The notes: a model not told the origin generated them from the sequence alone. A DNA stretch of 64,000 nucleotides from Candidatus Poribacteria bacterium (GCA_012270795.1 JAAXHO010000059.1:3375-67374); one strand, 5' to 3'; positions 1 through 64,000 are shown, numbered from the stretch's first letter. Numbers and translations are program-made.

Positions 1-147
1 TGGGAAACAACACTTGACACACTAAAGACGATGGAATTTTCAGGACCCGTCAGTTTTCATAGTGAATATAGCGGTGAACCGGTGGAAAGTGTGATTGATC
101 TGGCGCGTGTTGATGTGCGATTTATTAGAAGTTTGATGAATAAATAA
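1..147 (+). CDS. 3' end of a sugar phosphate isomerase/epimerase-like gene (partial; start lies outside the window)
   Basis: Frame 1 is open from the window edge to TAA at 145-147. Its C-terminal peptide resembles that of the next gene. Confidence 0.35.
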   Translation, partial: WETTLDTLKTMEFSGPVSFHSEYSGEPVESVIDLARVDVRFIRSLMNK

Positions 148-156
148 GGAGATAGC

Positions 157-969
157 ATGGGACAATTTCAGTTTGGGTTGAATACAAGTACGATCCGTCC
201 TGCTACTTTAATGGATAAGATTCGGATTGCCGGAGAGACAGGTTATACAGCGATTGAGTTGTGGAATAACGATCTGTCTGAATATGAGGAACAGGGGGGT
301 TCACTGTCTGATGTGAAAAAAGCGTTGGATGATCATGGACTTTCAGTGCCTACCGTTATTGCCTTGCACGGATGGCTGAACGTGACTGGTGCAGAACTTG
401 AGAAAGCGATAGAGGATGCAAAAAAACGGATGGCACAAGCCGCTGTTGTCGGTGCGACCTATATCATCTCAAGTCCACCGCGTGAAGTTGCCGACCTGCA
501 ATTAGGTGGTGAAAACTACAGGAAACTGCTTGAATTAGGTCGTGAGTTTGGTGTTAAACCTGCTATGGAATTCCTTGGGTTTGTTGATGGTGTTAATCAG
601 GTGAAACATGCATGGGAAGTTATAGAGGTTGCCGATCATCCGAATAGCACAATTGTTCTTGACCCGTTCCATATTTATCGGGGTGGCGGAGAAATAACAG
701 ATATGGAGGGCATCCCTGGCGAAAAAATTGCTGTGTTCCACTTCAACGATGCGCCTGCTGAACCTGCACGTGCTGAACAGACTGATGCTGATCGGGTTTA
801 TCCGGGTGATGGTATCCTTGATCTGAAGCGGATGATCTCTATTTTGAAAGATGCTGATTATTCGGGTGTTATATCGTTAGAGTTGTTCAATCCGAGTTAT
901 TGGGAGGCAGACCCTGCAGAGGTTGCGCGGATTGGTTTGGAAAAGATGCGGGTTATTGTGGAATCGTAA
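157..969 (+). CDS. sugar phosphate isomerase/epimerase (xylose isomerase-like TIM barrel)
   Basis: 270 aa ORF whose composition is typical of AP endonuclease 2 / xylose-isomerase-like TIM barrel proteins. An RBS-like AGGAG lies upstream. Confidence 0.75.
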   Translation: MGQFQFGLNTSTIRPATLMDKIRIAGETGYTAIELWNNDLSEYEEQGGSLSDVKKALDDHGLSVPTVIALHGWLNVTGAELEKAIEDAKKRMAQAAVVGATYIISSPPREVADLQLGGENYRKLLELGREFGVKPAMEFLGFVDGVNQVKHAWEVIEVADHPNSTIVLDPFHIYRGGGEITDMEGIPGEKIAVFHFNDAPAEPARAEQTDADRVYPGDGILDLKRMISILKDADYSGVISLELFNPSYWEADPAEVARIGLEKMRVIVES

Positions 970-991
970 AAATGTAATAAGGAGGCAACAA

Positions 992-1138
992 TTGCTAGAC
1001 GGACAAAAAACGATTAAAGATTTATTTGATGGAAGTAGGATTTTTAACATCCCAAAATATCAGCGTGCTTATGCTTGGGAAAAAGAACAACTTGATGCTT
1101 TTGTTGATGATATAGAGAATCAAAAGCGAAGACAATAA
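992..1138 (+). pseudogene. N-terminal fragment of a DUF262 (ParB-like/GmrSD/SspE N-domain) protein, truncated after about 49 aa
   Basis: Peptide DGQKTIKDLF...IPKYQRAYAWEKEQLDAFVDDIE matches the DUF262 start signature. An AGGAGG RBS precedes a TTG at 992. The ORF stops after 49 codons although DUF262 proteins are normally over 300 aa. Confidence 0.5.
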
Positions 1139-1172
1139 CCTGTACATATTTACGCATAAAGAGGATTATGAA

Positions 1173-1406
1173 ATGACTAACGAACATCCCTATACTATTG
1201 AACCATTTAGAATAAACCCAAGCAATATTAATCCTGAAGATGCAGAAAACATTAGGCAGACGATATTGAAACATGCAAATGGTGTTAAAAAAGGCGAAAC
1301 TGAGATGGAAATATTCAAAGTATTCGCATCAAAGTTAGAACATGTCTTTGGAGCAAAATATCTATGTTTAATTGTCCATCGGAGGAACTCAATTATTGGA
1401 CACTAA
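1173..1406 (+). CDS. hypothetical protein (77 aa), possibly a gene remnant
   Basis: ORF preceded by GAGGA. No recognisable domain. Confidence 0.25.
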   Translation: MTNEHPYTIEPFRINPSNINPEDAENIRQTILKHANGVKKGETEMEIFKVFASKLEHVFGAKYLCLIVHRRNSIIGH

Positions 1407-1511
1407 TCCTTCCGAAAGATGGTAATTTTGATGCCACGCCTGCAAAGATTTCTGTGTCTTTTCATATCAAACGCGTTAAAAGCCTGTAATTCATCCGATT
1501 AAGGAACTATT

Positions 1512-1763
1512 ATGTATCGCTTTCTCCCTGGGATTGCTCGACCTAAAGACACGGACTTTCTACGGAGATATATGAGTTTTGAGAAATTTGTCAGTCTTTT
1601 GGGTACAAAGAGTTTATTCTTTACAAGAGCCGATAAGTTTGAAGATCCTTTTGAAGGTTTTATGCCTCCATCAGTGAAATCTATTTACGAAAGCGAAGTG
1701 GACAACAAGGTGCCATTTCAGAGTTCTAACCCCCTAAATCCCCTTATCAGGGAGACTTTTTAG
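1512..1763 (+). pseudogene. short ORF with a DUF2971-like N-terminal motif (FTRADKFEDPFEG); likely a truncated remnant
   Basis: 83 aa ORF ending inside a partial copy of repeat family E at 1728-1790. The motif resemblance is from memory only. Confidence 0.25.
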
Positions 1764-1840
1764 AGGAAATGCGTAAGTCATATTTTATGAATCAATACGT
1801 TAACAATTGTTTTGGACACAATTATTGGAGGTGCATTTCA

Positions 1841-2305
1841 ATGAAATTACACGATAGAAAACACAAAATGTGTGTATTGACTGTTTACTTTTTGGCTATC
1901 CTCGCCTTCTCTTCCTGCGCTAAATGGGAAGGTGAACCACTTTACCAAGATGATACACTTGACTTGTTTGAAACATTTTTCCGCTATAAATTTGAAAATA
2001 ATCCTTCTGGAGCGAAAAAGAATGCCGCTGCATATTTCTTACAGATTGAGAAAAAAGACCCTTCTCCAAAATTTCTTGCACGGTTTAAAGGACACACGCC
2101 ACCGATAAAAAAGGGTTCGGAATTTGTAATGGGAAAAGGGCTTCTATTCCGAATTGATGGTTATAAACAGGTTGATAAAAATAGTGTTGAAATTCGTGGG
2201 GGATACTCAGAGGGCAACCTCAGTGCCTCTTGGGCTTCCTATACTTGGGTGAGAAAAAACGGAAAATGGGTACTGAAGTCTGTTGGACCAGTAGTAGTCG
2301 CGTAG
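1841..2305 (+). CDS. hypothetical lipoprotein
   Basis: Internal Met followed by a hydrophobic segment and a lipobox-like AFSSC (signal peptide plus Cys). Confidence 0.45.
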   Translation: MKLHDRKHKMCVLTVYFLAILAFSSCAKWEGEPLYQDDTLDLFETFFRYKFENNPSGAKKNAAAYFLQIEKKDPSPKFLARFKGHTPPIKKGSEFVMGKGLLFRIDGYKQVDKNSVEIRGGYSEGNLSASWASYTWVRKNGKWVLKSVGPVVVA

Positions 2306-2370
2306 AACAGTTCAGTGAAGAGACTTATCTTGGTCATCCACTAATCCTGTGAATCCTGGTTCAGACGATA

Positions 2371-3225
2371 ATGAAAACACTACTTGCTTATGTCCAACTT
2401 TCACGACCACTAAACGGAATCATTGCCTTTATATCTGCTGGGTTGGGAGGTGTGTTTGCATGTAGTTATGTATCTGAATCTGTTCGTGATGTTAAATTGC
2501 TGTATGTGTCAATAGCTGTGCTGCTACTACTATCTGCTGGCAATGCTATAAATGACTATTTTGACTATGAAATTGATCTCATCAACAAACCTAATCGTCC
2601 GCTACCGTCCGGGCGTATACCCCGTAAAAATGCCTTAGTCTTCACAGCTATTCTTATAGCAATTGGTATTGGACTTGGGGGGCTTATCAATATATATGCT
2701 GTTGGAATTGCGATTCTTGTGTCCGTTTTACTTGTGAGCTATGCGATATGGTTGAAACAAACTCCTTTGATAGGCAATTTGGTTGTGGGTAGTCTGACTG
2801 GCATAACATTTATTTCTGGGGGTGTAGCGGTAGAAACGGTGCATGGAACGGTAGTGCCTGCAGTTTTTGCATTTCTATTCACAACTGCCAGGGAAATCGT
2901 TAAAGACATTGAAGATATTGAAGGGGATCAAAAGCAGAATATCAGGACACTGGCAATCCTCAACACCCGTCTTGCTGTTATATTTTCGTTGAGTTTCATG
3001 GTAGCGGTTATCGTATTCAGTCCAGTTCCATATATCTTTGGATGGTATAGTTGGCACTATCTGGTAGCAATTGTGGGTGGAGTTGACTTGGTATTGATTT
3101 TGTTGGTGATAAAGCTTTATAATGATGCATCAAAACCCAGTTGTGCTTTCGTCCAACGATGTATGAAATGGGACATATTTGTTGGACTATTTGCTATCTA
3201 TATCGGCATGGTTTTTAAGATCTGA
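2371..3225 (+). CDS. UbiA-family prenyltransferase (DGGGP synthase-like)
   Basis: 284 aa polytopic membrane protein carrying the UbiA motif NAINDYFDYEIDLINKP plus a second Asp-rich box. Confidence 0.85.
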   Translation: MKTLLAYVQLSRPLNGIIAFISAGLGGVFACSYVSESVRDVKLLYVSIAVLLLLSAGNAINDYFDYEIDLINKPNRPLPSGRIPRKNALVFTAILIAIGIGLGGLINIYAVGIAILVSVLLVSYAIWLKQTPLIGNLVVGSLTGITFISGGVAVETVHGTVVPAVFAFLFTTAREIVKDIEDIEGDQKQNIRTLAILNTRLAVIFSLSFMVAVIVFSPVPYIFGWYSWHYLVAIVGGVDLVLILLVIKLYNDASKPSCAFVQRCMKWDIFVGLFAIYIGMVFKI

Positions 3226-3241
3226 TGGACGAGTGGAAACA

Positions 3242-3451
3242 ATAATGATACCAATTCAAATTAATATTGTCCCATTAAGGAATTTCACTTTTATCGCTGG
3301 TTGGAGATCTCTCTTCGGTAGGAGCGACCTCCCGGTCGCGACCCGGGTATGAATGCTATAGAGCATTCATACCGTTGATTTCTTGATTTGGAGGTCGCTC
3401 CTACCAGATCTCCACAACTAATGAGGCATTATCAATTAGAAATCGTATAAG
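3242..3451. mobile_element. family A MITE-like element whose palindrome core is itself interrupted by a family C fragment (nested insertion)
   Basis: The core half GGTAGGAGCGACCTCCCGGTCGCGACCC, then GGGTATGAATGCTATAGAGCATTCATACCGTTGATTTCTTGATTTGG, then AGGTCGCTCCTACC. Termini AATAATGATACCAATTC / TCAATTAGAAATCGTATAAG. Confidence 0.75.
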
Positions 3452-3481
3452 TAATTGTTGATCTAAGGTTTAGGAAGAAAA

Positions 3482-4738
3482 TTGATAAACTACGAAAAAG
3501 TAATCTCATTTTTAGAAAAAGTTGACCCGAATTCGGAGGAAGTTAAGGACTTTCTGCAATCTCATGATACCTACAAAAGAACAGGTAATTGGCAACCAGA
3601 ATATCAGATATTTACATCGGAATGGATCAGTCTTGACGGTGTTATGTTGATGATGACAGAGAATGAGTATGATGCTGACTATCGCGTCTATGTAAATGCT
3701 ACCACAGAACGAAGTTTAAGGGAATTGCTGCTTGCTTTTCCAAGACAAGTTGTTGGCTTGTTTCGTGTTACAGATAAATGGATTGAAGAGAAAATATTTA
3801 GCATTTTTGAAACTGAATCTGTACAGTTAGAATCCAAAGTGTATATTTGTGGTATCAAAAAAGGCAGTAAAGGTAAGTTAGAGCAACGAGTAGTCTCAAA
3901 AAGAAAAGACACGATCACTGCACATTACCGCAATTTAGCAACTATGAAAGGTAAGTTTGACAATTCGGCATTTATTGTTGAAGGTGAGTTGTTGGTTGAA
4001 CGTGCAGTAAAGGATGGACAACCTGTAAATTCAGTTCTTTATACCAGTAGTCTTGTTTCTACACTTGAAGGTAAAGAATTACTCAGTGAAATAATTCAGC
4101 AGAATATATCGTGTTATATGGTGAACGATGGTGTTATGGGTTCAATAACGACAATCCGTCCCGTGCCGTCTATTGTTGCTTCAGTACATCTCAGTTATCC
4201 CGATTTCTTATCTGAATCTGGTGAAATGAATTTCCATTTTAGCCCTCAATGCGTTTTACTAATTTCTGAAAATGTGAGTAATCCTGATAATCTCGGTATG
4301 ACCTTACGTACTGCGGATGCTGCAGGTGTTTCTGCAGTGCTATTATGTGGTGAAGGGGCGAGTCCATTACATAAGAATTGTGTTCGTGCATCACGTGGGG
4401 CGGTTGGTAGGTTACCGCTGTTTCATACAAGTAATATTGTTAAGACTATTGAAGAGTTGAAAGAATATGGATGGAATGTCATTGGTGCGACTGCTGGTGC
4501 AGACACGGATCTCTATAGTTTGAAAGCAAAATTGCCAATAGCAATTGTTGTTGGTAATGAACACGCTGGGTTATCAATTGAAATGCGTGAGCTGTGTACA
4601 GAATTGGTGCGAATTCCAATGGCTGCTGGGCAATCATCCCATAATGTAGGTGTTGCAGCGGGGGTGATGCTGTATGATTTTGTAAGACAAAAGTTAGCGA
4701 CTTCTGAAACAACCACAAGAGATGTCTGTGACAATTGA
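3482..4738 (+). CDS. SpoU/TrmH-family RNA 2'-O-methyltransferase with a long uncharacterised N-terminal domain
   Basis: The C-terminal 170 aa carry SpoU motifs (NVSNPDNLGMTLRTADAAGV; VVGNEHAGLS). The ORF starts at TTG. The N-terminal roughly 230 aa have no recognisable domain. Confidence 0.75.
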   Translation: MINYEKVISFLEKVDPNSEEVKDFLQSHDTYKRTGNWQPEYQIFTSEWISLDGVMLMMTENEYDADYRVYVNATTERSLRELLLAFPRQVVGLFRVTDKWIEEKIFSIFETESVQLESKVYICGIKKGSKGKLEQRVVSKRKDTITAHYRNLATMKGKFDNSAFIVEGELLVERAVKDGQPVNSVLYTSSLVSTLEGKELLSEIIQQNISCYMVNDGVMGSITTIRPVPSIVASVHLSYPDFLSESGEMNFHFSPQCVLLISENVSNPDNLGMTLRTADAAGVSAVLLCGEGASPLHKNCVRASRGAVGRLPLFHTSNIVKTIEELKEYGWNVIGATAGADTDLYSLKAKLPIAIVVGNEHAGLSIEMRELCTELVRIPMAAGQSSHNVGVAAGVMLYDFVRQKLATSETTTRDVCDN

Positions 4739-4757
4739 ACGACTCTGTAAAATATAC

Positions 4758-4888
4758 AGAGGCATTCAATTGTTGAAATGTACTCTTGTTGGAGGGGTTT
4801 CTAACCCCGATTTCTGCTGCTGTATATCTCCAATCGGGGTTAGAAACCCCTCCAACAACAATGAAACCCGACAATTGAATGCCTCTGG
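4758..4888. repeat. MITE-like hairpin element, family B: outer inverted repeat CAGAGGCATTCAATTGT flanking the inner 26 bp inverted repeat TTGTTGGAGGGGTTTCTAACCCCGAT
   Basis: Perfect 26 bp arms at 4787-4812 and 4834-4859 with a 21 nt loop. Outer arms at 4758-4774 and 4872-4888. Confidence 0.85.
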
Positions 4889-5017
4889 TAAAATATAACA
4901 TGAATTTGACAATTGTATCTGTTGGTGTTAAAATTATTAAGTTACAAAGAAATATATAGTTAGAAAGATGGTAAATGAATTAAAGGACTGTTTACACCAG
5001 AAAAGGAAACACTGCGT

Positions 5018-5764
5018 TTGGCAAAAAGTTGTATACTCAATTATCTACATGAGGTGCTCAATAAACAGAAAGCCGGTTATCTCGTGCTAATTGACCCTGA
5101 GGAATGTGATTTAGAAGCGTGTGCAAAACTTGCATGTGAAGTTGAACGTGCGGGGGCAGATGCACTTCTGCTTGGAGGGAGCTTGTTGACAAGAGACCTT
5201 CATCCAATCGCAGCATCCCTTAAGGAACAAACGTCACTACCCATCATACTTTTTCCTGGTGATTCCATGCATCTTACTCCTCATGCGGATGCTATTCTGT
5301 ATACGAGTTTGATAAGCGGTCGTAATCCGAACTACCTGATTGGGGAACAGGTGAAGGCAGCTCCTTGGATACAACGGTATGGGTTACAACCTATTCCAAC
5401 TGGTTATATACTGATAGATGGTGGGAATAGGACTGCTGTAGAGTTTATGAGTGGAACAGTCCCGATACCCAGGGACAAACCTGATATAGCAGGTCCGCAT
5501 GCATTAGCGGCACAATACCTGGGGATGCAGTTAGTCTATTTAGAAGCTGGCAGCGGTGCGAAACTTCCCGTTTCAAACGCCATGATATCAACTGTCAACG
5601 CTCAAATAGATATTCCAATTATTGTTGGTGGTGGTATACGGACACCGGAAATCGCTGCGGAAAAGGTAAACGCAGGTGCTGATTTTATTGTAACTGGGAA
5701 CATTATAGAAAGTAGTGGTTCCTTTGAACTTATGAAGCAGTTTGCAGATACTGTTCATGGATAA
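5018..5764 (+). CDS. geranylgeranylglyceryl/heptaprenylglyceryl phosphate synthase (GGGPS/PcrB family)
   Basis: 248 aa TIM-barrel protein with PcrB/GGGPS-like motifs (LVLIDPE...GGS..., GGGIRTPE). Confidence 0.8.
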   Translation: MAKSCILNYLHEVLNKQKAGYLVLIDPEECDLEACAKLACEVERAGADALLLGGSLLTRDLHPIAASLKEQTSLPIILFPGDSMHLTPHADAILYTSLISGRNPNYLIGEQVKAAPWIQRYGLQPIPTGYILIDGGNRTAVEFMSGTVPIPRDKPDIAGPHALAAQYLGMQLVYLEAGSGAKLPVSNAMISTVNAQIDIPIIVGGGIRTPEIAAEKVNAGADFIVTGNIIESSGSFELMKQFADTVHG

Positions 5765-5809
5765 GAAAGTACTTAGATTAAATTTTGACATGAAAAGAGG
5801 TATTTCATT

Positions 5810-6535
5810 GTGTCTGATAATAATGAAGTCGTCATTGAAATTGAGACAGATAAAGAAAAAATAGAAAAACCGGAATTTCTAATTGATGATTCTGAAGTTG
5901 AATCGGAAACAACTACAGAAACAGATGAACGGACGATTGAAACCGTTGAAGCAGAACTTGAAGCACTAAAAGAAGATTTCAAAAAACAACTTGAAGAGGT
6001 CGCTGAATCGGAACGGAAACAGTATGAAGAAGAACGTGAACGTTTACTCCGTACGGCAGCAGAAGCAGAAAATACAAAGAGACGTGTTGAAAGCGAAGCA
6101 CAAAAACAGTTCAAATACGCCAATAAGAATCTCATTGAAGGACTAATACCTGTGTTGGATAGTCTTGAGGCTGCCATCAAGAGTGTTGATCAAAAAGTTG
6201 AAACAGTCGAAGTTACCTCTGACATTACTACATTTAGAGATGGTGTAAAATTGGTTCAAAAACAGTTCTTGGATGTGCTCAAAATGCAGGGGTTGAGACA
6301 AATTGAATCTTCATCCGGAATATTTGACCCTAACAAACATGAAGCGGTCTTAGCAACTGAATCCGATGATGTCCCTGATGGTGAAATAATTGAAGAGTTT
6401 AGATGCGGCTATCAATTGCATGATCAAGTCGTACGGGCGGCACAAGTCGTGGTATCAAAAGGAAAAGCCGCGAAAGAAATCCCTATTGAAATTATTGATG
6501 ATCAGAAACAGGAAGACGCTACCGAAGAAGAATAA
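5810..6535 (+). CDS. grpE: nucleotide exchange factor GrpE
   Basis: GTG start preceded by AAAGAGG. Acidic coiled-coil N-terminus and the GrpE core motif (ANKNLIEGLIPVLDSLE). Confidence 0.9.
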   Translation: MSDNNEVVIEIETDKEKIEKPEFLIDDSEVESETTTETDERTIETVEAELEALKEDFKKQLEEVAESERKQYEEERERLLRTAAEAENTKRRVESEAQKQFKYANKNLIEGLIPVLDSLEAAIKSVDQKVETVEVTSDITTFRDGVKLVQKQFLDVLKMQGLRQIESSSGIFDPNKHEAVLATESDDVPDGEIIEEFRCGYQLHDQVVRAAQVVVSKGKAAKEIPIEIIDDQKQEDATEEE

Positions 6536-6567
6536 TATAATAAACTGTTACAATGGTAGGTAAATAG

Positions 6568-7686
6568 ATGGTGCAAAAACGAGATTACTATGAAATCTTA
6601 AATGTAAACCGAGATGCAGACGATAACGATATTAAAAAAGCTTATCGGAAATTAGCGATTAAATATCATCCGGACAAAAATCCTGATGATAAAGAAGCTG
6701 AAGAAAAGTTTAAAGAAGCAACCGAGGCGTATGATGTCCTCAAAACACCAGAGAAACGACAAAGGTACGATCAATATGGACATGCTGGTCTTGAAGGTGC
6801 AACTTCAAGCGGTTATGGTTATGGTATAGATTTTGACCAAATTATCAAAGAGGTATTCGGCGATGTCTTTGGTGGTTCTCGTAGAACGCGACACCAGAGA
6901 CCTCATCAGGGACGCAATCTACAGGCAAAAATTGAGATTTCGCTTGAGGATGCATACAATGGACGTGAAGTAACACTTGAAATCCCACGTATAGAATCCT
7001 GTCCTGAGTGTAGTGGTAGTGGTGCCGAAGCAGGGACAACAGTAGATACATGTCCTCAGTGCAATGGACGTGGACAAGTGACTCAATCTCAGGGCTTTTT
7101 CATGATGACTCGCACCTGTCCGCGTTGTCGGGGTGAAGGGCAGCTTATTTTAAACCCTTGCAGGAAATGCAATGGACAAGGCAGAATAAGAGTTGAACGA
7201 GAAATAAAAATGTCTGTTGACAAGGGTGTAGATAATGGATTTGAATATCGGATGCGTGGAGAAGGAGAGACAGGAACACTCGGTGGACCCCCTGGTGATC
7301 TCCTCGTAGGAGTATTCGTGAGACCTCACGACCAGTTTAAACGCGATGGCAACGATCTGATTACTACAACAAAAATATCGTTTGTTCAAGCTGCTCTTGG
7401 GTGTTCCATAGAAATTAACGGAATTGATGGTCGTCATGAGTTATCTATACCTGCAGGTACTCAGTTTGGGGATCTGCTCCGGATTCCAGGAAAAGGGATG
7501 CCGAGATATAGAAGTTCCAGTTTTGGTGATCTTATCGTTCAAGTTGGGATTGAAACACCACGGAATCTTAATGAAGAAGAACGGAATTTATTAGAACAAT
7601 TTTCAGGTCTACGAGGAGAATCTACTAAATCGGGGCATGGAAGTTTTTGGGACAAATTGTTTAACCCAAACGATCATGAAGAATAA
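6568..7686 (+). CDS. dnaJ: chaperone DnaJ
   Basis: J domain (HPDKN), G/F region, and four CxxCxGxG zinc-finger repeats. Confidence 0.95.
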
Positions 7687-7762
7687 ATATATTATATTCT
7701 GAGTTCCAGCGCGCTTACAAAACGCGCCTACCGTTGGATGTGTAAGTCCTACCACAATTACA

Positions 7763-8647
7763 ATGCATTGGGCACGTATTACGGTAACAACTACTGATCA
7801 AGCATCAGAAGCAGTTGCGAATTTTCTTTTTGAAATAGATGCTTTTGGTGTTGAACTAATAGACACTGACGATTCAACTACCAATCTTATTGCCTATTTT
7901 CCGCTTGATGACCGGGTTAACTCTCGAGTTCAGAAAATAAGGACTTTTCTCTCTAAACTTCCATTTTGGGGAATCCAAGCACAACCTGCGATAATAGATT
8001 TAAAGCGGGTTGAAGCAGAGGAATGGACAGAAGCATGGAAGTCAACTTTCTCGCCACAGCATATCGGAAAACGCCTACTTGTTACACCGACTTGGTATGA
8101 CATACCACCAGATGAAGAAACAATTGTTATAAGACTTGATCCGGGAATGGCGTTTGGCACTGGATACCATCCTACGACACGTCTAACATTAGAAATGTTG
8201 GAAAAAACGATTAAACCAAATCAACTTGTTGCAGATATTGGAACAGGTTCTGGTATTCTTGCGATTGCTGCTGTGAAGTTAGGGGCAAAAAGAGTTGATA
8301 CAACCGAACTTGATAATACTGCAATTCCCGTCGCGCAAACTAACCTTGAAATCAATGATGTAGCAGAACAAATTACCTTGTGTCAAGGTGATGGTCTTAA
8401 ACCTCTGTCTGAGAAATACGATGTTATAGTGGGTAATATATTAACCAAAGTAGTCCTGACAATTGTTCCAGACTGTCAATCACGGTTGCTTCCTGAAGGT
8501 CATGTAATTTTTTCAGGGATATTAGAGACAGAACTTGATGTAGTGCAGCAGTCATTAACAGAACACGGATTCCATATTGTTGAAGTTATACGGGAAGCGG
8601 ATGAAGGTGTTGTATGGGTTGCTATCTTAGCGCGGGTCCTTAGCTAA
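7763..8647 (+). CDS. prmA: ribosomal protein L11 methyltransferase
   Basis: PrmA-like architecture with the SAM-binding motif DIGTGSGILAIAA. Confidence 0.9.
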   Translation: MHWARITVTTTDQASEAVANFLFEIDAFGVELIDTDDSTTNLIAYFPLDDRVNSRVQKIRTFLSKLPFWGIQAQPAIIDLKRVEAEEWTEAWKSTFSPQHIGKRLLVTPTWYDIPPDEETIVIRLDPGMAFGTGYHPTTRLTLEMLEKTIKPNQLVADIGTGSGILAIAAVKLGAKRVDTTELDNTAIPVAQTNLEINDVAEQITLCQGDGLKPLSEKYDVIVGNILTKVVLTIVPDCQSRLLPEGHVIFSGILETELDVVQQSLTEHGFHIVEVIREADEGVVWVAILARVLS

Positions 8648-8884
8648 GCCGTGGCAAAGAGTACACCTGCCTAAGTTGAGATGTGGCATCGTGGGTGATT
8701 TCTCATCCCCTTTTAGATGGCATTTTAAGCATGCAGGTGCTTCTGTAGATTGCCGATGTTCTATAATGTTTGAACGGGCGGGGGCTGCGTTGAAGAAAAG
8801 AATAACCATCACTATTGCATATATCAGGCCAATTACACAGACTATATACATTAAGGTTTTGGGACTGGCTTGTTCGGTTGGCAT
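8627..8884 (-). CDS. small membrane-anchored diheme c-type cytochrome (85 aa)
   Basis: One TM helix followed by two CXXCH haem-binding motifs (CLKCH, CTLCH). Convergent with the prmA end, overlapping it by about 20 bp. Confidence 0.45.
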   Translation of the reverse strand: MPTEQASPKTLMYIVCVIGLIYAIVMVILFFNAAPARSNIIEHRQSTEAPACLKCHLKGDEKSPTMPHLNLGRCTLCHGLAKDPR

Positions 8885-9060
8885 AAAAGTATGAAATGAC
8901 TCCTAATATGATTTGTTTATTTTCGACTAATAGAATAACTTATTTATGTCTATTCTGCAACCTTAAATGTTATTTAAACAATTTTAGCATGCTTGAAAAA
9001 TAAGAGGGATTAACATATAATAAGTAATACTGCAAAAGAATGTATTTGGAGGAAGTTTGC

Positions 9061-10071
9061 GTGATACGTGAAGTTATACAGAAAGTTGTTGGTGGTGCCT
9101 CATTAACTGAAACCGAAATGATTGAAACGATGAATGAGATTATGGAAGGAGAGACGACAGATGCACAAATAGCCTGCTTCTTGACAGCGTTGCGTTTAAA
9201 AAGGGAAACGATCGAAGAGATTATTGGTGGGGTTCGCGTGATGCGTGACAAATCAACACAAGTGCCAACAAAACAGTCGTTGGTTGTTGATACCTGCAGT
9301 ACAGGTGGCACTGGATTGCACTCGTTTAACATTTCAACGACCTCAGCGTTTGTTGTAGCCGGGGCAGACGTTCCTGTGGCTAAACATGGCAACAGAGGTG
9401 TAACTCGGCAAAGCGGAAGTGCAAATGTGTTGATGGCGTTAGGTGTGAATATTGAGATTTCAGCAGAACATATTGGGCAGTGCATTGATGAGGTCGGTAT
9501 CGGCTTTTTATTCGCGCCGATGCTGCATGGTGCTATGAAACATGCGATTGGCCCCCGGCGAGAAATTGGAATCCGCACTATTTTTAATACAATCGCTCCG
9601 CTAACCAATCCTGCTGGCGCACAAGCACAAGTACTTGGCGTATATTCAAAAGAACTTACACATACACATGCCAATGTCCTCAACAATCTTGGAACGCAGC
9701 ATGCTTTTGTGGTGCATGGTAACGATGGTTTGGACGAAATTACAACAACAACAACAACCCAAGTCTCAGAACTTGTTAATGGTGATGTGAAAACCTATAC
9801 GCTTGATCCAACAACATTAGGTATACCTAAAGCAGAACCAGAGTCTTTACTTGGTGGTACACCGGAAGAAAATGCGGAGATAACTATGAATATTCTCAAA
9901 GGGGAAAAGGGACCTAAGCGTGATATTGTGTTACTCAATGCTGCTGCAGCGATTGTTGCTGGTGGTAAAGCAGATAGTCTTGAAAAAGGATTAGAACTTG
10001 CAAATACCTCTATTGATTCAGGAAATGCTTTAGAAAAATTAGAATGCTTAAAAACTGTTTCGAATCAATGA
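9061..10071 (+). CDS. trpD: anthranilate phosphoribosyltransferase
   Basis: TrpD motifs (DTCSTGGTG, HGNRG). A GGAGG RBS sits 8 nt upstream of GTG 9061. The longest ORF starts at 9040. Confidence 0.9.
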   Translation: MIREVIQKVVGGASLTETEMIETMNEIMEGETTDAQIACFLTALRLKRETIEEIIGGVRVMRDKSTQVPTKQSLVVDTCSTGGTGLHSFNISTTSAFVVAGADVPVAKHGNRGVTRQSGSANVLMALGVNIEISAEHIGQCIDEVGIGFLFAPMLHGAMKHAIGPRREIGIRTIFNTIAPLTNPAGAQAQVLGVYSKELTHTHANVLNNLGTQHAFVVHGNDGLDEITTTTTTQVSELVNGDVKTYTLDPTTLGIPKAEPESLLGGTPEENAEITMNILKGEKGPKRDIVLLNAAAAIVAGGKADSLEKGLELANTSIDSGNALEKLECLKTVSNQ

Positions 10072-10080
10072 TCATCCTTT

Positions 10081-10854
10081 ATGATATTAGACACGATAAT
10101 TACACACAAATTGAAAGAACTTCAAAATGAAAAGGAACGGGTGCCGCTTACTACACTAAAATCGCAGTTGGTAAACCTACGACCTACTAAGGATTTTAAA
10201 CGTTCACTTGCTAATCCCGGTAGTATTAATCTCATTGCTGAGGTAAAGAAAAAATCGCCAAGTAAAGGCATTATACGTAAGGATTTTGATCCTGTTAAAA
10301 TAGCCAAAATTTATGCAGAAAATGAGGTAGCAGCCATTTCAGTTTTGACAGATGAGAACTTTTTCGCTGGAAAGTTAAAATATCTCTCTGCGATCCGGGA
10401 AACTGTTGATGTACCGTTGTTACGGAAGGACTTTACAATTGATTCCTACCATATATATCAGGCGCGAGTCGCAGGTGCAGACGCTATTTTGCTTATAGTT
10501 GCTGCTTTGACAAAGGAACAACTTCGTGAATTTATGGACATTGCATCATCAATTTCATTAGCATCTTTGGTGGAGGTTCATACAGAAGCAGAGCTAGATA
10601 TTGCGTTAGATGTTGGAGCAGAGATTATCGGTATAAACAATAGAGATTTGCGAACTTTCCATACTGATTTAGAGACTACGTTTAAACTACGCGAATCTAT
10701 TCCTGCTGGTAAGGTTGTTATTAGTGAAAGCGGCATCTATACACGTGATGATGTGCAGACATTACAGGATGCTGGTGTAAACGCAATTTTAGTAGGAGAA
10801 TCACTGATGCGTAGTCCAGATATTGGCAAGAAGGTGCAAGAATTGATCGGTTAG
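10081..10854 (+). CDS. trpC: indole-3-glycerol phosphate synthase
   Basis: TrpC motifs (EVKKKSPSKG, LRKDF, IGINNRDL). Confidence 0.9.
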   Translation: MILDTIITHKLKELQNEKERVPLTTLKSQLVNLRPTKDFKRSLANPGSINLIAEVKKKSPSKGIIRKDFDPVKIAKIYAENEVAAISVLTDENFFAGKLKYLSAIRETVDVPLLRKDFTIDSYHIYQARVAGADAILLIVAALTKEQLREFMDIASSISLASLVEVHTEAELDIALDVGAEIIGINNRDLRTFHTDLETTFKLRESIPAGKVVISESGIYTRDDVQTLQDAGVNAILVGESLMRSPDIGKKVQELIG

Positions 10855-10872
10855 TTGGATACTCAACCTTCT

Positions 10873-11325
10873 CTATACAGAAATCACCTTAATTCCGTGC
10901 CGTTTTAGTAGTGCTGTTGTAACTCCATCACCTGAGACAAGCTTCCCAGAAAATGATCCATCATAGATTTTACTACACCCGCAAGACGGACTTTTAGACT
11001 TTAGAATAGCACAAGTTGCACCTTGTGATTGCGCTAAAGCAAGCGCATGTTGTGCACCCTTCAAGAATTCTTCGGTTTTGTCAACTCCATCCGCGGTTAA
11101 CACTTTTGCGTTCCCATCTATAACATTATTTCCATCTCCACCGACAATTTCTACAGGAGGACGCGGTGTGGGAAGTCCACCTGCTTCCTCTGGACAAACA
11201 GGGACAAGTTCCTCTGTTTCGTGGTTTTTCAGTGTATCTTCATTGCGACTGTTCCCGCCATCATATCTGCAATTGACACCGAGAAGGCACGCACTGACAA
11301 GCGTTTTTTTCACTTTTCTTCCCAT
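10873..11325 (-). CDS. DUF523 (TudS-like) protein
   Basis: N-terminal CLLGxxCRYDG motif plus conserved Cys residues typical of DUF523. Confidence 0.65.
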   Translation of the reverse strand: MGRKVKKTLVSACLLGVNCRYDGGNSRNEDTLKNHETEELVPVCPEEAGGLPTPRPPVEIVGGDGNNVIDGNAKVLTADGVDKTEEFLKGAQHALALAQSQGATCAILKSKSPSCGCSKIYDGSFSGKLVSGDGVTTALLKRHGIKVISV

Positions 11326-11969
11326 ACACTCACCTGCTTTATAATTGATGCGATATTCCCAGACTTCAAGAGTAGATAGTTTCGTTCAAGATGACATAGT
11401 ATTGATTGTAGGAGTTTTATCCTGCAGATTTCTATTTCACCTGCTTTTGAAGTTGCGATCTGCAGTGAGGTTGCGGTTTGACGAAGTTCAACCGGAAATT
11501 CATGCAAACTTATATTGACATTTACACCAAAACCCAAGACAAAAAAGGGTTTACGGTGTTTGTCGTATTTCAGTTCCGTGAGGACACCGGCGACCTTCTT
11601 TTTTGCTATTCTGACATCATTTGGATGTTTTATTCGCGCATTTAGTTCAGTTATTTCGTTAATACCTTGTGAAATGGAAAGTGCACCGATTAGGTTTGGC
11701 AGATGGACATGTTCCTGCTTCAGCCGATGTCTGAAGACGATTGAAGCAAGAATGCATTTTCCAGCAGGTGCTTGCCAAGTCCTACCGTATCTACCCCGCC
11801 CAGCAGATTGATGGTCTGCTATGATGAGCGTTCCCTCTACAATTTTCGCTTCCTTGCCAAGTGCGATTGCAATATCGTTGGTTGATGAGACCTCATCGTG
11901 TACTTCTACATATTTTTTTCCAATAAAGTCTGTGTGGAGTGTATTGCCAAAGGTTTCAATATCAAACAC
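11310..11969 (-). CDS. birA: biotin--[acetyl-CoA-carboxylase] ligase (BirA catalytic domain, no HTH)
   Basis: BPL signature GRGRYGRTWQAPAG. Confidence 0.85.
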   Translation of the reverse strand: MFDIETFGNTLHTDFIGKKYVEVHDEVSSTNDIAIALGKEAKIVEGTLIIADHQSAGRGRYGRTWQAPAGKCILASIVFRHRLKQEHVHLPNLIGALSISQGINEITELNARIKHPNDVRIAKKKVAGVLTELKYDKHRKPFFVLGFGVNVNISLHEFPVELRQTATSLQIATSKAGEIEICRIKLLQSILCHLERNYLLLKSGNIASIIKQVSVWEEK

Positions 11970-11983
11970 GGTGCACCCAATTA

Positions 11984-14857
11984 CTACTTGCCGCCCAATT
12001 TGCTGAGCCGTTTTTCTGCTTCAAGTTTCCACTGTTCAGGGGGTTTTAATTCTAAGAAACGTTTCCACTGTTCCCTTGCTAACTTGTTTCGTTCGGTATA
12101 TTCGTACATCAAGGCAAGATTGTAGTTTGCGGTCATATTTCTGGGTTCCAGTTCGAGTGCGCGTTCAAACTGGTCTGCAGCTGCGCCAAGTTTATCCATG
12201 CTGTAAAGCACGTTAGCATATACGATAATCGTTGGTACATGGTTTTCATTTAATTCAAGTGCCTTATCTAACATATCCTTTGCTTTATTTAATTCTAACT
12301 GATTATTGTAATACAGGTCACCAAGACGTTGATATGCTACAGTGGCTTTTTTGTTTATAGCGATCTCTTTTTCATAGAGTCTGATTGCTTCTTTCCAGTT
12401 CTGGCTACGTTCTGCCAGTTTACCGAGTTGTGTATGAACGCCTTTATAGTTTGGATCCATCTGTATGACTTTTTTGAATGTGTCCTCTGCGAGTCTGTAT
12501 TGTTCAATCCAGAGTTGGATAGAACCGATATGGAAGTATGCATCAACGTTTTTTGGGTCTATGTCGACGACCTGCTTGAAGTCTTCCATAATTTGACTGC
12601 TACGATAGAGTGTATCACCAATTCGTTTATAGCGGTTTGTAATGAGGCCGCGATGATAATATGCGTCCACGTGGTCGGGTTTTAGGGCGATAGTGGCAGT
12701 ATATTCTTTTACAGCCAATTCCGCGTGATGGTGATAGTCTTCAAGTGTTGCAGCATGCCCATCCAACAAGAGTGCGTAGCGATAGTGCCAGTCAACATGT
12801 TCGGGATCATGTTCGTTTGCTAAACCGTAATGATGCAATGCTTGTTGAAGGTTTTCTGCTTTGTTGTCTTCAGGCCCTTTTTTGAATCGTTTCTCAAAGG
12901 TGACAGCAAGTGTATGGTGGACATTTGGATGGGCAGGATCAAGTATTAATGCTGGTTGATAGACACGTATCATGTTATCTTCATCTTTCCGCTGTTCATA
13001 GATACCGCCAAGTCGGAAAAAGGGTTCTGCGTTTTCAGGATCAAGTTCAATAGTTTTCTCAAAATATACAATGGCATTGTCAATATCGTCCTTCTTTTGA
13101 TATAAAATTCCGGTCTGATATTGTGCATCAACATTGTCAGGTTGTAACCGAATGGTCTCTAAGAAAGCGGAGAGAGCTTCGTCGTCCTTTTCAAGTGCTA
13201 CATAAGAAAGGGCGGAGAGATAGTGTGCTTGTGCATCGGTTGCGTCAATTGCTATTATCCTTTTCAGTGTATCAATTGCATTTTGATGGGAAGCATCACC
13301 ACGATAGATATGAACCATTTTGTAAAGCACATCTGGTCTCTTTGCATCTAACTGCAATGTTTTTTCATAATAGACAAGGGCGTTGGTATTGTCTTCATTT
13401 GCTTCGTAACTCTGTCCTAACAGATATGTCGCATCAATATCTTTAGGATATAGAATTATATGCATGTTTAACGATTCAACGGCATCAGTGTAGTTCTCAT
13501 TTTCATAAGCAGATTTGCCTTGCGTCCAATATTTTGTCGCAAGTGTAGGATTGAATTCAATTGCCTTTCTGAGGTTTACGGCTGCCTCTTCTAATTTGCC
13601 TTGCTTGAAATAGAGTTCCCCCAGATACATATATGAGTCATTGAAGTGTCCAAAAGTTGGTGTTTTCTCAAGATAACTTGGATCTGCTTCAATAATCTCA
13701 ATAGTTTTTTTGTAGAGAGTGATGGCTTGTTCGACATTCTTATCATTTGCTTCAATACTTGCGAGATAAAAATAGGAGCGTGGGTCTTCGGGGAGAATAA
13801 GCATCGTTTTCTCTAAAATCTTACGTGCGTCTGCTGCATCCATTTCACTTACAAAAAAGGGTTTTAATGGTTCAAATAGGGCATCTTTTAGTGTTGGGTC
13901 ATCGTCTATTGCTTGTTGGTAATGTGTTTTTGCGGTCTCAACATCGCCTTGTGAATATAGGACTTCTGCTATAGCAAGGTGTGCTGGACCATACGCTGGA
14001 TCAATCTCAAGTGCGCGACGATACAACTGAACTGCCCCATCTGCGTTGTCACCTTCAGCGAAGATCACACCCAAATCATAGACATCTTTCGCAGTGTAGG
14101 GTTGATATTCTGCAGATTTTTGATATTCCAACAGTGCCTCATCATAAAACTTTTCCTTTGCAAGCACTTGACCTAATTTGATATATGCAGGTGCAAATTT
14201 GCGGTTGTTTTGAATAGCGCGTTCAAATGTCTCTCGCGCTTGATTCAGATTACCTTGGCCAAGGTAAACTAACCCTCTACCATAAACTGGGTATTCCCAT
14301 TTCGGGTTTAGCGTTTGTGCAACTTCAAAGGATTGGAGGGCTTCGGCATGTTTGCCCTGTTTGAGGTAGATTTCGCCTATGTAGTAGTGTGTAGGATAGA
14401 ACTCTGGATTTATGGTGAGACAGGTTTGGAATTTGATGAGTGCTTGTTCGTAATTTTCCATTTTTTTGTGGGCTGCACCGAGACTGTAATGTGCCCAAAA
14501 CATTGAGGGGTCAAGTTGAAGAGCGGTTTCATAGTTCATGATCGCCATCGCATCTGTGGTTGTATTTTGCTTTGTGTCAGACAATGCGTAGGCATAACCT
14601 AATCCGTAGAAGAACGCTGCATCATTTGCTTTGTTTGCTTTTTCGGTTTCATAGAGTTGTATGAGTTCTGTAAGAAGTTCCTGCTTTCGCCATTCAACAA
14701 CCAGTTCACGATGTTTTTCTGGTGCGTCTTTTTTTGCATTCAGAACCTTCGTGAAGTCTTTTTGCATTTTTTGTAATAAGTCATCTTGTGAGTGTGTATT
14801 TACTGCAATCGTAAAAAATGTGAATAAAAATATGAGCGAGAATACGATGCTTTTCAT
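11984..14857 (-). CDS. tetratricopeptide-repeat protein with signal peptide (957 aa)
   Basis: N-terminal signal peptide followed by more than 20 TPR-like repeats. Confidence 0.85.
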   Translation of the reverse strand: MKSIVFSLIFLFTFFTIAVNTHSQDDLLQKMQKDFTKVLNAKKDAPEKHRELVVEWRKQELLTELIQLYETEKANKANDAAFFYGLGYAYALSDTKQNTTTDAMAIMNYETALQLDPSMFWAHYSLGAAHKKMENYEQALIKFQTCLTINPEFYPTHYYIGEIYLKQGKHAEALQSFEVAQTLNPKWEYPVYGRGLVYLGQGNLNQARETFERAIQNNRKFAPAYIKLGQVLAKEKFYDEALLEYQKSAEYQPYTAKDVYDLGVIFAEGDNADGAVQLYRRALEIDPAYGPAHLAIAEVLYSQGDVETAKTHYQQAIDDDPTLKDALFEPLKPFFVSEMDAADARKILEKTMLILPEDPRSYFYLASIEANDKNVEQAITLYKKTIEIIEADPSYLEKTPTFGHFNDSYMYLGELYFKQGKLEEAAVNLRKAIEFNPTLATKYWTQGKSAYENENYTDAVESLNMHIILYPKDIDATYLLGQSYEANEDNTNALVYYEKTLQLDAKRPDVLYKMVHIYRGDASHQNAIDTLKRIIAIDATDAQAHYLSALSYVALEKDDEALSAFLETIRLQPDNVDAQYQTGILYQKKDDIDNAIVYFEKTIELDPENAEPFFRLGGIYEQRKDEDNMIRVYQPALILDPAHPNVHHTLAVTFEKRFKKGPEDNKAENLQQALHHYGLANEHDPEHVDWHYRYALLLDGHAATLEDYHHHAELAVKEYTATIALKPDHVDAYYHRGLITNRYKRIGDTLYRSSQIMEDFKQVVDIDPKNVDAYFHIGSIQLWIEQYRLAEDTFKKVIQMDPNYKGVHTQLGKLAERSQNWKEAIRLYEKEIAINKKATVAYQRLGDLYYNNQLELNKAKDMLDKALELNENHVPTIIVYANVLYSMDKLGAAADQFERALELEPRNMTANYNLALMYEYTERNKLAREQWKRFLELKPPEQWKLEAEKRLSKLGGK

Positions 14858-14913
14858 TTTTTAATTCCTCCCTACGTCGTTATACCCAATTAACGTGTTC
14901 TGTATTGCTAAGA

Positions 14914-14933
14914 GTGCGGTTAGGAAACCGCAC
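14914..14933. terminator. 8 bp stem hairpin GTGCGGTT-AGGA-AACCGCAC between ribokinase and the TPR gene
   Basis: Perfect short hairpin with no clear T-tract on either strand. Confidence 0.25.
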
Positions 14934-14979
14934 CTACCGGGAAAAGGAAATCCCGTTAATTTGGTATTTTATTAAGTTT

Positions 14980-15915
14980 TTATTTTCCTAAAAGGATTGA
15001 TTTAATTTTTTCTTGTGTTGGCATTGATGGTGTTGCACCAAGTACCGTGGTTGCTGCTGCGCCTGCAGCTGCGGCATATTTCACTGCATCCATCAGTTCG
15101 CTACCTTTTGCGAGTGCTGTTGCCAATGCCCCACTAAACGCATCTCCTGCCCCTGTTGTATCCACAACATCAACCGAAATCGCTGGGATGTGTGTGCATT
15201 CTTTATGTGTGCAGAGCAAAACCCCTTGTTCTCCAAGTGTTATCACTACTGCTGAAAGTCTATCAGGAGCAATCTTTGCACGTAATGCTTTTGCAGCTGT
15301 GATAGCAGTTTCTGGTGATGTCACTTCAACCCCTGATAAAACCGTTGCTTCTATTTCGTTGGGTTTCAGGATATTTACATGTGACAATATACTTGATGGT
15401 AGTTGTCGCGCTGGTGCAGGATCCAAAACCACGTTTGTATTATTTATTCTTGCAATCTCTATTGCTTTTTGCGATGCATCTATCGGTGTTTCTAATTGTA
15501 GCAGCAAAACATCTGCTTTTGCAATGCTTTCTGCTGCGTCTTCAATATCCTTGGGGGTTAGTCGCATATTCGCACGGGGGATAACGATGATACTGTTTTC
15601 ACCATCTGGTTGGACAACTATCGTGGCGATTCCGGTTCCGCTCTCTGCATCGGTTTTGACATATTGGCTGTTGATGTTTTCTGCGTCTATTGCGGTTCGG
15701 AGTATGTCTGCGAAAGGGTCGTCACCTATTCTACCGATAAGCGTGACTTGTGCGCCTAATCGGGCTGCGGCTGTGGCTTGATTGAAACCTTTGCCACCTG
15801 TGAAGATGTCAAACGTTTCTCCGATGAGGGTTTCGCCTCTGTTTGGCATCCGTTCTGCGCGAATGACAAGGTCAACGTTTGCACTGCCGAGGACGGTGAC
15901 TTTGGGAGGCTGCAT
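14980..15915 (-). CDS. rbsK: ribokinase (PfkB family)
   Basis: N-terminal GG motif region and the anion-hole motif DTTGAGDAF. Confidence 0.9.
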   Translation of the reverse strand: MQPPKVTVLGSANVDLVIRAERMPNRGETLIGETFDIFTGGKGFNQATAAARLGAQVTLIGRIGDDPFADILRTAIDAENINSQYVKTDAESGTGIATIVVQPDGENSIIVIPRANMRLTPKDIEDAAESIAKADVLLLQLETPIDASQKAIEIARINNTNVVLDPAPARQLPSSILSHVNILKPNEIEATVLSGVEVTSPETAITAAKALRAKIAPDRLSAVVITLGEQGVLLCTHKECTHIPAISVDVVDTTGAGDAFSGALATALAKGSELMDAVKYAAAAGAAATTVLGATPSMPTQEKIKSILLGK

Positions 15916-15919
15916 CGGT

Positions 15920-16855
15920 TTACACTTCCGATCCGTTCAATGCTTGTAAGAATGCCTCAACACCGGGTGTCTTGACTGCTGTGCGGTGAAGCTCTGTCAA
16001 ACGCTCAAGGTCTTGAATAGAATCAAGAGCAGGCTCTAGGCGTTGCACATCGCTTTGCGGAAAGCGTTCGGTTAGCACAGAATATATATTCTTGATTGCC
16101 ATTTCACGTGCAGCTTGTTGCTTAAGGTGTTCAATAAATGGAAATTCTTGCATCATGTCCTCCGATATGAGTCTTTGTAAAAAAGTTAGGTCATGCACTA
16201 AACTACTCAACGTTGTCATCGCAAACAACAGTGTGCCACGCGTCTGTGAATCAACAGGCGCGGCAACTGTCTTCTCAACACATTTTTCCAACCATGTTTC
16301 CGCGTCCATACCTTCTGGCGGTCTCATCAAAGGTGTGAAAGGTAACAATCCAACCGATGCTGCCTCCAAAAACGATTCATCTTCCAAATTCGCCAACCGA
16401 ATTACGTGATACTTATGCTGCAAACCAAAATCATCTTTTCCATAACTATAACCGCCTGGGTCGGTTTTCCCCGCATTTGGACTGAGATATATCACCACTG
16501 AATACACAGGAAGTTCATGACGTAACAGGAGTTCACTTGTGTATGAGAGCATCCGCAACGGCATCGGTTTATCTCTGCTATCCTCGGTTTGCACCTCTAT
16601 GTGAAGTAGGACTTCCTCATTGTGCCAAAGCACCTTAAATGTCATGTCATTGCGTTGCACCTTTATGTGAAGTAGGACTTCCTCATTGTGCCAAAGCACC
16701 TTAAATGTCATGTCATTGCGTTGCACCTTAACCCGTTGTTGTTCGATGTCAAGTGTTTCTAATACTTGGATATCGGGTGTGCCAAAGGATAGCATGGCGA
16801 ACTCATCGGCGTACTGGTGCATCAGATGCTTCACGATCTCATCATATTGTGCCAT
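15920..16855 (-). CDS. Rpn-family recombination-promoting nuclease / putative transposase (PDDEXK_7 + DUF4351-like C-terminus) carrying an in-frame 22 aa tandem duplication
   Basis: Motifs DMTFKVLW, HIEVQ and PLRMLSY are typical of the YhgA/Rpn family. The C-terminal helical region is DUF4351-like. A 66 bp tandem repeat is visible in the DNA. Confidence 0.65.
   Translation of the reverse strand: MAQYDEIVKHLMHQYADEFAMLSFGTPDIQVLETLDIEQQRVKVQRNDMTFKVLWHNEEVLLHIKVQRNDMTFKVLWHNEEVLLHIEVQTEDSRDKPMPLRMLSYTSELLLRHELPVYSVVIYLSPNAGKTDPGGYSYGKDDFGLQHKYHVIRLANLEDESFLEAASVGLLPFTPLMRPPEGMDAETWLEKCVEKTVAAPVDSQTRGTLLFAMTTLSSLVHDLTFLQRLISEDMMQEFPFIEHLKQQAAREMAIKNIYSVLTERFPQSDVQRLEPALDSIQDLERLTELHRTAVKTPGVEAFLQALNGSEV
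16591..16722. repeat. 66 bp x 2 direct tandem duplication (one mismatch) inside the Rpn-family gene
   Basis: Units at 16591-16656 and 16657-16722 encode the duplicated peptide KVQRNDMTFKVLWHNEEVLLHI. Confidence 0.9.
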
Positions 16856-16968
16856 GTTCAGTCGTATGCCTTTCCTAAAAGTCTTTTATTGATTATACTT
16901 GACGGGGTGGTGGTTTGTCAAGGGAAGTTTTTTTGGTGGGTGTTGGAGAGGAAAAGGCAGATGGTAGG

Positions 16969-19437
16969 TTATTCTTCTATTAGTTGCATGATTTCATCAG
17001 CACCGAAATTTAAAATAAATTCAGCATAATGGCTCGAAAACACATCTTTTAGGTAGGTCTTCAATTCAACATCTAATTTCGATCCGTTTTCGCTTTCCTG
17101 CACAACTTGATATTTATGTGCTTTTGTAATTGAGTACAAAAACAGTGTGTGGGCATACACAGAAGCAATATATTTCCGTTTACTGAATTCATTTTGTTCC
17201 TCGCTTGGATTTCTATTTTTTCTATGAAAATTTAGCCAAACTGTACTGTCCATGTTGATGTAAACGCGCTCTAATTTCTCACCGTTTACCATAGGATACA
17301 TTACAGTTGAGAAGTTCATCTCCTCTCCGATTGCTTCTTCAACTTGTTTCCAAGTTAATCCACCGTTTCTCTCAGGTCTTTCTTTTTCGTAAACGAGTGT
17401 TAGGCCGGGTAACCCTAAAGTTGGAATTTCTCTTTCTTCGGGTTTTGGTGCAGGCTCGGTAGGGGCTTTAGGTTCGCTAATTTTTACCCAAAATAGTTCT
17501 TTCAATTCTTCAGTAGCACCAGTCAAACTGACTTTAATTCTCACTTCGTCCCCGACATTAACAGTCTCTTTTGGGTTAAGATGAATCTTGATTGTCCCTT
17601 CTTGTGGACTGCTCTTGCTCGCATTGAATACCTCGTCAATTCTGTCAACTTGTCCAGGGGCATTTCCACCCTCTGTTTCATTTACTTTATAATCAAGAAT
17701 AGCAATCTTCAGTTCTCCAGGTTCTTCTATACGATCAAGGTAATTATTCTCCACATCCGTGTCAAATAGAATTGCTTTTTCTCCATCCTTGGGTATTGTT
17801 ACTGCCTCTTGTTCTGATTTTCCATTGGTCCTGCGTTTAAAGATTGCGGGAAATCGTTGTGGATTAAAAGGTTCAGGTTCCTTTTTCCTGCGTTTTTTCT
17901 TGGTTGAGCCATTGGCATTTTTATTCCAATTGCCTTTAGACTTCAAATCCAAATTTAATGTTTGGTCCAACAATTTCAGCAGGTCTTCGTTCCGAACGAT
18001 ATTTTTTGCAAAAGTTTTTATCAGTTCTTTTATATCTTCACTCTCAACAGTTATTGAATCTTTGCGTTGTCTGTGGATTTGTGCTAAACGTCCATTTCTG
18101 TCACCAAGTTTTTCTGCTAAATATTTTCGTAATGTCCTTGTTTCCTCACCATCTTTTAATCGGTCTCGAGATGCCATAAATAACTCTTTTCGGAAATCGT
18201 AGTTCATGTTTGTACAATCAACATGAATTAGAAGATGTTCCTTAAGTAGATTCAATTTGAGAGATCGGGTTATGAATTCCGATGTGTAATGACCATGTGT
18301 TTGCCCATTGACCGAAAATAGCACAGACATATTATTTTTGAAAAACTCTTTCCGAATTGTAGTTTTGGTCTCTTTGACGGATTTCTCATCAAGCTTTGTC
18401 TTAAAAACATAACATGTCACTTTCATTTTACCAAACAGTGCATCATCAAAATCTTCAGAAAAGCGTTTGTCAACGTATTTATAATCTTCTTGTTCTAATC
18501 TGCGTTTTAATCCATATAATCCTGTTCGTAGGGGACTCTTAGGATAACGTTTTTCATTTTCAATCGTATATACTGGTAATACAGGTTCAAATAGGTACTC
18601 ATTAATGCTCAGGTTTAAATCCCTTGAAATATCGGAGATTCCAGGTATATCGTAAGAGTATAGTTTTATGATTGACCCTGTAGTAAATTTCCTCTTGAAG
18701 AGACCTAAATCCAATTTAGCAATATCAAAAGCTGGAATTTTTTCGCCAATTTTCAAATATTCGTACCATGTATTCTTTTTTGTACTTTCCTCTGCTTCGC
18801 TTAGTGGATGCTCCCTGATAAGTGTAAAACCGAATTGTCCTGAATTGTCGAAACGTTTTGATGCGATTAATTGGTAACGTTTCTTGCCACAAAACACAAT
18901 AGCACCACTACCACCCATATTGTATTTTCCTTGCACAAAGTGAATTTCATTTTTATTTCCTCGCAATAACGACAAGAAGGTGTCTTCGAACTTTTCGGGA
19001 TGTTGTCCTTCACCATCATCATAAATAATAAGTGAGGTGTATTTTTTTGGACCATCGGCAAGAATTTGGATACTCTCTGCTTGTTCGTTTCTTGCTCCTG
19101 CCAAATCCCAATGTTTATGATTTGGAAAGAATTTCGTTCTGGCTTCTTCCATAGATTTAGGTGCTTGTGAGGATTTTGGATCAATGCCAACTTCCAGACA
19201 TTTTTTCATTAAAACAGCATCAATTGAGTTGGTGATTTTTTCAATCAGAGCGGCTATTGGAGCAGACTGTTGGTTTTCAATGACACCAAAATTATTGTCG
19301 TTGTCGCCAAGTGGATGCCAATTTTCAGGTTTGAAAATGTCCGGATAAGTATTTATGATTTTATCAAGTTCTTGCTCGGTTTGGGCAAAATATAGCTCGT
19401 TAAAAAGTTTTTTCATGTCCATTTGTAAGAAATCCAT
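16969..19437 (-). CDS. GHKL (Hsp90/MutL/MORC-like) ATPase-domain protein, 822 aa; candidate effector partner of the adjacent Ssp-like module
   Basis: GHKL N-box EKITNSIDA, G1 box DDGEG and G2 box GKYNMGGSGAI lie in the first 180 aa. A lysine/arginine-rich stretch (KKKRRKK) sits mid-protein. The gene begins 34 bp downstream of the PAPS-reductase gene on the same strand. Confidence 0.7.
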   Translation of the reverse strand: MDFLQMDMKKLFNELYFAQTEQELDKIINTYPDIFKPENWHPLGDNDNNFGVIENQQSAPIAALIEKITNSIDAVLMKKCLEVGIDPKSSQAPKSMEEARTKFFPNHKHWDLAGARNEQAESIQILADGPKKYTSLIIYDDGEGQHPEKFEDTFLSLLRGNKNEIHFVQGKYNMGGSGAIVFCGKKRYQLIASKRFDNSGQFGFTLIREHPLSEAEESTKKNTWYEYLKIGEKIPAFDIAKLDLGLFKRKFTTGSIIKLYSYDIPGISDISRDLNLSINEYLFEPVLPVYTIENEKRYPKSPLRTGLYGLKRRLEQEDYKYVDKRFSEDFDDALFGKMKVTCYVFKTKLDEKSVKETKTTIRKEFFKNNMSVLFSVNGQTHGHYTSEFITRSLKLNLLKEHLLIHVDCTNMNYDFRKELFMASRDRLKDGEETRTLRKYLAEKLGDRNGRLAQIHRQRKDSITVESEDIKELIKTFAKNIVRNEDLLKLLDQTLNLDLKSKGNWNKNANGSTKKKRRKKEPEPFNPQRFPAIFKRRTNGKSEQEAVTIPKDGEKAILFDTDVENNYLDRIEEPGELKIAILDYKVNETEGGNAPGQVDRIDEVFNASKSSPQEGTIKIHLNPKETVNVGDEVRIKVSLTGATEELKELFWVKISEPKAPTEPAPKPEEREIPTLGLPGLTLVYEKERPERNGGLTWKQVEEAIGEEMNFSTVMYPMVNGEKLERVYINMDSTVWLNFHRKNRNPSEEQNEFSKRKYIASVYAHTLFLYSITKAHKYQVVQESENGSKLDVELKTYLKDVFSSHYAEFILNFGADEIMQLIEE

Positions 19438-19471
19438 TCTATCAATTCAATCAAAATGTAATGTCAACATG

Positions 19472-20290
19472 TTACTTATGACAAATCAGACAAGGTTCCT
19501 CGTCATCCTCGTCATCGTGAACATCCGTAAGAATTTCTATCAGTCGACGATTCGGTTTTTCCTTTTTCTTGGATGCCTTCGCCTTCTCAGTCCTTGCCTT
19601 GATTTGTGCTATCCGTTCAGGTTCTGCCAATTCCTCTAAACTTTCCCCTTGACTCCACGTGAACCGTTCACCTGTCTCTGTGTTGAATTTCTCATATCCT
19701 TTTGCCAGTTCAAAGAGATCTGGATGTTGCTCTAAGAGGCCCACCCATTCAGATTTGCGTTGGAAAAAGCAGAAGTAGCAACCAGAACGCGTACGCCATT
19801 TGTAATAGTCAGGCAAACCGAGTCCGCTCTCCTCAAGGATACGGTAAACGTCCTCTTTGGTGATGCCGTCATCTTTGAATGGGTATTTAGGGAAAATGTT
19901 TTGAAGGGAGCTTATTTTAGGTGGTTTGTACCCGACACGATCCTCGTCTGCACGGATAGCGATGTAGTGATACACTTGGTCATCACCGACATATTCCTCA
20001 AAAGGTTTGATTTTGAGTTTGATGGTGCACCAACGAACTTGAGAGGATGGCAATAATCCACCGTGTAGTGTTAACCAGTGATCAAAGTCACGATCCATGT
20101 TGAGTCGTGCAATCGGTTTGCCGAGGAATGCTTCAAGCCGGTCCAAAAACTCGTATGTCTCTGGCAGTTCTTTACCGGTATCTGTGAAAAAGTATTCCAT
20201 TTCTGGTACTTTGTCGCGCATGTAGACAGCAAGTGCTGAGCTGTCTTTTCCGCCTGAAAGACCAAGTAGGTGTCGTATTTTTTGTGGCAT
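19472..20290 (-). CDS. PAPS reductase-family protein (DndC/SspD/BrxP-like ATP pyrophosphatase)
   Basis: PP-loop motif LSGGKDSS and the C-terminal CYFC cysteine pair. An AGGAG RBS lies 7 nt upstream of ATG 20290. The longest ORF extends to 20335. Confidence 0.8.
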   Translation of the reverse strand: MPQKIRHLLGLSGGKDSSALAVYMRDKVPEMEYFFTDTGKELPETYEFLDRLEAFLGKPIARLNMDRDFDHWLTLHGGLLPSSQVRWCTIKLKIKPFEEYVGDDQVYHYIAIRADEDRVGYKPPKISSLQNIFPKYPFKDDGITKEDVYRILEESGLGLPDYYKWRTRSGCYFCFFQRKSEWVGLLEQHPDLFELAKGYEKFNTETGERFTWSQGESLEELAEPERIAQIKARTEKAKASKKKEKPNRRLIEILTDVHDDEDDEEPCLICHK

Positions 20291-20325
20291 GTTGTCTCCT
20301 TTCAAATAAATTTTTATATCACAGG

Positions 20326-20754
20326 ACTTACGCATTTTCTCTTAAAGTCCCACTGATAAGGGGATTTAGAGGGTTATAGTAAAATCTATAATTAATGGGA
20401 CACTTCTGTAGCGCAAACTTTAGTTTGCGTCTCATCGGCACAAACTAAAGTTTGTGCTACAATCTCTGTTGTCCGTTATGTTTCCAAAATAGGTTTATCA
20501 AAGTGTCCTAATAATTTCAAAGTTCACTATAAATTAACCTAATTGCCACCTATGTAGCACAAACTTCAGTTTGTGCATCTGTGGAACGCAAACTAAAGTT
20601 TACGCTACAAAATATTGGCTAATTATCAGCATTTTTCACGAAAGACGGTGTTTCCATGTCTAAAACTTATAGGTAGCAACTTGGGTTATAAATAACTGAA
20701 ATAACGCCTTTTTAACCCCCTACCCCTTTATCATGGGGGAATGCGTAAGTCATG
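20326..20754. mobile_element. MITE-like element, family E: terminal inverted repeats GGACTTACGCATT / AATGCGTAAGTC with four internal 22-25 bp palindromic units (GCAAACTTTAGTTTGC type)
   Basis: Terminal inverted repeats at 20326-20341 and 20739-20754. Subterminal CTGATAAGGGGATTTAG(A/G)GGGTTA motifs. A partial copy lies at 1728-1790. Units are at about 20398-20419, 20427-20451, 20566-20588 and 20594-20620. Confidence 0.7.
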
Positions 20755-20760
20755 AAAATT

Positions 20761-23700
20761 TCACATCCTATTTTCAGATTGCTCCATCAATTTTTTTGAA
20801 ATTCGCGCCAAAATAGCAAGACGAAATTCGGAGTTTTTGTCTACATCAAGCTCATCAAAAATCTTTGTAATTGCTCGTTCTATTTTATCGGCATGTTCCT
20901 CATCAGTTAAATTAACAACTCGTTCCTGTTCGTGCTCGTTTGGTGTTGTAATGCCTATCCGAATTGTCTCACCAGATGATTTGGTGTGTTGCAGTTTTTC
21001 AAAAGAAACTGCTTCAAAATGTTGAAATTTTCTTGCAAGTTGCGAAAGGTTGATCTCAAATTGTGCTTTATCTGTGTCTATCCACGATGCAGGCGGTTTT
21101 TTGGCAAGAAAAGTGCCGATTGATTCAATCCAACCTGTGAAATCATGCCCTTCACTATAAAGATGGATTAAAAATCCTTTAAGTTGTGTCTCAATTGCCA
21201 CCTCTAACAAGGGTTCTGCTCTTGCGGCTAATTCTGCGCGGAGTTCTTCCGCTGTGGACTCCAACGTGAACGCATCTGCAAGCATCCGTTCAAGTGAGTT
21301 TAGCAGTCCTTCGTAAGCACTGCCGAGTTCAGACAATGCGTCTTGCAGTGTGTTAAAAAAGTCTGAAAGCATTTTTGAGTCTGTTGTTTCTGGACCAAAA
21401 CTTGGGAATCCGAATGCTTCGGGCAACTGTTTAAAAAGGAGTTCGTCAGGTTCACTTGCATTTTGAACAACTTTACGTAGATTTTTTGCTGCGTCACTCA
21501 ACTCCTGTGTTGTTAAAGTATATTTCGGTAGTTGCGCGATAAAACGCATCAATGGGGTGACAATTGTCAACAGGTCCGGGTTTTCAGTTTCCACAGGTTG
21601 ATTGAGCATCTTCAGAAATCGTGCAAATAGATCGGCACGGATTCCCGCCATTCGAAATCGCTTCAGTTCAAATTGTTCTGGTGCTTTAAGCAGACGTTCG
21701 AAAACTGGCGTTGACAGGTCAGCAATAAAGGAACCGTTCTCATAGAGTGCGATTTCTGTTCTGTAATGGAGGATCGCAGCACACAACAGAATAGGGAGTG
21801 GACCGCCACGGACGCCGAGTGGTGGTTGCATGAGAAATTTATAGAGATTTTCAACAGGCTGTCGCGTATCTTCACACTTGCTAAGAAACGTTTCAATTGC
21901 ATTCCAGGTGTGTTCTATTCCGTTTTTATCCTCTGCTTTTGGTGGATGGAACCCCCAAACACCTGAGGCATGACGGTGTATCCCCGTATCTAATAAGAGG
22001 GATCGGTAGATACTCATTTCAGGTGGAAACTTTTTGATACCGAGATTCTCTTTGTCCCCATTCTCAAGCATGGCTTGAATTAATTTTCTGCGTGCGTTTG
22101 TCGCAGCACCAGATATTTTGCGACGATTGATAAGTTCATTTCGTATGAGAGGCGTTTTGTGGAAAACCTTATCACATATTTTTGACAAGTATGCGTTTCG
22201 GGCACGTTGCGAGTTAATATTTACCGTTTCACCGTTGCAATACCATGAACAAGCATCTCCATTGTTTCCACTAAAAATTGTTGTTAACTGGTGAGATATA
22301 TTTCGCTCTGCTGCAATCTGATGCATTGAGAGTTCACGTCTTGCGACCGCATCACCTTCAAGTTCAAGCGTGTTGTCCGCAATCCACTGTAAGTGGACGA
22401 GTTGCATAACTGCATCGTCCAGAAAACCGGTGGAATGCGGAATCGCAATTAATACCTTTTTGCGATTTTCAGTATCAATGTTACTTGCCTTTTTAACGAG
22501 CTGCTTAACCTCATATTCGTTTGCAGGCAAAGTATAGAGGATAAGTCCGTCTGCATCATCAAGTGGGGCTGTGAGGGCTACATCAAAGTTTTCTAAATCA
22601 GTGTAGCGAATAGTGAAGTAACGTAGGGTACCGGTTTGGTATAAATGTCGCTTTGCAACAAGCGGGGGGGGCACGTTACGTGATAGATCTATAACGAGTG
22701 ATACTTTTGTGCCAACGTGCGCTGCTGCCTCACGGAGTTTTGCCGCAATGTCAATGTCGCTGCCTTCCCACAGCGCGTAAGTTTTGTTATATGTACGGTA
22801 GATAACAATTGAACGGTTTTTCAGTGTCCCAAGTGCATCTTCAAATTCGGTGGCAAATCCTGCTGTGTTATCGTCAAGTGCGTAACGTAGCAATTGCTCT
22901 GAGGCTTTCAGGTTAGGAATTGGTTCGCTAACAATGCTGAGTAGCCCGATGGTTTTTATCAGTTTAACCGTCATTTCGGAAGGGTCTGGTAGTTGCGTTA
23001 TTGCGGTTTCAATCTCTATCCATTTTTTGCTGTTGCTTGAAATATAGAGTTTATTGCCCTGCGTGGTACCAAGGTAGTCGTATAGGTCAGCGAGCGAAAA
23101 CATCGGTAGACTGTCACCGTCATAATGTTGGTTTGCAAGGAAGTCTTGTAACCCGTTCGGTGCACTTGAGCTGAGAAAAGCGAAGAGGGAACGTTCATTT
23201 TGTCCGAATCGGCGGAAAAGCGGGCCGATGAGGAGTGCTACTGTCGGATGCAGCGGCAGACAATCTTTCAAGAGTTGGATAAATTCATGATTGTCAAGTT
23301 GACGCGGTTTAAGTCCTAATTCGGTAGCGGTGTTAAGGTTTTCCCTGCAAACAATCTCTGCAGGTTTTTCAAGTGCAGCACCGACTAAACGGAGTACCTG
23401 TTCGGTAGGTTCTGCAAATGCCACATCTTCAAATCTTCCTTGCACCTTTGCCCACTCTTCGCGTTGTGATTGCGCGGTACGCTGTGCATACACCTCAAAA
23501 GCTTGGTGGAGGATAGTCATGAGAAATAGGGGCGTTTGCTTGCTTCTGTCTGCTAATTCCGCAAGGTTCTGTAGGATAAACATATCCCCTTGTGTTGGGT
23601 GTTGCGTAGCGTATTCCAGAAACTTACCGAGTTCGTCAATCACGAGCAGCAGTCCCGCACCTCCCGAATCACAAATTTCGTGCGTTGCTAATTCAAACAC

Positions 23701-24246
23701 ACGCGCAACTTCAGAGGCAGGTGGTAAGGTGTCATTTTCTGCTTTTTCCAACAAATTATTGAGTTCTTGAAGGAGAGAAATAGAGAGTTGTGTACTGTTG
23801 GCAGCGGTGAGTCCGCGTTCTAAACCGCGCAAAAGTGCAAGCGAAAGAGGGGCGCGTTCGCCAGAGATAAGCACGGGACAGAATCCAGAGGGTGTGTGCT
23901 TTTCGTTACCGTTTGTGCTGATGAATCGCTCATATAACGAAGCATCTCCACGTTTGAGTATTTCTAAGGCGTGTTGTGTTGTCGGGGCATTAGGTTTGCC
24001 AAGCAATTTTGCAGCGAAAAGTGCGAACGCTGATTTTCCTGACCCATAGGGGCCGGTGAGTGTCCATGCTTTAGATGTTGCTTCATTTTCAAACGTTGAA
24101 ATAACACGCGATAACATTTCCCGCGCGGTGGCGGTTAAAATGTATCCATCAAGCACGTTTTCTGTGTAAAAGTCGCGTTCAAGATGTACTGAACGCCGAA
24201 AACGTCCTTGGACATGGAAAATATCTGAAAGCGGAATGTCATCCAT
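20761..24246 (-). CDS. large P-loop ATPase (1161 aa), SspC/BrxC(PglY)-like
   Basis: Walker A TLTGPYGSGKSAF at about residue 60 and Walker B LLLVIDELGKF at about residue 200, followed by a long alpha-helical C-terminal region. Its ATG overlaps the stop codon of the upstream DUF4007 gene (ATGGATGA). Confidence 0.7.
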   Translation of the reverse strand: MDDIPLSDIFHVQGRFRRSVHLERDFYTENVLDGYILTATAREMLSRVISTFENEATSKAWTLTGPYGSGKSAFALFAAKLLGKPNAPTTQHALEILKRGDASLYERFISTNGNEKHTPSGFCPVLISGERAPLSLALLRGLERGLTAANSTQLSISLLQELNNLLEKAENDTLPPASEVARVFELATHEICDSGGAGLLLVIDELGKFLEYATQHPTQGDMFILQNLAELADRSKQTPLFLMTILHQAFEVYAQRTAQSQREEWAKVQGRFEDVAFAEPTEQVLRLVGAALEKPAEIVCRENLNTATELGLKPRQLDNHEFIQLLKDCLPLHPTVALLIGPLFRRFGQNERSLFAFLSSSAPNGLQDFLANQHYDGDSLPMFSLADLYDYLGTTQGNKLYISSNSKKWIEIETAITQLPDPSEMTVKLIKTIGLLSIVSEPIPNLKASEQLLRYALDDNTAGFATEFEDALGTLKNRSIVIYRTYNKTYALWEGSDIDIAAKLREAAAHVGTKVSLVIDLSRNVPPPLVAKRHLYQTGTLRYFTIRYTDLENFDVALTAPLDDADGLILYTLPANEYEVKQLVKKASNIDTENRKKVLIAIPHSTGFLDDAVMQLVHLQWIADNTLELEGDAVARRELSMHQIAAERNISHQLTTIFSGNNGDACSWYCNGETVNINSQRARNAYLSKICDKVFHKTPLIRNELINRRKISGAATNARRKLIQAMLENGDKENLGIKKFPPEMSIYRSLLLDTGIHRHASGVWGFHPPKAEDKNGIEHTWNAIETFLSKCEDTRQPVENLYKFLMQPPLGVRGGPLPILLCAAILHYRTEIALYENGSFIADLSTPVFERLLKAPEQFELKRFRMAGIRADLFARFLKMLNQPVETENPDLLTIVTPLMRFIAQLPKYTLTTQELSDAAKNLRKVVQNASEPDELLFKQLPEAFGFPSFGPETTDSKMLSDFFNTLQDALSELGSAYEGLLNSLERMLADAFTLESTAEELRAELAARAEPLLEVAIETQLKGFLIHLYSEGHDFTGWIESIGTFLAKKPPASWIDTDKAQFEINLSQLARKFQHFEAVSFEKLQHTKSSGETIRIGITTPNEHEQERVVNLTDEEHADKIERAITKIFDELDVDKNSEFRLAILARISKKLMEQSENRM

Positions 24247-25246
24247 AATATCTCTCTAAAGGTAGCATCGGATTATAATCTCTATAGCGATAGACCTGCT
24301 TTAAGTCAGCGGTTTCGTCGTACTGCAACGCACCATCGGTGAGTTGTTCAAGCTTTTCAAGATATATCGTCATCGTGTCTTCGTCTAATTTAAAAATGCG
24401 TCCGGGACTTAATGGGGCGTACATCAGTTCTGTAAAAGGTAGTGCGTCTTTTTCGGAGAAACGCGCATCCCAAAAGGCGATGAGTGTTGCTGTCACAACC
24501 TCAATTGGCAACGTCTCTTTTTCGCCGCGCTGGAATTCATACATGCCGCTATCTGGCAATTCGGTGATGAGGTTAAGTTCAACGAGTGGACAGTCAAACG
24601 TATCTTCCACTACGTCAGCGTTATGGCGTGATTGGCAGTAGGTTCGGATAAAGCAATTGACATCTCGCTGCATCGTATTCTCAGAAAAAGTACGCATAGA
24701 TTTTTTCTGCTGTTTTGCCCATTCGTACAATTCTTCCGTGAATGCTGTACGAACAAATTGATTTTTCTTTAAGATATTAAATGCCCAATACCATGCTGTT
24801 GCCTGATTGATGTTCGTTGCGATCTGCCAATGGATTAACCACAAAGTGGCAGGATCATCCAAGTATGGGTCAAATCCGTTTTTGTCGTTAAAAATGGCGT
24901 TACCGAGTGTAGTTGGAACGAATCGCCCCTGTTGATAACCATCTACCTTGATGAGTCTTGCTACACGACACCAATGCCGAATAGAATCCACCATATTTTT
25001 TCCGACACCTAAAATTACAGACGCGTACTCTGAGGAAAAGATCGTTGAATCATCTGTTACAGCATCAACCCCCTTTTTTAGCCATGTATACCGAAACGGA
25101 AAGGTTTGGTGACCAGAAAAGGACGGATTGATTATATACGGAGTAGCTGTATGTTCTGCAAGTAGTAGGTTTTCCATACAAATTATTATACCATACGCGC
25201 AACAAAAATGGCAATACATCTTAACAAAAAGTGCAGATGAATTCAA
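24239..25246 (-). CDS. DUF4007-like protein (SspB-like)
   Basis: Near-N-terminal motif FSGHQTFPFRYTWLKKG is characteristic of DUF4007 (recalled from memory). The true start is probably the internal Met at about 25177 (MENLLLAEH...). There is an 8 bp overlap with the ATPase gene. Confidence 0.55.
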   Translation of the reverse strand: MNSSALFVKMYCHFCCAYGIIICMENLLLAEHTATPYIINPSFSGHQTFPFRYTWLKKGVDAVTDDSTIFSSEYASVILGVGKNMVDSIRHWCRVARLIKVDGYQQGRFVPTTLGNAIFNDKNGFDPYLDDPATLWLIHWQIATNINQATAWYWAFNILKKNQFVRTAFTEELYEWAKQQKKSMRTFSENTMQRDVNCFIRTYCQSRHNADVVEDTFDCPLVELNLITELPDSGMYEFQRGEKETLPIEVVTATLIAFWDARFSEKDALPFTELMYAPLSPGRIFKLDEDTMTIYLEKLEQLTDGALQYDETADLKQVYRYRDYNPMLPLERYYG

Positions 25247-25451
25247 TTTTCAAAATGTACTCTTGTAGTAGGAATTTTCAATCTCAATTTTCCCTTCTTC
25301 TACAAGCGAGGAGGACTTCAATTTGTGAACCATGTCCCAATTGTGGAATTTTTTAGTTGTTTTTTTTGGGAATTTTGCATTTTTTTGAGATGTGTTCTCG
25401 ATCGTGTCACGGTATGGGTTTATGGTGGTTTATTAAATTTGCGAAATTTTG

Positions 25452-25486
25452 AAAAAAACAACTAAATGGGTTTTGGTTGTTTTTTT
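25452..25486. promoter_or_regulatory. 11 bp stem hairpin AAAAAAACAAC-N13-GTTGTTTTTTT in the AT-rich region upstream of the DUF4007-ATPase operon
   Basis: Inverted repeat with flanking T/A runs. The GTTGTTTTTTTT motif is repeated at about 25357. Confidence 0.35.
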
Positions 25487-25653
25487 GTCTGTGCTTTTTA
25501 GTTGATTCATTATTGCCTTTTTTATCGTAAAATTATATTAGATGGTCGTAATTTTCTGTAAGGAAACTGGTATCGGAAACAATATATATCCAATAAATAT
25601 CCAATAAATTTGGTTAGATTTCTATGGTTGAAATGTTGTTATATTCAATCAGA

Positions 25654-26670
25654 TTATTTTTCTGCATCTACAGGCATTGCGCGTTGAGGGATGTCCACGC
25701 CTTGTTCCTTCCAAAACTTATATGCCCCCCGATGTAGCGGAATGAGAAAAGCCTTTGACGCATTCTCAATCGTCATATCCGATGCGGCTTGATTTGTTTG
25801 GAGCATGATATTGTGTCCTTCCTCTGTATAAGCATGCTTGAGGATATTATAGATAATCTCCTCAGAAACAGCTTTGTTCGCAACGAGGACGGTTGGCATC
25901 GCGATAGTCTTTACGGGTTCAACTTTACCCTCATAGCAACCATCAGGGAGTTTCCCAGAGAAATAATAGGGGTATTTTTCATAGAGACCGAACTTTTTAG
26001 CGGGTGTGTCAAGGTCAAGCATTCGGATAGATTTTGTCGTAGTTAAGTAAATAATCGCATCATTCGGTACACTGACAAGCCAGAAAAACCCTTTAGCATT
26101 TCCATCTTGGAGTTCTTGTGCGCCGTTAGTGCCACCCCTATAAATCGGCGTAAACTTGTTCCAGATACCAGCAACCTCAGCCAGCCGTTCTAAGGTTTGA
26201 GCAGTCCCTGAACCAGACGCACCACAAGCGATCTTTTTGCCAACAATGTCTTCCAATGTGTGGACATCGCTATTCTCAAGTGTTGAGAATTGACCGTAGG
26301 CATAGTAAAGTAAGGTAACCATACGGATGTTCGTTTTTGGTTCTTCATTAGCGAATGCCTCCTGACCGTGATATCCGAGAGAACTTTCAGAAGCGAAAAC
26401 TACCGCAAGGGCATTTTGATCTTCGTTAACTCTGCGTGTATTTTCAATTGAACCTGAGGAGGACACAACAGAAATTTTGACATCAGTGGCATGTTGTTTC
26501 GCAATCTGCTTGATTCCACCGGCAAATTGCGAAAAACTTCCACCGATGACACCTCCATAAATTGACAGCCATTCTTTGTTTTTATTATCACCGCAGCCAA
26601 TAAAGAGAGTCAATAAAACCAGAATAAGACTACAAAAAACCGCAAAAATTTGATTTAACTTTTTCATCAT
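25654..26670 (-). CDS. TRAP transporter solute receptor, TAXI family (lipoprotein)
   Basis: Signal peptide with lipobox LFIGC. TAXI-like sequence throughout. Confidence 0.75.
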   Translation of the reverse strand: MMKKLNQIFAVFCSLILVLLTLFIGCGDNKNKEWLSIYGGVIGGSFSQFAGGIKQIAKQHATDVKISVVSSSGSIENTRRVNEDQNALAVVFASESSLGYHGQEAFANEEPKTNIRMVTLLYYAYGQFSTLENSDVHTLEDIVGKKIACGASGSGTAQTLERLAEVAGIWNKFTPIYRGGTNGAQELQDGNAKGFFWLVSVPNDAIIYLTTTKSIRMLDLDTPAKKFGLYEKYPYYFSGKLPDGCYEGKVEPVKTIAMPTVLVANKAVSEEIIYNILKHAYTEEGHNIMLQTNQAASDMTIENASKAFLIPLHRGAYKFWKEQGVDIPQRAMPVDAEK

Positions 26671-26704
26671 AAGTTTTCCTTTTTATCTATTTAGAATCAA
26701 ATAC

Positions 26705-26882
26705 AGAATCTTATACCATTTCTAAAATTTAATTTCTCATTAGCTGCGAAGATTTGGTAGGAGCGACCTCCCGGTCGCGACCGGGAGGTCGCTCCTACCG
26801 AAGAGAGGCACCCCAACCAGCAATAACAGTGAAATTCCTTAATGAGACAATATTTTTTAGAATTGGTATTACTTTTTACTTC
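26705..26882. mobile_element. MITE-like element, family A (terminal ...ATACCATTTCTAA... / ...TTAGAATTGGTATTAC), with a 44 bp perfect palindrome core GGTAGGAGCGACCTCCCGGTCGCGACCGGGAGGTCGCTCCTACC
   Basis: The core at 26756-26799 is a perfect palindrome. Related copies are listed below. Confidence 0.8.
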
Positions 26883-27261
26883 TATTGTAATAGAGATAAA
26901 CACCTAAAACGCCTGCGATTGAACCGATGACATCCGCGACCCAATCTGCCAGGGTAGCATACCTGCCGGGAACAAACTTTTGATGCAATTCATCACTTGC
27001 ACCATAGAGGATTGAAATGAGTGCGGCTGTTATCCATATCCATTTTGTTGGGAAACGTTTTGGAGGGGCTTTAACAAGTGCTATTGATAGCAACACGCTG
27101 AGGATGCCATATTCTATGAAATGATAGAGTTTGTCTATTGTCAACCACTCGAACTTTGGCATTGGGAGCGGTGGTTGCTCCAAAGACGAGATGACAAATA
27201 TGAGTGTCATGTAGAGAACTGGGAGTGCCCAGTATTTAAGATAGCGCATCCAGTATTGCAT
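26869..27261 (-). CDS. VanZ-like family membrane protein
   Basis: VanZ motifs [15 protein letters not shown] and DWVADVIG. The start was chosen at an internal Met to avoid overlapping the upstream gene. Confidence 0.6.
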
Positions 27262-29203
27262 CCACGTCGTAGACACATCCTCCCCAAGTCCCACCCCCGA
27301 CAGCCTGTAACGCAGCCCATAGACGTGTATCGTCAGGTATCTGGTCATCTGGCGAGAGGTCGGGACGTGGTTTCCTTTGTGCCAATACATTCTCTCCAGT
27401 AGCAGTACCGAATAGGTCATCGCCATGCCCTACTAAGTCAATACTCCCGACCAATTTTCGCGTATCAATCTCTATTTGGATAATATCACCGTCAAGGATT
27501 TTTCCGATTGGTCCTCCAGCAAGTGCTTCTGGACCAACATGTCCGATACACGCACCCGTTGATACCCCCGAAAAGCGAGCATCTGTAATCAACGCGATAT
27601 GCTTCCCAAATGATAGATGTTTGAGTGCCGCAGTGAGTTGATAGACCTCCTCCATGCCAGTACCTTGTGGACCACGGCAGCACAGCACCATGATGTCTCC
27701 CGGTTTGATGTTGTTTTCTCCTTGTCCTTTGAGTGATTGGATTGCATCAACTTCCCGAACAAAAACACGTGCTGGGCCTGCCCTCCGATATACGCCATCG
27801 GAATCAACAACACTCGGATCAATTGCAGTGCTTTTGATAACAGACCCCTCTGGTGCAAGGTTGCCTCGTGGAAATGTAACCGTGCTTGTCAATCCTGCCG
27901 CTTGCGCAGCATCTGGATTCAAAATAACTTCATCAGGAGCGATATTGTCAAGTCTTTCAAGTAGTTCACGGACACGTTGTCTTCGTTCAGATTTCTCCCA
28001 CCAATCAAGGTTTTTTCCGAGTGGTTCACCCGTCACTGTTAGGACATCTTCGTTGAGTAATCCACTCAATTCCCGTAAATGTAACATCACCTCTGGCACG
28101 CCACCCGCAAGGAACACATGTATTGTTGGATGTCCTACTGGTCCATTCGGAAGCACATCTACAAGCCGCGGTACTTGTTGATTCACTTCTGTCCAATCAT
28201 CTACGGTGGGGCGTTCAAGTCCTGCAGCATGTGCAATTGCGGGGATATGTAGTAGCAAGTTCGTTGAGCCGCCGAATGCAGCATGCACCACCATTGCATT
28301 CTGAATTGCTTCAGGTGTGACAATATCCTTCATTGCCATCCCTTTTGCTGCCAAATTGACGACTGCTCGCGCAGATCGCAAACCCATGTCTGACCATATT
28401 TTTTGTCCAGACGGTGCTAACGCTGTGTGTGTCAAACTCATACCCAATGCTTCTCCTACAACTTGTGAAGTTGCGGCAGTACCCAAGAATTGACATCCCC
28501 CTCCAGGTGTCGCACACGCACGACATCCCATGTCTGCTGCATCTTGCAGACTAATCTCACCGTGTGCGAAACGTGCTCCGATTGTTTGTATTTTCCCTGC
28601 ATCTTCACCTGTGGTCGGGGGTAAAGTTACGCCTCCGGGCACAAGGACTGCTGGTAATTCACGCATAGATGCAAGTGCCATCATCATGGCAGGCAAACCT
28701 TTATCGCAAGTTGCTACCCCGACAACACCTTTGCGTGTGGGTAGAGAACGGATAAGACGGCGAAATATCTGTGCTGCATCGTTGCGATATGCGAGGCTAT
28801 CCATCATACCGACTGTGCCTTGTGTGCGTCCATCACACGGATCGGAACAGTAGCCTGCAAACGGAATGGCAGCCAGTTCCTTGAGTTCTTTAGCAACCGC
28901 TTGCATCAGGAGGCCTACCTCCCAATGTCCTGTATGATATCCAAGTGCAATTGGACTGCCATCAGGTGCGCGGATGCCGCCTTGTGTGCTGAGTATCAGA
29001 AACTCCTCACGCCGCAGTTCTGTCGGTGCCCACCCCATTGCAGTGTTGTGACTCAAACCGAATATATCGCCACTGGGACGGTTGAGCAGCATCTCTTCGG
29101 TAAGTGGTAGGCTGCCTTCTGGTCCAGCAGCATGCGTCTGTATGTCGTAAATGTTGGTGTCACCCGTTTCTAATATGTCAGTGTAGTTTATCGGTTTTGG
29201 CAT
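27236..29203 (-). CDS. IlvD/EDD-family dehydratase (YjhG/YagF-like sugar-acid dehydratase)
   Basis: 655 aa. Fe-S cluster motif CDKGLPA plus the conserved CDG(R)T and GGS segments. Confidence 0.85.
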
Positions 29204-29261
29204 TTATTATAGTCCTATGGATATAAACAAAATGGTTCTCTTGTCGTTTTACTTTTAGATA

Positions 29262-29475
29262 CTATTCAAAGAGTTGTGTCACAGGACACGAAAATCCTTC
29301 AACGACATCCTCACCTGTCAACGTGTCTTGGTAGTTTAGCAACGTAATATCTGTCTCAGAACGATAGACTGTTACTGTTTTTGCAATTGGTTCAATCACC
29401 CAAATCAGACGAGTTCCAGCCAGCAAATAAGCTGATACCTTTAATGAAATTGCATTGATAGTGGAATACCTAACG
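29262..29475 (-). pseudogene. C-terminal remnant of a Uma2-family (DUF820, PD-(D/E)XK) endonuclease gene with no start codon
   Basis: Minus-strand translation ...AYLLAGTRLIWVIEPIAKTVTVYRSETDITLLNYQDTLTGEDVVEGFSCPVTQLFE* matches the Uma2 C-terminus. It abuts the stop codon of the CotH gene. Confidence 0.4.
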
Positions 29476-29476
29476 T

Positions 29477-32155
29477 CTATTTATTCTGTTTTGAAAGAAG
29501 TTTTGCGACTTCGTCCCTGCCAGTTTTTACTTTTTTCTCGTCTATTTTCAACTTTAACAGTCCCACAACAAACTCTGTTATTCCCCAGTCGATTTTGGTA
29601 ACGCTCAAGGGTGTCATACCATCATTTTTTTTGAGGCTAATATCTGCCCCTTTCTCAAGTAGTAGTTTTGCTGTTTCAGTACGTCCAAGGAATGCTGCAG
29701 CATGCAACGCTGTAGAACCGTCCCTATGTCGGTTATTGATTTTTGCCCCTTTTTCAAGTAGCAATTTCGCTGCTTCTGTCTGCCCATTTAGTGCTGCCCA
29801 ACCTAAAGGATCTATTCCAAATTGTGGGTCAAGTGCTTCAATATCTGAACCGTTTTCTAAAGCAGTCTTGATAGCAGGCAGATCACCATCCGCAGCTGCT
29901 TTCCACAAATTTTGGGATTGTGAAGGATTATTCTTCTCATAAGCAGCGATTAGTTTTGCAATTTCTGCTCTGCCCGTTTCCACTTCTTTTCTATCAACTT
30001 CAATTTGGATAACATTGAGAATAGCTTGTGTAATTCCCCAGTCAAGTGTTGTATTATCCATAGCAGATCCACCTGAGTGATTACGCACATGAACATCTAC
30101 ACCATGTTTCAAAAGCAATTTCGCCGCTTCCGTACGTCCTAAAAATGCTGCAGCATGTAAGGTTGTGTTACCATCCCTATTTACACCATTAACATCTGCC
30201 CCTTTCTTCAATAAGAATTCCATGATGTCTGTATGTCCCATCAACGAAGCAATAAATAGCAAGGGATCTCCCGACTGTGGATTCCGCGAATTCACATCCA
30301 ACCCATCAGCGATTGCCTTTTCTACTTTCTTTAAATCACCGGTAAAAGCGGCTTCCCAAACCTCGTTTGCAGCACCTTGTGGTTCTGTAGAATTTGTGTT
30401 TCTGAGTAGCTCAGCAACTTCCTTTCTACCTGCTTCTACCTCCTCCTGTTTCAAATCTATATCAAACATGCTTGTCATGAACCTAAGCATACCCCACGGC
30501 AGATATAAACCGCTTGCGGGTGTAGCACCACCATGATTTTTGGCATTAACATCTGCCCCGTTATCAAGAAGAAGTTCAGTAAGTTCAACACGACCTAAAG
30601 TAACAGCAACATGTAAGGGAGTTCCCCCATCCTCTTGTCGGACATTGACATCCGCACCGAGTTTGATAAGCAATTCTGCAGCTTCTGTGTGTCCCATCAT
30701 CGTTGCCCAGGTTAACGGAGATAAATGTGTATCGTCTGAAAGTGCATCAATCTCTGCGCCTTCGGCAATGTAACGCTTGATACCATCAAGGTCACCGAGA
30801 CGGGCAGCCCCCCACAAATTGTCTTCCGGTAATTCAATAAATTGTTTCATAAACTTTCCATCAAAACCATCAGGTCCCATCACGATTGGCGGGTGTGGTC
30901 GTCTTCTCCATTCAGGCATACCATCACTTATCTCTTCTAAAATCTTACTCTTACGAGTTCTGATAAATTCCCGCACTTCATCTAACTTCTCTTCAAAAGC
31001 AATCGTTTCGCCTCTACCCCATCCCTCATTTTCTTTAATGGTTCGTTGTGAGGGTATCATATGCGGTTGAATCATCGTAGAAATTCTATCTAATTCAGCA
31101 AAGAGCTTAACTTCGTTCCAATGGTTTTCAAGTATATCTATCATCGTCTTTGCATACCGTTCTTTACCAGCATCAAGTTGATAAAGTCTATAAGCAATTA
31201 AGCCTTGTGTCTTTACCGAAATTGGCGCGTTAGTTTTTCTCCCCATATTCTTCATATCAAAGTTTGAGAACAACGCATCTGCACCCCAAGGCAAGAAGTG
31301 AAACTTGTCTGTTTCAGGATTTAGATAGACAAAGAAATTATTGTTGTTCCCAGAATAACCATCCCAGAAACCGAGTAATCCTTCTATTACCCAAAATCGG
31401 TAGAAACTATCTAAATCAACAAACTGACCGATGGTCTTTTCACTTACTTCATCAGCCGCTAACACATTAATTAACCCTTTTATTTTTTCTCTCCCGTGTT
31501 TATCTTTACCTCTCTTGTGTTCAAAACTGTTCTCCCAATCCTTATAGAAATCTACCACTGAACCTTCATATAAGGTGCCGTCGTCATCACCAAAAGCACG
31601 CTTGAGTATAGGTTTTCGCATAGTCTCCACATGCGAATATATACCTAAGTTCTTACCATTCACTGTAACCTTCGCATAACCACAACGTGGTGCAGGAGAA
31701 CCGATTGCGTTGAACAACGCATATCCCAAAAACTGACTGACATGCGTTACATCTTGTTGATTGTTATTCAGTGTTAGGTTGGTCAATCCTTCTATTCCGC
31801 CTTTTTTGTCTACATGGTTCAACTTGATCTTGAGGGATGGACGCGATATACTCTGTGAACCGATGAAACCTTTCTTGCGGATTCCGACTTTCGGGAACTC
31901 TACCCCGTCAATACTTACACTTGCATCAACGTAGGTATACGGATGCTCTGGTGGTGCAAACTGACGGGACTCGTTCAGTACATCCATAAAACCCCGTGAC
32001 TGAATCCGTATCTTGTTCCAATCCCGTTGTGAAACAGTTATCTGTATATCTAAAACCCGGTCGCTTGGGAATATATCGTCCAAAGTCAATTCCTTTGCAT
32101 CAATGTTTCCGACACAAAGTATCGTTGCAAAACCTACTATCCATTTGATCATCAT
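29477..32155 (-). CDS. secreted CotH-kinase-like protein with C-terminal ankyrin repeats (892 aa)
   Basis: Signal peptide, then a CotH domain (first roughly 400 aa), then at least 9 ankyrin repeats (TPLHxAxxxGxxExxxLLLxxGADVN). Confidence 0.8.
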   Translation of the reverse strand: MMIKWIVGFATILCVGNIDAKELTLDDIFPSDRVLDIQITVSQRDWNKIRIQSRGFMDVLNESRQFAPPEHPYTYVDASVSIDGVEFPKVGIRKKGFIGSQSISRPSLKIKLNHVDKKGGIEGLTNLTLNNNQQDVTHVSQFLGYALFNAIGSPAPRCGYAKVTVNGKNLGIYSHVETMRKPILKRAFGDDDGTLYEGSVVDFYKDWENSFEHKRGKDKHGREKIKGLINVLAADEVSEKTIGQFVDLDSFYRFWVIEGLLGFWDGYSGNNNNFFVYLNPETDKFHFLPWGADALFSNFDMKNMGRKTNAPISVKTQGLIAYRLYQLDAGKERYAKTMIDILENHWNEVKLFAELDRISTMIQPHMIPSQRTIKENEGWGRGETIAFEEKLDEVREFIRTRKSKILEEISDGMPEWRRRPHPPIVMGPDGFDGKFMKQFIELPEDNLWGAARLGDLDGIKRYIAEGAEIDALSDDTHLSPLTWATMMGHTEAAELLIKLGADVNVRQEDGGTPLHVAVTLGRVELTELLLDNGADVNAKNHGGATPASGLYLPWGMLRFMTSMFDIDLKQEEVEAGRKEVAELLRNTNSTEPQGAANEVWEAAFTGDLKKVEKAIADGLDVNSRNPQSGDPLLFIASLMGHTDIMEFLLKKGADVNGVNRDGNTTLHAAAFLGRTEAAKLLLKHGVDVHVRNHSGGSAMDNTTLDWGITQAILNVIQIEVDRKEVETGRAEIAKLIAAYEKNNPSQSQNLWKAAADGDLPAIKTALENGSDIEALDPQFGIDPLGWAALNGQTEAAKLLLEKGAKINNRHRDGSTALHAAAFLGRTETAKLLLEKGADISLKKNDGMTPLSVTKIDWGITEFVVGLLKLKIDEKKVKTGRDEVAKLLSKQNK

Positions 32156-32460
32156 TTTCTCCTATTATTTGGTATTCTGATATTGCAAATTTATCCGTAT
32201 TCTGAATATTGCAATTAGTGTAGCATATTTTGGGATTTTATGCTTGTCAAAATTGTTGAAGCTTGGTAATATAAATATCTGGTTAGTTTGAATTCAAATT
32301 GTTATTCAGCAAATGCACATCTACTCAAAGCATTTTTAAAGAAAGTACTATGTCTAATAACTCCCACATTCGCGACAATAAATGGTATGGCACGGTTGCC
32401 GATTTTCTTTGAAATTAGTCCTAACTTCTAAACCTACTCACTCTAACACTGACACGGGTG

Positions 32461-32744
32461 TGTAAAGTTATTTTCACTTGTCTGAACCAGGATTTTCAGG
32501 ATTATCAGATTTACAGGATTAGCGTCTGATGCTGTAGAGTTCCATTCCAAATAGAGACTGCCTTGGCTGTGAACAAAAGACGTTTCGCCTAGGTGTGGAA
32601 CTTGATGATCAAACTCAAATCCCGGGGAATGCCAAAAGGCATTCATACCCGGGGAATGCCAAAAGGCATTCATACCGTTGATTTCTTGATTTGAAAATCT
32701 GATAATCCTGAAAATCCTGGTTCAGACAAGTGAAAATAACTTTA
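32461..32744. mobile_element. MITE-like element, family C: 48 bp terminal inverted repeats (GTAAAGTTATTTTCACTTGTCTGAACCAGGATTTTCAGGATTATCAGATT) with an internal tandem repeat (GGCATTCATACCCGGGGAATGCCAAAA x2)
   Basis: Arms at 32461-32508 and 32697-32744. Internal units at about 32625-32680. Fragments of the same family occur at 2340-2370, 3349-3400, 41826-41856 and 42462-42530. Confidence 0.8.
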
Positions 32745-32792
32745 CTCATAATTCATGCCAAAAACTTTACACACCCCACTGACACTTCCTCC

Positions 32793-32873
32793 CTTGAAAA
32801 TGAGATTGATAAACTGGTATATGAATTGTATAATTTAACGGAAGATGAAATTGCGTTAATTGAGCAAATATAG
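32793..32873 (+). pseudogene. C-terminal remnant (LENEIDKLVYELYNLTEDEIALIEQI*) of a type IIG restriction-modification / N6-adenine methyltransferase (PglX/Eco57I-like) gene
   Basis: The peptide matches the conserved C-terminal tail of this enzyme class. It lies immediately after the family C MITE, with no upstream gene body. Confidence 0.35.
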
Positions 32874-32985
32874 CGGGAAGTTGGCATGTCAGTGTGACGG
32901 TTTCACTCCCCTTAACAGATTTATTTTATAGATAATCATGATTTTTCAAAAACTTATAGAATATGTACTTTGAGAGGTAATATTC

Positions 32986-33630
32986 GTGCGAATTCCATTT
33001 AGTCTTTATGATTTTCTAGGATACGCGGGGCCTGGTTTTATTGCGATTGTAATAATTGTTATTTTAGTATACCCGACCCTGCTGGTAAACTTTCCTAATG
33101 AATTAAAAGACGAGAAGAGTGTCTTATCAAAGATCCTTACTCCTAACGTGGTCCAGGGCGTTTTTTATCTCTTTGCTTGTCATTTCGTTGGTGTTGCAAG
33201 TCATGGGGTAACTGAATGGACTCTGAGATTATTTACAAAAAGATTTAGGTGGGCCAAAAGACTTTATTCAGACCAGGGAATGTTTGAGGAAGAACTATTC
33301 AAATCTCGTAAATCTAGGCGTTATTTTAAAGATATTGGACCGTATTCAGATCAATTTGTAAGCAGATTGAAAGAACAAGTTGAAAAAGTTTTTAATATCA
33401 AAGTAGATGAGATGGAAACGGGTGTAGAGTATACAGAGATTTTCCATCTCTGTCGTAACACTGTTATCAAGCATAATCCAACTCTCTATTCAGGAGCTTT
33501 TGTATTTTTAGTTCGATACAGTTCTACTAAACTATTAGGATGTATCTTTTTTCTTGGCGGAATAGGTTTTTTGATGAGAGCTTTTCTCTTTCGTCCACCG
33601 AGCTTGGAATATTGGTTTTTATTGTCCTAG
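32986..33630 (+). CDS. hypothetical membrane protein (214 aa)
   Basis: ORF with an N-terminal TM helix. Its last 90 bp overlap a 78 aa ORF in another frame (33540-33776) that has a further TM helix. This may be a frameshifted single gene. Confidence 0.4.
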   Translation: MRIPFSLYDFLGYAGPGFIAIVIIVILVYPTLLVNFPNELKDEKSVLSKILTPNVVQGVFYLFACHFVGVASHGVTEWTLRLFTKRFRWAKRLYSDQGMFEEELFKSRKSRRYFKDIGPYSDQFVSRLKEQVEKVFNIKVDEMETGVEYTEIFHLCRNTVIKHNPTLYSGAFVFLVRYSSTKLLGCIFFLGGIGFLMRAFLFRPPSLEYWFLLS

Positions 33631-33776
33631 CTGTAGTTAGTATAAGCTTATGGGGCATATTTCTCCACTTACATCACGTATTTTTTAAGTATTATCGTAG
33701 CCGCATCCTTTACGGGTTTTATGAGTATGCAATGGAAATTGAACGTACAGAAGAATCGACGAAACAAGTAATATAA
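33540..33776 (+). CDS. hypothetical small membrane protein or the frameshifted 3' part of the preceding gene
   Basis: 78 aa ORF with a TM helix, overlapping the previous ORF in a different frame. Confidence 0.25.
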   Translation: MYLFSWRNRFFDESFSLSSTELGILVFIVLAVVSISLWGIFLHLHHVFFKYYRSRILYGFYEYAMEIERTEESTKQVI

Positions 33777-34146
33777 CAACGTTAGCAAAACGAAAATGTC
33801 TTGAAGTTGCATCTGAATGTCGTAACGAAATTAATTCGGATTACTTAACTTATACCATTTTTATTATACTAACCCAAGTTGCTACCTAACAAGATTTTAA
33901 ATGATTTTAAATATGTAAACACCGTTTTTAACAGAGTATGACTCATTTTCGTCCGATTTTGTAGCAATCCAGTTTGCGCCCTTATGACACAATCTGGCAG
34001 ATTGTGCATCTTATGTAGCAACTTAGGTTATAATAGGCTAATTGCCGAAATCCGAATACGCTGCTCTGTTAAAAAAACTTGACACCACCTCTTAAATCTG
34101 CTATAATTCTTTAATTGAATCCCATTGATAGTAAGGATATATCGTC

Positions 34147-35535
34147 ATGTTTGAGAGTTTGAGTGACCGATTACAAAGCACCTTCAAAAAGATAAAAGGT
34201 CAGGGAAAACTGACAGAGAAAAACATCTCTGATTCTCTGCGCGAGGTGCGACGCGCGCTATTAGAAGCGGATGTCAACTACACGGTCACGCGCGATTTCA
34301 TTGAAAAGATCAAGGAACGCGCACTCGGTCAGGAGGTGATGGGAAGCCTCACACCTGAACTCCAAATTGCGAAGATTATCAAAGAAGAACTGACTACATT
34401 GATGGGAACAGAATCTGCTAAGATACAGATTGCTCCCAGCGGACCAACGGTTGTGATGTTAGCAGGGTTGCAAGGTGCTGGGAAAACGACAGTCGCAGCA
34501 AAATTAGCACTTAAATTCCGTAAGGATGGTCGGAATCCGATGTTAGTCGCTGCCGATGTCTATCGTCCTGCTGCAATCAAACAGCTGCAAGTTCTTGGCG
34601 AACAGATACAAGCACCCGTTTTTTCACTTGGAACAGATGTTTCACCTGTCAAAATCGCAAAAGACTCGGTACAAGATGCATTACAACGTGGATACGATTG
34701 CGTGATTATAGACACAGCGGGACGTTTACACATTGATGCAACTTTAATGGATGAGTTAAAAGGCATCAAGAATGCTGTGAACCCCTCTGAAATACTGCTC
34801 GTCGTAGATGCAATGACAGGACAAGACGCTGTTAATGTTGCTGAAAACTTCAACAACGATTTGGAAATTAACGGTGTCATCCTAACAAAAATGGATGGTG
34901 ATGCGCGAGGGGGGGCAGCATTGTCAATACGCTCTGTAACTAATAAACCCATAAAATTCATCGGTGTAGGCGAAAAAATTGACGCAGCAACGTTAGAGGA
35001 ATTTCATCCTGAACGGATGGCATCCCGTATCATCGGACAAGGTGATTTCCAAACTCTCATGGAAAAAGCCGAAGCCGTCTTTAACGAAGACCAAGCAAAA
35101 GAATTAGAACGCAAACTTACTGAAAAGAAAGGATTAAATTTTAACGACTTTCTTACACAACTCGAACAAATTAAAAACATGGGACCCCTTGACCAATTGC
35201 TGGACCTTGTGCCATTCAAAAATCAATTGCCCATCAAAGACATACAACCTGATGAGAGCCATCTCAAATATGCGAGAGCGATGATACAATCCATGACTCC
35301 AGCAGAACGACAGAACCCACAATTACTGGATAGAAGCCGTAAACTTCGTATTTCTAAAGGCAGTGGGACATCGGTAAATCAGGTCAATCAGCTGGTGAAC
35401 CAACTACGTATGATGAATAACATGTTGAGCCAGCAGACAGCGATGGGATTGCCGAAAATGGCAGGTAAAATGGGAGGCATCTCAAGAAACCAACGTAAAC
35501 CAGGAAAACGACGAAAACGCAGACGACGAAAATAG
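34147..35535 (+). CDS. ffh: signal recognition particle protein Ffh
   Basis: SRP54 N, G and M domains: GLQGAGKTT, DTAGR, a Met-rich M domain and a basic tail. Confidence 0.95.
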   Translation: MFESLSDRLQSTFKKIKGQGKLTEKNISDSLREVRRALLEADVNYTVTRDFIEKIKERALGQEVMGSLTPELQIAKIIKEELTTLMGTESAKIQIAPSGPTVVMLAGLQGAGKTTVAAKLALKFRKDGRNPMLVAADVYRPAAIKQLQVLGEQIQAPVFSLGTDVSPVKIAKDSVQDALQRGYDCVIIDTAGRLHIDATLMDELKGIKNAVNPSEILLVVDAMTGQDAVNVAENFNNDLEINGVILTKMDGDARGGAALSIRSVTNKPIKFIGVGEKIDAATLEEFHPERMASRIIGQGDFQTLMEKAEAVFNEDQAKELERKLTEKKGLNFNDFLTQLEQIKNMGPLDQLLDLVPFKNQLPIKDIQPDESHLKYARAMIQSMTPAERQNPQLLDRSRKLRISKGSGTSVNQVNQLVNQLRMMNNMLSQQTAMGLPKMAGKMGGISRNQRKPGKRRKRRRRK

Positions 35536-35621
35536 CAAAAATGCAACTTATTTATCTTACAATGTAAAAAACGAAACAGTATCACATTGACGGTTAAATT
35601 ACATTTACCAGGAGGAATTTT

Positions 35622-36017
35622 TTGGCAGTTAGAATTAGATTACAACGACACGGCAGAAAGAAACGCCCGTTTTATCGGCTCGTAGCAGCTGATGCACGCG
35701 CCCAACGCGACGGTGTGTTTTTGGAACGACTCGGACATTACAATCCGATAGATGAACCAGCAGATGTCGTTATTGATGAAGAGAAAGCTTTGAAATGGTT
35801 GAGACGGGGGGCACAACCCACCGATACAGCAAAAAGATTGCTTTCACAAAAAGGTATCTGGAAAAAATTTACTTACGAAAAACTCGGTAAACCGCTCCCT
35901 GAAAGCGATGGAACTGAAACAGTAGAAACACACGAAGATGTTGAAACGCCTCAACCCGTTGAGGAACAGGAAGCAGCTACTTCAGAAGAAATATCAGAAC
36001 CTTCCGAAGAAGAATAG
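35622..36017 (+). CDS. rpsP: 30S ribosomal protein S16 with an acidic C-terminal extension
   Basis: TTG start after [26 protein letters not shown] is the canonical S16 N-terminus. Confidence 0.9.
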
Positions 36018-36080
36018 TTTATATTTTCCTGTCGTTTTTACCTGTTCATTTTTACGCTTGATAACCATAAAAAGTTAGTT

Positions 36081-36350
36081 ATGTTCAAAGAACTTATAGA
36101 ATACATCGTAAAAGCACTTGTTGATTATCCAGATGATGTACTCGTCCGAGAAGTGACTGGCGAAAAAGTGGTTATCATTGAACTGAATGTCAGTGAAGCG
36201 GATTTAGGTAAAATTATCGGGCGATACGGACGAACCCTAAAAGCTATTAGAACACTGCTCTATACAGCAGGTTTGAAAGCAAACAAAAAGGTCATTCTTG
36301 AACTAATTGAGGAGCCGAGAACAGAAGAAGAAAATAGCGATCACCAATAG
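36081..36350 (+). CDS. KH-domain RNA-binding protein (YlqC/UPF0109)
   Basis: [12 protein letters not shown] motif, in the conserved position after rpsP. Confidence 0.8.
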
Positions 36351-36358
36351 ACATCAAA

Positions 36359-37081
36359 ATGAAAATGGATGTGCTCGCGCTGTTTCCAGAAATAATCACA
36401 CCCTCCCTACATACAGGAATCCTAAAACGAATCCAAGATGCAGGTGGACTCTCAATCAACCTTTACAACCTGCGAGATTGGGCAACAGATAAACATAAAT
36501 CTGTTGACGATTATCCCTATGGTGGTGGGGCTGGGATGATTCTGAAACCCGAACCGATCTTTGCAGCAGTTGCTGATTTAAATGTAGAATCTAATACGCA
36601 AATCGTGTATTTGACACCACAAGGAACACCGTTGACGCAACGACTCATTGAGGCATTGTCGTTAGAGGAGCATTTAATCCTAATTTGTGGGCGATATAAA
36701 GGCATTGATGAGCGCGTACGTACAAAAATCGTTACTACTGAAATCTCTATAGGTGATTATGTGCTAAGTGGAGGTGAAATCGCAGCTTTGGTGCTAATTG
36801 ATGCAATCGCCCGTGTGTTACCAGGAGCATTAGGTGATTTTGAATCTGCACATGAGGACTCTTTCAGTCAAGACTTACTTGACCACCCGCATTACACACG
36901 TCCCGCAGAATTTGAAGGCATGAAAGTTCCTGATGTACTCTTGAGTGGACATCACGAAAACATAAAAAAATGGCGAAATATACAAGCACTAAAACGGACT
37001 GCACGCTACCGTCCCGATCTACTACAAAAGCTTGAACTGACAGACGAGGAACGTGCTATCCTCAAAGCAGACGAAGAATAA
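36359..37081 (+). CDS. trmD: tRNA (guanine37-N1)-methyltransferase
   Basis: TrmD motifs ([28 protein letters not shown]). Confidence 0.95.
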
Positions 37082-37164
37082 CTCAAATATTATCCATATT
37101 CTCTTATGTGCGAAATTTGAAATCGCGCTACATAGTAATAGATATTGTGGAAAGGAGGAAAACA

Positions 37165-37509
37165 ATGAACTTGATTGAATCTGTAGAAAGTCAATATAAG
37201 AAGGAAGATATTCCAGAGTTTGGTCCTGGAGATATTGTTAGAGTGAACACGCGTATCCGTGAGGGACAGAAGGAACGAATACAGGCTTATGAAGGCACCG
37301 TAATTCGACGAGCCCATGGCGGCACCCGTGCTTCCTTTACTGTCAGACGCGTTGCATTCGGAACCGGTAGTGAACGGACATTCCCACTACATTCACCAAA
37401 TATCGAAAGCATCAAAGTCGTAAGATATGGTGCCGTTAGACGGGCAAAATTATATTATTTGAGAAACCGTACTGGAAAATCTGCGCGTGTCAAAGAACGC
37501 CGAAGATAA
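37165..37509 (+). CDS. rplS: 50S ribosomal protein L19
   Basis: AGGAGG RBS 5 nt upstream of ATG 37165. L19 motifs are present. Confidence 0.9.
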
Positions 37510-37513
37510 CATA

Positions 37514-38104
37514 ATGTACGCTTATGAGCGCGCATGCATTGAAAAGGGATACACTCTAATTGCCGGAATTGATGAAGCAGGAAGAGGGGCATTAGCGGGC
37601 CCCGTCGTTGCTGCTGCTGTTATCCTGCCAATTAACTGCAAAATTGATGGACTCAAGGACTCAAAGAAATTAACACCGGGTCAACGTTCATCGCTTTTTG
37701 ATGAAATCTACCAAATTGCTATTTCAGTCGGTGTCGGTTCAGTGGATAATCGGCAAATAGAACGTGTGAATATCTTTCAAGCAACGTTATTGGCAATGGA
37801 GCAGGCAATTGAACAACTTATACCTAAGCCAGATTTTCTGCTTGTTGACGGTTCAAAAATGCCAAACGTTAATACACCAGGACAGGCAATCCCAAAAGGG
37901 GATAACCTGAGTCTGTCTATTGCTGCAGCATCAGTAATCGCAAAAACAACGCGTGACCGACTCATGATTGCGTTTGATGAGATATATCCAAATTATGGCT
38001 TTGAGCAACACAAAGGGTATCCAACAAAGCAACATCGGCAGGCAATCGCAAAGTTCGGTGTATCAGACATCCACAGGAACACCTTCAAATTACTTGCGGA
38101 TTAA
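37514..38104 (+). CDS. rnhB: ribonuclease HII
   Basis: GIDEAGRGALAGPVV catalytic motif. An alternative start at 37487 overlaps rplS. Confidence 0.85.
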   Translation: MYAYERACIEKGYTLIAGIDEAGRGALAGPVVAAAVILPINCKIDGLKDSKKLTPGQRSSLFDEIYQIAISVGVGSVDNRQIERVNIFQATLLAMEQAIEQLIPKPDFLLVDGSKMPNVNTPGQAIPKGDNLSLSIAAASVIAKTTRDRLMIAFDEIYPNYGFEQHKGYPTKQHRQAIAKFGVSDIHRNTFKLLAD

Positions 38105-38139
38105 CCTAAGCCAATGGTGTACAGATTTGAGGAATATCC

Positions 38140-38514
38140 ATGCAACGTTCATCACCAAACATTGCAAAAATCGGAGAAAACATCGCTGCTAAACATCTAA
38201 AAGCACACGGATATCAAATACTTGCACAAAATTACCGTTTCCAACGTGGAGAAATTGACCTTATTGCCCTGCAAGGAAAAAGAATCGTATTTGTTGAAGT
38301 AAAGACACGACGAAGTTTAAAGTTCGGTTTACCGCAATACGCGGTTACGCAACAAAAACAGAAACAGATCTCAAAGATTGCATTAGCATATTTACAAGCA
38401 GAAAACATGCTTGATGTGCCTTGTCGTTTTGATGTGATCGCAATTCATCTGTCACCCCAGTTTGAAGTCTTACGACTTGAACAGATTGAAAATGCTTTTG
38501 ATTTTCTACGGTGA
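38140..38514 (+). CDS. YraN-family (UPF0102) endonuclease
   Basis: 124 aa with conserved GEIDLIA and EVKTR motifs. Confidence 0.8.
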   Translation: MQRSSPNIAKIGENIAAKHLKAHGYQILAQNYRFQRGEIDLIALQGKRIVFVEVKTRRSLKFGLPQYAVTQQKQKQISKIALAYLQAENMLDVPCRFDVIAIHLSPQFEVLRLEQIENAFDFLR

Positions 38515-38542
38515 TACAGATTCCTTTTAAGGTGATGATTTC

Positions 38543-39223
38543 ATGCAAGCGATTATTCTTTGTGGAGGACTTTCAACCAGACTCGGTAAGACAACTGAAA
38601 AACTTCCGAAAATCCTACTAAAAATCGGTGATTACACAGTATTGGAATGGCAGCTGAAACTGCTTTCTACTGCAGGGGTTAATGAAGTCATTCTCGCGTC
38701 AGGGCATCTGCATGACGTTTTGTACGCTCATGTTGGTGAGACTTTGGCAGGTATAAAAATCCGATATGCAAAGGAGGATAAACCCCTCGGCACTGGCGGT
38801 GCAATAAAAAACGCATTTCGTTTTGTCCGAGATTTTCCTGTCTTTGTCTTACACGGTGATATATTGCTAAAGGATATGTCGTTAGATGGAATGTTATCCG
38901 GTTTGCGCCCAGAAATGGATGGAGTGTTACTCGGTATCTCGGTTGAGGATTTGACATCTTATGGAGAAATTGTCGTTGATACACAAGGACGTATCATTGA
39001 ATTCAGGGAAAAACAACAGTCGGCTCGGGGAGGTTGTGCAAATGGGGCAGTTTTTCTTTTTAATCGCTCAATAATTGACGCATTTCCTAATACGGAAGTC
39101 TTTTCTATTGAACGCGATGTCTTCCCCAACCTAACCAATCTCTATGTCCACAAAGTCAAAACAGATTGGATAGACATCGGTGTTCCAGAACGACTTGATT
39201 ATGCACGCAAACACTTTGCTTAA
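38543..39223 (+). CDS. sugar-phosphate nucleotidyltransferase
   Basis: NTP_transferase N-terminal motif AIILCGGLSTRLG. Confidence 0.75.
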   Translation: MQAIILCGGLSTRLGKTTEKLPKILLKIGDYTVLEWQLKLLSTAGVNEVILASGHLHDVLYAHVGETLAGIKIRYAKEDKPLGTGGAIKNAFRFVRDFPVFVLHGDILLKDMSLDGMLSGLRPEMDGVLLGISVEDLTSYGEIVVDTQGRIIEFREKQQSARGGCANGAVFLFNRSIIDAFPNTEVFSIERDVFPNLTNLYVHKVKTDWIDIGVPERLDYARKHFA

Positions 39224-39236
39224 TGAGGAGTTCCTT

Positions 39237-40064
39237 ATGCCTGTATTTACTAAAGAAGACTTAGAATTTTGGGATGAACACGGTTATGTGATTGTCCCTG
39301 AAGCAGTTCCTATTGAAAATTGCCGTGCCGCAGAAAAAGCTGTATGGGACTTTCTTGAAATGGACAGTGAGAACCCAGAAAGTTGGTACCCTACGGACCC
39401 ACCACGCCGTGGCATTATGGTGGAGATTTATCAACACCAAGCCTTATGGGATAACAGACAGTATCCACGCTTACATCAAGCCTTTTCTGAAATCTGGGGT
39501 ACCGAGAAACTATGGGTCAGTTTTGATCGCGCCAGCATGAACCCGCCAGAACGGGATGATTGGAAGTTCCCTGGACCTCATTTACATTGGGATATGTCGT
39601 TAGAGATGCCTGTACGGTTGAAAGTACAGGGTGTACTGTATCTTGCGGATACTCCCGGCAATCAGGGGGCTTTTACATGTATCCCCGGTTTTCATAAAAA
39701 GTTGGAGGAGTGGTTAAAGGATCTTCCATCTGATAAGGATCCGCGGCGGGTGATACGTGAAGAACATCAGTCTGAAGGTGTACCAATTCCTGGAAAGGCA
39801 GGAGATTTGATCATCTGGCATAGTGCATTACCACACGGCAGCAGTCCGAATTCTGCTGAACGTCCACGCCTTGCCCAATATATTACTATGAATCCTGCTC
39901 CTAATGATGGGAAAAATACCAATGAACATAGAGTTACAGGCTGGCGTGAACGACTTACCGGTCTTGGCAAAAACCAGAAAGAAAAGGAACATCACCAAGG
40001 CAAAACCGCTGAGTTAACTCCTTTAGGGAAGAAACTGCTTGGGCTTGAACCCTGGGTAGCATAA
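39237..40064 (+). CDS. phytanoyl-CoA dioxygenase (PhyH) family Fe(II)/2OG oxygenase
   Basis: HxD...H facial triad context (HWDM; IWHSALPHGSSPN). Start at the Met just after an AGGAG RBS. Confidence 0.7.
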   Translation: MPVFTKEDLEFWDEHGYVIVPEAVPIENCRAAEKAVWDFLEMDSENPESWYPTDPPRRGIMVEIYQHQALWDNRQYPRLHQAFSEIWGTEKLWVSFDRASMNPPERDDWKFPGPHLHWDMSLEMPVRLKVQGVLYLADTPGNQGAFTCIPGFHKKLEEWLKDLPSDKDPRRVIREEHQSEGVPIPGKAGDLIIWHSALPHGSSPNSAERPRLAQYITMNPAPNDGKNTNEHRVTGWRERLTGLGKNQKEKEHHQGKTAELTPLGKKLLGLEPWVA

Positions 40065-40118
40065 TTCCTAATACTGCACTTTGGCGGGTTCACTACCCGC
40101 CTATTTTTTTAGTATGTT

Positions 40119-40278
40119 ATACCAATTCTAAAAAATATTGTCTCATTAAGGAATTCCACTGTTATTGCTGGTTGGGATACCTCTCTTCGGTAGGAGCGAC
40201 CTCCCGGTCGCGACCGGGAGGTCGCTCCTACCAGATCTCCGCAGCTAATGAGAAATTATATATTAGAAATGGTATTAT
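40119..40278. mobile_element. MITE-like element, family A copy (intact 44 bp palindrome core at 40189-40232)
   Basis: Terminal ATACCAATTCTAAAAAATATTG / TTAGAAATGGTATTAT. Its core is identical to the 26756-26799 copy. Confidence 0.8.
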
Positions 40279-40305
40279 CACTAACCTTGTATCAGGTATA
40301 AACAC

Positions 40306-41592
40306 ATGGAAGACCTGTTAGCAGCTCGTTCTCAGATGGCGATGTCACTCGCTTTTCATATTATCTTCGCATCCGTTGGCATAGCCATGCCCCTACTGAT
40401 GGTAATTGCAGAAGGACTATGGCTAAAAACAAAGGATGATACATATCTTACTCTTGCCAAACGTTGGTCTAAAGACACAGCGATCATGTTTGCTGTCGGT
40501 GCTGTCTCTGGGACTGTCTTATCTTTTGAACTTGGGTTGCTGTGGCCCGGTTTCATGGCTTACGCCGGTCCAATCATCGGAATGCCGTTTTCATTAGAAG
40601 GATTAGCATTTTTCATAGAAGCAATCTTCCTCGGTATATACCTTTATGGATGGGAACGTGTACCAAAGAAGGTTCATTTGCTCTCTGGAGTCATGGTACT
40701 CCTTGGTGGGATGATGTCGGGTATCTTTGTCGTGACTGCAAATGCATGGATGAACACACCCACAGGATTTTCAATCGTTGATGGTCAAGTTACAAACATT
40801 GACCCTATCGCTGCAATGCTAAACCCATCTTCCTTTAGTCAAGCACTACACATGACCCTCGCTGCTTTCATCGCTGTAGGATTTGGGGCTGCGGGGATAC
40901 ATGCATACTGTCTCAGACGTGACCCAAATAATACTTTACATCGTAAAGCCTTTGCAATTGCACTGAGTGTGGGAGGTGTTTTTGCACTATTACAACCGAT
41001 TTCTGGTGACATCAGCGCAAAACGCGTCGCAGAATGGCAACCGATCAAACTCGCTGCCATGGAAGGACAATGGGAAACAGAAAAAGGTGCCCCATTGCGA
41101 ATTGGCGGCATACCGGACGAAGATGCTGAAGTAACACGATACGCCTTAGAAATACCGAAAGCTCTCAGTTTTCTTGCTAAATTCGATTTCAATGCTGAGA
41201 TACAAGGGCTCAAAGAGGTAAAACCAGAGGATCGCCCCCCAGTCACAATCGTTCATATCGCTTTTCAGATTATGGTCGCGTGTGGTATAGTCATGATTGT
41301 TGCTGCTATTATTGGCGGATGGTTGGCATGGAAAAAGAAAGGTATACCTACGAATAGATGGTATCTCAAGTTAATTACATGCTGCACCCCCCTTGGATTT
41401 ATCGCAATAGAAGCAGGGTGGACGGTAACAGAAGTTGGAAGACAACCGTGGGTTATCTACGGCTTTATGCGTACATCAGAGGCAGTGACACCCATGCCCC
41501 ATCTTGTTATTCCGTTTATCGGCTTTACCGTGCTATATATATTCCTTTCAATTATTGTTGTTATCTTGATGCGACGTCAAATATTCCAGTGA
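40306..41592 (+). CDS. cydA: cytochrome bd-type quinol oxidase subunit I (CydA-like), with no cydB detected downstream
   Basis: N-terminal CydA motifs (SLAFHIIFASVGIAMPLL, WxxxxGEQPW-like GRQPWVIYG). Followed by 1 kb of repeats. Confidence 0.8.
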   Translation: MEDLLAARSQMAMSLAFHIIFASVGIAMPLLMVIAEGLWLKTKDDTYLTLAKRWSKDTAIMFAVGAVSGTVLSFELGLLWPGFMAYAGPIIGMPFSLEGLAFFIEAIFLGIYLYGWERVPKKVHLLSGVMVLLGGMMSGIFVVTANAWMNTPTGFSIVDGQVTNIDPIAAMLNPSSFSQALHMTLAAFIAVGFGAAGIHAYCLRRDPNNTLHRKAFAIALSVGGVFALLQPISGDISAKRVAEWQPIKLAAMEGQWETEKGAPLRIGGIPDEDAEVTRYALEIPKALSFLAKFDFNAEIQGLKEVKPEDRPPVTIVHIAFQIMVACGIVMIVAAIIGGWLAWKKKGIPTNRWYLKLITCCTPLGFIAIEAGWTVTEVGRQPWVIYGFMRTSEAVTPMPHLVIPFIGFTVLYIFLSIIVVILMRRQIFQ

Positions 41593-41794
41593 ATCAATCA
41601 GTGGCATTCCCCGGGCGTAAAATTAGGGGAAATAACATAAATTTTGGATGTATTTCAGCACCAGCGGTGCGACAGGTATATTACAACACACCTGTTATAT
41701 ACCTGTCACCCCGCTGGGGTTCAGGTCAATGTTGGACAATGTTTCTATACACATTCCGCCCCTCTGGGGCTATTGCTGTGTCAACACCTAACTT

Positions 41795-42060
41795 GTAGGT
41801 CGGGTAGAGCGCAGCGAAACCCATAAATCAACGGTATGAATGCTCTATAGCATTCCCCGGGTGTCAATTTAGTGATTACCCAACCCCATTTTCCTATTGT
41901 TGGAGGGGTTTCTAACCCCGATAGCAGAGAGCCACGGTATAAAATCGGGGTTAGAAACCCCTCCAACAATAACGAATATTCTTAAATTGACACTTATGGG
42001 TAGAGCGCAGCGAAACCCGACATTTTGTAGGGGCGACCTCGGGTCGTTCCTACAGAAGAA
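41795..42060. repeat. cluster of nested repeat fragments: family D palindrome (GTAGGTCGGGTAGAGCGCAGCGAAACCC) twice, a family C fragment, and a family B hairpin at 41897-41969
   Basis: Family B arms at 41897-41922 and 41944-41969. D motifs at about 41795-41826 and 41998-42025. Confidence 0.75.
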
Positions 42061-42072
42061 ACCCTAAACGAA

Positions 42073-42282
42073 TTACCGACCATCTTTGAGTGTTCCCCAG
42101 GTTGTTATACGTTTGCTGGTCGGAGTGATAACACCACGTAACCGATACGTAGTAAGGATGCCGCGCGTGCCTGAGAGGTCTATGTCCTCAAGTCTGTAAA
42201 AATACGCGACATCGGGTTTAGCGGTTTTGTCAATGAATTGATATGTGTTTCGTTCACCCGTAGTACCAGCACCTTGGATCAA
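42073..42282 (-). pseudogene. C-terminal remnant of a T9SS C-terminal sorting-domain (CTD) protein
   Basis: The C-terminal peptide ...DVAYFYRLEDIDLSGTRGILTTYRLRG resembles the T9SS C-terminal sorting-domain signature. The ORF is cut off upstream by a family B hairpin. Confidence 0.3.
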
Positions 42283-42308
42283 CTTGGTATTGATGCTTTG
42301 GAAGTTCT

Positions 42309-42438
42309 TTGTTGGAGGGGTTTCTAACCCCGATTTCTGCTGCTGTATATCTCAAATCGGGGTTGGAAACCCCTCCAACAAAGAATCGGGGTTAGAAACC
42401 CTCCAACAATGATGCTTTGAGACAATTGAATGCCTCTG
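42309..42438. mobile_element. family B MITE-like element with one forward and two reverse-complement copies of the 26 bp arm, plus the outer inverted repeat ACAATTGAATGCCTCTG
   Basis: Arms at 42309-42334, 42356-42381 and a degenerate copy at 42385-42409. The loop TTCTGCTGCTGTATATCTCAA is nearly identical to the loop at 4813-4833. Confidence 0.85.
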
Positions 42439-42612
42439 TTAAATTATGGTTGTGTAAAGTTTGGGTTTCTTGTCTGAACCAGGATTACCAGATTTTCAAA
42501 TCAACGGTATGAATGCCTTAGCTTTACACACCCGATTTGGTGTTTAATTTGCAATTGGGCAAAAGTTATAGTATAATATAAGCACGGTTTAGTTTATGAA
42601 AGGTTTTATTAT

Positions 42613-42688
<76 letters not shown>

Positions 42689-42695
42689 TTCGGAT

Positions 42696-42769
<74 letters not shown>

Positions 42770-42779
42770 TATTGCTGTT

Positions 42780-42852
42780 GGTGGATGTAGCTCAGGGGTA
42801 GAGTGCCTGACTGTGGATCAGGAGGTCGTGGGTTCAAATCCCATCATCCACC
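42780..42852 (+). tRNA. tRNA-His (anticodon GTG) with G-1
   Basis: Manual fold: extra 5' G pairing with discriminator C, anticodon loop CTGTGGA. Confidence 0.8.
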
Positions 42853-42862
42853 TTTTTAGGAT

Positions 42863-42935
42863 GCGTCCGTAGTTCAATGGATAGAGCAATAGCCTTCGGA
42901 GCTATAAGTTGGGGGTTCGAATCCCTCCGGACGCT
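42863..42935 (+). tRNA. tRNA-Arg (anticodon TCG)
   Basis: Manual fold: acceptor GCGTCCG/CGGACGC, anticodon arm ATAGC-CTTCGGA-GCTAT. Confidence 0.7.
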
Positions 42936-42936
42936 T

Positions 42937-43009
42937 GCGCTGTTAGCTCAATTGGCAGAGCATCTGACTCTTAATCAGAGGGTTGAAGGTTCGATTCCTT
43001 CACGGCGCA
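42937..43009 (+). tRNA. tRNA-Lys (anticodon CTT)
   Basis: Manual fold: acceptor GCGCTGT/ACGGCGC, anticodon loop CTCTTAA. Confidence 0.8.
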
Positions 43010-43079
43010 TCGGTTCTTATGTTACAGAACGGATGCGGAATTTGCCTTCTTTTTATACGGCATCTGTGTTGAGGAACAG

Positions 43080-43165
43080 GGGCGGGTGCTGGAATTTGGT
43101 AGACAGGATAGACTTAGGATCTATTGGGGTTATGCCTCGTGAGGGTTCAAGTCCCTCCTCGCCCA
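43080..43165 (+). tRNA. tRNA-Leu (anticodon TAG), type II with long variable arm
   Basis: Manual fold: acceptor GGGCGGG/CTCGCCC with one G-U pair, anticodon loop CTTAGGA, 16 nt variable arm, T-loop TTCAAGT. Confidence 0.7.
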
Positions 43166-43199
43166 TTTACATTTTGAGTTGATATAGGGAGATTCTAAC

Positions 43200-44507
43200 T
43201 TGAGAGTTGAAGTTGAAACACTTGATAGTACACAGGTCAGATTAGAGATTGAAATTCCCGCTGAAGATGTTGACAATGCCATACGAGAAGCGATTGAGGG
43301 CTTGCGTGGTTATGTGTCTTTTCCGGGGTTCAGGAAAGGCAAAGTGCCTTTAGCAATTCTGAAGTCTCGTTTCCCAGAACATATTAATAGTGAAGTTGTA
43401 AGACAGTTGGTCGTCCCAGCTTATGAAGATGCGGTATATGAGAAACAACTTATTCCCCTTGCCCAACCAGATTTTGACCCACCTCTGGAGCAGCTGAAAG
43501 CTGTAGAAAACGAACCGCTTGTTTTCGCTGTTCATGTCAATATAAAACCGGAAATATCACTTCCGGATTTTGATGAAATAGAAATTGATAAGACTGCAGT
43601 CAATGTGCCGCGTGAGGATGTAGAAGCACACATTAAACGTTTGCAGTTACAATCTGCGACTTTTGAACCGATTGAAGAGGATCGTCCGGTAGAAGTTTCT
43701 GATTGTGTGCGGTTAGATTGGGAATGTTCATTAGATGGTCGAGTCCTTGAAACTGAATCTGTTCAGGACATTGATGTTGATCTGACAACCACCGAATTAC
43801 ATGCTGACCTTAAAGATGGATTGATAGGCATAAAAATTGGTGAAACAAAAGAGATTTCAGTCGGTTTTGAAGAATCATATTCCGTAGCGGCTCTTGCGGG
43901 AAAACAGGTGATATATGAAGTTTCATTACATGCGATCACTCGAAAGTACTTACCTGAGTTGGATGATGAGTTTGCCAAGGACCTCGGGTATGAAACATAT
44001 AATCAAATGCATGGTGTAATATGGAACACTTTGGTTGAAAATGAGCGGTTTGCGCAGATTGAAAAGCAGAAAACTGAAATACTTGAGCAGCTAATTGATA
44101 GGATAGAAATATCCATACCGGATGAATTAGTTGACCAATATGTGCAACAAACATTAGAGAAAGTGCAAAAACAGTTAAGTTCACAACAACAGACTCCTGA
44201 GGAAGCTGGAATAAATCTTGAAACATTGCCTATAGAATTACGTGCAGATGTTATTAAACAGACGAAACAGAATTGGATTTTTGATGAAATAGCCGTTCAG
44301 GAAGGCATTGGCGTAAGCGATGATGAATTGGAGTTAGCGATACGGCGTGCGGCCGAACAATCGAATCGGGATACCTTTAAATATGCTGATTTGCTCAAAG
44401 CAAGCAACCAATTAGAGGATTTCAGATTGCAGCTGCAGCATGAAAAGATATACCAGTTTTTGATTGAGGAAGTTGCAGAAAAACAATCATTGATAATTAC
44501 TGGATAG
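43200..44507 (+). CDS. tig: trigger factor
   Basis: TTG start. Ribosome-binding N-domain motif GFRKGKVP, then PPIase and C-terminal domains. Confidence 0.9.
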   Translation: MRVEVETLDSTQVRLEIEIPAEDVDNAIREAIEGLRGYVSFPGFRKGKVPLAILKSRFPEHINSEVVRQLVVPAYEDAVYEKQLIPLAQPDFDPPLEQLKAVENEPLVFAVHVNIKPEISLPDFDEIEIDKTAVNVPREDVEAHIKRLQLQSATFEPIEEDRPVEVSDCVRLDWECSLDGRVLETESVQDIDVDLTTTELHADLKDGLIGIKIGETKEISVGFEESYSVAALAGKQVIYEVSLHAITRKYLPELDDEFAKDLGYETYNQMHGVIWNTLVENERFAQIEKQKTEILEQLIDRIEISIPDELVDQYVQQTLEKVQKQLSSQQQTPEEAGINLETLPIELRADVIKQTKQNWIFDEIAVQEGIGVSDDELELAIRRAAEQSNRDTFKYADLLKASNQLEDFRLQLQHEKIYQFLIEEVAEKQSLIITG

Positions 44508-44599
44508 CCAAAACTAACACGGTCATTACTAATTTAATCATTTTACTTTTATCATTTTAAATTTCCCATTAACACAAACCACTTAACAACGGACACCGA

Positions 44600-45196
44600 A
44601 TGAATCTTGTACCCTTTGTTGTTGAACAAACGAATCGAGGCGAGCGGTCTTATGACATCTATTCTCGGTTGCTTGAAGATCGAATTATCATGATCGGTTC
44701 ACCGATTGAAGATGATACTGTAGCGAATTTGGTTACTGCCCAGATGCTGTTTCTTGAAGGGAAAGACCCTGATGCCGATATCATCCTATATTTGAATACA
44801 CCTGGTGGATCGGTTTCAGCGGGTTTAGCGATTTACGATACGATGCAGTATATTAGGGCGGATGTGCAGACGTGGTGTTTAGGGAGAGCCTATAGTATGG
44901 GTGCGGTCTTGTTGGCAGCAGGTACACCGGGTAAGAGATATGCGTTACCTCATGCAAAGGCGTTGATACATCAACCTATGGCAGGGGGGATCGGTGGACA
45001 AGCAGCGGACATTAGTATCCATGCAAACGAGATCTTGCGTGAAAGGGAACGTTTGTATACGATTTTATCGCAACATACTGGACAAAGTTTAGAAAAGATA
45101 GAAACAGATGCCGACAGAGACTTTTATATGACAGCTCAGGAGGCACTTGAGTACGGTATTGTTGATACTGTTGTTACGCATCGTCAAGAAAAATAG
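44600..45196 (+). CDS. clpP: ATP-dependent Clp protease proteolytic subunit
   Basis: Ser-His-Asp catalytic context ([14 protein letters not shown]). Confidence 0.95.
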
Positions 45197-45214
45197 CTGA
45201 ATTTTGGAAAGAAG

Positions 45215-46516
45215 TTGGAGGAAAGAATGTCAGAATCAATTGAAGGTAGAATGTTTTGTTCTTTCTGTAATAGAGAGCGCAGCCAAGTAGGTGAACTACT
45301 TCAGGGTAACGATGCGATGATTTGCAATATATGTGTGGATCAATGCAATAGGTTGCTTTCAAAAGGAAATCCGTCTTTAGATTTACCAGAATCACCACCT
45401 GAAGTTGAAGAACAGCAGGAGGAAGAACTTGAACCACCTGTGTTACTCCTTGAACCATCGGAAATTAAGGCAAAACTTGATGAATATGTGATCGGACAAG
45501 AACATGCGAAAAAAATCCTTTCAGTCGCTGTTTACACACACTATAAACGCTTGCAACATGAAAACATTGACGAAATTGAATTAGATAAAAGCAACATTCT
45601 ACTGATTGGTCCGACAGGTACAGGAAAAACACTGCTTGCAGAAACACTTGCTAAAGTGTTGAACGTTCCTTTTGCTATAGCAGATGCGACGACAGTAACG
45701 GAAGCGGGTTATGTTGGTGAAGACGTAGAAAACATTATCCTTAAACTTGTTCAAGCAGCGGATGGTAACATTAAACGTGCACAAACTGGCATAATCTATA
45801 TAGATGAGATTGACAAGATCACGCGTAAATCTGAAAATCCATCTATTACACGCGATGTCTCTGGTGAAGGTGTTCAGCAGGCATTGTTGAAGATTTTGGA
45901 GGGAACGCTTGCCAATGTGCCACCGCGAGGTGGCAGAAAACACCCCCATCAAGAAATGCTTCAAGTGGATACTAAAGATGTTTTATTCATCTGCGGTGGT
46001 ACCTTTATCGGTTTAGAAAACCTTGTGAAGAATCGGATGGGTAGACAGAGTATCGGTTTTGGGTCAGAAATTAAAACTAAGAACAATAAGAAGGTCCACG
46101 AAATTTTGGAGCATGTAACTGCTAAGGACTTAACAAGGTATGGATTTATTCCTGAACTCATCGGCAGATTACCCGTTGTAGCTAATTTGCATGAATTGGA
46201 TGAATCTGCGCTTGTTAGGATTCTTACAGAACCGAAGAATGCGCTTGTTAAACAGTATCGGCAACTTTTAGCGTATGAAGGTGTGCAATTTGATGTAACA
46301 GATAGTGCCCTTTCTGCTATTGCGCATCAAGTCATTGAACGCGAAACAGGTGCACGTGGATTACGAGCAGTTATGGAAAGAATAATGTTGGAAACCATGT
46401 ATAAGATTCCATCACTTACCGAAGTGCAAACGTGTCAGATCACTGAGGATGCTGTCTTAGGAAAAAGTCCACCGGAACTGATAAACAAGACATCTGAAGT
46501 CCTCAAAACTGCGTAA
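45215..46516 (+). CDS. clpX: ATP-dependent Clp protease ATP-binding subunit ClpX
   Basis: N-terminal C4 zinc finger (CSFCN...CNIC), Walker A GPTGTGKT, and IGF-like loop. Confidence 0.95.
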
Positions 46517-46527
46517 AGGAGCAAACC

Positions 46528-49032
46528 ATGAACCAAGAATCTGGTAGAATAGCCAATGTAACGGAAATGTTTTTGCCTGTTATTGCATTACCAACAGAAT
46601 TTGATATTTTTTATCCAAGGACGAAAGTTATTTTTGATAACAATTTAGTAGATTGGGCACCGTTGTATATCAAGCGTAAAATGGGTATACTTGCTGCGCG
46701 CGCGGCACTTGAATCAGATTCTAAAATTTTGCTCCTCCACCAAATAAGGGAACTTGAGGAAGAAGTTGAACCGACTGCAGAAGATCTGCATTCTGTTGGA
46801 GTAGTTGCGAACATTATCCAAGACGTTGATCCGAAGAATGGAACACTTCGGATTGCAATTGAGACGGTAGCAAGAGCAAATGTTGTCAACTGTGTACAAG
46901 TTGATGGTTACTTAAAGGCAGAAGTCAAAATCGTTCCTGAACATCGGGGTGTCTCTGAGGCTGCTGCAAGACTTGTTAGTTCAACCAAAGGTGCATTCCG
47001 TAATCTGATAAAAATAATACCCAATTATAGTTTTCCGGATGTTGAAAAATCCAGGCGGTTGATTCCTGATATAGAGAGACACATTCGTGAAATCGTAGAA
47101 CCCGGTGTTCTTGCAGACAATATTGCCCGTTTTGTCAAGTTTCCTGCTGATAGACGTTTAGAGATACTTACAGAACTCAACCCTATCAAACGTCTAAATT
47201 TAGTCAAGGTACTTCTTGAAGCAGAGCTTGAGTTACTTGATCTTGATGAAGAAATTCAGAGTGAGGTAAGTAACTCTGTGAAGAAAGCGCATCAAGAATT
47301 CCGTCTACAGGAAGAGATGAAGGTTATTCAAAGAAAACTTGGACGTGGTGATGAGGTTGATGAAATAGATGACCTGCGTGAACAGGTCAAAAATGCTGGT
47401 ATGACAGAGGAAGCAGAGAAAAAAGCCTTGAAAGAGCTTGACAGACTCGCGCAAATACCACCGATGTCGGCAGAATCGGGAGTAATTCGCAATTATGTTG
47501 ACTGGTTGCTCGCTGTGCCGTGGAAAGAACGCACCGAAAATACGATTGAACTTGAAGAAGCTGAGAAGATTTTAGACGAAGATCATTACGGGTTAGATAA
47601 ACCGAAAACAAATGTATTAGAATACCTTGCAGTACTAAAACTGGTTGAACAGGTCAAAGGTCCTATTCTGTGTTTAGTCGGTCCACCGGGTGTTGGTAAG
47701 ACCTCATTAGGTAAATCTATCGCGCGGGCTACAGGTAGAAAGTTTGTTCGTATGTCTCTCGGTGGTGTGCGTGATGAAGCGGAGATACGTGGACATCGTC
47801 GTACGTATATCGGTGCAATACCCGGACGTATCATTCAAGGTTTGCGTGATGTGCAAACGAAAAACCCGCTTTTCCTGCTTGATGAAATTGACAAACTCAG
47901 TTCCGATTGGCGTGGTGACCCCGCCTCTGCCCTTCTTGAAGTGCTTGACCCCGAACAGAACGAAACGTTCCGAGACCACTATTTGGATGTTGAGTTTGAT
48001 CTTTCGGACGTTATGTTCGTTACGACTGCAAATACGCGTATTACGATTCCGCCTGCCCTTGAAGACCGTATGGAAGTAATAGAAATTCCAGGTTATACCG
48101 ATTTTGAGAAACACAAAATCGCGACATTTCATCCGAACGGTTTGATTCCAAAGCAGCTGAAAAGCCATGGGCTCAAAGAAGATAATATAATATTTGATGA
48201 TTCAGCTATATATGACATCGTGAATAAATACACACGTGAAGCTGGTGTAAGAAGTTTGGAACGGAGCATTACGGGGGTTTGCAGGAAAATTGCAAAACAG
48301 ATTGTCTCTGAAGATACGCCAGATATGAAGGTTAAGGTTACGCCGCTGAACTTAAGTGATTATCTCGGACCGCCTAAATGGACTCGCACAAAAGCACAGG
48401 AACGCGATGAGGTCGGTGTTTCAACAGGAATGGTCTGGACGCAGGTCGGTGGGGATATCGTCTCTGTTGAAGCCACCCTGATGCCCGGTGAAGGTAAGTT
48501 GGATATGACAGGACAACTCAAAGAGGTGATGCGTGAATCTGTGCAGACTGCCGTAGCATACCTGCGTTCACGTGCATCACACTATGACATCTCTAAAGAC
48601 ATTTTTGAGAAAAATGACATTCATATCCATATTCCTGAAGGGGCAGTACCTAAGGATGGTCCTTCTGCGGGTATCACTGTAGCAACGGCTATTCTCAGCG
48701 CGATAACAGGGAAAAAGGTCCGTAAGGATGTGGCGATGACTGGTGAAATTACGTTACGGGGACATGTGCTTCCAATTGGTGGGCTCAAAGAAAAAGCACT
48801 TGCAGCCTATCGGAATGGGATCGTTGACATCATCATGCCAGACGAAAATGAAAAAGACCTCGCAGATGTCCCGAATGAAATCCGAGAGAACATTAACTGG
48901 CATCAGGTTACAGATATAACAGAGGTATTGGAATTAGCATTAAAAACTGATGATGAGCCTGAAGTTATCACGCCAGCCACTGAAGATGTCGCCTTACAGA
49001 ATCCTGATGTTTTGGGGCAGACAGGAAACTAA
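46528..49032 (+). CDS. lon: Lon protease
   Basis: LAN domain, AAA+ domain (GPPGVGKTS), and the protease Ser-Lys dyad (DGPSAGIT ... K). Confidence 0.95.
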
Positions 49033-49156
49033 CGCATGATTATTAAAGGAGTGTTTGTGTGAAGTAAATTCCAGAAAAACGCGGTTTCTGACTCAACCAA
49101 GGGCAACTCAATTTTTAATGGTGAGACTCAGCAAACCAAGTTAATAGAAAAAAACA

Positions 49157-49884
49157 ATGAAAATTTGTATTGAAAACCTTGCGACTTTATTTTTAAAAGC
49201 ATCTATTCTACTCAATGGTTGTTTCTACTCAATGGTTGTTCAGGTTGTGAAGAAAGAGAAAAAGAAACAGCGCAAGGTGAACGCTTTCACAACGACCTGT
49301 TACATCAAGATCATGATCACCATAGTAATGTGAAAACTAAGGTACCCGAAGCCCGGAAGGCGATACCTTTTTCAAGTCGATCGTTTTTCCTAAAACACCC
49401 CGCTATCGACCGCATGGACATTTCAGATACCGAAAAGACCCATTTCCAGTGCCAGAATTTGTTCAAGAATATCCAGACCACTTTACTGTAGATGAGAAAG
49501 GTTTCTGGCATGTTAGACTTCCTGCCGAAAAATCCGATAAATTAAATCATATTCCCGGAGAACTTACTAGTGAAACCTTTGACAGCAACACCTGTACAAC
49601 CGATCGTAATATCACTACCTCCCGCCCCTGTTTGGAGTGATATACCGGATCCATACAACCTGACTGTTGGTGATAGTTTTAGTTTAGATTTGAGTAGTTA
49701 TGTGACAGGGAGGCCGACGATAACCAGAAATGGTGGTATCCTGCCAGCAGGATTGCCCTTTATTAATGGCATTTTGAGCGGCAAAGTGACAACAGTTGAG
49801 ACTCGTGGTATACGATTTACAGCAACTAATGCAGCAGGCGCCACACTAAGCGAATGGGTGAATTTCACCATTCAGTCTGATTAA
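49157..49884 (+). pseudogene. degraded lipoprotein gene with a C-terminal putative-Ig (dystroglycan/cadherin-like) domain, disrupted by a 17 bp tandem duplication and further frameshifts
   Basis: ATG 49157 encodes MKICIENLATLFLKASILLNGC (signal peptide plus lipobox). A 17 bp direct duplication (TCTACTCAATGGTTGTT x2 at about 49207-49240) breaks the frame. Three successive overlapping ORFs then follow in different frames. The last carries the motif DLSSYVTG...GILPAGL...FTATNAAGAT. Confidence 0.35.
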
Positions 49885-49967
49885 CGATTTGACATTACTT
49901 ATAGCAGCTTTAGCTATTATGCACAATCAAACTTTTAGTTCAGATTTGAAGTTTCAATTCTTACTTT

Positions 49968-50030
49968 TTGTGAATTATTGAAATAATTATAAACTATTTC
50001 TAGTAGGAATGATCTCCGAATCGTGACTAA
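49968..50030. repeat. degenerate family A-like repeat terminus (TTGTGAATTATTGAAATAATTATA...TAGTAGGAATGATCTCCGAATCGTGAC) upstream of pstS
   Basis: Shares a 21-mer with 56381-56404 and, in reverse complement, with 59777-59797. Confidence 0.6.
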
Positions 50031-50049
50031 ACATAATTGAGGAAAATTC

Positions 50050-50973
50050 ATGATAAGAAGTCAACTAAAGAGTCTTGGTGTTATCATTATTCTTGCTATA
50101 GTTTTATACGGTTTTACCGTCTTCAGCGGCACATCGAATAAAAATTCGGGGAACGATGTGACTATTGGAGATGCACACACAAAAATAAAAAACAAGGGTT
50201 CTGACACGATGGTAAATTTGGCGCAGGCTTGGGCAGAAGCATATAGAGGTGTATCCGATACTGTGTCAGTTGAAGTATCCGGTGGTGGTTCAGGGACAGG
50301 TGTCGCTGCGTTGATCAATGGAACGGTTGATATTGCTAACTGCAGCCGTCAAGTGAAAGCAGAGGAAAAACAGAAAGCATTAGAAAACACAGGTAAAGAA
50401 CCCAAAGAATTTATCGTTGGGTACGATGCACTTGCAGTTTATGTCCACAAAGATAACCCCTTGAGTAATATTACCATTCCGCAACTTGCAGAAATATATG
50501 GTGAGTCAGGGACTATAAACAAATGGGATCAACTCGGTATAGCAAATTCTGGATGTCAGAGTGACAAAATTATCCGCATTAGTCGTCAATCAAACTCGGG
50601 TACTTACTTCTATTTTAGAGAAGCACTACTCGGCAAAGAACGTGACTTTGAACTCGGTTCCTTAGATTTACACGGTTCTAAAGATGTTGTGAAAGTTATT
50701 GGTCGCACCCCTTGCGCGATCGGTTATAGTGGTATGGGATATGCAACGGATCATGTCAAAATGGTAAAGGTGGCTAAAGGACAAGGTGAACCTTACTACG
50801 CACCGAACCTTGAGAATGTCATTGCCAAGACATATCCAATTGCACGTCCTTTGTATATGTATTCTCTCGGAGAACCTACAGGGGAAGCGAAAGAATATCT
50901 TGACTGGATTTTCTCTGCAGAGGGACAGAAGATCGTTGAAGAACTTGGATTTGTGCCTTTATCTTCCAACTAA
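50050..50973 (+). CDS. pstS: phosphate ABC transporter substrate-binding protein
   Basis: Signal/TM segment followed by a PstS-like PBP fold (SGGGSGTG). Confidence 0.9.
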   Translation: MIRSQLKSLGVIIILAIVLYGFTVFSGTSNKNSGNDVTIGDAHTKIKNKGSDTMVNLAQAWAEAYRGVSDTVSVEVSGGGSGTGVAALINGTVDIANCSRQVKAEEKQKALENTGKEPKEFIVGYDALAVYVHKDNPLSNITIPQLAEIYGESGTINKWDQLGIANSGCQSDKIIRISRQSNSGTYFYFREALLGKERDFELGSLDLHGSKDVVKVIGRTPCAIGYSGMGYATDHVKMVKVAKGQGEPYYAPNLENVIAKTYPIARPLYMYSLGEPTGEAKEYLDWIFSAEGQKIVEELGFVPLSSN

Positions 50974-50991
50974 AGGAATTTACAGTAAAAT

Positions 50992-52269
50992 ATGAAATTT
51001 TTACGTATCTGTTTTTCGTTCAAAGGTAGAATCAACAGAGCAGCTTGGTGGTTGCTGAATTTACCAATATGTGTTATCTTTGCAGTATCCATTTTTATAT
51101 TTGATTCTCACACCCAAATAACAATTGGAACTATTCCATTATTAATTCTTGTTTGGATACATTTAGCAGTATCTGCAAAACGTTGGCATGACAAAAATAT
51201 ACCTACTTTTTGGGTACTATTTCACTTTGTCCCACTCATTATTACAATAATTCTTTTTGCATCACCTTTATTTGCTGGTTCTTGGATATTTTTCCATCTG
51301 ATTAACATTGTTTTATTGATAAATGTGTTTTGGCTAATCTATGAATTGGGTTTTGTTAAAGGGGCTGAAGGTAGCAACCAGTTTGGACCGGATTCAGAAA
51401 CCTCCTCTGAATCTGTAATTGATGTATACATCAGTTTATGTGGCATTAGTTCTATTATTTTTGTATTCGGTATCTTCTTTTTCGTGTTTAAAGAGGGGGC
51501 AGGTTTCCTCTTTAGTGGATTAGATATTTGGGAGTTCCTAACAAGTGAAGAGTGGTATCCGACATCTCTTAACAATAAGAGATACGGCACTTTTGCATTA
51601 ATTCTGGGCACATTCAGTGTAACCGCATTAGCCATGTTAATCGCTGTTCCATTTGGACTCGGTGCAGCGATCTTTGTTTCAGAATTCTGCAGTCCTAAGT
51701 TGAAAGAAGTCTTCAAAATCGTAATTGAATTTCTGGCTGCGATACCCTCAGTCGTATGGGGTTTTATCGGTTTAACGTTGATGAATCAGATGATCATTAA
51801 AGTATTTAACGCACCTATTGGTCTAACGATGCTAAACGGGGGTATAATGCTGGCATTGATGAGCGTACCAATCATCGTCTCTATTGCAGAAGATGCGCTC
51901 AAGGCGGTTCCAGATTCCTACCGTGAAGCGGCGGAGGCACTCGGTGCTACCCGGTGGCAGGTAATTTATCGCGTGCTTTTACCTGCAGCGAAAAATGGGT
52001 TGTTGGCAGCGGTTTTACTCGGTGCTGCACGATCCATAGGTGAAACAATGGCGGTACTGATGGCAACAGGACACTCAGTTAACATACCATTAGGACCGCT
52101 TAATTGGATACGCACGCTTACGGCGACTATCGCAGCAGAATTGGGTGAAGTCGCCAGAGGTGATGAGCATTACCAAGTCCTGTTTATTATCGGAGTTCTT
52201 CTTTTTACAATTACCTTTATTGTGAACCTTATTGCTGACTTAGTTATTAAGGGGATTCGACAAAGTTAA
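50992..52269 (+). CDS. pstC: phosphate ABC transporter permease PstC fused to an N-terminal DUF805-like membrane domain
   Basis: The N-terminal roughly 160 aa carry the DUF805-type motif FSFKGRINRAAWW plus TM helices. The C-terminal 265 aa form a PstC core (EAA loop region present). Confidence 0.85.
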   Translation: MKFLRICFSFKGRINRAAWWLLNLPICVIFAVSIFIFDSHTQITIGTIPLLILVWIHLAVSAKRWHDKNIPTFWVLFHFVPLIITIILFASPLFAGSWIFFHLINIVLLINVFWLIYELGFVKGAEGSNQFGPDSETSSESVIDVYISLCGISSIIFVFGIFFFVFKEGAGFLFSGLDIWEFLTSEEWYPTSLNNKRYGTFALILGTFSVTALAMLIAVPFGLGAAIFVSEFCSPKLKEVFKIVIEFLAAIPSVVWGFIGLTLMNQMIIKVFNAPIGLTMLNGGIMLALMSVPIIVSIAEDALKAVPDSYREAAEALGATRWQVIYRVLLPAAKNGLLAAVLLGAARSIGETMAVLMATGHSVNIPLGPLNWIRTLTATIAAELGEVARGDEHYQVLFIIGVLLFTITFIVNLIADLVIKGIRQS

Positions 52270-52290
52270 CACTTGCTATTATAGGAAAAT

Positions 52291-53208
52291 ATGAATAACA
52301 ACACAGAGATTACAGCAGAGAAAATGTTTACGGAAACAGACATCGGACGCAGGAACCGTTTAATAGAAAACGTATTTAAAGTATTCTTTTTTATAATGAC
52401 CTGCTTGATGATTCTACCGTTACTATTAATCATCGGCTACCTTTTCTACAAAGCACTGCCTGTTCTGTCCTTAGACTTTCTATTTAAAAATCCTGAAGAC
52501 AACATGCGGGCTGGCGGGTTATGGGCTCCCTTCCTTGGAACAATCTATCTGGTTGTCGTTTCGTTGTTGGTAGCAGCACCGATAGGGGTTTTCTCTGCAG
52601 TGTATCTCAACGAATATGCGCGTGAAAACTGGTTCACACGTATCGTCAACTTAGCTGTCGTGAACCTTGCAGGTGTGCCAAGTATTGTGCATGCCCTATT
52701 CGGGGTAGGTGCATTTGTGTTGTTTGCGGGTTTAGGGGAGTCAATTCTGGCTGCGTCTCTCACATTAGCAATTATGACGTTGCCCGTTATTATCGCAAGT
52801 ACAACCGAAGCACTCAAAGCAGTACCGATGTCTTTCCGTGAGGCATGTTGGAATCTTGGGGCGACGCGTTGGCAAACAATCAGACGCATCGTGTTACCCA
52901 ATTCAATTAGTGGTATTTTAACAGGGGTTATCTTACAAGTATCACGCGCAGCAGGTGAAACTGCACCGATAATGTTCACAGGGGCAGTTTTCTATAAAGC
53001 TATTGCGGAAGGAGACATTTTTGCATATAATATAATAGACCAGTGTATGGCACTATCATTACATCTCTATACGATATCTACACAGGTGCCTGATGTGACA
53101 GAAGGCATACCCTACGGAACAGCTATTGTGCTTGTAGGAAGTGTGCTGCTTGTGAACGCAGCGGCAATTGTATTACGGGTATATCTTAGAACGCGCAAGA
53201 GGTGGTAA
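52291..53208 (+). CDS. pstA: phosphate ABC transporter permease PstA
   Basis: Six TM helices and the PstA-like EAA loop (EACWNLGATRWQ). Confidence 0.9.
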   Translation: MNNNTEITAEKMFTETDIGRRNRLIENVFKVFFFIMTCLMILPLLLIIGYLFYKALPVLSLDFLFKNPEDNMRAGGLWAPFLGTIYLVVVSLLVAAPIGVFSAVYLNEYARENWFTRIVNLAVVNLAGVPSIVHALFGVGAFVLFAGLGESILAASLTLAIMTLPVIIASTTEALKAVPMSFREACWNLGATRWQTIRRIVLPNSISGILTGVILQVSRAAGETAPIMFTGAVFYKAIAEGDIFAYNIIDQCMALSLHLYTISTQVPDVTEGIPYGTAIVLVGSVLLVNAAAIVLRVYLRTRKRW

Positions 53209-53300
53209 CCTTTCGGTTATAGGTTAGATGGGGTGCAAATGCCTGGCATCCTCTAATTCCTACAGAGAATATATATCCCACCGAAACGGTGTAAAATAGG

Positions 53301-54059
53301 ATGATACCCATGTTGAATGATGTAAATGAAAGACAATCTAACCTGCAGAAAAAATTAGGAGAAATAATTGAAGGACCTGTCTTTAGTGGGATCATACAAT
53401 TTCTGATCCTTGCTTCAGCAGTTGCTTTCGTACTGGAAACCGAAGAAGTTCTTAGAAATAAATATAGAATTTATTTTACAATTGTTGATTGGACGTTTTT
53501 TGCACTTTTTACAGTAGAATATATACTACGTATTTACGCCGCACCGGTTAAAAGAGAATTCATATTTAGTTTCTTTGGGATTATTGATCTACTTGCAATT
53601 TTACCATCTCTCGTGCTGATACCTGGGTTTCGTGTGCTTCGTGTTCTCAGATTCTTACGGATCTTCAGAATCTTTAAAGCCACACGATTCATCTTAGCAG
53701 TGGATAGAATGATTGAGGCATTAGCTGAAGTCAAAAGGGAACTCCTGGCACTTGTAATTTTATCCTCCTTATTTGTTTACTTAGCTGCTTGTGGTATTTG
53801 GTACTTTGAGAGAGAAAAACAGCCAATAGAGTTTGGTTCTATACCAGATGCAATGTGGTGGGCAATTGTAACGTTAACAACAATAGGTTATGGTGATGTT
53901 TATCCGAAAACTCCTGGTGGCAAAATTTTCACTGCTATAGTTGCATTAGTCGGTGTCGGACTTATCGCAATTCCATCTGGGTTGTTAGCATCTGTTTTGA
54001 CTGAAGCACGGGTGGAAGAAGAACTACAAGAAGATGAGGAGGAAGAAGATGAAAAATAA
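53301..54059 (+). CDS. voltage-gated K+ channel (6TM, Kv-like)
   Basis: S4 voltage sensor RVLRVLRFLRIFRIFKATRF and selectivity filter TTIGYGDV. Confidence 0.8.
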   Translation: MIPMLNDVNERQSNLQKKLGEIIEGPVFSGIIQFLILASAVAFVLETEEVLRNKYRIYFTIVDWTFFALFTVEYILRIYAAPVKREFIFSFFGIIDLLAILPSLVLIPGFRVLRVLRFLRIFRIFKATRFILAVDRMIEALAEVKRELLALVILSSLFVYLAACGIWYFEREKQPIEFGSIPDAMWWAIVTLTTIGYGDVYPKTPGGKIFTAIVALVGVGLIAIPSGLLASVLTEARVEEELQEDEEEEDEK

Positions 54060-54369
54060 TACTGGAATAATGCGAAAATGCTTAGTAGTTATAGTCCTAC
54101 TGTTAGTATTAGTTTTCTTTTTAGCTGCGGGTCTTTACTTTTCTGAAATAAATAGTGAACCTGAGACATTCAGTTCATTTTTTGATGCGTTGTATTTTAG
54201 CTTCCTTTCACTATTTACAGTCGGTTATTCAGATATGGGATATATGACGACGGGTGGACAACTCTTTACAATGTTAACTGCTGGAGTTGGCTACATAATT
54301 GGAATAGCATGCTTAATCTGGATAGTATTAGGAACAATAAGATTAGGATCATATTTGAGAAAAACATAG
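54049..54369 (+). CDS. small 2TM K+ channel pore-like protein
   Basis: AGGAGG RBS 6 nt upstream of ATG 54049, overlapping the end of the Kv gene. Two TM helices flank a pore-like TVGYSD motif. Confidence 0.5.
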   Translation: MKNNTGIMRKCLVVIVLLLVLVFFLAAGLYFSEINSEPETFSSFFDALYFSFLSLFTVGYSDMGYMTTGGQLFTMLTAGVGYIIGIACLIWIVLGTIRLGSYLRKT

Positions 54370-54395
54370 GTGAAATTTAGAGAAGCGAGGCTTAT

Positions 54396-55151
54396 GTGAA
54401 AAACAAAATTGAGATTTCCGATCTGAAGGTCTATTATGGAGAAAAACCCGCACTCAATGGAATTTCCTTTGATGTCCACGAAAACGAAATCCTTGGCATC
54501 ATCGGTCCAGCGCAGTCGGGGAAAACGACGTTATTAAAAGTCATCAATCGAACGTTGGAATTTACTCAAGACATTTCCGTTCAGGGATCGGTAATGTTAG
54601 ATGGTGTTGACATCTATTCAATTGGTGATGTATATGCGTTACGAAAACAAATAGGAATGGTGCTGCCTTTGCCTGTGGGGTTGCCTTTGTCTATCTATGA
54701 TAATGTTGCATTTGCTCCGAGAACGTCAGGACTTCGAGATAAAGTTGAATTAGATGAAATCGTTGAACGCTGTTTAACACAAGCAGCATTATGGGATGAA
54801 GTCAAAGATCGGTTGGATAGCCTTGGAACAAAACTGTCTGGGGGACAGCAGCAACGTTTGACCATCGCCAGAGCATTGTCACACCAACCAGAAATACTTT
54901 GTCTTGACGAGTTTTCTATCGCTGTTGACCCTATAACTACAATGCGTATTGAGGATGTCCTCAAGGACCTAAAAAACGAGATGACAATTCTACTTGTTAC
55001 GAATTTGGTTCAGCAAGCAAAACGTTTGGCAAATCGTACCGCTTTTATGCTAAACGGTGATCTGATTGAAATAGACGAAACAGATGTAATTTTTTCTGAT
55101 AATCCAGGACAAGAATCTACCTATGACTATGTAAATGGAAACTTCGGATAG
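54396..55151 (+). CDS. PstB-like ABC ATPase paralog 1 with a degenerate H-loop
   Basis: Walker A GPAQSGKT, signature LSGGQQQR, Walker B LCLDEFS, and an H-loop with Asn in place of His (VTNLVQQAKR). Confidence 0.8.
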   Translation: MKNKIEISDLKVYYGEKPALNGISFDVHENEILGIIGPAQSGKTTLLKVINRTLEFTQDISVQGSVMLDGVDIYSIGDVYALRKQIGMVLPLPVGLPLSIYDNVAFAPRTSGLRDKVELDEIVERCLTQAALWDEVKDRLDSLGTKLSGGQQQRLTIARALSHQPEILCLDEFSIAVDPITTMRIEDVLKDLKNEMTILLVTNLVQQAKRLANRTAFMLNGDLIEIDETDVIFSDNPGQESTYDYVNGNFG

Positions 55152-55185
55152 TGCGAGTGAATTTTAAAGTGAATCTTATACCATT

Positions 55186-55324
55186 TCTATATAATAATCT
55201 TACATTATATCGTAGGTCGGGTAGAGTTTGCGAAACCCGACAGGAACGAAACGTGTCGGGTTTCGCAAACTCTACCCGACCTACAATATGTAATGGCAAT
55301 TTGTCAATTAGAAATGGTATTATT
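55186..55324. mobile_element. MITE-like element with family A termini and a family D palindromic core (CGTAGGTCGGGTAGAGTTTGCGAAACCCGAC...GTCGGGTTTCGCAAACTCTACCCGACCTAC)
   Basis: Termini TTATACCATTTCTA / TCAATTAGAAATGGTATTATT. Core 55212-55284. Confidence 0.8.
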
Positions 55325-55360
55325 AACTATTGAACCTTAACCAACAAAAGGAAGGAAACA

Positions 55361-56326
55361 GTGAAACTTTGCATAAAGAACCTAACATTTTTACTGATAT
55401 TTTCAATACCTATTTTTGGTGGGTGTTTAGGATATGGACAGAAGACAATTACAGATAAACCTATAATCTCTGACGAAAAGCAAAATAAGACAAATCCCAA
55501 ACAACGCGGAAAGACGGCAAAGTTATCTCCCGAGCAGTTTACAGATTTGGAATACCGTGCCACGCTCAAAGGGGTCGAATATATTGAAATCTCACGCGAA
55601 GATGTAGTGGGTGTCCCTTATCCGTGGAACCCAATCGTTGTTCCTCTTGAGTGGTGGGAAAAGCACGTGGAAAAATTAGATGAATTGCGTATAGCCCGAA
55701 GACAAAAGACGATAACGGATGAAGAATATGAGGCGAAAATCCTTCAAATTCTTCGTGAATATGGTCTTGTTGCATACGCGCAGTTAGGCATTGAACTCAA
55801 TGGTGGATCCGTTCGTCGCACAGATAGGTATTTAGTGAACCTTGCGTATGCTGAGGATCCTGATGATTTCAACATCTTGCTAATGTGGGTGGTTGCAGGT
55901 GGGGATTCTTATGATCCTACTTATGGCATAGAAAGGACCGCAGCAACGCGGCGTTTATATGAAATGAACCCGGATCACCCGTGGGTTCTGCACTACCTTG
56001 CCAAATGTCTTTTGGGATGTAATCCACAAGAGGCACTCGGTTATGCACAAAAGGCACAAGAATTAGACCCAATTTATCTGCTTTACGGTGTAGAGGGTTT
56101 GTGTTACTTCCAAATGGGTGATTTCGATAAGGCATTAGAAGCGTTTAAACGCTCACAGAAGGCAGCGGTTGCAACCTCAAATCTTTGCATAGCTTGCATA
56201 GCAAGAGCTATCTCTGAATGGAAAGGTAAAGCCATTAGCCGTGTTAACAGTGATCTCTTTGATAGCTATAGAAAGGCAGGAAAACCGATACTCGGTCCTG
56301 ACTTACCAATGCCACTAAGACATTAG
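55361..56326 (+). CDS. hypothetical lipoprotein with TPR-like helical repeats
   Basis: Signal peptide plus lipobox IFGGC. The C-terminal half is helical-repeat-like. Confidence 0.55.
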   Translation: MKLCIKNLTFLLIFSIPIFGGCLGYGQKTITDKPIISDEKQNKTNPKQRGKTAKLSPEQFTDLEYRATLKGVEYIEISREDVVGVPYPWNPIVVPLEWWEKHVEKLDELRIARRQKTITDEEYEAKILQILREYGLVAYAQLGIELNGGSVRRTDRYLVNLAYAEDPDDFNILLMWVVAGGDSYDPTYGIERTAATRRLYEMNPDHPWVLHYLAKCLLGCNPQEALGYAQKAQELDPIYLLYGVEGLCYFQMGDFDKALEAFKRSQKAAVATSNLCIACIARAISEWKGKAISRVNSDLFDSYRKAGKPILGPDLPMPLRH

Positions 56327-56380
56327 ATTCAGTTAGTCTTATATTTTCTACGAATTATTCTACAAGATTAGGGTTATTTA

Positions 56381-56450
56381 TGGTGAATTATTGAAATAAT
56401 TATACACCTCTTCTGTAGGAGCGACCTTTGGTCGTGACCGTTCGGTATGG
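56381..56450. repeat. family A-like repeat fragment (TGGTGAATTATTGAAATAATTATACACCTCTTCTGTAGGAGCGACCTTTGGTCGTGACCG)
   Basis: Same terminus type as 49968-50030 and 59760-59800. The palindrome half is GTAGGAGCGACC. Confidence 0.7.
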
Positions 56451-56547
56451 TAAATTGTAGAAATGTGAACTAATTTCGAACTTCACCATAATGATTAAAT
56501 AGACACATCACAAAACGGTATGGGTAGAGAAAAGAGGAGTACATTAC

Positions 56548-57321
56548 TTGGAAACGAACAACCACAGCATTGAAACAAAGAATCTTAACCTTTGGTATGG
56601 TGATTTTCAAGCACTCATGGATGTGAGTGTGAATATACCGGCTGGGAAAATAACAGCACTTATAGGACCTTCTGGATGCGGGAAAACGACACTTCTACGC
56701 TGTTTTAACCGAGTGAATGAACGTTACGGAAACGTCACGACAAAAGGTGAGATAAAGATATTAGGGAAGAATATCTATGATCCCGATGTCTCATTGCTGG
56801 AATTACGAAAAACTGTGGGTATGGTGTTTCAACGACCAAACCCATTACCGATTTCAGTCTACGAGAACATCCTATTTGGTCTACGGATACACTCACCATT
56901 TGGGAGTTTAACGCGAAACCAAGCAGATGAGATCGTAGAAGAAGCACTCACCTCCGTTTTTCTTTGGGACGACTTAAAAGATAAACTAAAAGTACGTGCA
57001 ACTTCATTGCAGCTGGAGCAACAACAGAAACTCTGTATCGCACGTTTGCTACCACTAAAACCGCAGATCATCTTGATGGATGAACCGTGTTCTGCCCTTG
57101 ACGCAAAAGGCACTTTGGCAGTTGAAGAATTAATGGGAATACTTGCTGGGAAATATACATTCTTGATAGTGACCCATAATATGGCACAAGCGCGTCGCGT
57201 AAGTACTGAGTGTATTTACATGTTTCTTGGCGAACTGATAGAACATAGGGAGACACAAGCCCTCTTTGAAACCCCTGACCATCCAAAAACTGCAGACTAT
57301 GTGCAGATGCGTTACGGTTAG
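56548..57321 (+). CDS. pstB: phosphate ABC transporter ATP-binding protein PstB (canonical copy)
   Basis: TTG start. Walker A GPSGCGKTT, Walker B ILMDEPCSALD and H-loop VTHNMAQARR. Confidence 0.9.
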   Translation: METNNHSIETKNLNLWYGDFQALMDVSVNIPAGKITALIGPSGCGKTTLLRCFNRVNERYGNVTTKGEIKILGKNIYDPDVSLLELRKTVGMVFQRPNPLPISVYENILFGLRIHSPFGSLTRNQADEIVEEALTSVFLWDDLKDKLKVRATSLQLEQQQKLCIARLLPLKPQIILMDEPCSALDAKGTLAVEELMGILAGKYTFLIVTHNMAQARRVSTECIYMFLGELIEHRETQALFETPDHPKTADYVQMRYG

Positions 57322-57418
57322 ATTGTTAGAACAGCGCGTTTCAAGGTGTTCGATTCAGTAGACTACATAAGAAAGCCTGTCGGGAGATAGGCATTTCTCA
57401 TAAAGGAATGCTCAAACC

Positions 57419-58135
57419 ATGAACAGGTCAGAACTGATTATTCAAATCATAGCATTAGCAACATTGATAATTGCATGCGTTCTTGTATGGATTTTAACAA
57501 CGGAAGTGTTTCATGTTGAAGGGGATATACTGTCCGTACCGATGGACTTAGATTCTGAATCTGATCTAATTGATCGTCTCTACAGAATGATTCCGCTTTT
57601 ATGTGTGGCAATGTTGTTAAGCATTGCTTTTGCATTTTACATAGAAGAATGGTTATCAGAAACGACTTGGTATTACCGCATAATTAATCAGCATATCTCA
57701 ATCTTGGCGAACATACCTTCCCTAATATACGGGATATTAGTGGTTTGTATTTTCTTGTTTCAGGTTGGGAAATTTTCGAATTTCACACTTGTTTTGGCAA
57801 TCGTTTTCCTTGTTGTCCCCGTTACAATTCAAACTACACAGAGTGCAATTCGAGGTGTAGATTTATCTGTTCGGGAAGCGGCGTATGCACTGGGTGCTAA
57901 CAGATGGCAAGTGATTACCGACCACGTTTTTCCACGTGCATTTCCTAAAATTACTGGAGGTGTTTTCACTGTAATATCACGTGTTCTCGCGATCGCTGTT
58001 TTACTCATCATTGTTTGCGAATTAAGGACTTCAATTATACAAGATGTTGGTTCTTATGAGATTTCAAGTAACGTTTTCGTTCTAATATCGTTAGCACTGT
58101 TATCATGTGTTCTTTCAAGTTTTCTTCAAAAATAG
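57419..58135 (+). CDS. short PstA/PstC-family ABC permease (238 aa)
   Basis: EAA-type loop SAIRGVDLSVREAAYALGANRWQ with about 5 TM helices. Confidence 0.7.
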   Translation: MNRSELIIQIIALATLIIACVLVWILTTEVFHVEGDILSVPMDLDSESDLIDRLYRMIPLLCVAMLLSIAFAFYIEEWLSETTWYYRIINQHISILANIPSLIYGILVVCIFLFQVGKFSNFTLVLAIVFLVVPVTIQTTQSAIRGVDLSVREAAYALGANRWQVITDHVFPRAFPKITGGVFTVISRVLAIAVLLIIVCELRTSIIQDVGSYEISSNVFVLISLALLSCVLSSFLQK

Positions 58136-58196
58136 GAATAGTTAGCGGTTTAAAATCCATTTCTAAACATTAAATAATACCTGAGATCGGTGAAAT

Positions 58197-58967
58197 ATGA
58201 AGACGCAAAAAAAGGCACCAACATTACAGATAAGTGGTTTAAATGTTTGGTATGGGGAGAATCATATTTTAAAGGATCTGACTTTTGATGTCTTACCCAG
58301 ACAAGTTACAGCATTTATCGGACCTTCAAACAGTGGTAAGACTGCTTTAGTGAGATGTTTCAACCGATTAAATGATTTTACATCCAACTTCAAACTTACC
58401 GGTGAGATTATATTTAATAGTAAGGATATTTATTCACCGAAAACAAAAGGTTCTGATATAGCGAAACAGATTGGGATGGTATTTCAACACCCAATTTTGT
58501 TCAGAAAATCTATTTATGAAAACGTTGCTTATGGTGCAAGACTTCAAAGTATAAGACCGTCCGTAGAACAATATACCATCGTTGAAGAATGTCTAAAAAA
58601 GGCACAACTTTGGCATGAGGTATGTGACGATCTACAATCTTCGCCTGATATTCTGTCTAACGGTCAGAAACAAAGGCTCTGTGTTGCACGAGCTTTAGCA
58701 GCAGATCCGGAACTTTTGATATTTGACGAACCTTGCGATCAATTAGATGCTACAGAAACTCCGAAATTAGAGGCAATAGTTCTATCTCTTAAACGGCAAT
58801 ATCCTATTATCTTTGTAACCAACAAGAGACGGCAAGCTGCTCGCGTCTCTGATGTCGCAGGCTTCCTCTATTGTGGTGAATTGGTCGAATTTGGACAAAC
58901 TGAACAGATATTTACTAACCCAAAAGACAAACGCACTGAGGACTATGTAACTGGTAGATTAGGATAA
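58197..58967 (+). CDS. PstB-like ABC ATPase paralog 3 with degenerate signature and H-loop
   Basis: Walker A GPSNSGKT, signature LSNGQKQR, Walker B LIFDEPCDQLD and H-loop VTNKRRQAARV. Confidence 0.8.
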   Translation: MKTQKKAPTLQISGLNVWYGENHILKDLTFDVLPRQVTAFIGPSNSGKTALVRCFNRLNDFTSNFKLTGEIIFNSKDIYSPKTKGSDIAKQIGMVFQHPILFRKSIYENVAYGARLQSIRPSVEQYTIVEECLKKAQLWHEVCDDLQSSPDILSNGQKQRLCVARALAADPELLIFDEPCDQLDATETPKLEAIVLSLKRQYPIIFVTNKRRQAARVSDVAGFLYCGELVEFGQTEQIFTNPKDKRTEDYVTGRLG

Positions 58968-58988
58968 CCAAGGTTTTTACCGGTCAGA

Positions 58989-59654
58989 ATGATGCAACAT
59001 TATCTTGAAACAGAACTCAAAGCACTTCAACACCAACTATTAAAAATGGGGGGTATTGCTGAAACTATGTTCCGTGATGCTGTTCAATCGGTGTTAAATC
59101 GCGACGAAGAACTTGCACGACGCGTTATTGCTGTTGATGATACAGTTGATAAACTTGAAAATGATATTGAAGCGAGATGCATTCAACTCATTGCCCGTCA
59201 CCAACCCGTTGCTTTTGAATTGCGATATTTGGTGATGGCACAAAAGGTAAACAGGAATATAGAAAGGTTGGCAGATAAATGCGTTTCAATTGCCAGACGT
59301 AGTATAGAACTGATTTCATACCCTCCAATGCCATCCATAGTTGATCTTCCGTCTGCAACACAATTAATTCAAGAAATGGTCAATGATGCCTTTGATGCGC
59401 TGGTAAATCGAAATGCAGAACTTGCAAAAAAACTCAGAGAACGCGATATCAAAGTCAACGAAACATATCAACAGATGGTAGATGAACTTTATCTGCTATT
59501 GTCCGATCAACCGCAACTCATACAACCGGGTTTTAGTCTGCTTATACTATTTAGACATTTGGAACGTATAGGTGACCTCGCTGCGAATATCGGAGAAGAG
59601 GTGTATTATCTTGTCAAAGGTGAGGTAATTAGACATACTATCATTGAACAATAA
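58989..59654 (+). CDS. phoU: phosphate signalling complex protein PhoU
   Basis: Two PhoU repeats (E..D..VD and RIGD motifs). Confidence 0.9.
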   Translation: MMQHYLETELKALQHQLLKMGGIAETMFRDAVQSVLNRDEELARRVIAVDDTVDKLENDIEARCIQLIARHQPVAFELRYLVMAQKVNRNIERLADKCVSIARRSIELISYPPMPSIVDLPSATQLIQEMVNDAFDALVNRNAELAKKLRERDIKVNETYQQMVDELYLLLSDQPQLIQPGFSLLILFRHLERIGDLAANIGEEVYYLVKGEVIRHTIIEQ

Positions 59655-59800
59655 ATAATACCATTTCTAATTGATAATTTCTCATAAGTTGTGAGGAACT
59701 GGTAGGAGCGACCTGCTGGTCGCTCCTACTGAAGATGCCGCACGATCGCGACCAGAGGTCGCTCCTACTGAGGAGAGGTATAATTATTTCAATAATCCAC
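59654..59800. mobile_element. family A MITE-like element variant (left terminus AATAATACCATTTCTAATTGA, split palindrome core 59701-59769, right terminus ...GGTATAATTATTTCAATAATCCACC)
   Basis: The core repeats GGTAGGAGCGACC...GGTCGCTCCTAC twice. Its right end is the reverse complement of the 49968 and 56381 termini. Confidence 0.75.
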
Positions 59801-59811
59801 CATATATGTAA

Positions 59812-61017
59812 TTAGTTTTCTGTTGGGAAGAAATGCACATCTCTTTGTGGGAATGGGATTTTGATGCCGTATTCCTTAAATTTATCCCATATCATAAAGT
59901 GAAGGTCACTTGCTACGTCGAAACGCATAAAAGAATCCGGGATCCACGCTAACAATTCAAAATCTAAGGACGATTCCCCAAAGTTAATAAACCGAACCAA
60001 CGGGGGTGCGACAAACTCCATCTCTGATGTTGGTTCTTTAATAACTTCAGGGTGTGCATGTGCTACCTCAAGCAGTATTTCTTTGACACGTTGTACGTCC
60101 GAACCATACGACACCCCTACTTGAACGCGAACCCGGAAACGAGCGTTATAATGCGTCAGGTTATGAACCGGTTCTGTAATCAATTGAGAATTCGGGACAA
60201 TAATCTCCTTTTCATCAAGTGCCATAATCACTGTTGAACGCAGATTGATGCTGGTTACTCTACCAAAAATGTTCACGTCTATGATTTCTACCAAATCCCC
60301 GATTTTGATGGGGCGTTCAAAAATTAGAATAAGTCCCGAAATTAGATTTGATACCACATTTTGTAACCCGAACCCGATACCGATACTCAAACCACCGAAA
60401 ATCAACGCCATGCTTGTGAGACTGATACCAAGTGTACTGAGACTTATTAACACCCCAATTGTAATTAAACTGAAATGAATGACCCGCAGAATGATGAATT
60501 GGGTATGTCTTTCAATTTGAAAAGCTTGTAAAACTTGTCGCCTAAGTATAAACTGGACGTACTTTGACAGGATAAATATACCAAAGATAATGACAAATCC
60601 GTAAAAGAGTTTAGCAATTGTTAATTTGCCACCTTCTTCTGGGACCTTCGTATCGGTGGCTCCTTCACCAGTATCAGATTCAACGGGTGTTTTTGTGGTT
60701 TGGAATAAGTCTGTGAGTGGATAATGAAAAATAGTGTCAAATAATTCCGAACTTATGTTAGCAACGTTGAACCCGACCCCGATACCTATTACCATAACAA
60801 TCAGGAACATAATCGCAAGTATACGATTTTGAATATGGTCCTGTAATCTTAAGCGATTAAAGAGTTTGCGTAACCAGCGGCGCAGGAATTCTGCAACAAA
60901 AAAGGAAATGACCAATACTCCGATAAGTTTAAGTATTTGCCCGTAAGTAACATCCTTTTCCAACCGTATTGCAGTTTTTTTAAGAAACTCTTCTATTTGT
61001 TCAAATAAATCATTCAT
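59812..61017 (-). CDS. mechanosensitive ion channel (MscS family)
   Basis: TM region followed by a conserved MscS beta domain (GDLVEIIDVNIFGRVTSINLRSTVI). Confidence 0.85.
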   Translation of the reverse strand: MNDLFEQIEEFLKKTAIRLEKDVTYGQILKLIGVLVISFFVAEFLRRWLRKLFNRLRLQDHIQNRILAIMFLIVMVIGIGVGFNVANISSELFDTIFHYPLTDLFQTTKTPVESDTGEGATDTKVPEEGGKLTIAKLFYGFVIIFGIFILSKYVQFILRRQVLQAFQIERHTQFIILRVIHFSLITIGVLISLSTLGISLTSMALIFGGLSIGIGFGLQNVVSNLISGLILIFERPIKIGDLVEIIDVNIFGRVTSINLRSTVIMALDEKEIIVPNSQLITEPVHNLTHYNARFRVRVQVGVSYGSDVQRVKEILLEVAHAHPEVIKEPTSEMEFVAPPLVRFINFGESSLDFELLAWIPDSFMRFDVASDLHFMIWDKFKEYGIKIPFPQRDVHFFPTEN

Positions 61018-61173
61018 ATAATGTTATTCAATGGTTTGTGGATTGAGAATATGTTGACTATGCAGGAATTGAGGTGGAGGAATTTGGCTTTTATCTGATA
61101 CTAATTCGGTTTCTTCCTTGATATATGCAAACTGGATATTGTCCTCTCACCTAACTTTTCTTTTTAAAATTAT

Positions 61174-63459
61174 TTAATCTATTGAGATCTGTTCAATTGA
61201 GTGGACAAATAAAACATCGTTTACGCCTTGGTACCGCTGTAACTCTTGTTCTAAGTTTCCTGAAGTAATATCTTCTGCTGTTAACCCAACGATAACCAAA
61301 TCTGCTTGTGCGGATCTCTGTGTAACTTCTTGTTCCAATGTTTCATAGTTGTCGTAAGAAACCGATGTTACATTTTGCATTGAGATAGGGAGTCTACCTC
61401 CTTTGATGACTGTTGCCAGTTTATCTGCATCAAGTTCGGTTTCCCAAGAGTCTGAACAAGCAAACAGACGAATTTTGGCACGTTTCCACTCTGGGTGACC
61501 AACTAATATATAAGCGAGTAACAACATCATAGGTACATTGCTAATGTTAGGATCATTTACCCAAACATGAATTGATGAACGATAACCAAAACGGTATTTT
61601 GTGGAACGTAGAATCAAAACGTTAAATAATGATTCTACAGCAAGCAGCGTGCCCTGTTTCACCTCCCCAATTTCTTCAGGATGGTTTTTGTCAAATTCCA
61701 GTAGGATCGAGTTGTTAGGTAAACCAGAGATTCCTGGCATCTGGAGTACGTGTGATAAAGCAAGTTGGAAAGATGGACAGATAAGTGAATCTACAAAAAT
61801 TCCTGCTTTACTTGCTTCAGTTTGCTGGATGAGTGCATCAACATGAATACGTGCGGATATTTCCTCTGGAAAGGAGTAATCTCCTGGGAAAAACTGAATG
61901 AAGTGTCCAAATCCGTGTCTGTGGCATAACCACCGTAGCAAATCAAAATGTCCCAGACGGCATTCTCCAAATTGTGTAATTGCAACAATTGAAGGTCGCC
62001 ACCCACTTTCTGATAGATTAACCCTGTTTTTCTGCAAAGTTGTTTGCAACCATCGGGTTAATTGAAACATTGCTCCTTGAAAAATTGCTGACATCCCCCG
62101 CTGTTCGCTGCTTCCCTGCCGAAGACCGATATAAACTGCTATCATAAGAACTATGGAGACTATTGCAAAAAATAGGTGTATCTGAATCATCATCAAACCA
62201 CACATGACGGTACCTAACAGTGATACATACCAGCGGGAATGGAAGGTTGGTCGGTACGATGGGTTTCCAGCGAAATGCTCAAGAAAGGAGACAACACAGA
62301 GTGCACCATAAGTTACTAAGAAGAACATTGTAAGAATTTGCGCGATAAAGTTGAGTTCGCCAATTGCAACAAATACGACCGCAATTATACCAGAGACAAA
62401 CGTTGCTGGAATTGGCTCCTGACTTTTTCCAACACCTGTCTGCATCAGACGGTTCAAAGCAGGTATCGGTAGGACATTGTCCTTTGCAAGAGCTTGAAGT
62501 GTTCTCGGTGCTACCATGATGGAACCGAGTGCCGATGAAAAAGACGCAGCACCCAACCCTATATAAATTGCTGAAGGCCATATTGAGATCTTTGCCATAA
62601 TGATTTCATCCACATTTGCAAGTTGTTCAGGGGGTGCGCTTTGAAACAGTTTGACCGCAACAAGGAGGTATATAACCAGACCGGCAAGTGTTGCACCGAT
62701 GGTACCAAGTGGTATACTGCGTTGAGGGTTCCTCAAATCACCAGATAGGCCTAAACCTGCAATCATACCGGTAAATGCAGGAAAACATATAGCAAAGACT
62801 TTACCGAAAGAATCACCATCAGCTATGCCTTGGGTAATTCGCATGCTGTCAGGGTCCATTACACCAGTCGGTTTTCCCATAAAAAAAGTCGCGAGTGACA
62901 CAGCAAGTAATCCACAGATTAACCACAACAATGAAACCCCCATATCTGCGCCCTTGGTTAACATGATTAAAATAAGTATAATAGTGCCTGGAACACTTAA
63001 CCATCGGAGATCAATGGGACCTTCAATTCTATCATAATAGGCAACAATCCATTCAAATACAGGCCCAAACGCTTGAGCAAATGCCACCATATAGAATGCT
63101 ATAGATATTGCTTGAGAAATATATAGGGCGATTCCGATTGTCCCCCCGATGCTGGTGCCGAAGGACCGACTAACAATATAATATGCTCCTCCGCCTGCAA
63201 CACGGCGGTTTGTCGCAACTTCTGAGACAGCCAAAACTGTTGGGATTGTTACGAGATGTCCGATCAAAACAATGGCGATACTTTTCAGTAATCCCACATG
63301 CCCAACGGCATATCCGAAACGTAGGAAAAGAATCGCGCCAAGTATAGTACTTATAGATGCAAGAAATACAGGGGCGGTGCCAAAACCGTGTCCATGTTGT
63401 TGAACAATATTATTGTCCTCGAATCTTGATCTGTTTCGTTGTCCAAAGTTAAAACGCAT
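61174..63459 (-). CDS. APC-superfamily permease of the SLC12 (cation-chloride cotransporter)-like type with a C-terminal cytoplasmic domain
   Basis: Twelve TM helices with SLC12/AA_permease-like motifs, plus a roughly 300 aa C-terminal domain. Confidence 0.75.
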   Translation of the reverse strand: MRFNFGQRNRSRFEDNNIVQQHGHGFGTAPVFLASISTILGAILFLRFGYAVGHVGLLKSIAIVLIGHLVTIPTVLAVSEVATNRRVAGGGAYYIVSRSFGTSIGGTIGIALYISQAISIAFYMVAFAQAFGPVFEWIVAYYDRIEGPIDLRWLSVPGTIILILIMLTKGADMGVSLLWLICGLLAVSLATFFMGKPTGVMDPDSMRITQGIADGDSFGKVFAICFPAFTGMIAGLGLSGDLRNPQRSIPLGTIGATLAGLVIYLLVAVKLFQSAPPEQLANVDEIIMAKISIWPSAIYIGLGAASFSSALGSIMVAPRTLQALAKDNVLPIPALNRLMQTGVGKSQEPIPATFVSGIIAVVFVAIGELNFIAQILTMFFLVTYGALCVVSFLEHFAGNPSYRPTFHSRWYVSLLGTVMCGLMMIQIHLFFAIVSIVLMIAVYIGLRQGSSEQRGMSAIFQGAMFQLTRWLQTTLQKNRVNLSESGWRPSIVAITQFGECRLGHFDLLRWLCHRHGFGHFIQFFPGDYSFPEEISARIHVDALIQQTEASKAGIFVDSLICPSFQLALSHVLQMPGISGLPNNSILLEFDKNHPEEIGEVKQGTLLAVESLFNVLILRSTKYRFGYRSSIHVWVNDPNISNVPMMLLLAYILVGHPEWKRAKIRLFACSDSWETELDADKLATVIKGGRLPISMQNVTSVSYDNYETLEQEVTQRSAQADLVIVGLTAEDITSGNLEQELQRYQGVNDVLFVHSIEQISID

Positions 63460-63571
63460 TGATTGATTCCTTCATGTATGAGAGTAAATTCAAGATATAT
63501 TTGCTTTGAATATTTTACATTTTATAGAATTGAAAACTGCCACAATACCGTTTTATAGTGTGTGTGTATTA

Positions 63572-63727
63572 TAACCTAAGTTGCCACCTACTTTAGAATA
63601 CTCTTGTTGGAGGGGTTTCTAATCCCGATTTATGACAAGTCACATCAAAATTTGTTGTTTTTCTATTTTCTGTTATTAATCGGGGTTAGAAACCCCTCCA
63701 ACAAATAATAGGTAGCAACTTAGGTTA
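63572..63727. mobile_element. family B MITE-like element with terminal inverted repeats TAACCTAAGTTGCCACCTA / TAGGTAGCAACTTAGGTTA around the 26 bp hairpin arms
   Basis: Arms at 63604-63629 (one mismatch) and 63679-63704, with a 49 nt loop. Solo copies of this terminal repeat occur at about 34008-34025 and 20673-20690. Confidence 0.85.
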
Positions 63728-63748
63728 TATTATACTCCAGAAAAAATG

Positions 63749-64000
63749 CTATAACGTTATGCGTAATATAGATAAATATTTATAGTGTAAATTATCTGTT
63801 AATGGCGCACTATTATATGTCAAAGAACCACTTAGCCGCAATCCGAGTCTGGCGGTAATACCAATAGTCAGTGCGGGTTCAGCAGAAAAACGGTAGTTCT
63901 TGAAACCGACTTCAGGTGTAAATTTTAGTAAAGTATTCAGTTTTTTCCAACCTATAGAAGAAAAGGCTAACCATCTAAAAGTAGTCGGATCAAACTTGCG
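63749..64000 (-). CDS. 3' end of a hypothetical gene (partial; continues beyond the window)
   Basis: Open minus-strand frame from the window edge to TAG (complement of 63749-63751). Confidence 0.3.
   Translation of the reverse strand, partial: RKFDPTTFRWLAFSSIGWKKLNTLLKFTPEVGFKNYRFSAEPALTIGITARLGLRLSGSLTYNSAPLTDNLHYKYLSILRITL

Follow-up and report, generated by a model that had tools for sequence, protein, structure and literature searches.

Among heterodimeric ABC exporters, several combine one consensus and one degenerate ATP site, including TM287/288, TmrAB, BmrCD, PatAB, TAP1/2 and CFTR, and degenerate ATP sites are regarded as a feature of exporters. How many ATP molecules are used per cycle by binding-protein-dependent importers is debated, mainly on the basis of engineered mutants (HisP, MalK). 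Mutations of the H-loop His abolish hydrolysis in HlyB, MalK and HisP, and the G551D substitution of CFTR abolishes its ATP-dependent gating. For HisQMP2, one intact site is reported to be enough (cited in PMC3971661). In the phosphate importer PstSCAB of E. coli, each ATP is held by one PstB's motifs Walker A and B and the LSGGQ signature of the other, with PstA and PstC carrying one PstB each (PMC12976172). Here we analysed a pst locus that codes for three different PstB-like proteins, and the motifs of two of these motor subunits suggest a dimer in which, probably, one ATP site works and the other is dead.

Organisation of the pst locus

The window, i.e., the whole stretch of 64,000 nucleotides that was analysed, belongs to a contig of Candidatus Poribacteria, which are sponge-associated bacteria. 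The locus harbours the following genes, in this order:

50050..50973, + strand: pstS, coding for the phosphate-binding protein PstS (TIGR02136, 224 bits, above cutoff; PF12849)
50992..52269, + strand: pstC, with an N-terminal DUF805 membrane-domain fusion at residues 7-133 (TIGR02138, 274 bits over residues 141-420; PF05656)
52291..53208, + strand: pstA, whose product has periplasmic loops of full length and carries the phosphate-site motif R..GET (TIGR00974, 264 bits)
53301..54059, + strand: gene for a voltage-gated-type K+ channel (PF00520, PF07885)
54034..54369, + strand: small pore-only K+ channel-like ORF (PF07885)
54396..55151, + strand: pstB1, putative non-catalytic partner (alignment with E. 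coli PstB)
55361..56326, + strand: gene for a TPR-repeat protein (TPR_1 and TPR_2 matches)
56548..57321, + strand: pstB2, putative catalytic partner (alignment with E. coli PstB)
57419..58135, + strand: short PstA-like permease of 238 residues, hereafter called sPerm (TIGR00974, 97 bits, below cutoff)
58197..58967, + strand: pstB3 (alignment with E. coli PstB)
58989..59654, + strand: phoU, with two PhoU domains (PF01895, 149 bits)

The ORF coordinates of the original prediction were confirmed for all genes and agree with genes called independently on this contig. The pstB genes share an operon with pstS, pstC, pstA and phoU, the genetic context of the PstB family. A promoter and terminator scan of positions 49000-60000 gave numbers at the level of shuffled sequences (37 versus 31±6 and 11 versus 8±3, respectively) and does not define the operon boundaries. 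In all related loci compared, pstS is the first gene of the operon, and the DUF805 fusion on PstC is found in some Poribacteria loci only. PstA aligns with residues 42-232 of E. coli PstA (9k3x), ARxAGET included, and the coupling loop of PstA in B1/B2-type systems (see below) reads FREACWNxGATRWQ.

Wherever a Poribacteria locus spans the interval from pstA to pstB1, the larger K+ channel gene (53301..54059; dN/dS of 0.09-0.16) is present in it, and none of the loci compared from other phyla has one there. The small channel-like ORF, with dN/dS of 0.34-0.78 and missing from three loci (L002, L084 and L085), is possibly decaying. The TPR gene represents a lineage-specific insertion: it lies between pstB1 and pstB2, which are 1.4 kb apart in the window, and there is none at this place in L002, L082-L085 and L087.

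PstB motifs and a putative B1/B2 heterodimer

The best NCBIfam match of all three copies (B1, B2 and B3, in gene order) is the PstB family TIGR00972, with 287.9, 313.4 and 294.7 bits, respectively, all under the equivalog cutoff of 343.2 bits. The locus codes for three PstB-like proteins and an extra short permease, as originally predicted. Motifs were located by aligning the three copies to the E. coli PstB sequence (PDB 9k3x). All three retain the Lys of Walker A, the Asp-Glu pair of Walker B, the aromatic residue of the A-loop and the Asp of the D-loop, and none of them has the full canonical set (GPSGCGKS, Q-loop Gln, LSGGQ, Walker B DE and H-loop His).

B1 harbours GPAQSGKT as Walker A, in which Gly46 is replaced by Gln, LDEF as Walker B, IAVD as D-loop, and Asn in place of the H-loop His. 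Its Q-loop reads MVLPLP, versus MVFQKP in the reference, and the Gln is thus replaced by Pro, a loss absent from the original prediction. Its signature, LSGGQQQR, is the only canonical one in the locus. In B2, Walker A, the Q-loop, Walker B, the D-loop and the H-loop (VTHNMAQ) are all canonical; its signature, LQLEQQQK, is degenerate and devoid of both Gly residues, the second of which (position 157) is replaced by Glu; the Ser is also gone in this window. In B3, we found GPSNSGKT, LSNGQKQR and DEPCDQLD, with VTNKRRQ replacing the H-loop.

Comparison with the original prediction shows that the His-to-Asn changes proposed for B1 and B3 do fall in the true H-loop column (E. coli His210), and the letters given for B1 in Walker A and Walker B (DEF) and the three motifs given for B3 were read correctly. 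B2 had been assigned an LSGGQQQ-type signature, which is in fact that of B1; its description as the only canonical copy holds for Walker A, Walker B and the H-loop but fails for the signature. As for the degenerate Walker and signature motifs ascribed to the other two copies, the changed letters are real, but the altered Walker A motifs still match GxxxxGK[ST] and the B1 signature is canonical. All 120 Poribacteria cluster representatives examined share the same B1 motifs, and the H-loop His of B3 is replaced by Asn in 118 of 120; the motif changes of B1 and B3 therefore do not result from chance or sequencing error.

The B1/B2 pair has a broad taxonomic distribution. The pstS-C-A-B1-B2 gene set with class-invariant motifs was found in 19 genome loci (L002-L020) of Poribacteria, Acidobacteriota, Verrucomicrobiota, Planctomycetota, Gammaproteobacteria including Accumulibacter, Binatia and Myxococcota. 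B1 adjoins B2 in all 19, as well as in further Poribacteria loci covering both genes, and the spacing across loci ranges from an overlap of 4-8 nt to <150 nt. The B2 signature corresponds to L[QSLA]LE[QEKA]QQK in 18/18 full-length orthologs examined outside the window. Across loci, B1 and B2 orthologs share 56-84% identity (~60-70% across phyla for B1), whereas B1 and B2 are only 31-42% identical to each other. In a neighbour-joining tree with bootstrap, B1, B2 and B3 form separate clades supported at 100% each, and the B3 clade is not sister to B1 or B2 (bootstrap of 5 for B1+B3). A B1 search of representatives at 50% identity recovered the B1 clade as one full-length representative and fragments; it also revealed further asymmetric PstB classes. 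B1 and B2 are under strong purifying selection, with dN/dS of 0.02-0.10 for B1, 0.03-0.04 for B2, the lowest of the three, and 0.07-0.09 for B3, the reliable values being those of the comparisons with L086 and L087, as distant pairs have a saturated dS (nan between the window and L083).

Judged from their motifs, B1 and B2 have complementary defects, a reciprocal pattern that is the hallmark of degenerate-site ABC heterodimers. We therefore consider it highly probable that PstS, PstC, PstA, PstB1 and PstB2 constitute a phosphate ABC importer with an obligate B1/B2 heterodimer and a single catalytic site. In this high-affinity importer, the consensus site would be made of the Walker A, Q-loop, Walker B and H-loop motifs of B2 and the LSGGQ of B1, and would be the sole site of catalysis. 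The second site, in which the B1 motifs (Gly46 to Gln, Gln to Pro and His to Asn) would face the LQLEQ signature of B2, is predicted to be hydrolysis-dead and to be no more than a nucleotide site with a structural or regulatory role. With only one catalytic site, one ATP would be used per transport cycle. A B2 homodimer is disfavoured because both of its sites would be without a functional signature, and a B1 homodimer because the Q-loop Gln and the H-loop His would be missing from both. The distance of 1.4 kb between pstB1 and pstB2 in the window, with the TPR gene in between, speaks against the pairing. B1 and B3 retain both the Walker A Lys and the catalytic Glu of Walker B, and may thus have some residual hydrolysis. 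ATP sandwiching might be blocked by the B2 signature Glu, in which case the degenerate site may be empty, unlike the ATP-locked site of exporters. The FREACWN loop of PstA is distinct in B1/B2-type systems, and comparison of the EAA loops does not match B1 to PstA or to PstC. A heterodimeric PstB with one degenerate site, as put forward in the original prediction, is thus well supported for B1 and B2, but on different grounds, as B2 is not fully canonical. The single-site B1/B2 design would represent an ancient Pst subtype across many phyla.

The short permease, PstB3 and PhoU

sPerm has six TM helices, an EAA coupling helix and shortened periplasmic loops. It matches TIGR00974 with 96.6 bits over positions 8-212 of the 272 of the profile, which places it outside PstA proper (cutoff 193.45). 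Its best sequence match in the PDB is E. coli PstA, and the top Foldseek matches of its AlphaFold model (pLDDT 75) are PstC and PstA of 9k3y. The named relatives of sPerm are all from Poribacteria. In E. coli, the periplasmic gate consists of the PstA GET motif together with the TM5 gate and the TM5-TM6 loop, the latter being in contact with PstS as well (PMC12976172). These three elements are lacking in sPerm, which retains 17 of 100 PstA-conserved columns, RE..YALGA.R and the equivalent of the Pi-coordinating Arg220 among its residues, with dN/dS of 0.17-0.38. Having lost the PstS-docking and gate elements, it could still dock an NBD via its coupling helix.

The sPerm-B3-PhoU synteny is conserved in every Poribacteria locus covering the region (8 loci), and phoU, with dN/dS of 0.04-0.10, directly follows pstB3 in all of them. 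Among the loci compared, this set is found only in Poribacteria. Conservation of the paralog set in relatives thus extends to many phyla for the B1/B2 pair, but not for B3. Across the 120 clusters, B3 proteins keep Lys49, Asp178 and Glu179, as well as Ser155, Gly157 and Gln158 of the signature; position 156 is variable and never Gly, and the Q-loop is variable. B3 thus keeps its ATP-binding residues, but always lacks the H-loop His, and both its Q-loop and its signature are relaxed. A conserved KRR adjoining the Asn could make up for the lost His. B3 could partner with itself, with B2 or with B1; positions 46 (Walker A), 98 (Q-loop) and 156 (signature) show no clean co-variation, which would be a sign of a homodimer, beyond phylogenetic structure.

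The proposal of a regulatory pseudo-ATPase coupled to PhoU, made in the original prediction for the degenerate copies, appears plausible for B3 only. We tentatively suggest that sPerm, PstB3 and PhoU may form an ATP-binding, hydrolysis-poor membrane complex that senses or regulates phosphate status rather than importing phosphate. A broader scenario is more doubtful: Poribacteria would have split phosphate transport, by the PstSCA-B1B2 pump, from signalling, by a pseudo-transporter of sPerm and hydrolysis-dead PstB3, with the basic patch of VTNKRRQ, that docks PhoU and reports phosphate or ATP status, and other phyla would use the same pump with PhoU fused to a dead LMW-phosphatase domain as the sensor. 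Considered as a whole, the two-layer account, i.e., a single-site B1/B2 importer and a B3 module, is likely.

Alternatively, B3 might replace B1 as the partner of B2, and sPerm might replace PstA or PstC, yielding a second single-site transporter with different kinetics, e.g., low-affinity or PstS-independent. The sPerm and pstB3 genes are directly 3' of pstB2, B3 resembles B1 in having degenerate catalytic motifs, the signature residues that B3 keeps could complete the B2 consensus site, and sPerm has both the Arg220 equivalent and the coupling helix. However, position 156 of B3 is free to vary and its Q-loop is unconstrained, in contrast with the invariant signature of B1; sPerm is devoid of the gate and PstS-docking loops and of most conserved PstA columns; and B3 is unrelated to B1 in the tree. 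We regard such a transporter as unlikely. Even less probable is that all three copies serve as redundant ATPases or as condition-specific ones, each an active homodimer on the permeases as proposed for the tandem pstB genes of Firmicutes, with tolerated motif changes. The residues that all three have retained would fit this proposal, as would the observation that excess PstB2 substitutes for PstB1 in E. faecalis (PMC12096839). It is at odds with the absence of both signature Gly in B2 and of the Q-loop Gln and H-loop His in B1, losses that are reciprocal and fixed across phyla, and with the canonical motifs and ~60% identity of Firmicute tandem copies (L040, L059 and L080), far above that of B1 and B2. 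Finally, it is hardly credible that B1 and B3 are functionless, decaying duplicates or pseudogenes in progress and that B2 alone matters, in spite of their missing catalytic residues, of the scores of all three copies under the equivalog cutoff and of the relaxed small K+ channel ORF nearby, given the low dN/dS of B1 and B3, the invariant motifs of B1, its sole canonical signature and its identity across phyla, and the new conserved VTNKRRQ of B3. Readings of the locus as a pseudogene or an assembly artefact were rejected, as the arrangement recurs in independent assemblies and is under purifying selection.

Significance and comparison with known systems

Our data thus favour the single-site B1/B2 importer, which is probably a single-degenerate-site design for phosphate importers that recurs in many bacterial phyla, with no earlier description in the literature searched. 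That search yielded no report of a degenerate-site Pst or of a PstB heterodimer, an absence that is no proof of novelty. If true, a natural and widespread single-site Pst importer would provide a test case for whether one hydrolysis suffices, and would make it possible to ask what role the silent site has and which of PstA and PstC partners with each NBD. The analysis also points to a set of proteins that are annotated simply as 'phosphate ABC transporter ATP-binding protein' and yet are not equivalent to PstB, which bears on the inference of metabolism and of the Pho regulon in Poribacteria, Accumulibacter and others. How PhoU-type signalling can become separable from transport may be illustrated by sPerm, PstB3 and PhoU.

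The Poribacteria locus shares with E. coli PstSCAB-PhoU (9k3s, 9k3x and 9k3y; PMC12976172) the PstS, PstC, PstA and PhoU components, the R..GET motif in PstA and PstC, and the EAA loops. In contrast, E. coli PstB is homodimeric, both ATP sites being consensus, and that system includes neither a third PstB nor an extra permease. As for the PhoU-PstB signalling complex, in which PhoU contacts PstB and the histidine kinase PhoR, what the locus shows is the gene adjacency of pstB3 and phoU. As in Firmicutes with tandem pstB genes (PstBA/PstBB of B. subtilis; PstB1/PstB2 of E. faecalis, PMC12096839), two adjacent pstB genes with non-equivalent roles are found in a pst-phoU operon; unlike those similar and canonical copies, B1 and B2 are divergent, with reciprocal motif loss, and belong to separate deep clades. 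RbsA and NupO, fused-NBD sugar and nucleoside importers (PMC11466899), also have one predicted inactive ATP site, but their NBDs are fused in one polypeptide, they belong to another ABC family with another TMD architecture, and the Walker A Lys is lost.

With the degenerate-site exporters, the B1/B2 system has in common that two distinct NBDs are encoded together and that off-consensus catalytic motifs, here the Q-loop and H-loop, would face an off-consensus signature, the opposite site being fully canonical. Replacement of the second signature Gly of B2 by an acidic residue is reminiscent of CFTR G551D. Those exporters are type IV proteins with fused TMD-NBD, whereas B1 and B2 are free NBD subunits of a type I importer with BPD_transp_1 permeases. 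Moreover, the degenerate subunit B1 still has its Walker B Glu, a residue that is usually lost in the exporters. As far as sequences can tell, the resemblance of the B1/B2 Pst system to these exporters is a functional analogy and not membership.

Layout of the pst locus and motifs of its three PstB paralogs

The pst locus occupies positions 50050-59654 of the window, with every gene on the + strand, and independent gene calls on a public contig with the same DNA (ENA ERZ27298222 k141_107398) gave an identical gene set. The nearest homologs are annotated as Candidatus Poribacteria bacterium.

Genes of the locus and its flanks
49570-49884, small ORF between lon and pstS, putative Ig (He_PIG) domain (marginal match, 23.9 bits versus a cutoff of 24)
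50050-50973, +, pstS
50992-52269, +, pstC with N-terminal DUF805 fusion
52291-53208, +, pstA
53301-54059, +, voltage-gated-type K+ channel gene
54034-54369, +, small pore-only K+ channel-like ORF
54396-55151, +, pstB1
55361-56326, +, TPR-repeat gene
56548-57321, +, pstB2
57419-58135, +, PstA-like permease of 238 aa (sPerm)
58197-58967, +, pstB3
58989-59654, +, phoU
59812-61017, -, MscS-type mechanosensitive channel, divergent, downstream of phoU
61174-63459, -, SLC12-like amino-acid/cation permease of 761 aa, divergent, downstream of phoU

TIGR00972 (PstB) was the best match for PstB1, PstB2 and PstB3 (288, 313 and 295 bits, all below the curated cutoff of 343.2 bits), and no further PstB-like sequence was found in the window. 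With the agreeing gene calls, these matches confirm the three PstB paralogs of the original prediction, whose extra short permease is sPerm. We aligned the paralogs with E. coli PstB, solved in the PstSCAB complex (9k3x), whose alignment columns provide the residue numbers used here.

Motifs of the PstB paralogs (in order: E. coli; PstB1; PstB2; PstB3)
Walker A: GPSGCGKS; GPAQSGKT; GPSGCGKT; GPSNSGKT
Q-loop: MVFQKP; MVLPLP (Gln98 to Pro); MVFQRP; MVFQHP
Signature: LSGGQQQR; LSGGQQQR; LQLEQQQK; LSNGQKQR
Walker B and D-loop: DEPCSALD; DEFSIAVD; DEPCSALD; DEPCDQLD
H-loop: VTHNMQQ; VTNLVQQ (His210 to Asn); VTHNMAQ; VTNKRRQ (His210 to Asn)

All three proteins retain Lys in Walker A, Asp-Glu in Walker B, Asp in the D-loop and the aromatic residue of the A-loop. 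The middle copy had been read as canonical and copies 1 and 3 as degenerate; most motifs stand as read, and the His-to-Asn changes fall in the true H-loop column, but one important motif had been misassigned, as the canonical signature attributed to PstB2 in fact sits in PstB1. That PstB1 has no Q-loop Gln had been overlooked.

Between the window and L087, a relative with unsaturated dS, dN/dS is 0.10, 0.03 and 0.07 for PstB1, PstB2 and PstB3, and 0.18, 0.04 and 0.03 for sPerm, PhoU and PstA. The low PstB values, and PstB1 motifs identical in 120/120 Poribacteria clusters, rule out that any of the three is a decaying copy. The pore-only ORF, missing from L002, L084 and L085, is under nearly neutral evolution (dN/dS reaching 0.78, the value for this pair).

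Reciprocal motif losses in PstB1 and PstB2

In ABC dimers, ATP is held between Walker A, Walker B, Q-loop and H-loop of one nucleotide-binding domain (NBD) and the signature that its partner provides. A PstB1/PstB2 dimer would have one full consensus site, made of the PstB2 catalytic motifs and the PstB1 signature, and its other site would collect all degenerate elements, namely the PstB1 Walker A, Q-loop and H-loop and the PstB2 signature. Both sites would be devoid of a functional signature in a PstB2 homodimer, and of the Q-loop Gln and H-loop His in a PstB1 homodimer. The Gly157-to-Glu change of PstB2, which we take to correspond to CFTR G551D, might keep ATP out of the degenerate site. 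The E. coli PstSCAB structure displays such an ATP sandwich, with one PstB on PstA and the second on PstC (PMC12976172), and the reciprocal arrangement is the defining trait of exporter degenerate-site heterodimers (reviewed in PMC3971661).

A PstB1 scan covering one genome per GTDB species yielded 19 loci (L002-L020) at 59-82% identity, below which identity falls sharply, to <=50% for ordinary PstBs. They come from Poribacteria, Acidobacteriota (Holophagales, Thermoanaerobaculia), Verrucomicrobiota (Limisphaera), Planctomycetota, Gammaproteobacteria (Chromatiaceae, Accumulibacter), Binatia, Polyangiaceae and others. All have the order pstS-pstC-pstA-pstB1-pstB2 except L007, a short contig beginning at pstB1, and between the pstB1 stop and the pstB2 start there is either an overlap of 4-8 nt or a gap of <150 nt. 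The TPR-repeat gene parts the two in the window lineage only, pstB1 and pstB2 being adjacent in relatives. Across the 19 loci, PstB1 has fixed GPA[QNRT]xGK[ST], V/MVxPLP, LSGGQQQR, LDEF, IA[IV]D and VTN, and PstB2 has fixed GPSGCGK[ST], MVFQRP, L[QSLA]LE[QEKA]QQK, DEPCSALD (one-residue deviation in two loci) and VTHNM[AS]Q.

Judging from these sequences, PstB1 and PstB2 are probably obligate partners in a heterodimer that has a single catalytic site. The proposal of a heterodimeric PstB with one degenerate site thus gains firmer support than was visible at first reading, the motif losses being reciprocal and fixed across phyla. The PstA coupling loop FREACWN is distinctive for these systems and does not by itself show which permease each NBD docks on.

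A PhoU-like protein of 350-390 aa adjoins pstS in 13/18 non-Poribacteria loci of this type (e.g. L006 5953-7110, L003 6066-7163, L012 6159-7265, L017 7031-8116). In L006, PhoU is fused to a Pfam-confirmed low-molecular-weight phosphatase (LMWPc) domain whose P-loop, VDERNACRS, has Asp in place of the catalytic Cys. The L003 P-loop also has Asp there but lacks the downstream CRS, and the L017 protein gave no LMWPc match in Pfam. The fusion may be a phosphate-sensing pseudo-phosphatase.

The sPerm-PstB3-PhoU module of Poribacteria

All Poribacteria loci examined (L002, L082-L087) keep the order pstS-pstC-pstA-K+ channel-pstB1-pstB2-sPerm-pstB3-phoU, L086 being a contig end that begins at pstB2; the paralog set is thus conserved in relatives, the third copy included. 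Gene calls in the 18 non-Poribacteria loci gave no sPerm or PstB3 homolog.

PstB3 has Asn for His210 in 118/120 clusters, inside a new conserved motif, VTNKRRQ, and Gly at positions 46 and 156 in 0/120. Its Q-loop position is unconstrained (Arg, Gln, His, Gly, Pro, others); Lys49, Asp178, Glu179 and Asp185 are essentially invariant. sPerm, found among named hits in Poribacteria only (~40 clusters, 231-280 aa), is PstA-like by profile and PDB sequence match. The EAA coupling loop (as RE..YALGA.R) and a counterpart of Arg220, which coordinates Pi, are retained; the GET motif, the periplasmic loop between TM1 and TM2, the gate in TM5 and most of the loop joining TM5 to TM6 are missing, with 17/100 PstA-conserved columns surviving. 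The periplasmic gate of the E. coli importer is built from TM5 together with the TM5-TM6 loop, which touches PstS as well (PMC12976172). In the AlphaFold model of sPerm (pLDDT 75), six TM helices are accompanied by a coupling helix (149-157), and the TM5-TM6 loop is 8 residues long; Foldseek matches the model best to E. coli PstC and PstA.

PstB3 is a genuine and conserved paralog. Tentatively, sPerm and PstB3 could form an ATP-binding, hydrolysis-poor complex that acts with PhoU in regulation instead of uptake. The main rival, in which PstB3 serves as an alternative partner of PstB2 in a second transport mode, seems unlikely.

Every Poribacteria locus spanning the interval (L002, L082-L085, L087) has the voltage-gated-type K+ channel gene between pstA and pstB1, and the pst operons of other phyla lack it. 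After phoU, the conserved Poribacteria order continues with the divergent MscS and SLC12-like genes, kept in every Poribacteria locus retrieved through gene look-up (L082-L087). These neighbours hint at ion homeostasis linked to the phosphate locus. The DUF805 fusion (PstC residues 7-133, a membrane domain) occurs in the window, L082, L083 and L087, is probable in L002 (PstC of 420 aa), and is absent from L084, L085 and non-Poribacteria loci.

Asymmetric PstB pairs and known systems

Neighbour joining of 129 PstBs (100 bootstraps) placed PstB1, PstB2 and PstB3 each in a clade of its own (bootstrap 100), with no sister relation among them (PstB1+PstB2, bootstrap 0). Mean distances to canonical PstBs are 0.95, 0.87 and 0.93, respectively; because PstB3 is nearer to these than to PstB1 and PstB2 (~1.2), its sequence suggests descent from a conventional pstB.

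PstB1 joins, at 90% bootstrap, the degenerate partners of three asymmetric pairs, from Syntrophobacteraceae (L056 9998-11527), Anaerolineae (L068 4534-6396) and Clostridium (L072 976-5171), whose opposite partners have LSLGQ or LSPGQ signatures. Representatives of 50%-identity clusters contain additional asymmetric classes, with e.g. GPAGAGKT, MVFxVP, LSGGQQQR and LVTNNxKQ, and with the signatures LSAEQ and LTEEQ; proteins of the asymmetric classes include P0260, P0317, P0334, P0280 and P0338. One class pairs a GPAxGGKT, MVFALP and IVPHS copy with an LSLGQ partner, and a Clostridium copy has Ile for the Walker A Lys, plus LDRP. The further classes and the grouping of PstB1 with other degenerate partners therefore indicate that asymmetric PstB pairs are broad and apparently old; the existence of the further classes suggests that one Pst ATP site degenerated repeatedly or by grades across bacteria.

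Tandem pstB genes are already known in Firmicutes, but in the Bacillales tandem loci (L040, L059, L080) both copies have canonical motifs. Degenerate sites are frequent in exporters (PMC3971661), and RbsA and NupO, importers with fused NBDs, have been described as having one (PMC11466899); no report of a degenerate-site Pst or PstB heterodimer was found in the available literature searched. The Pst system of the window, a type I phosphate importer, would resemble a degenerate-site heterodimer in its working and lies outside the exporter families that define the concept.
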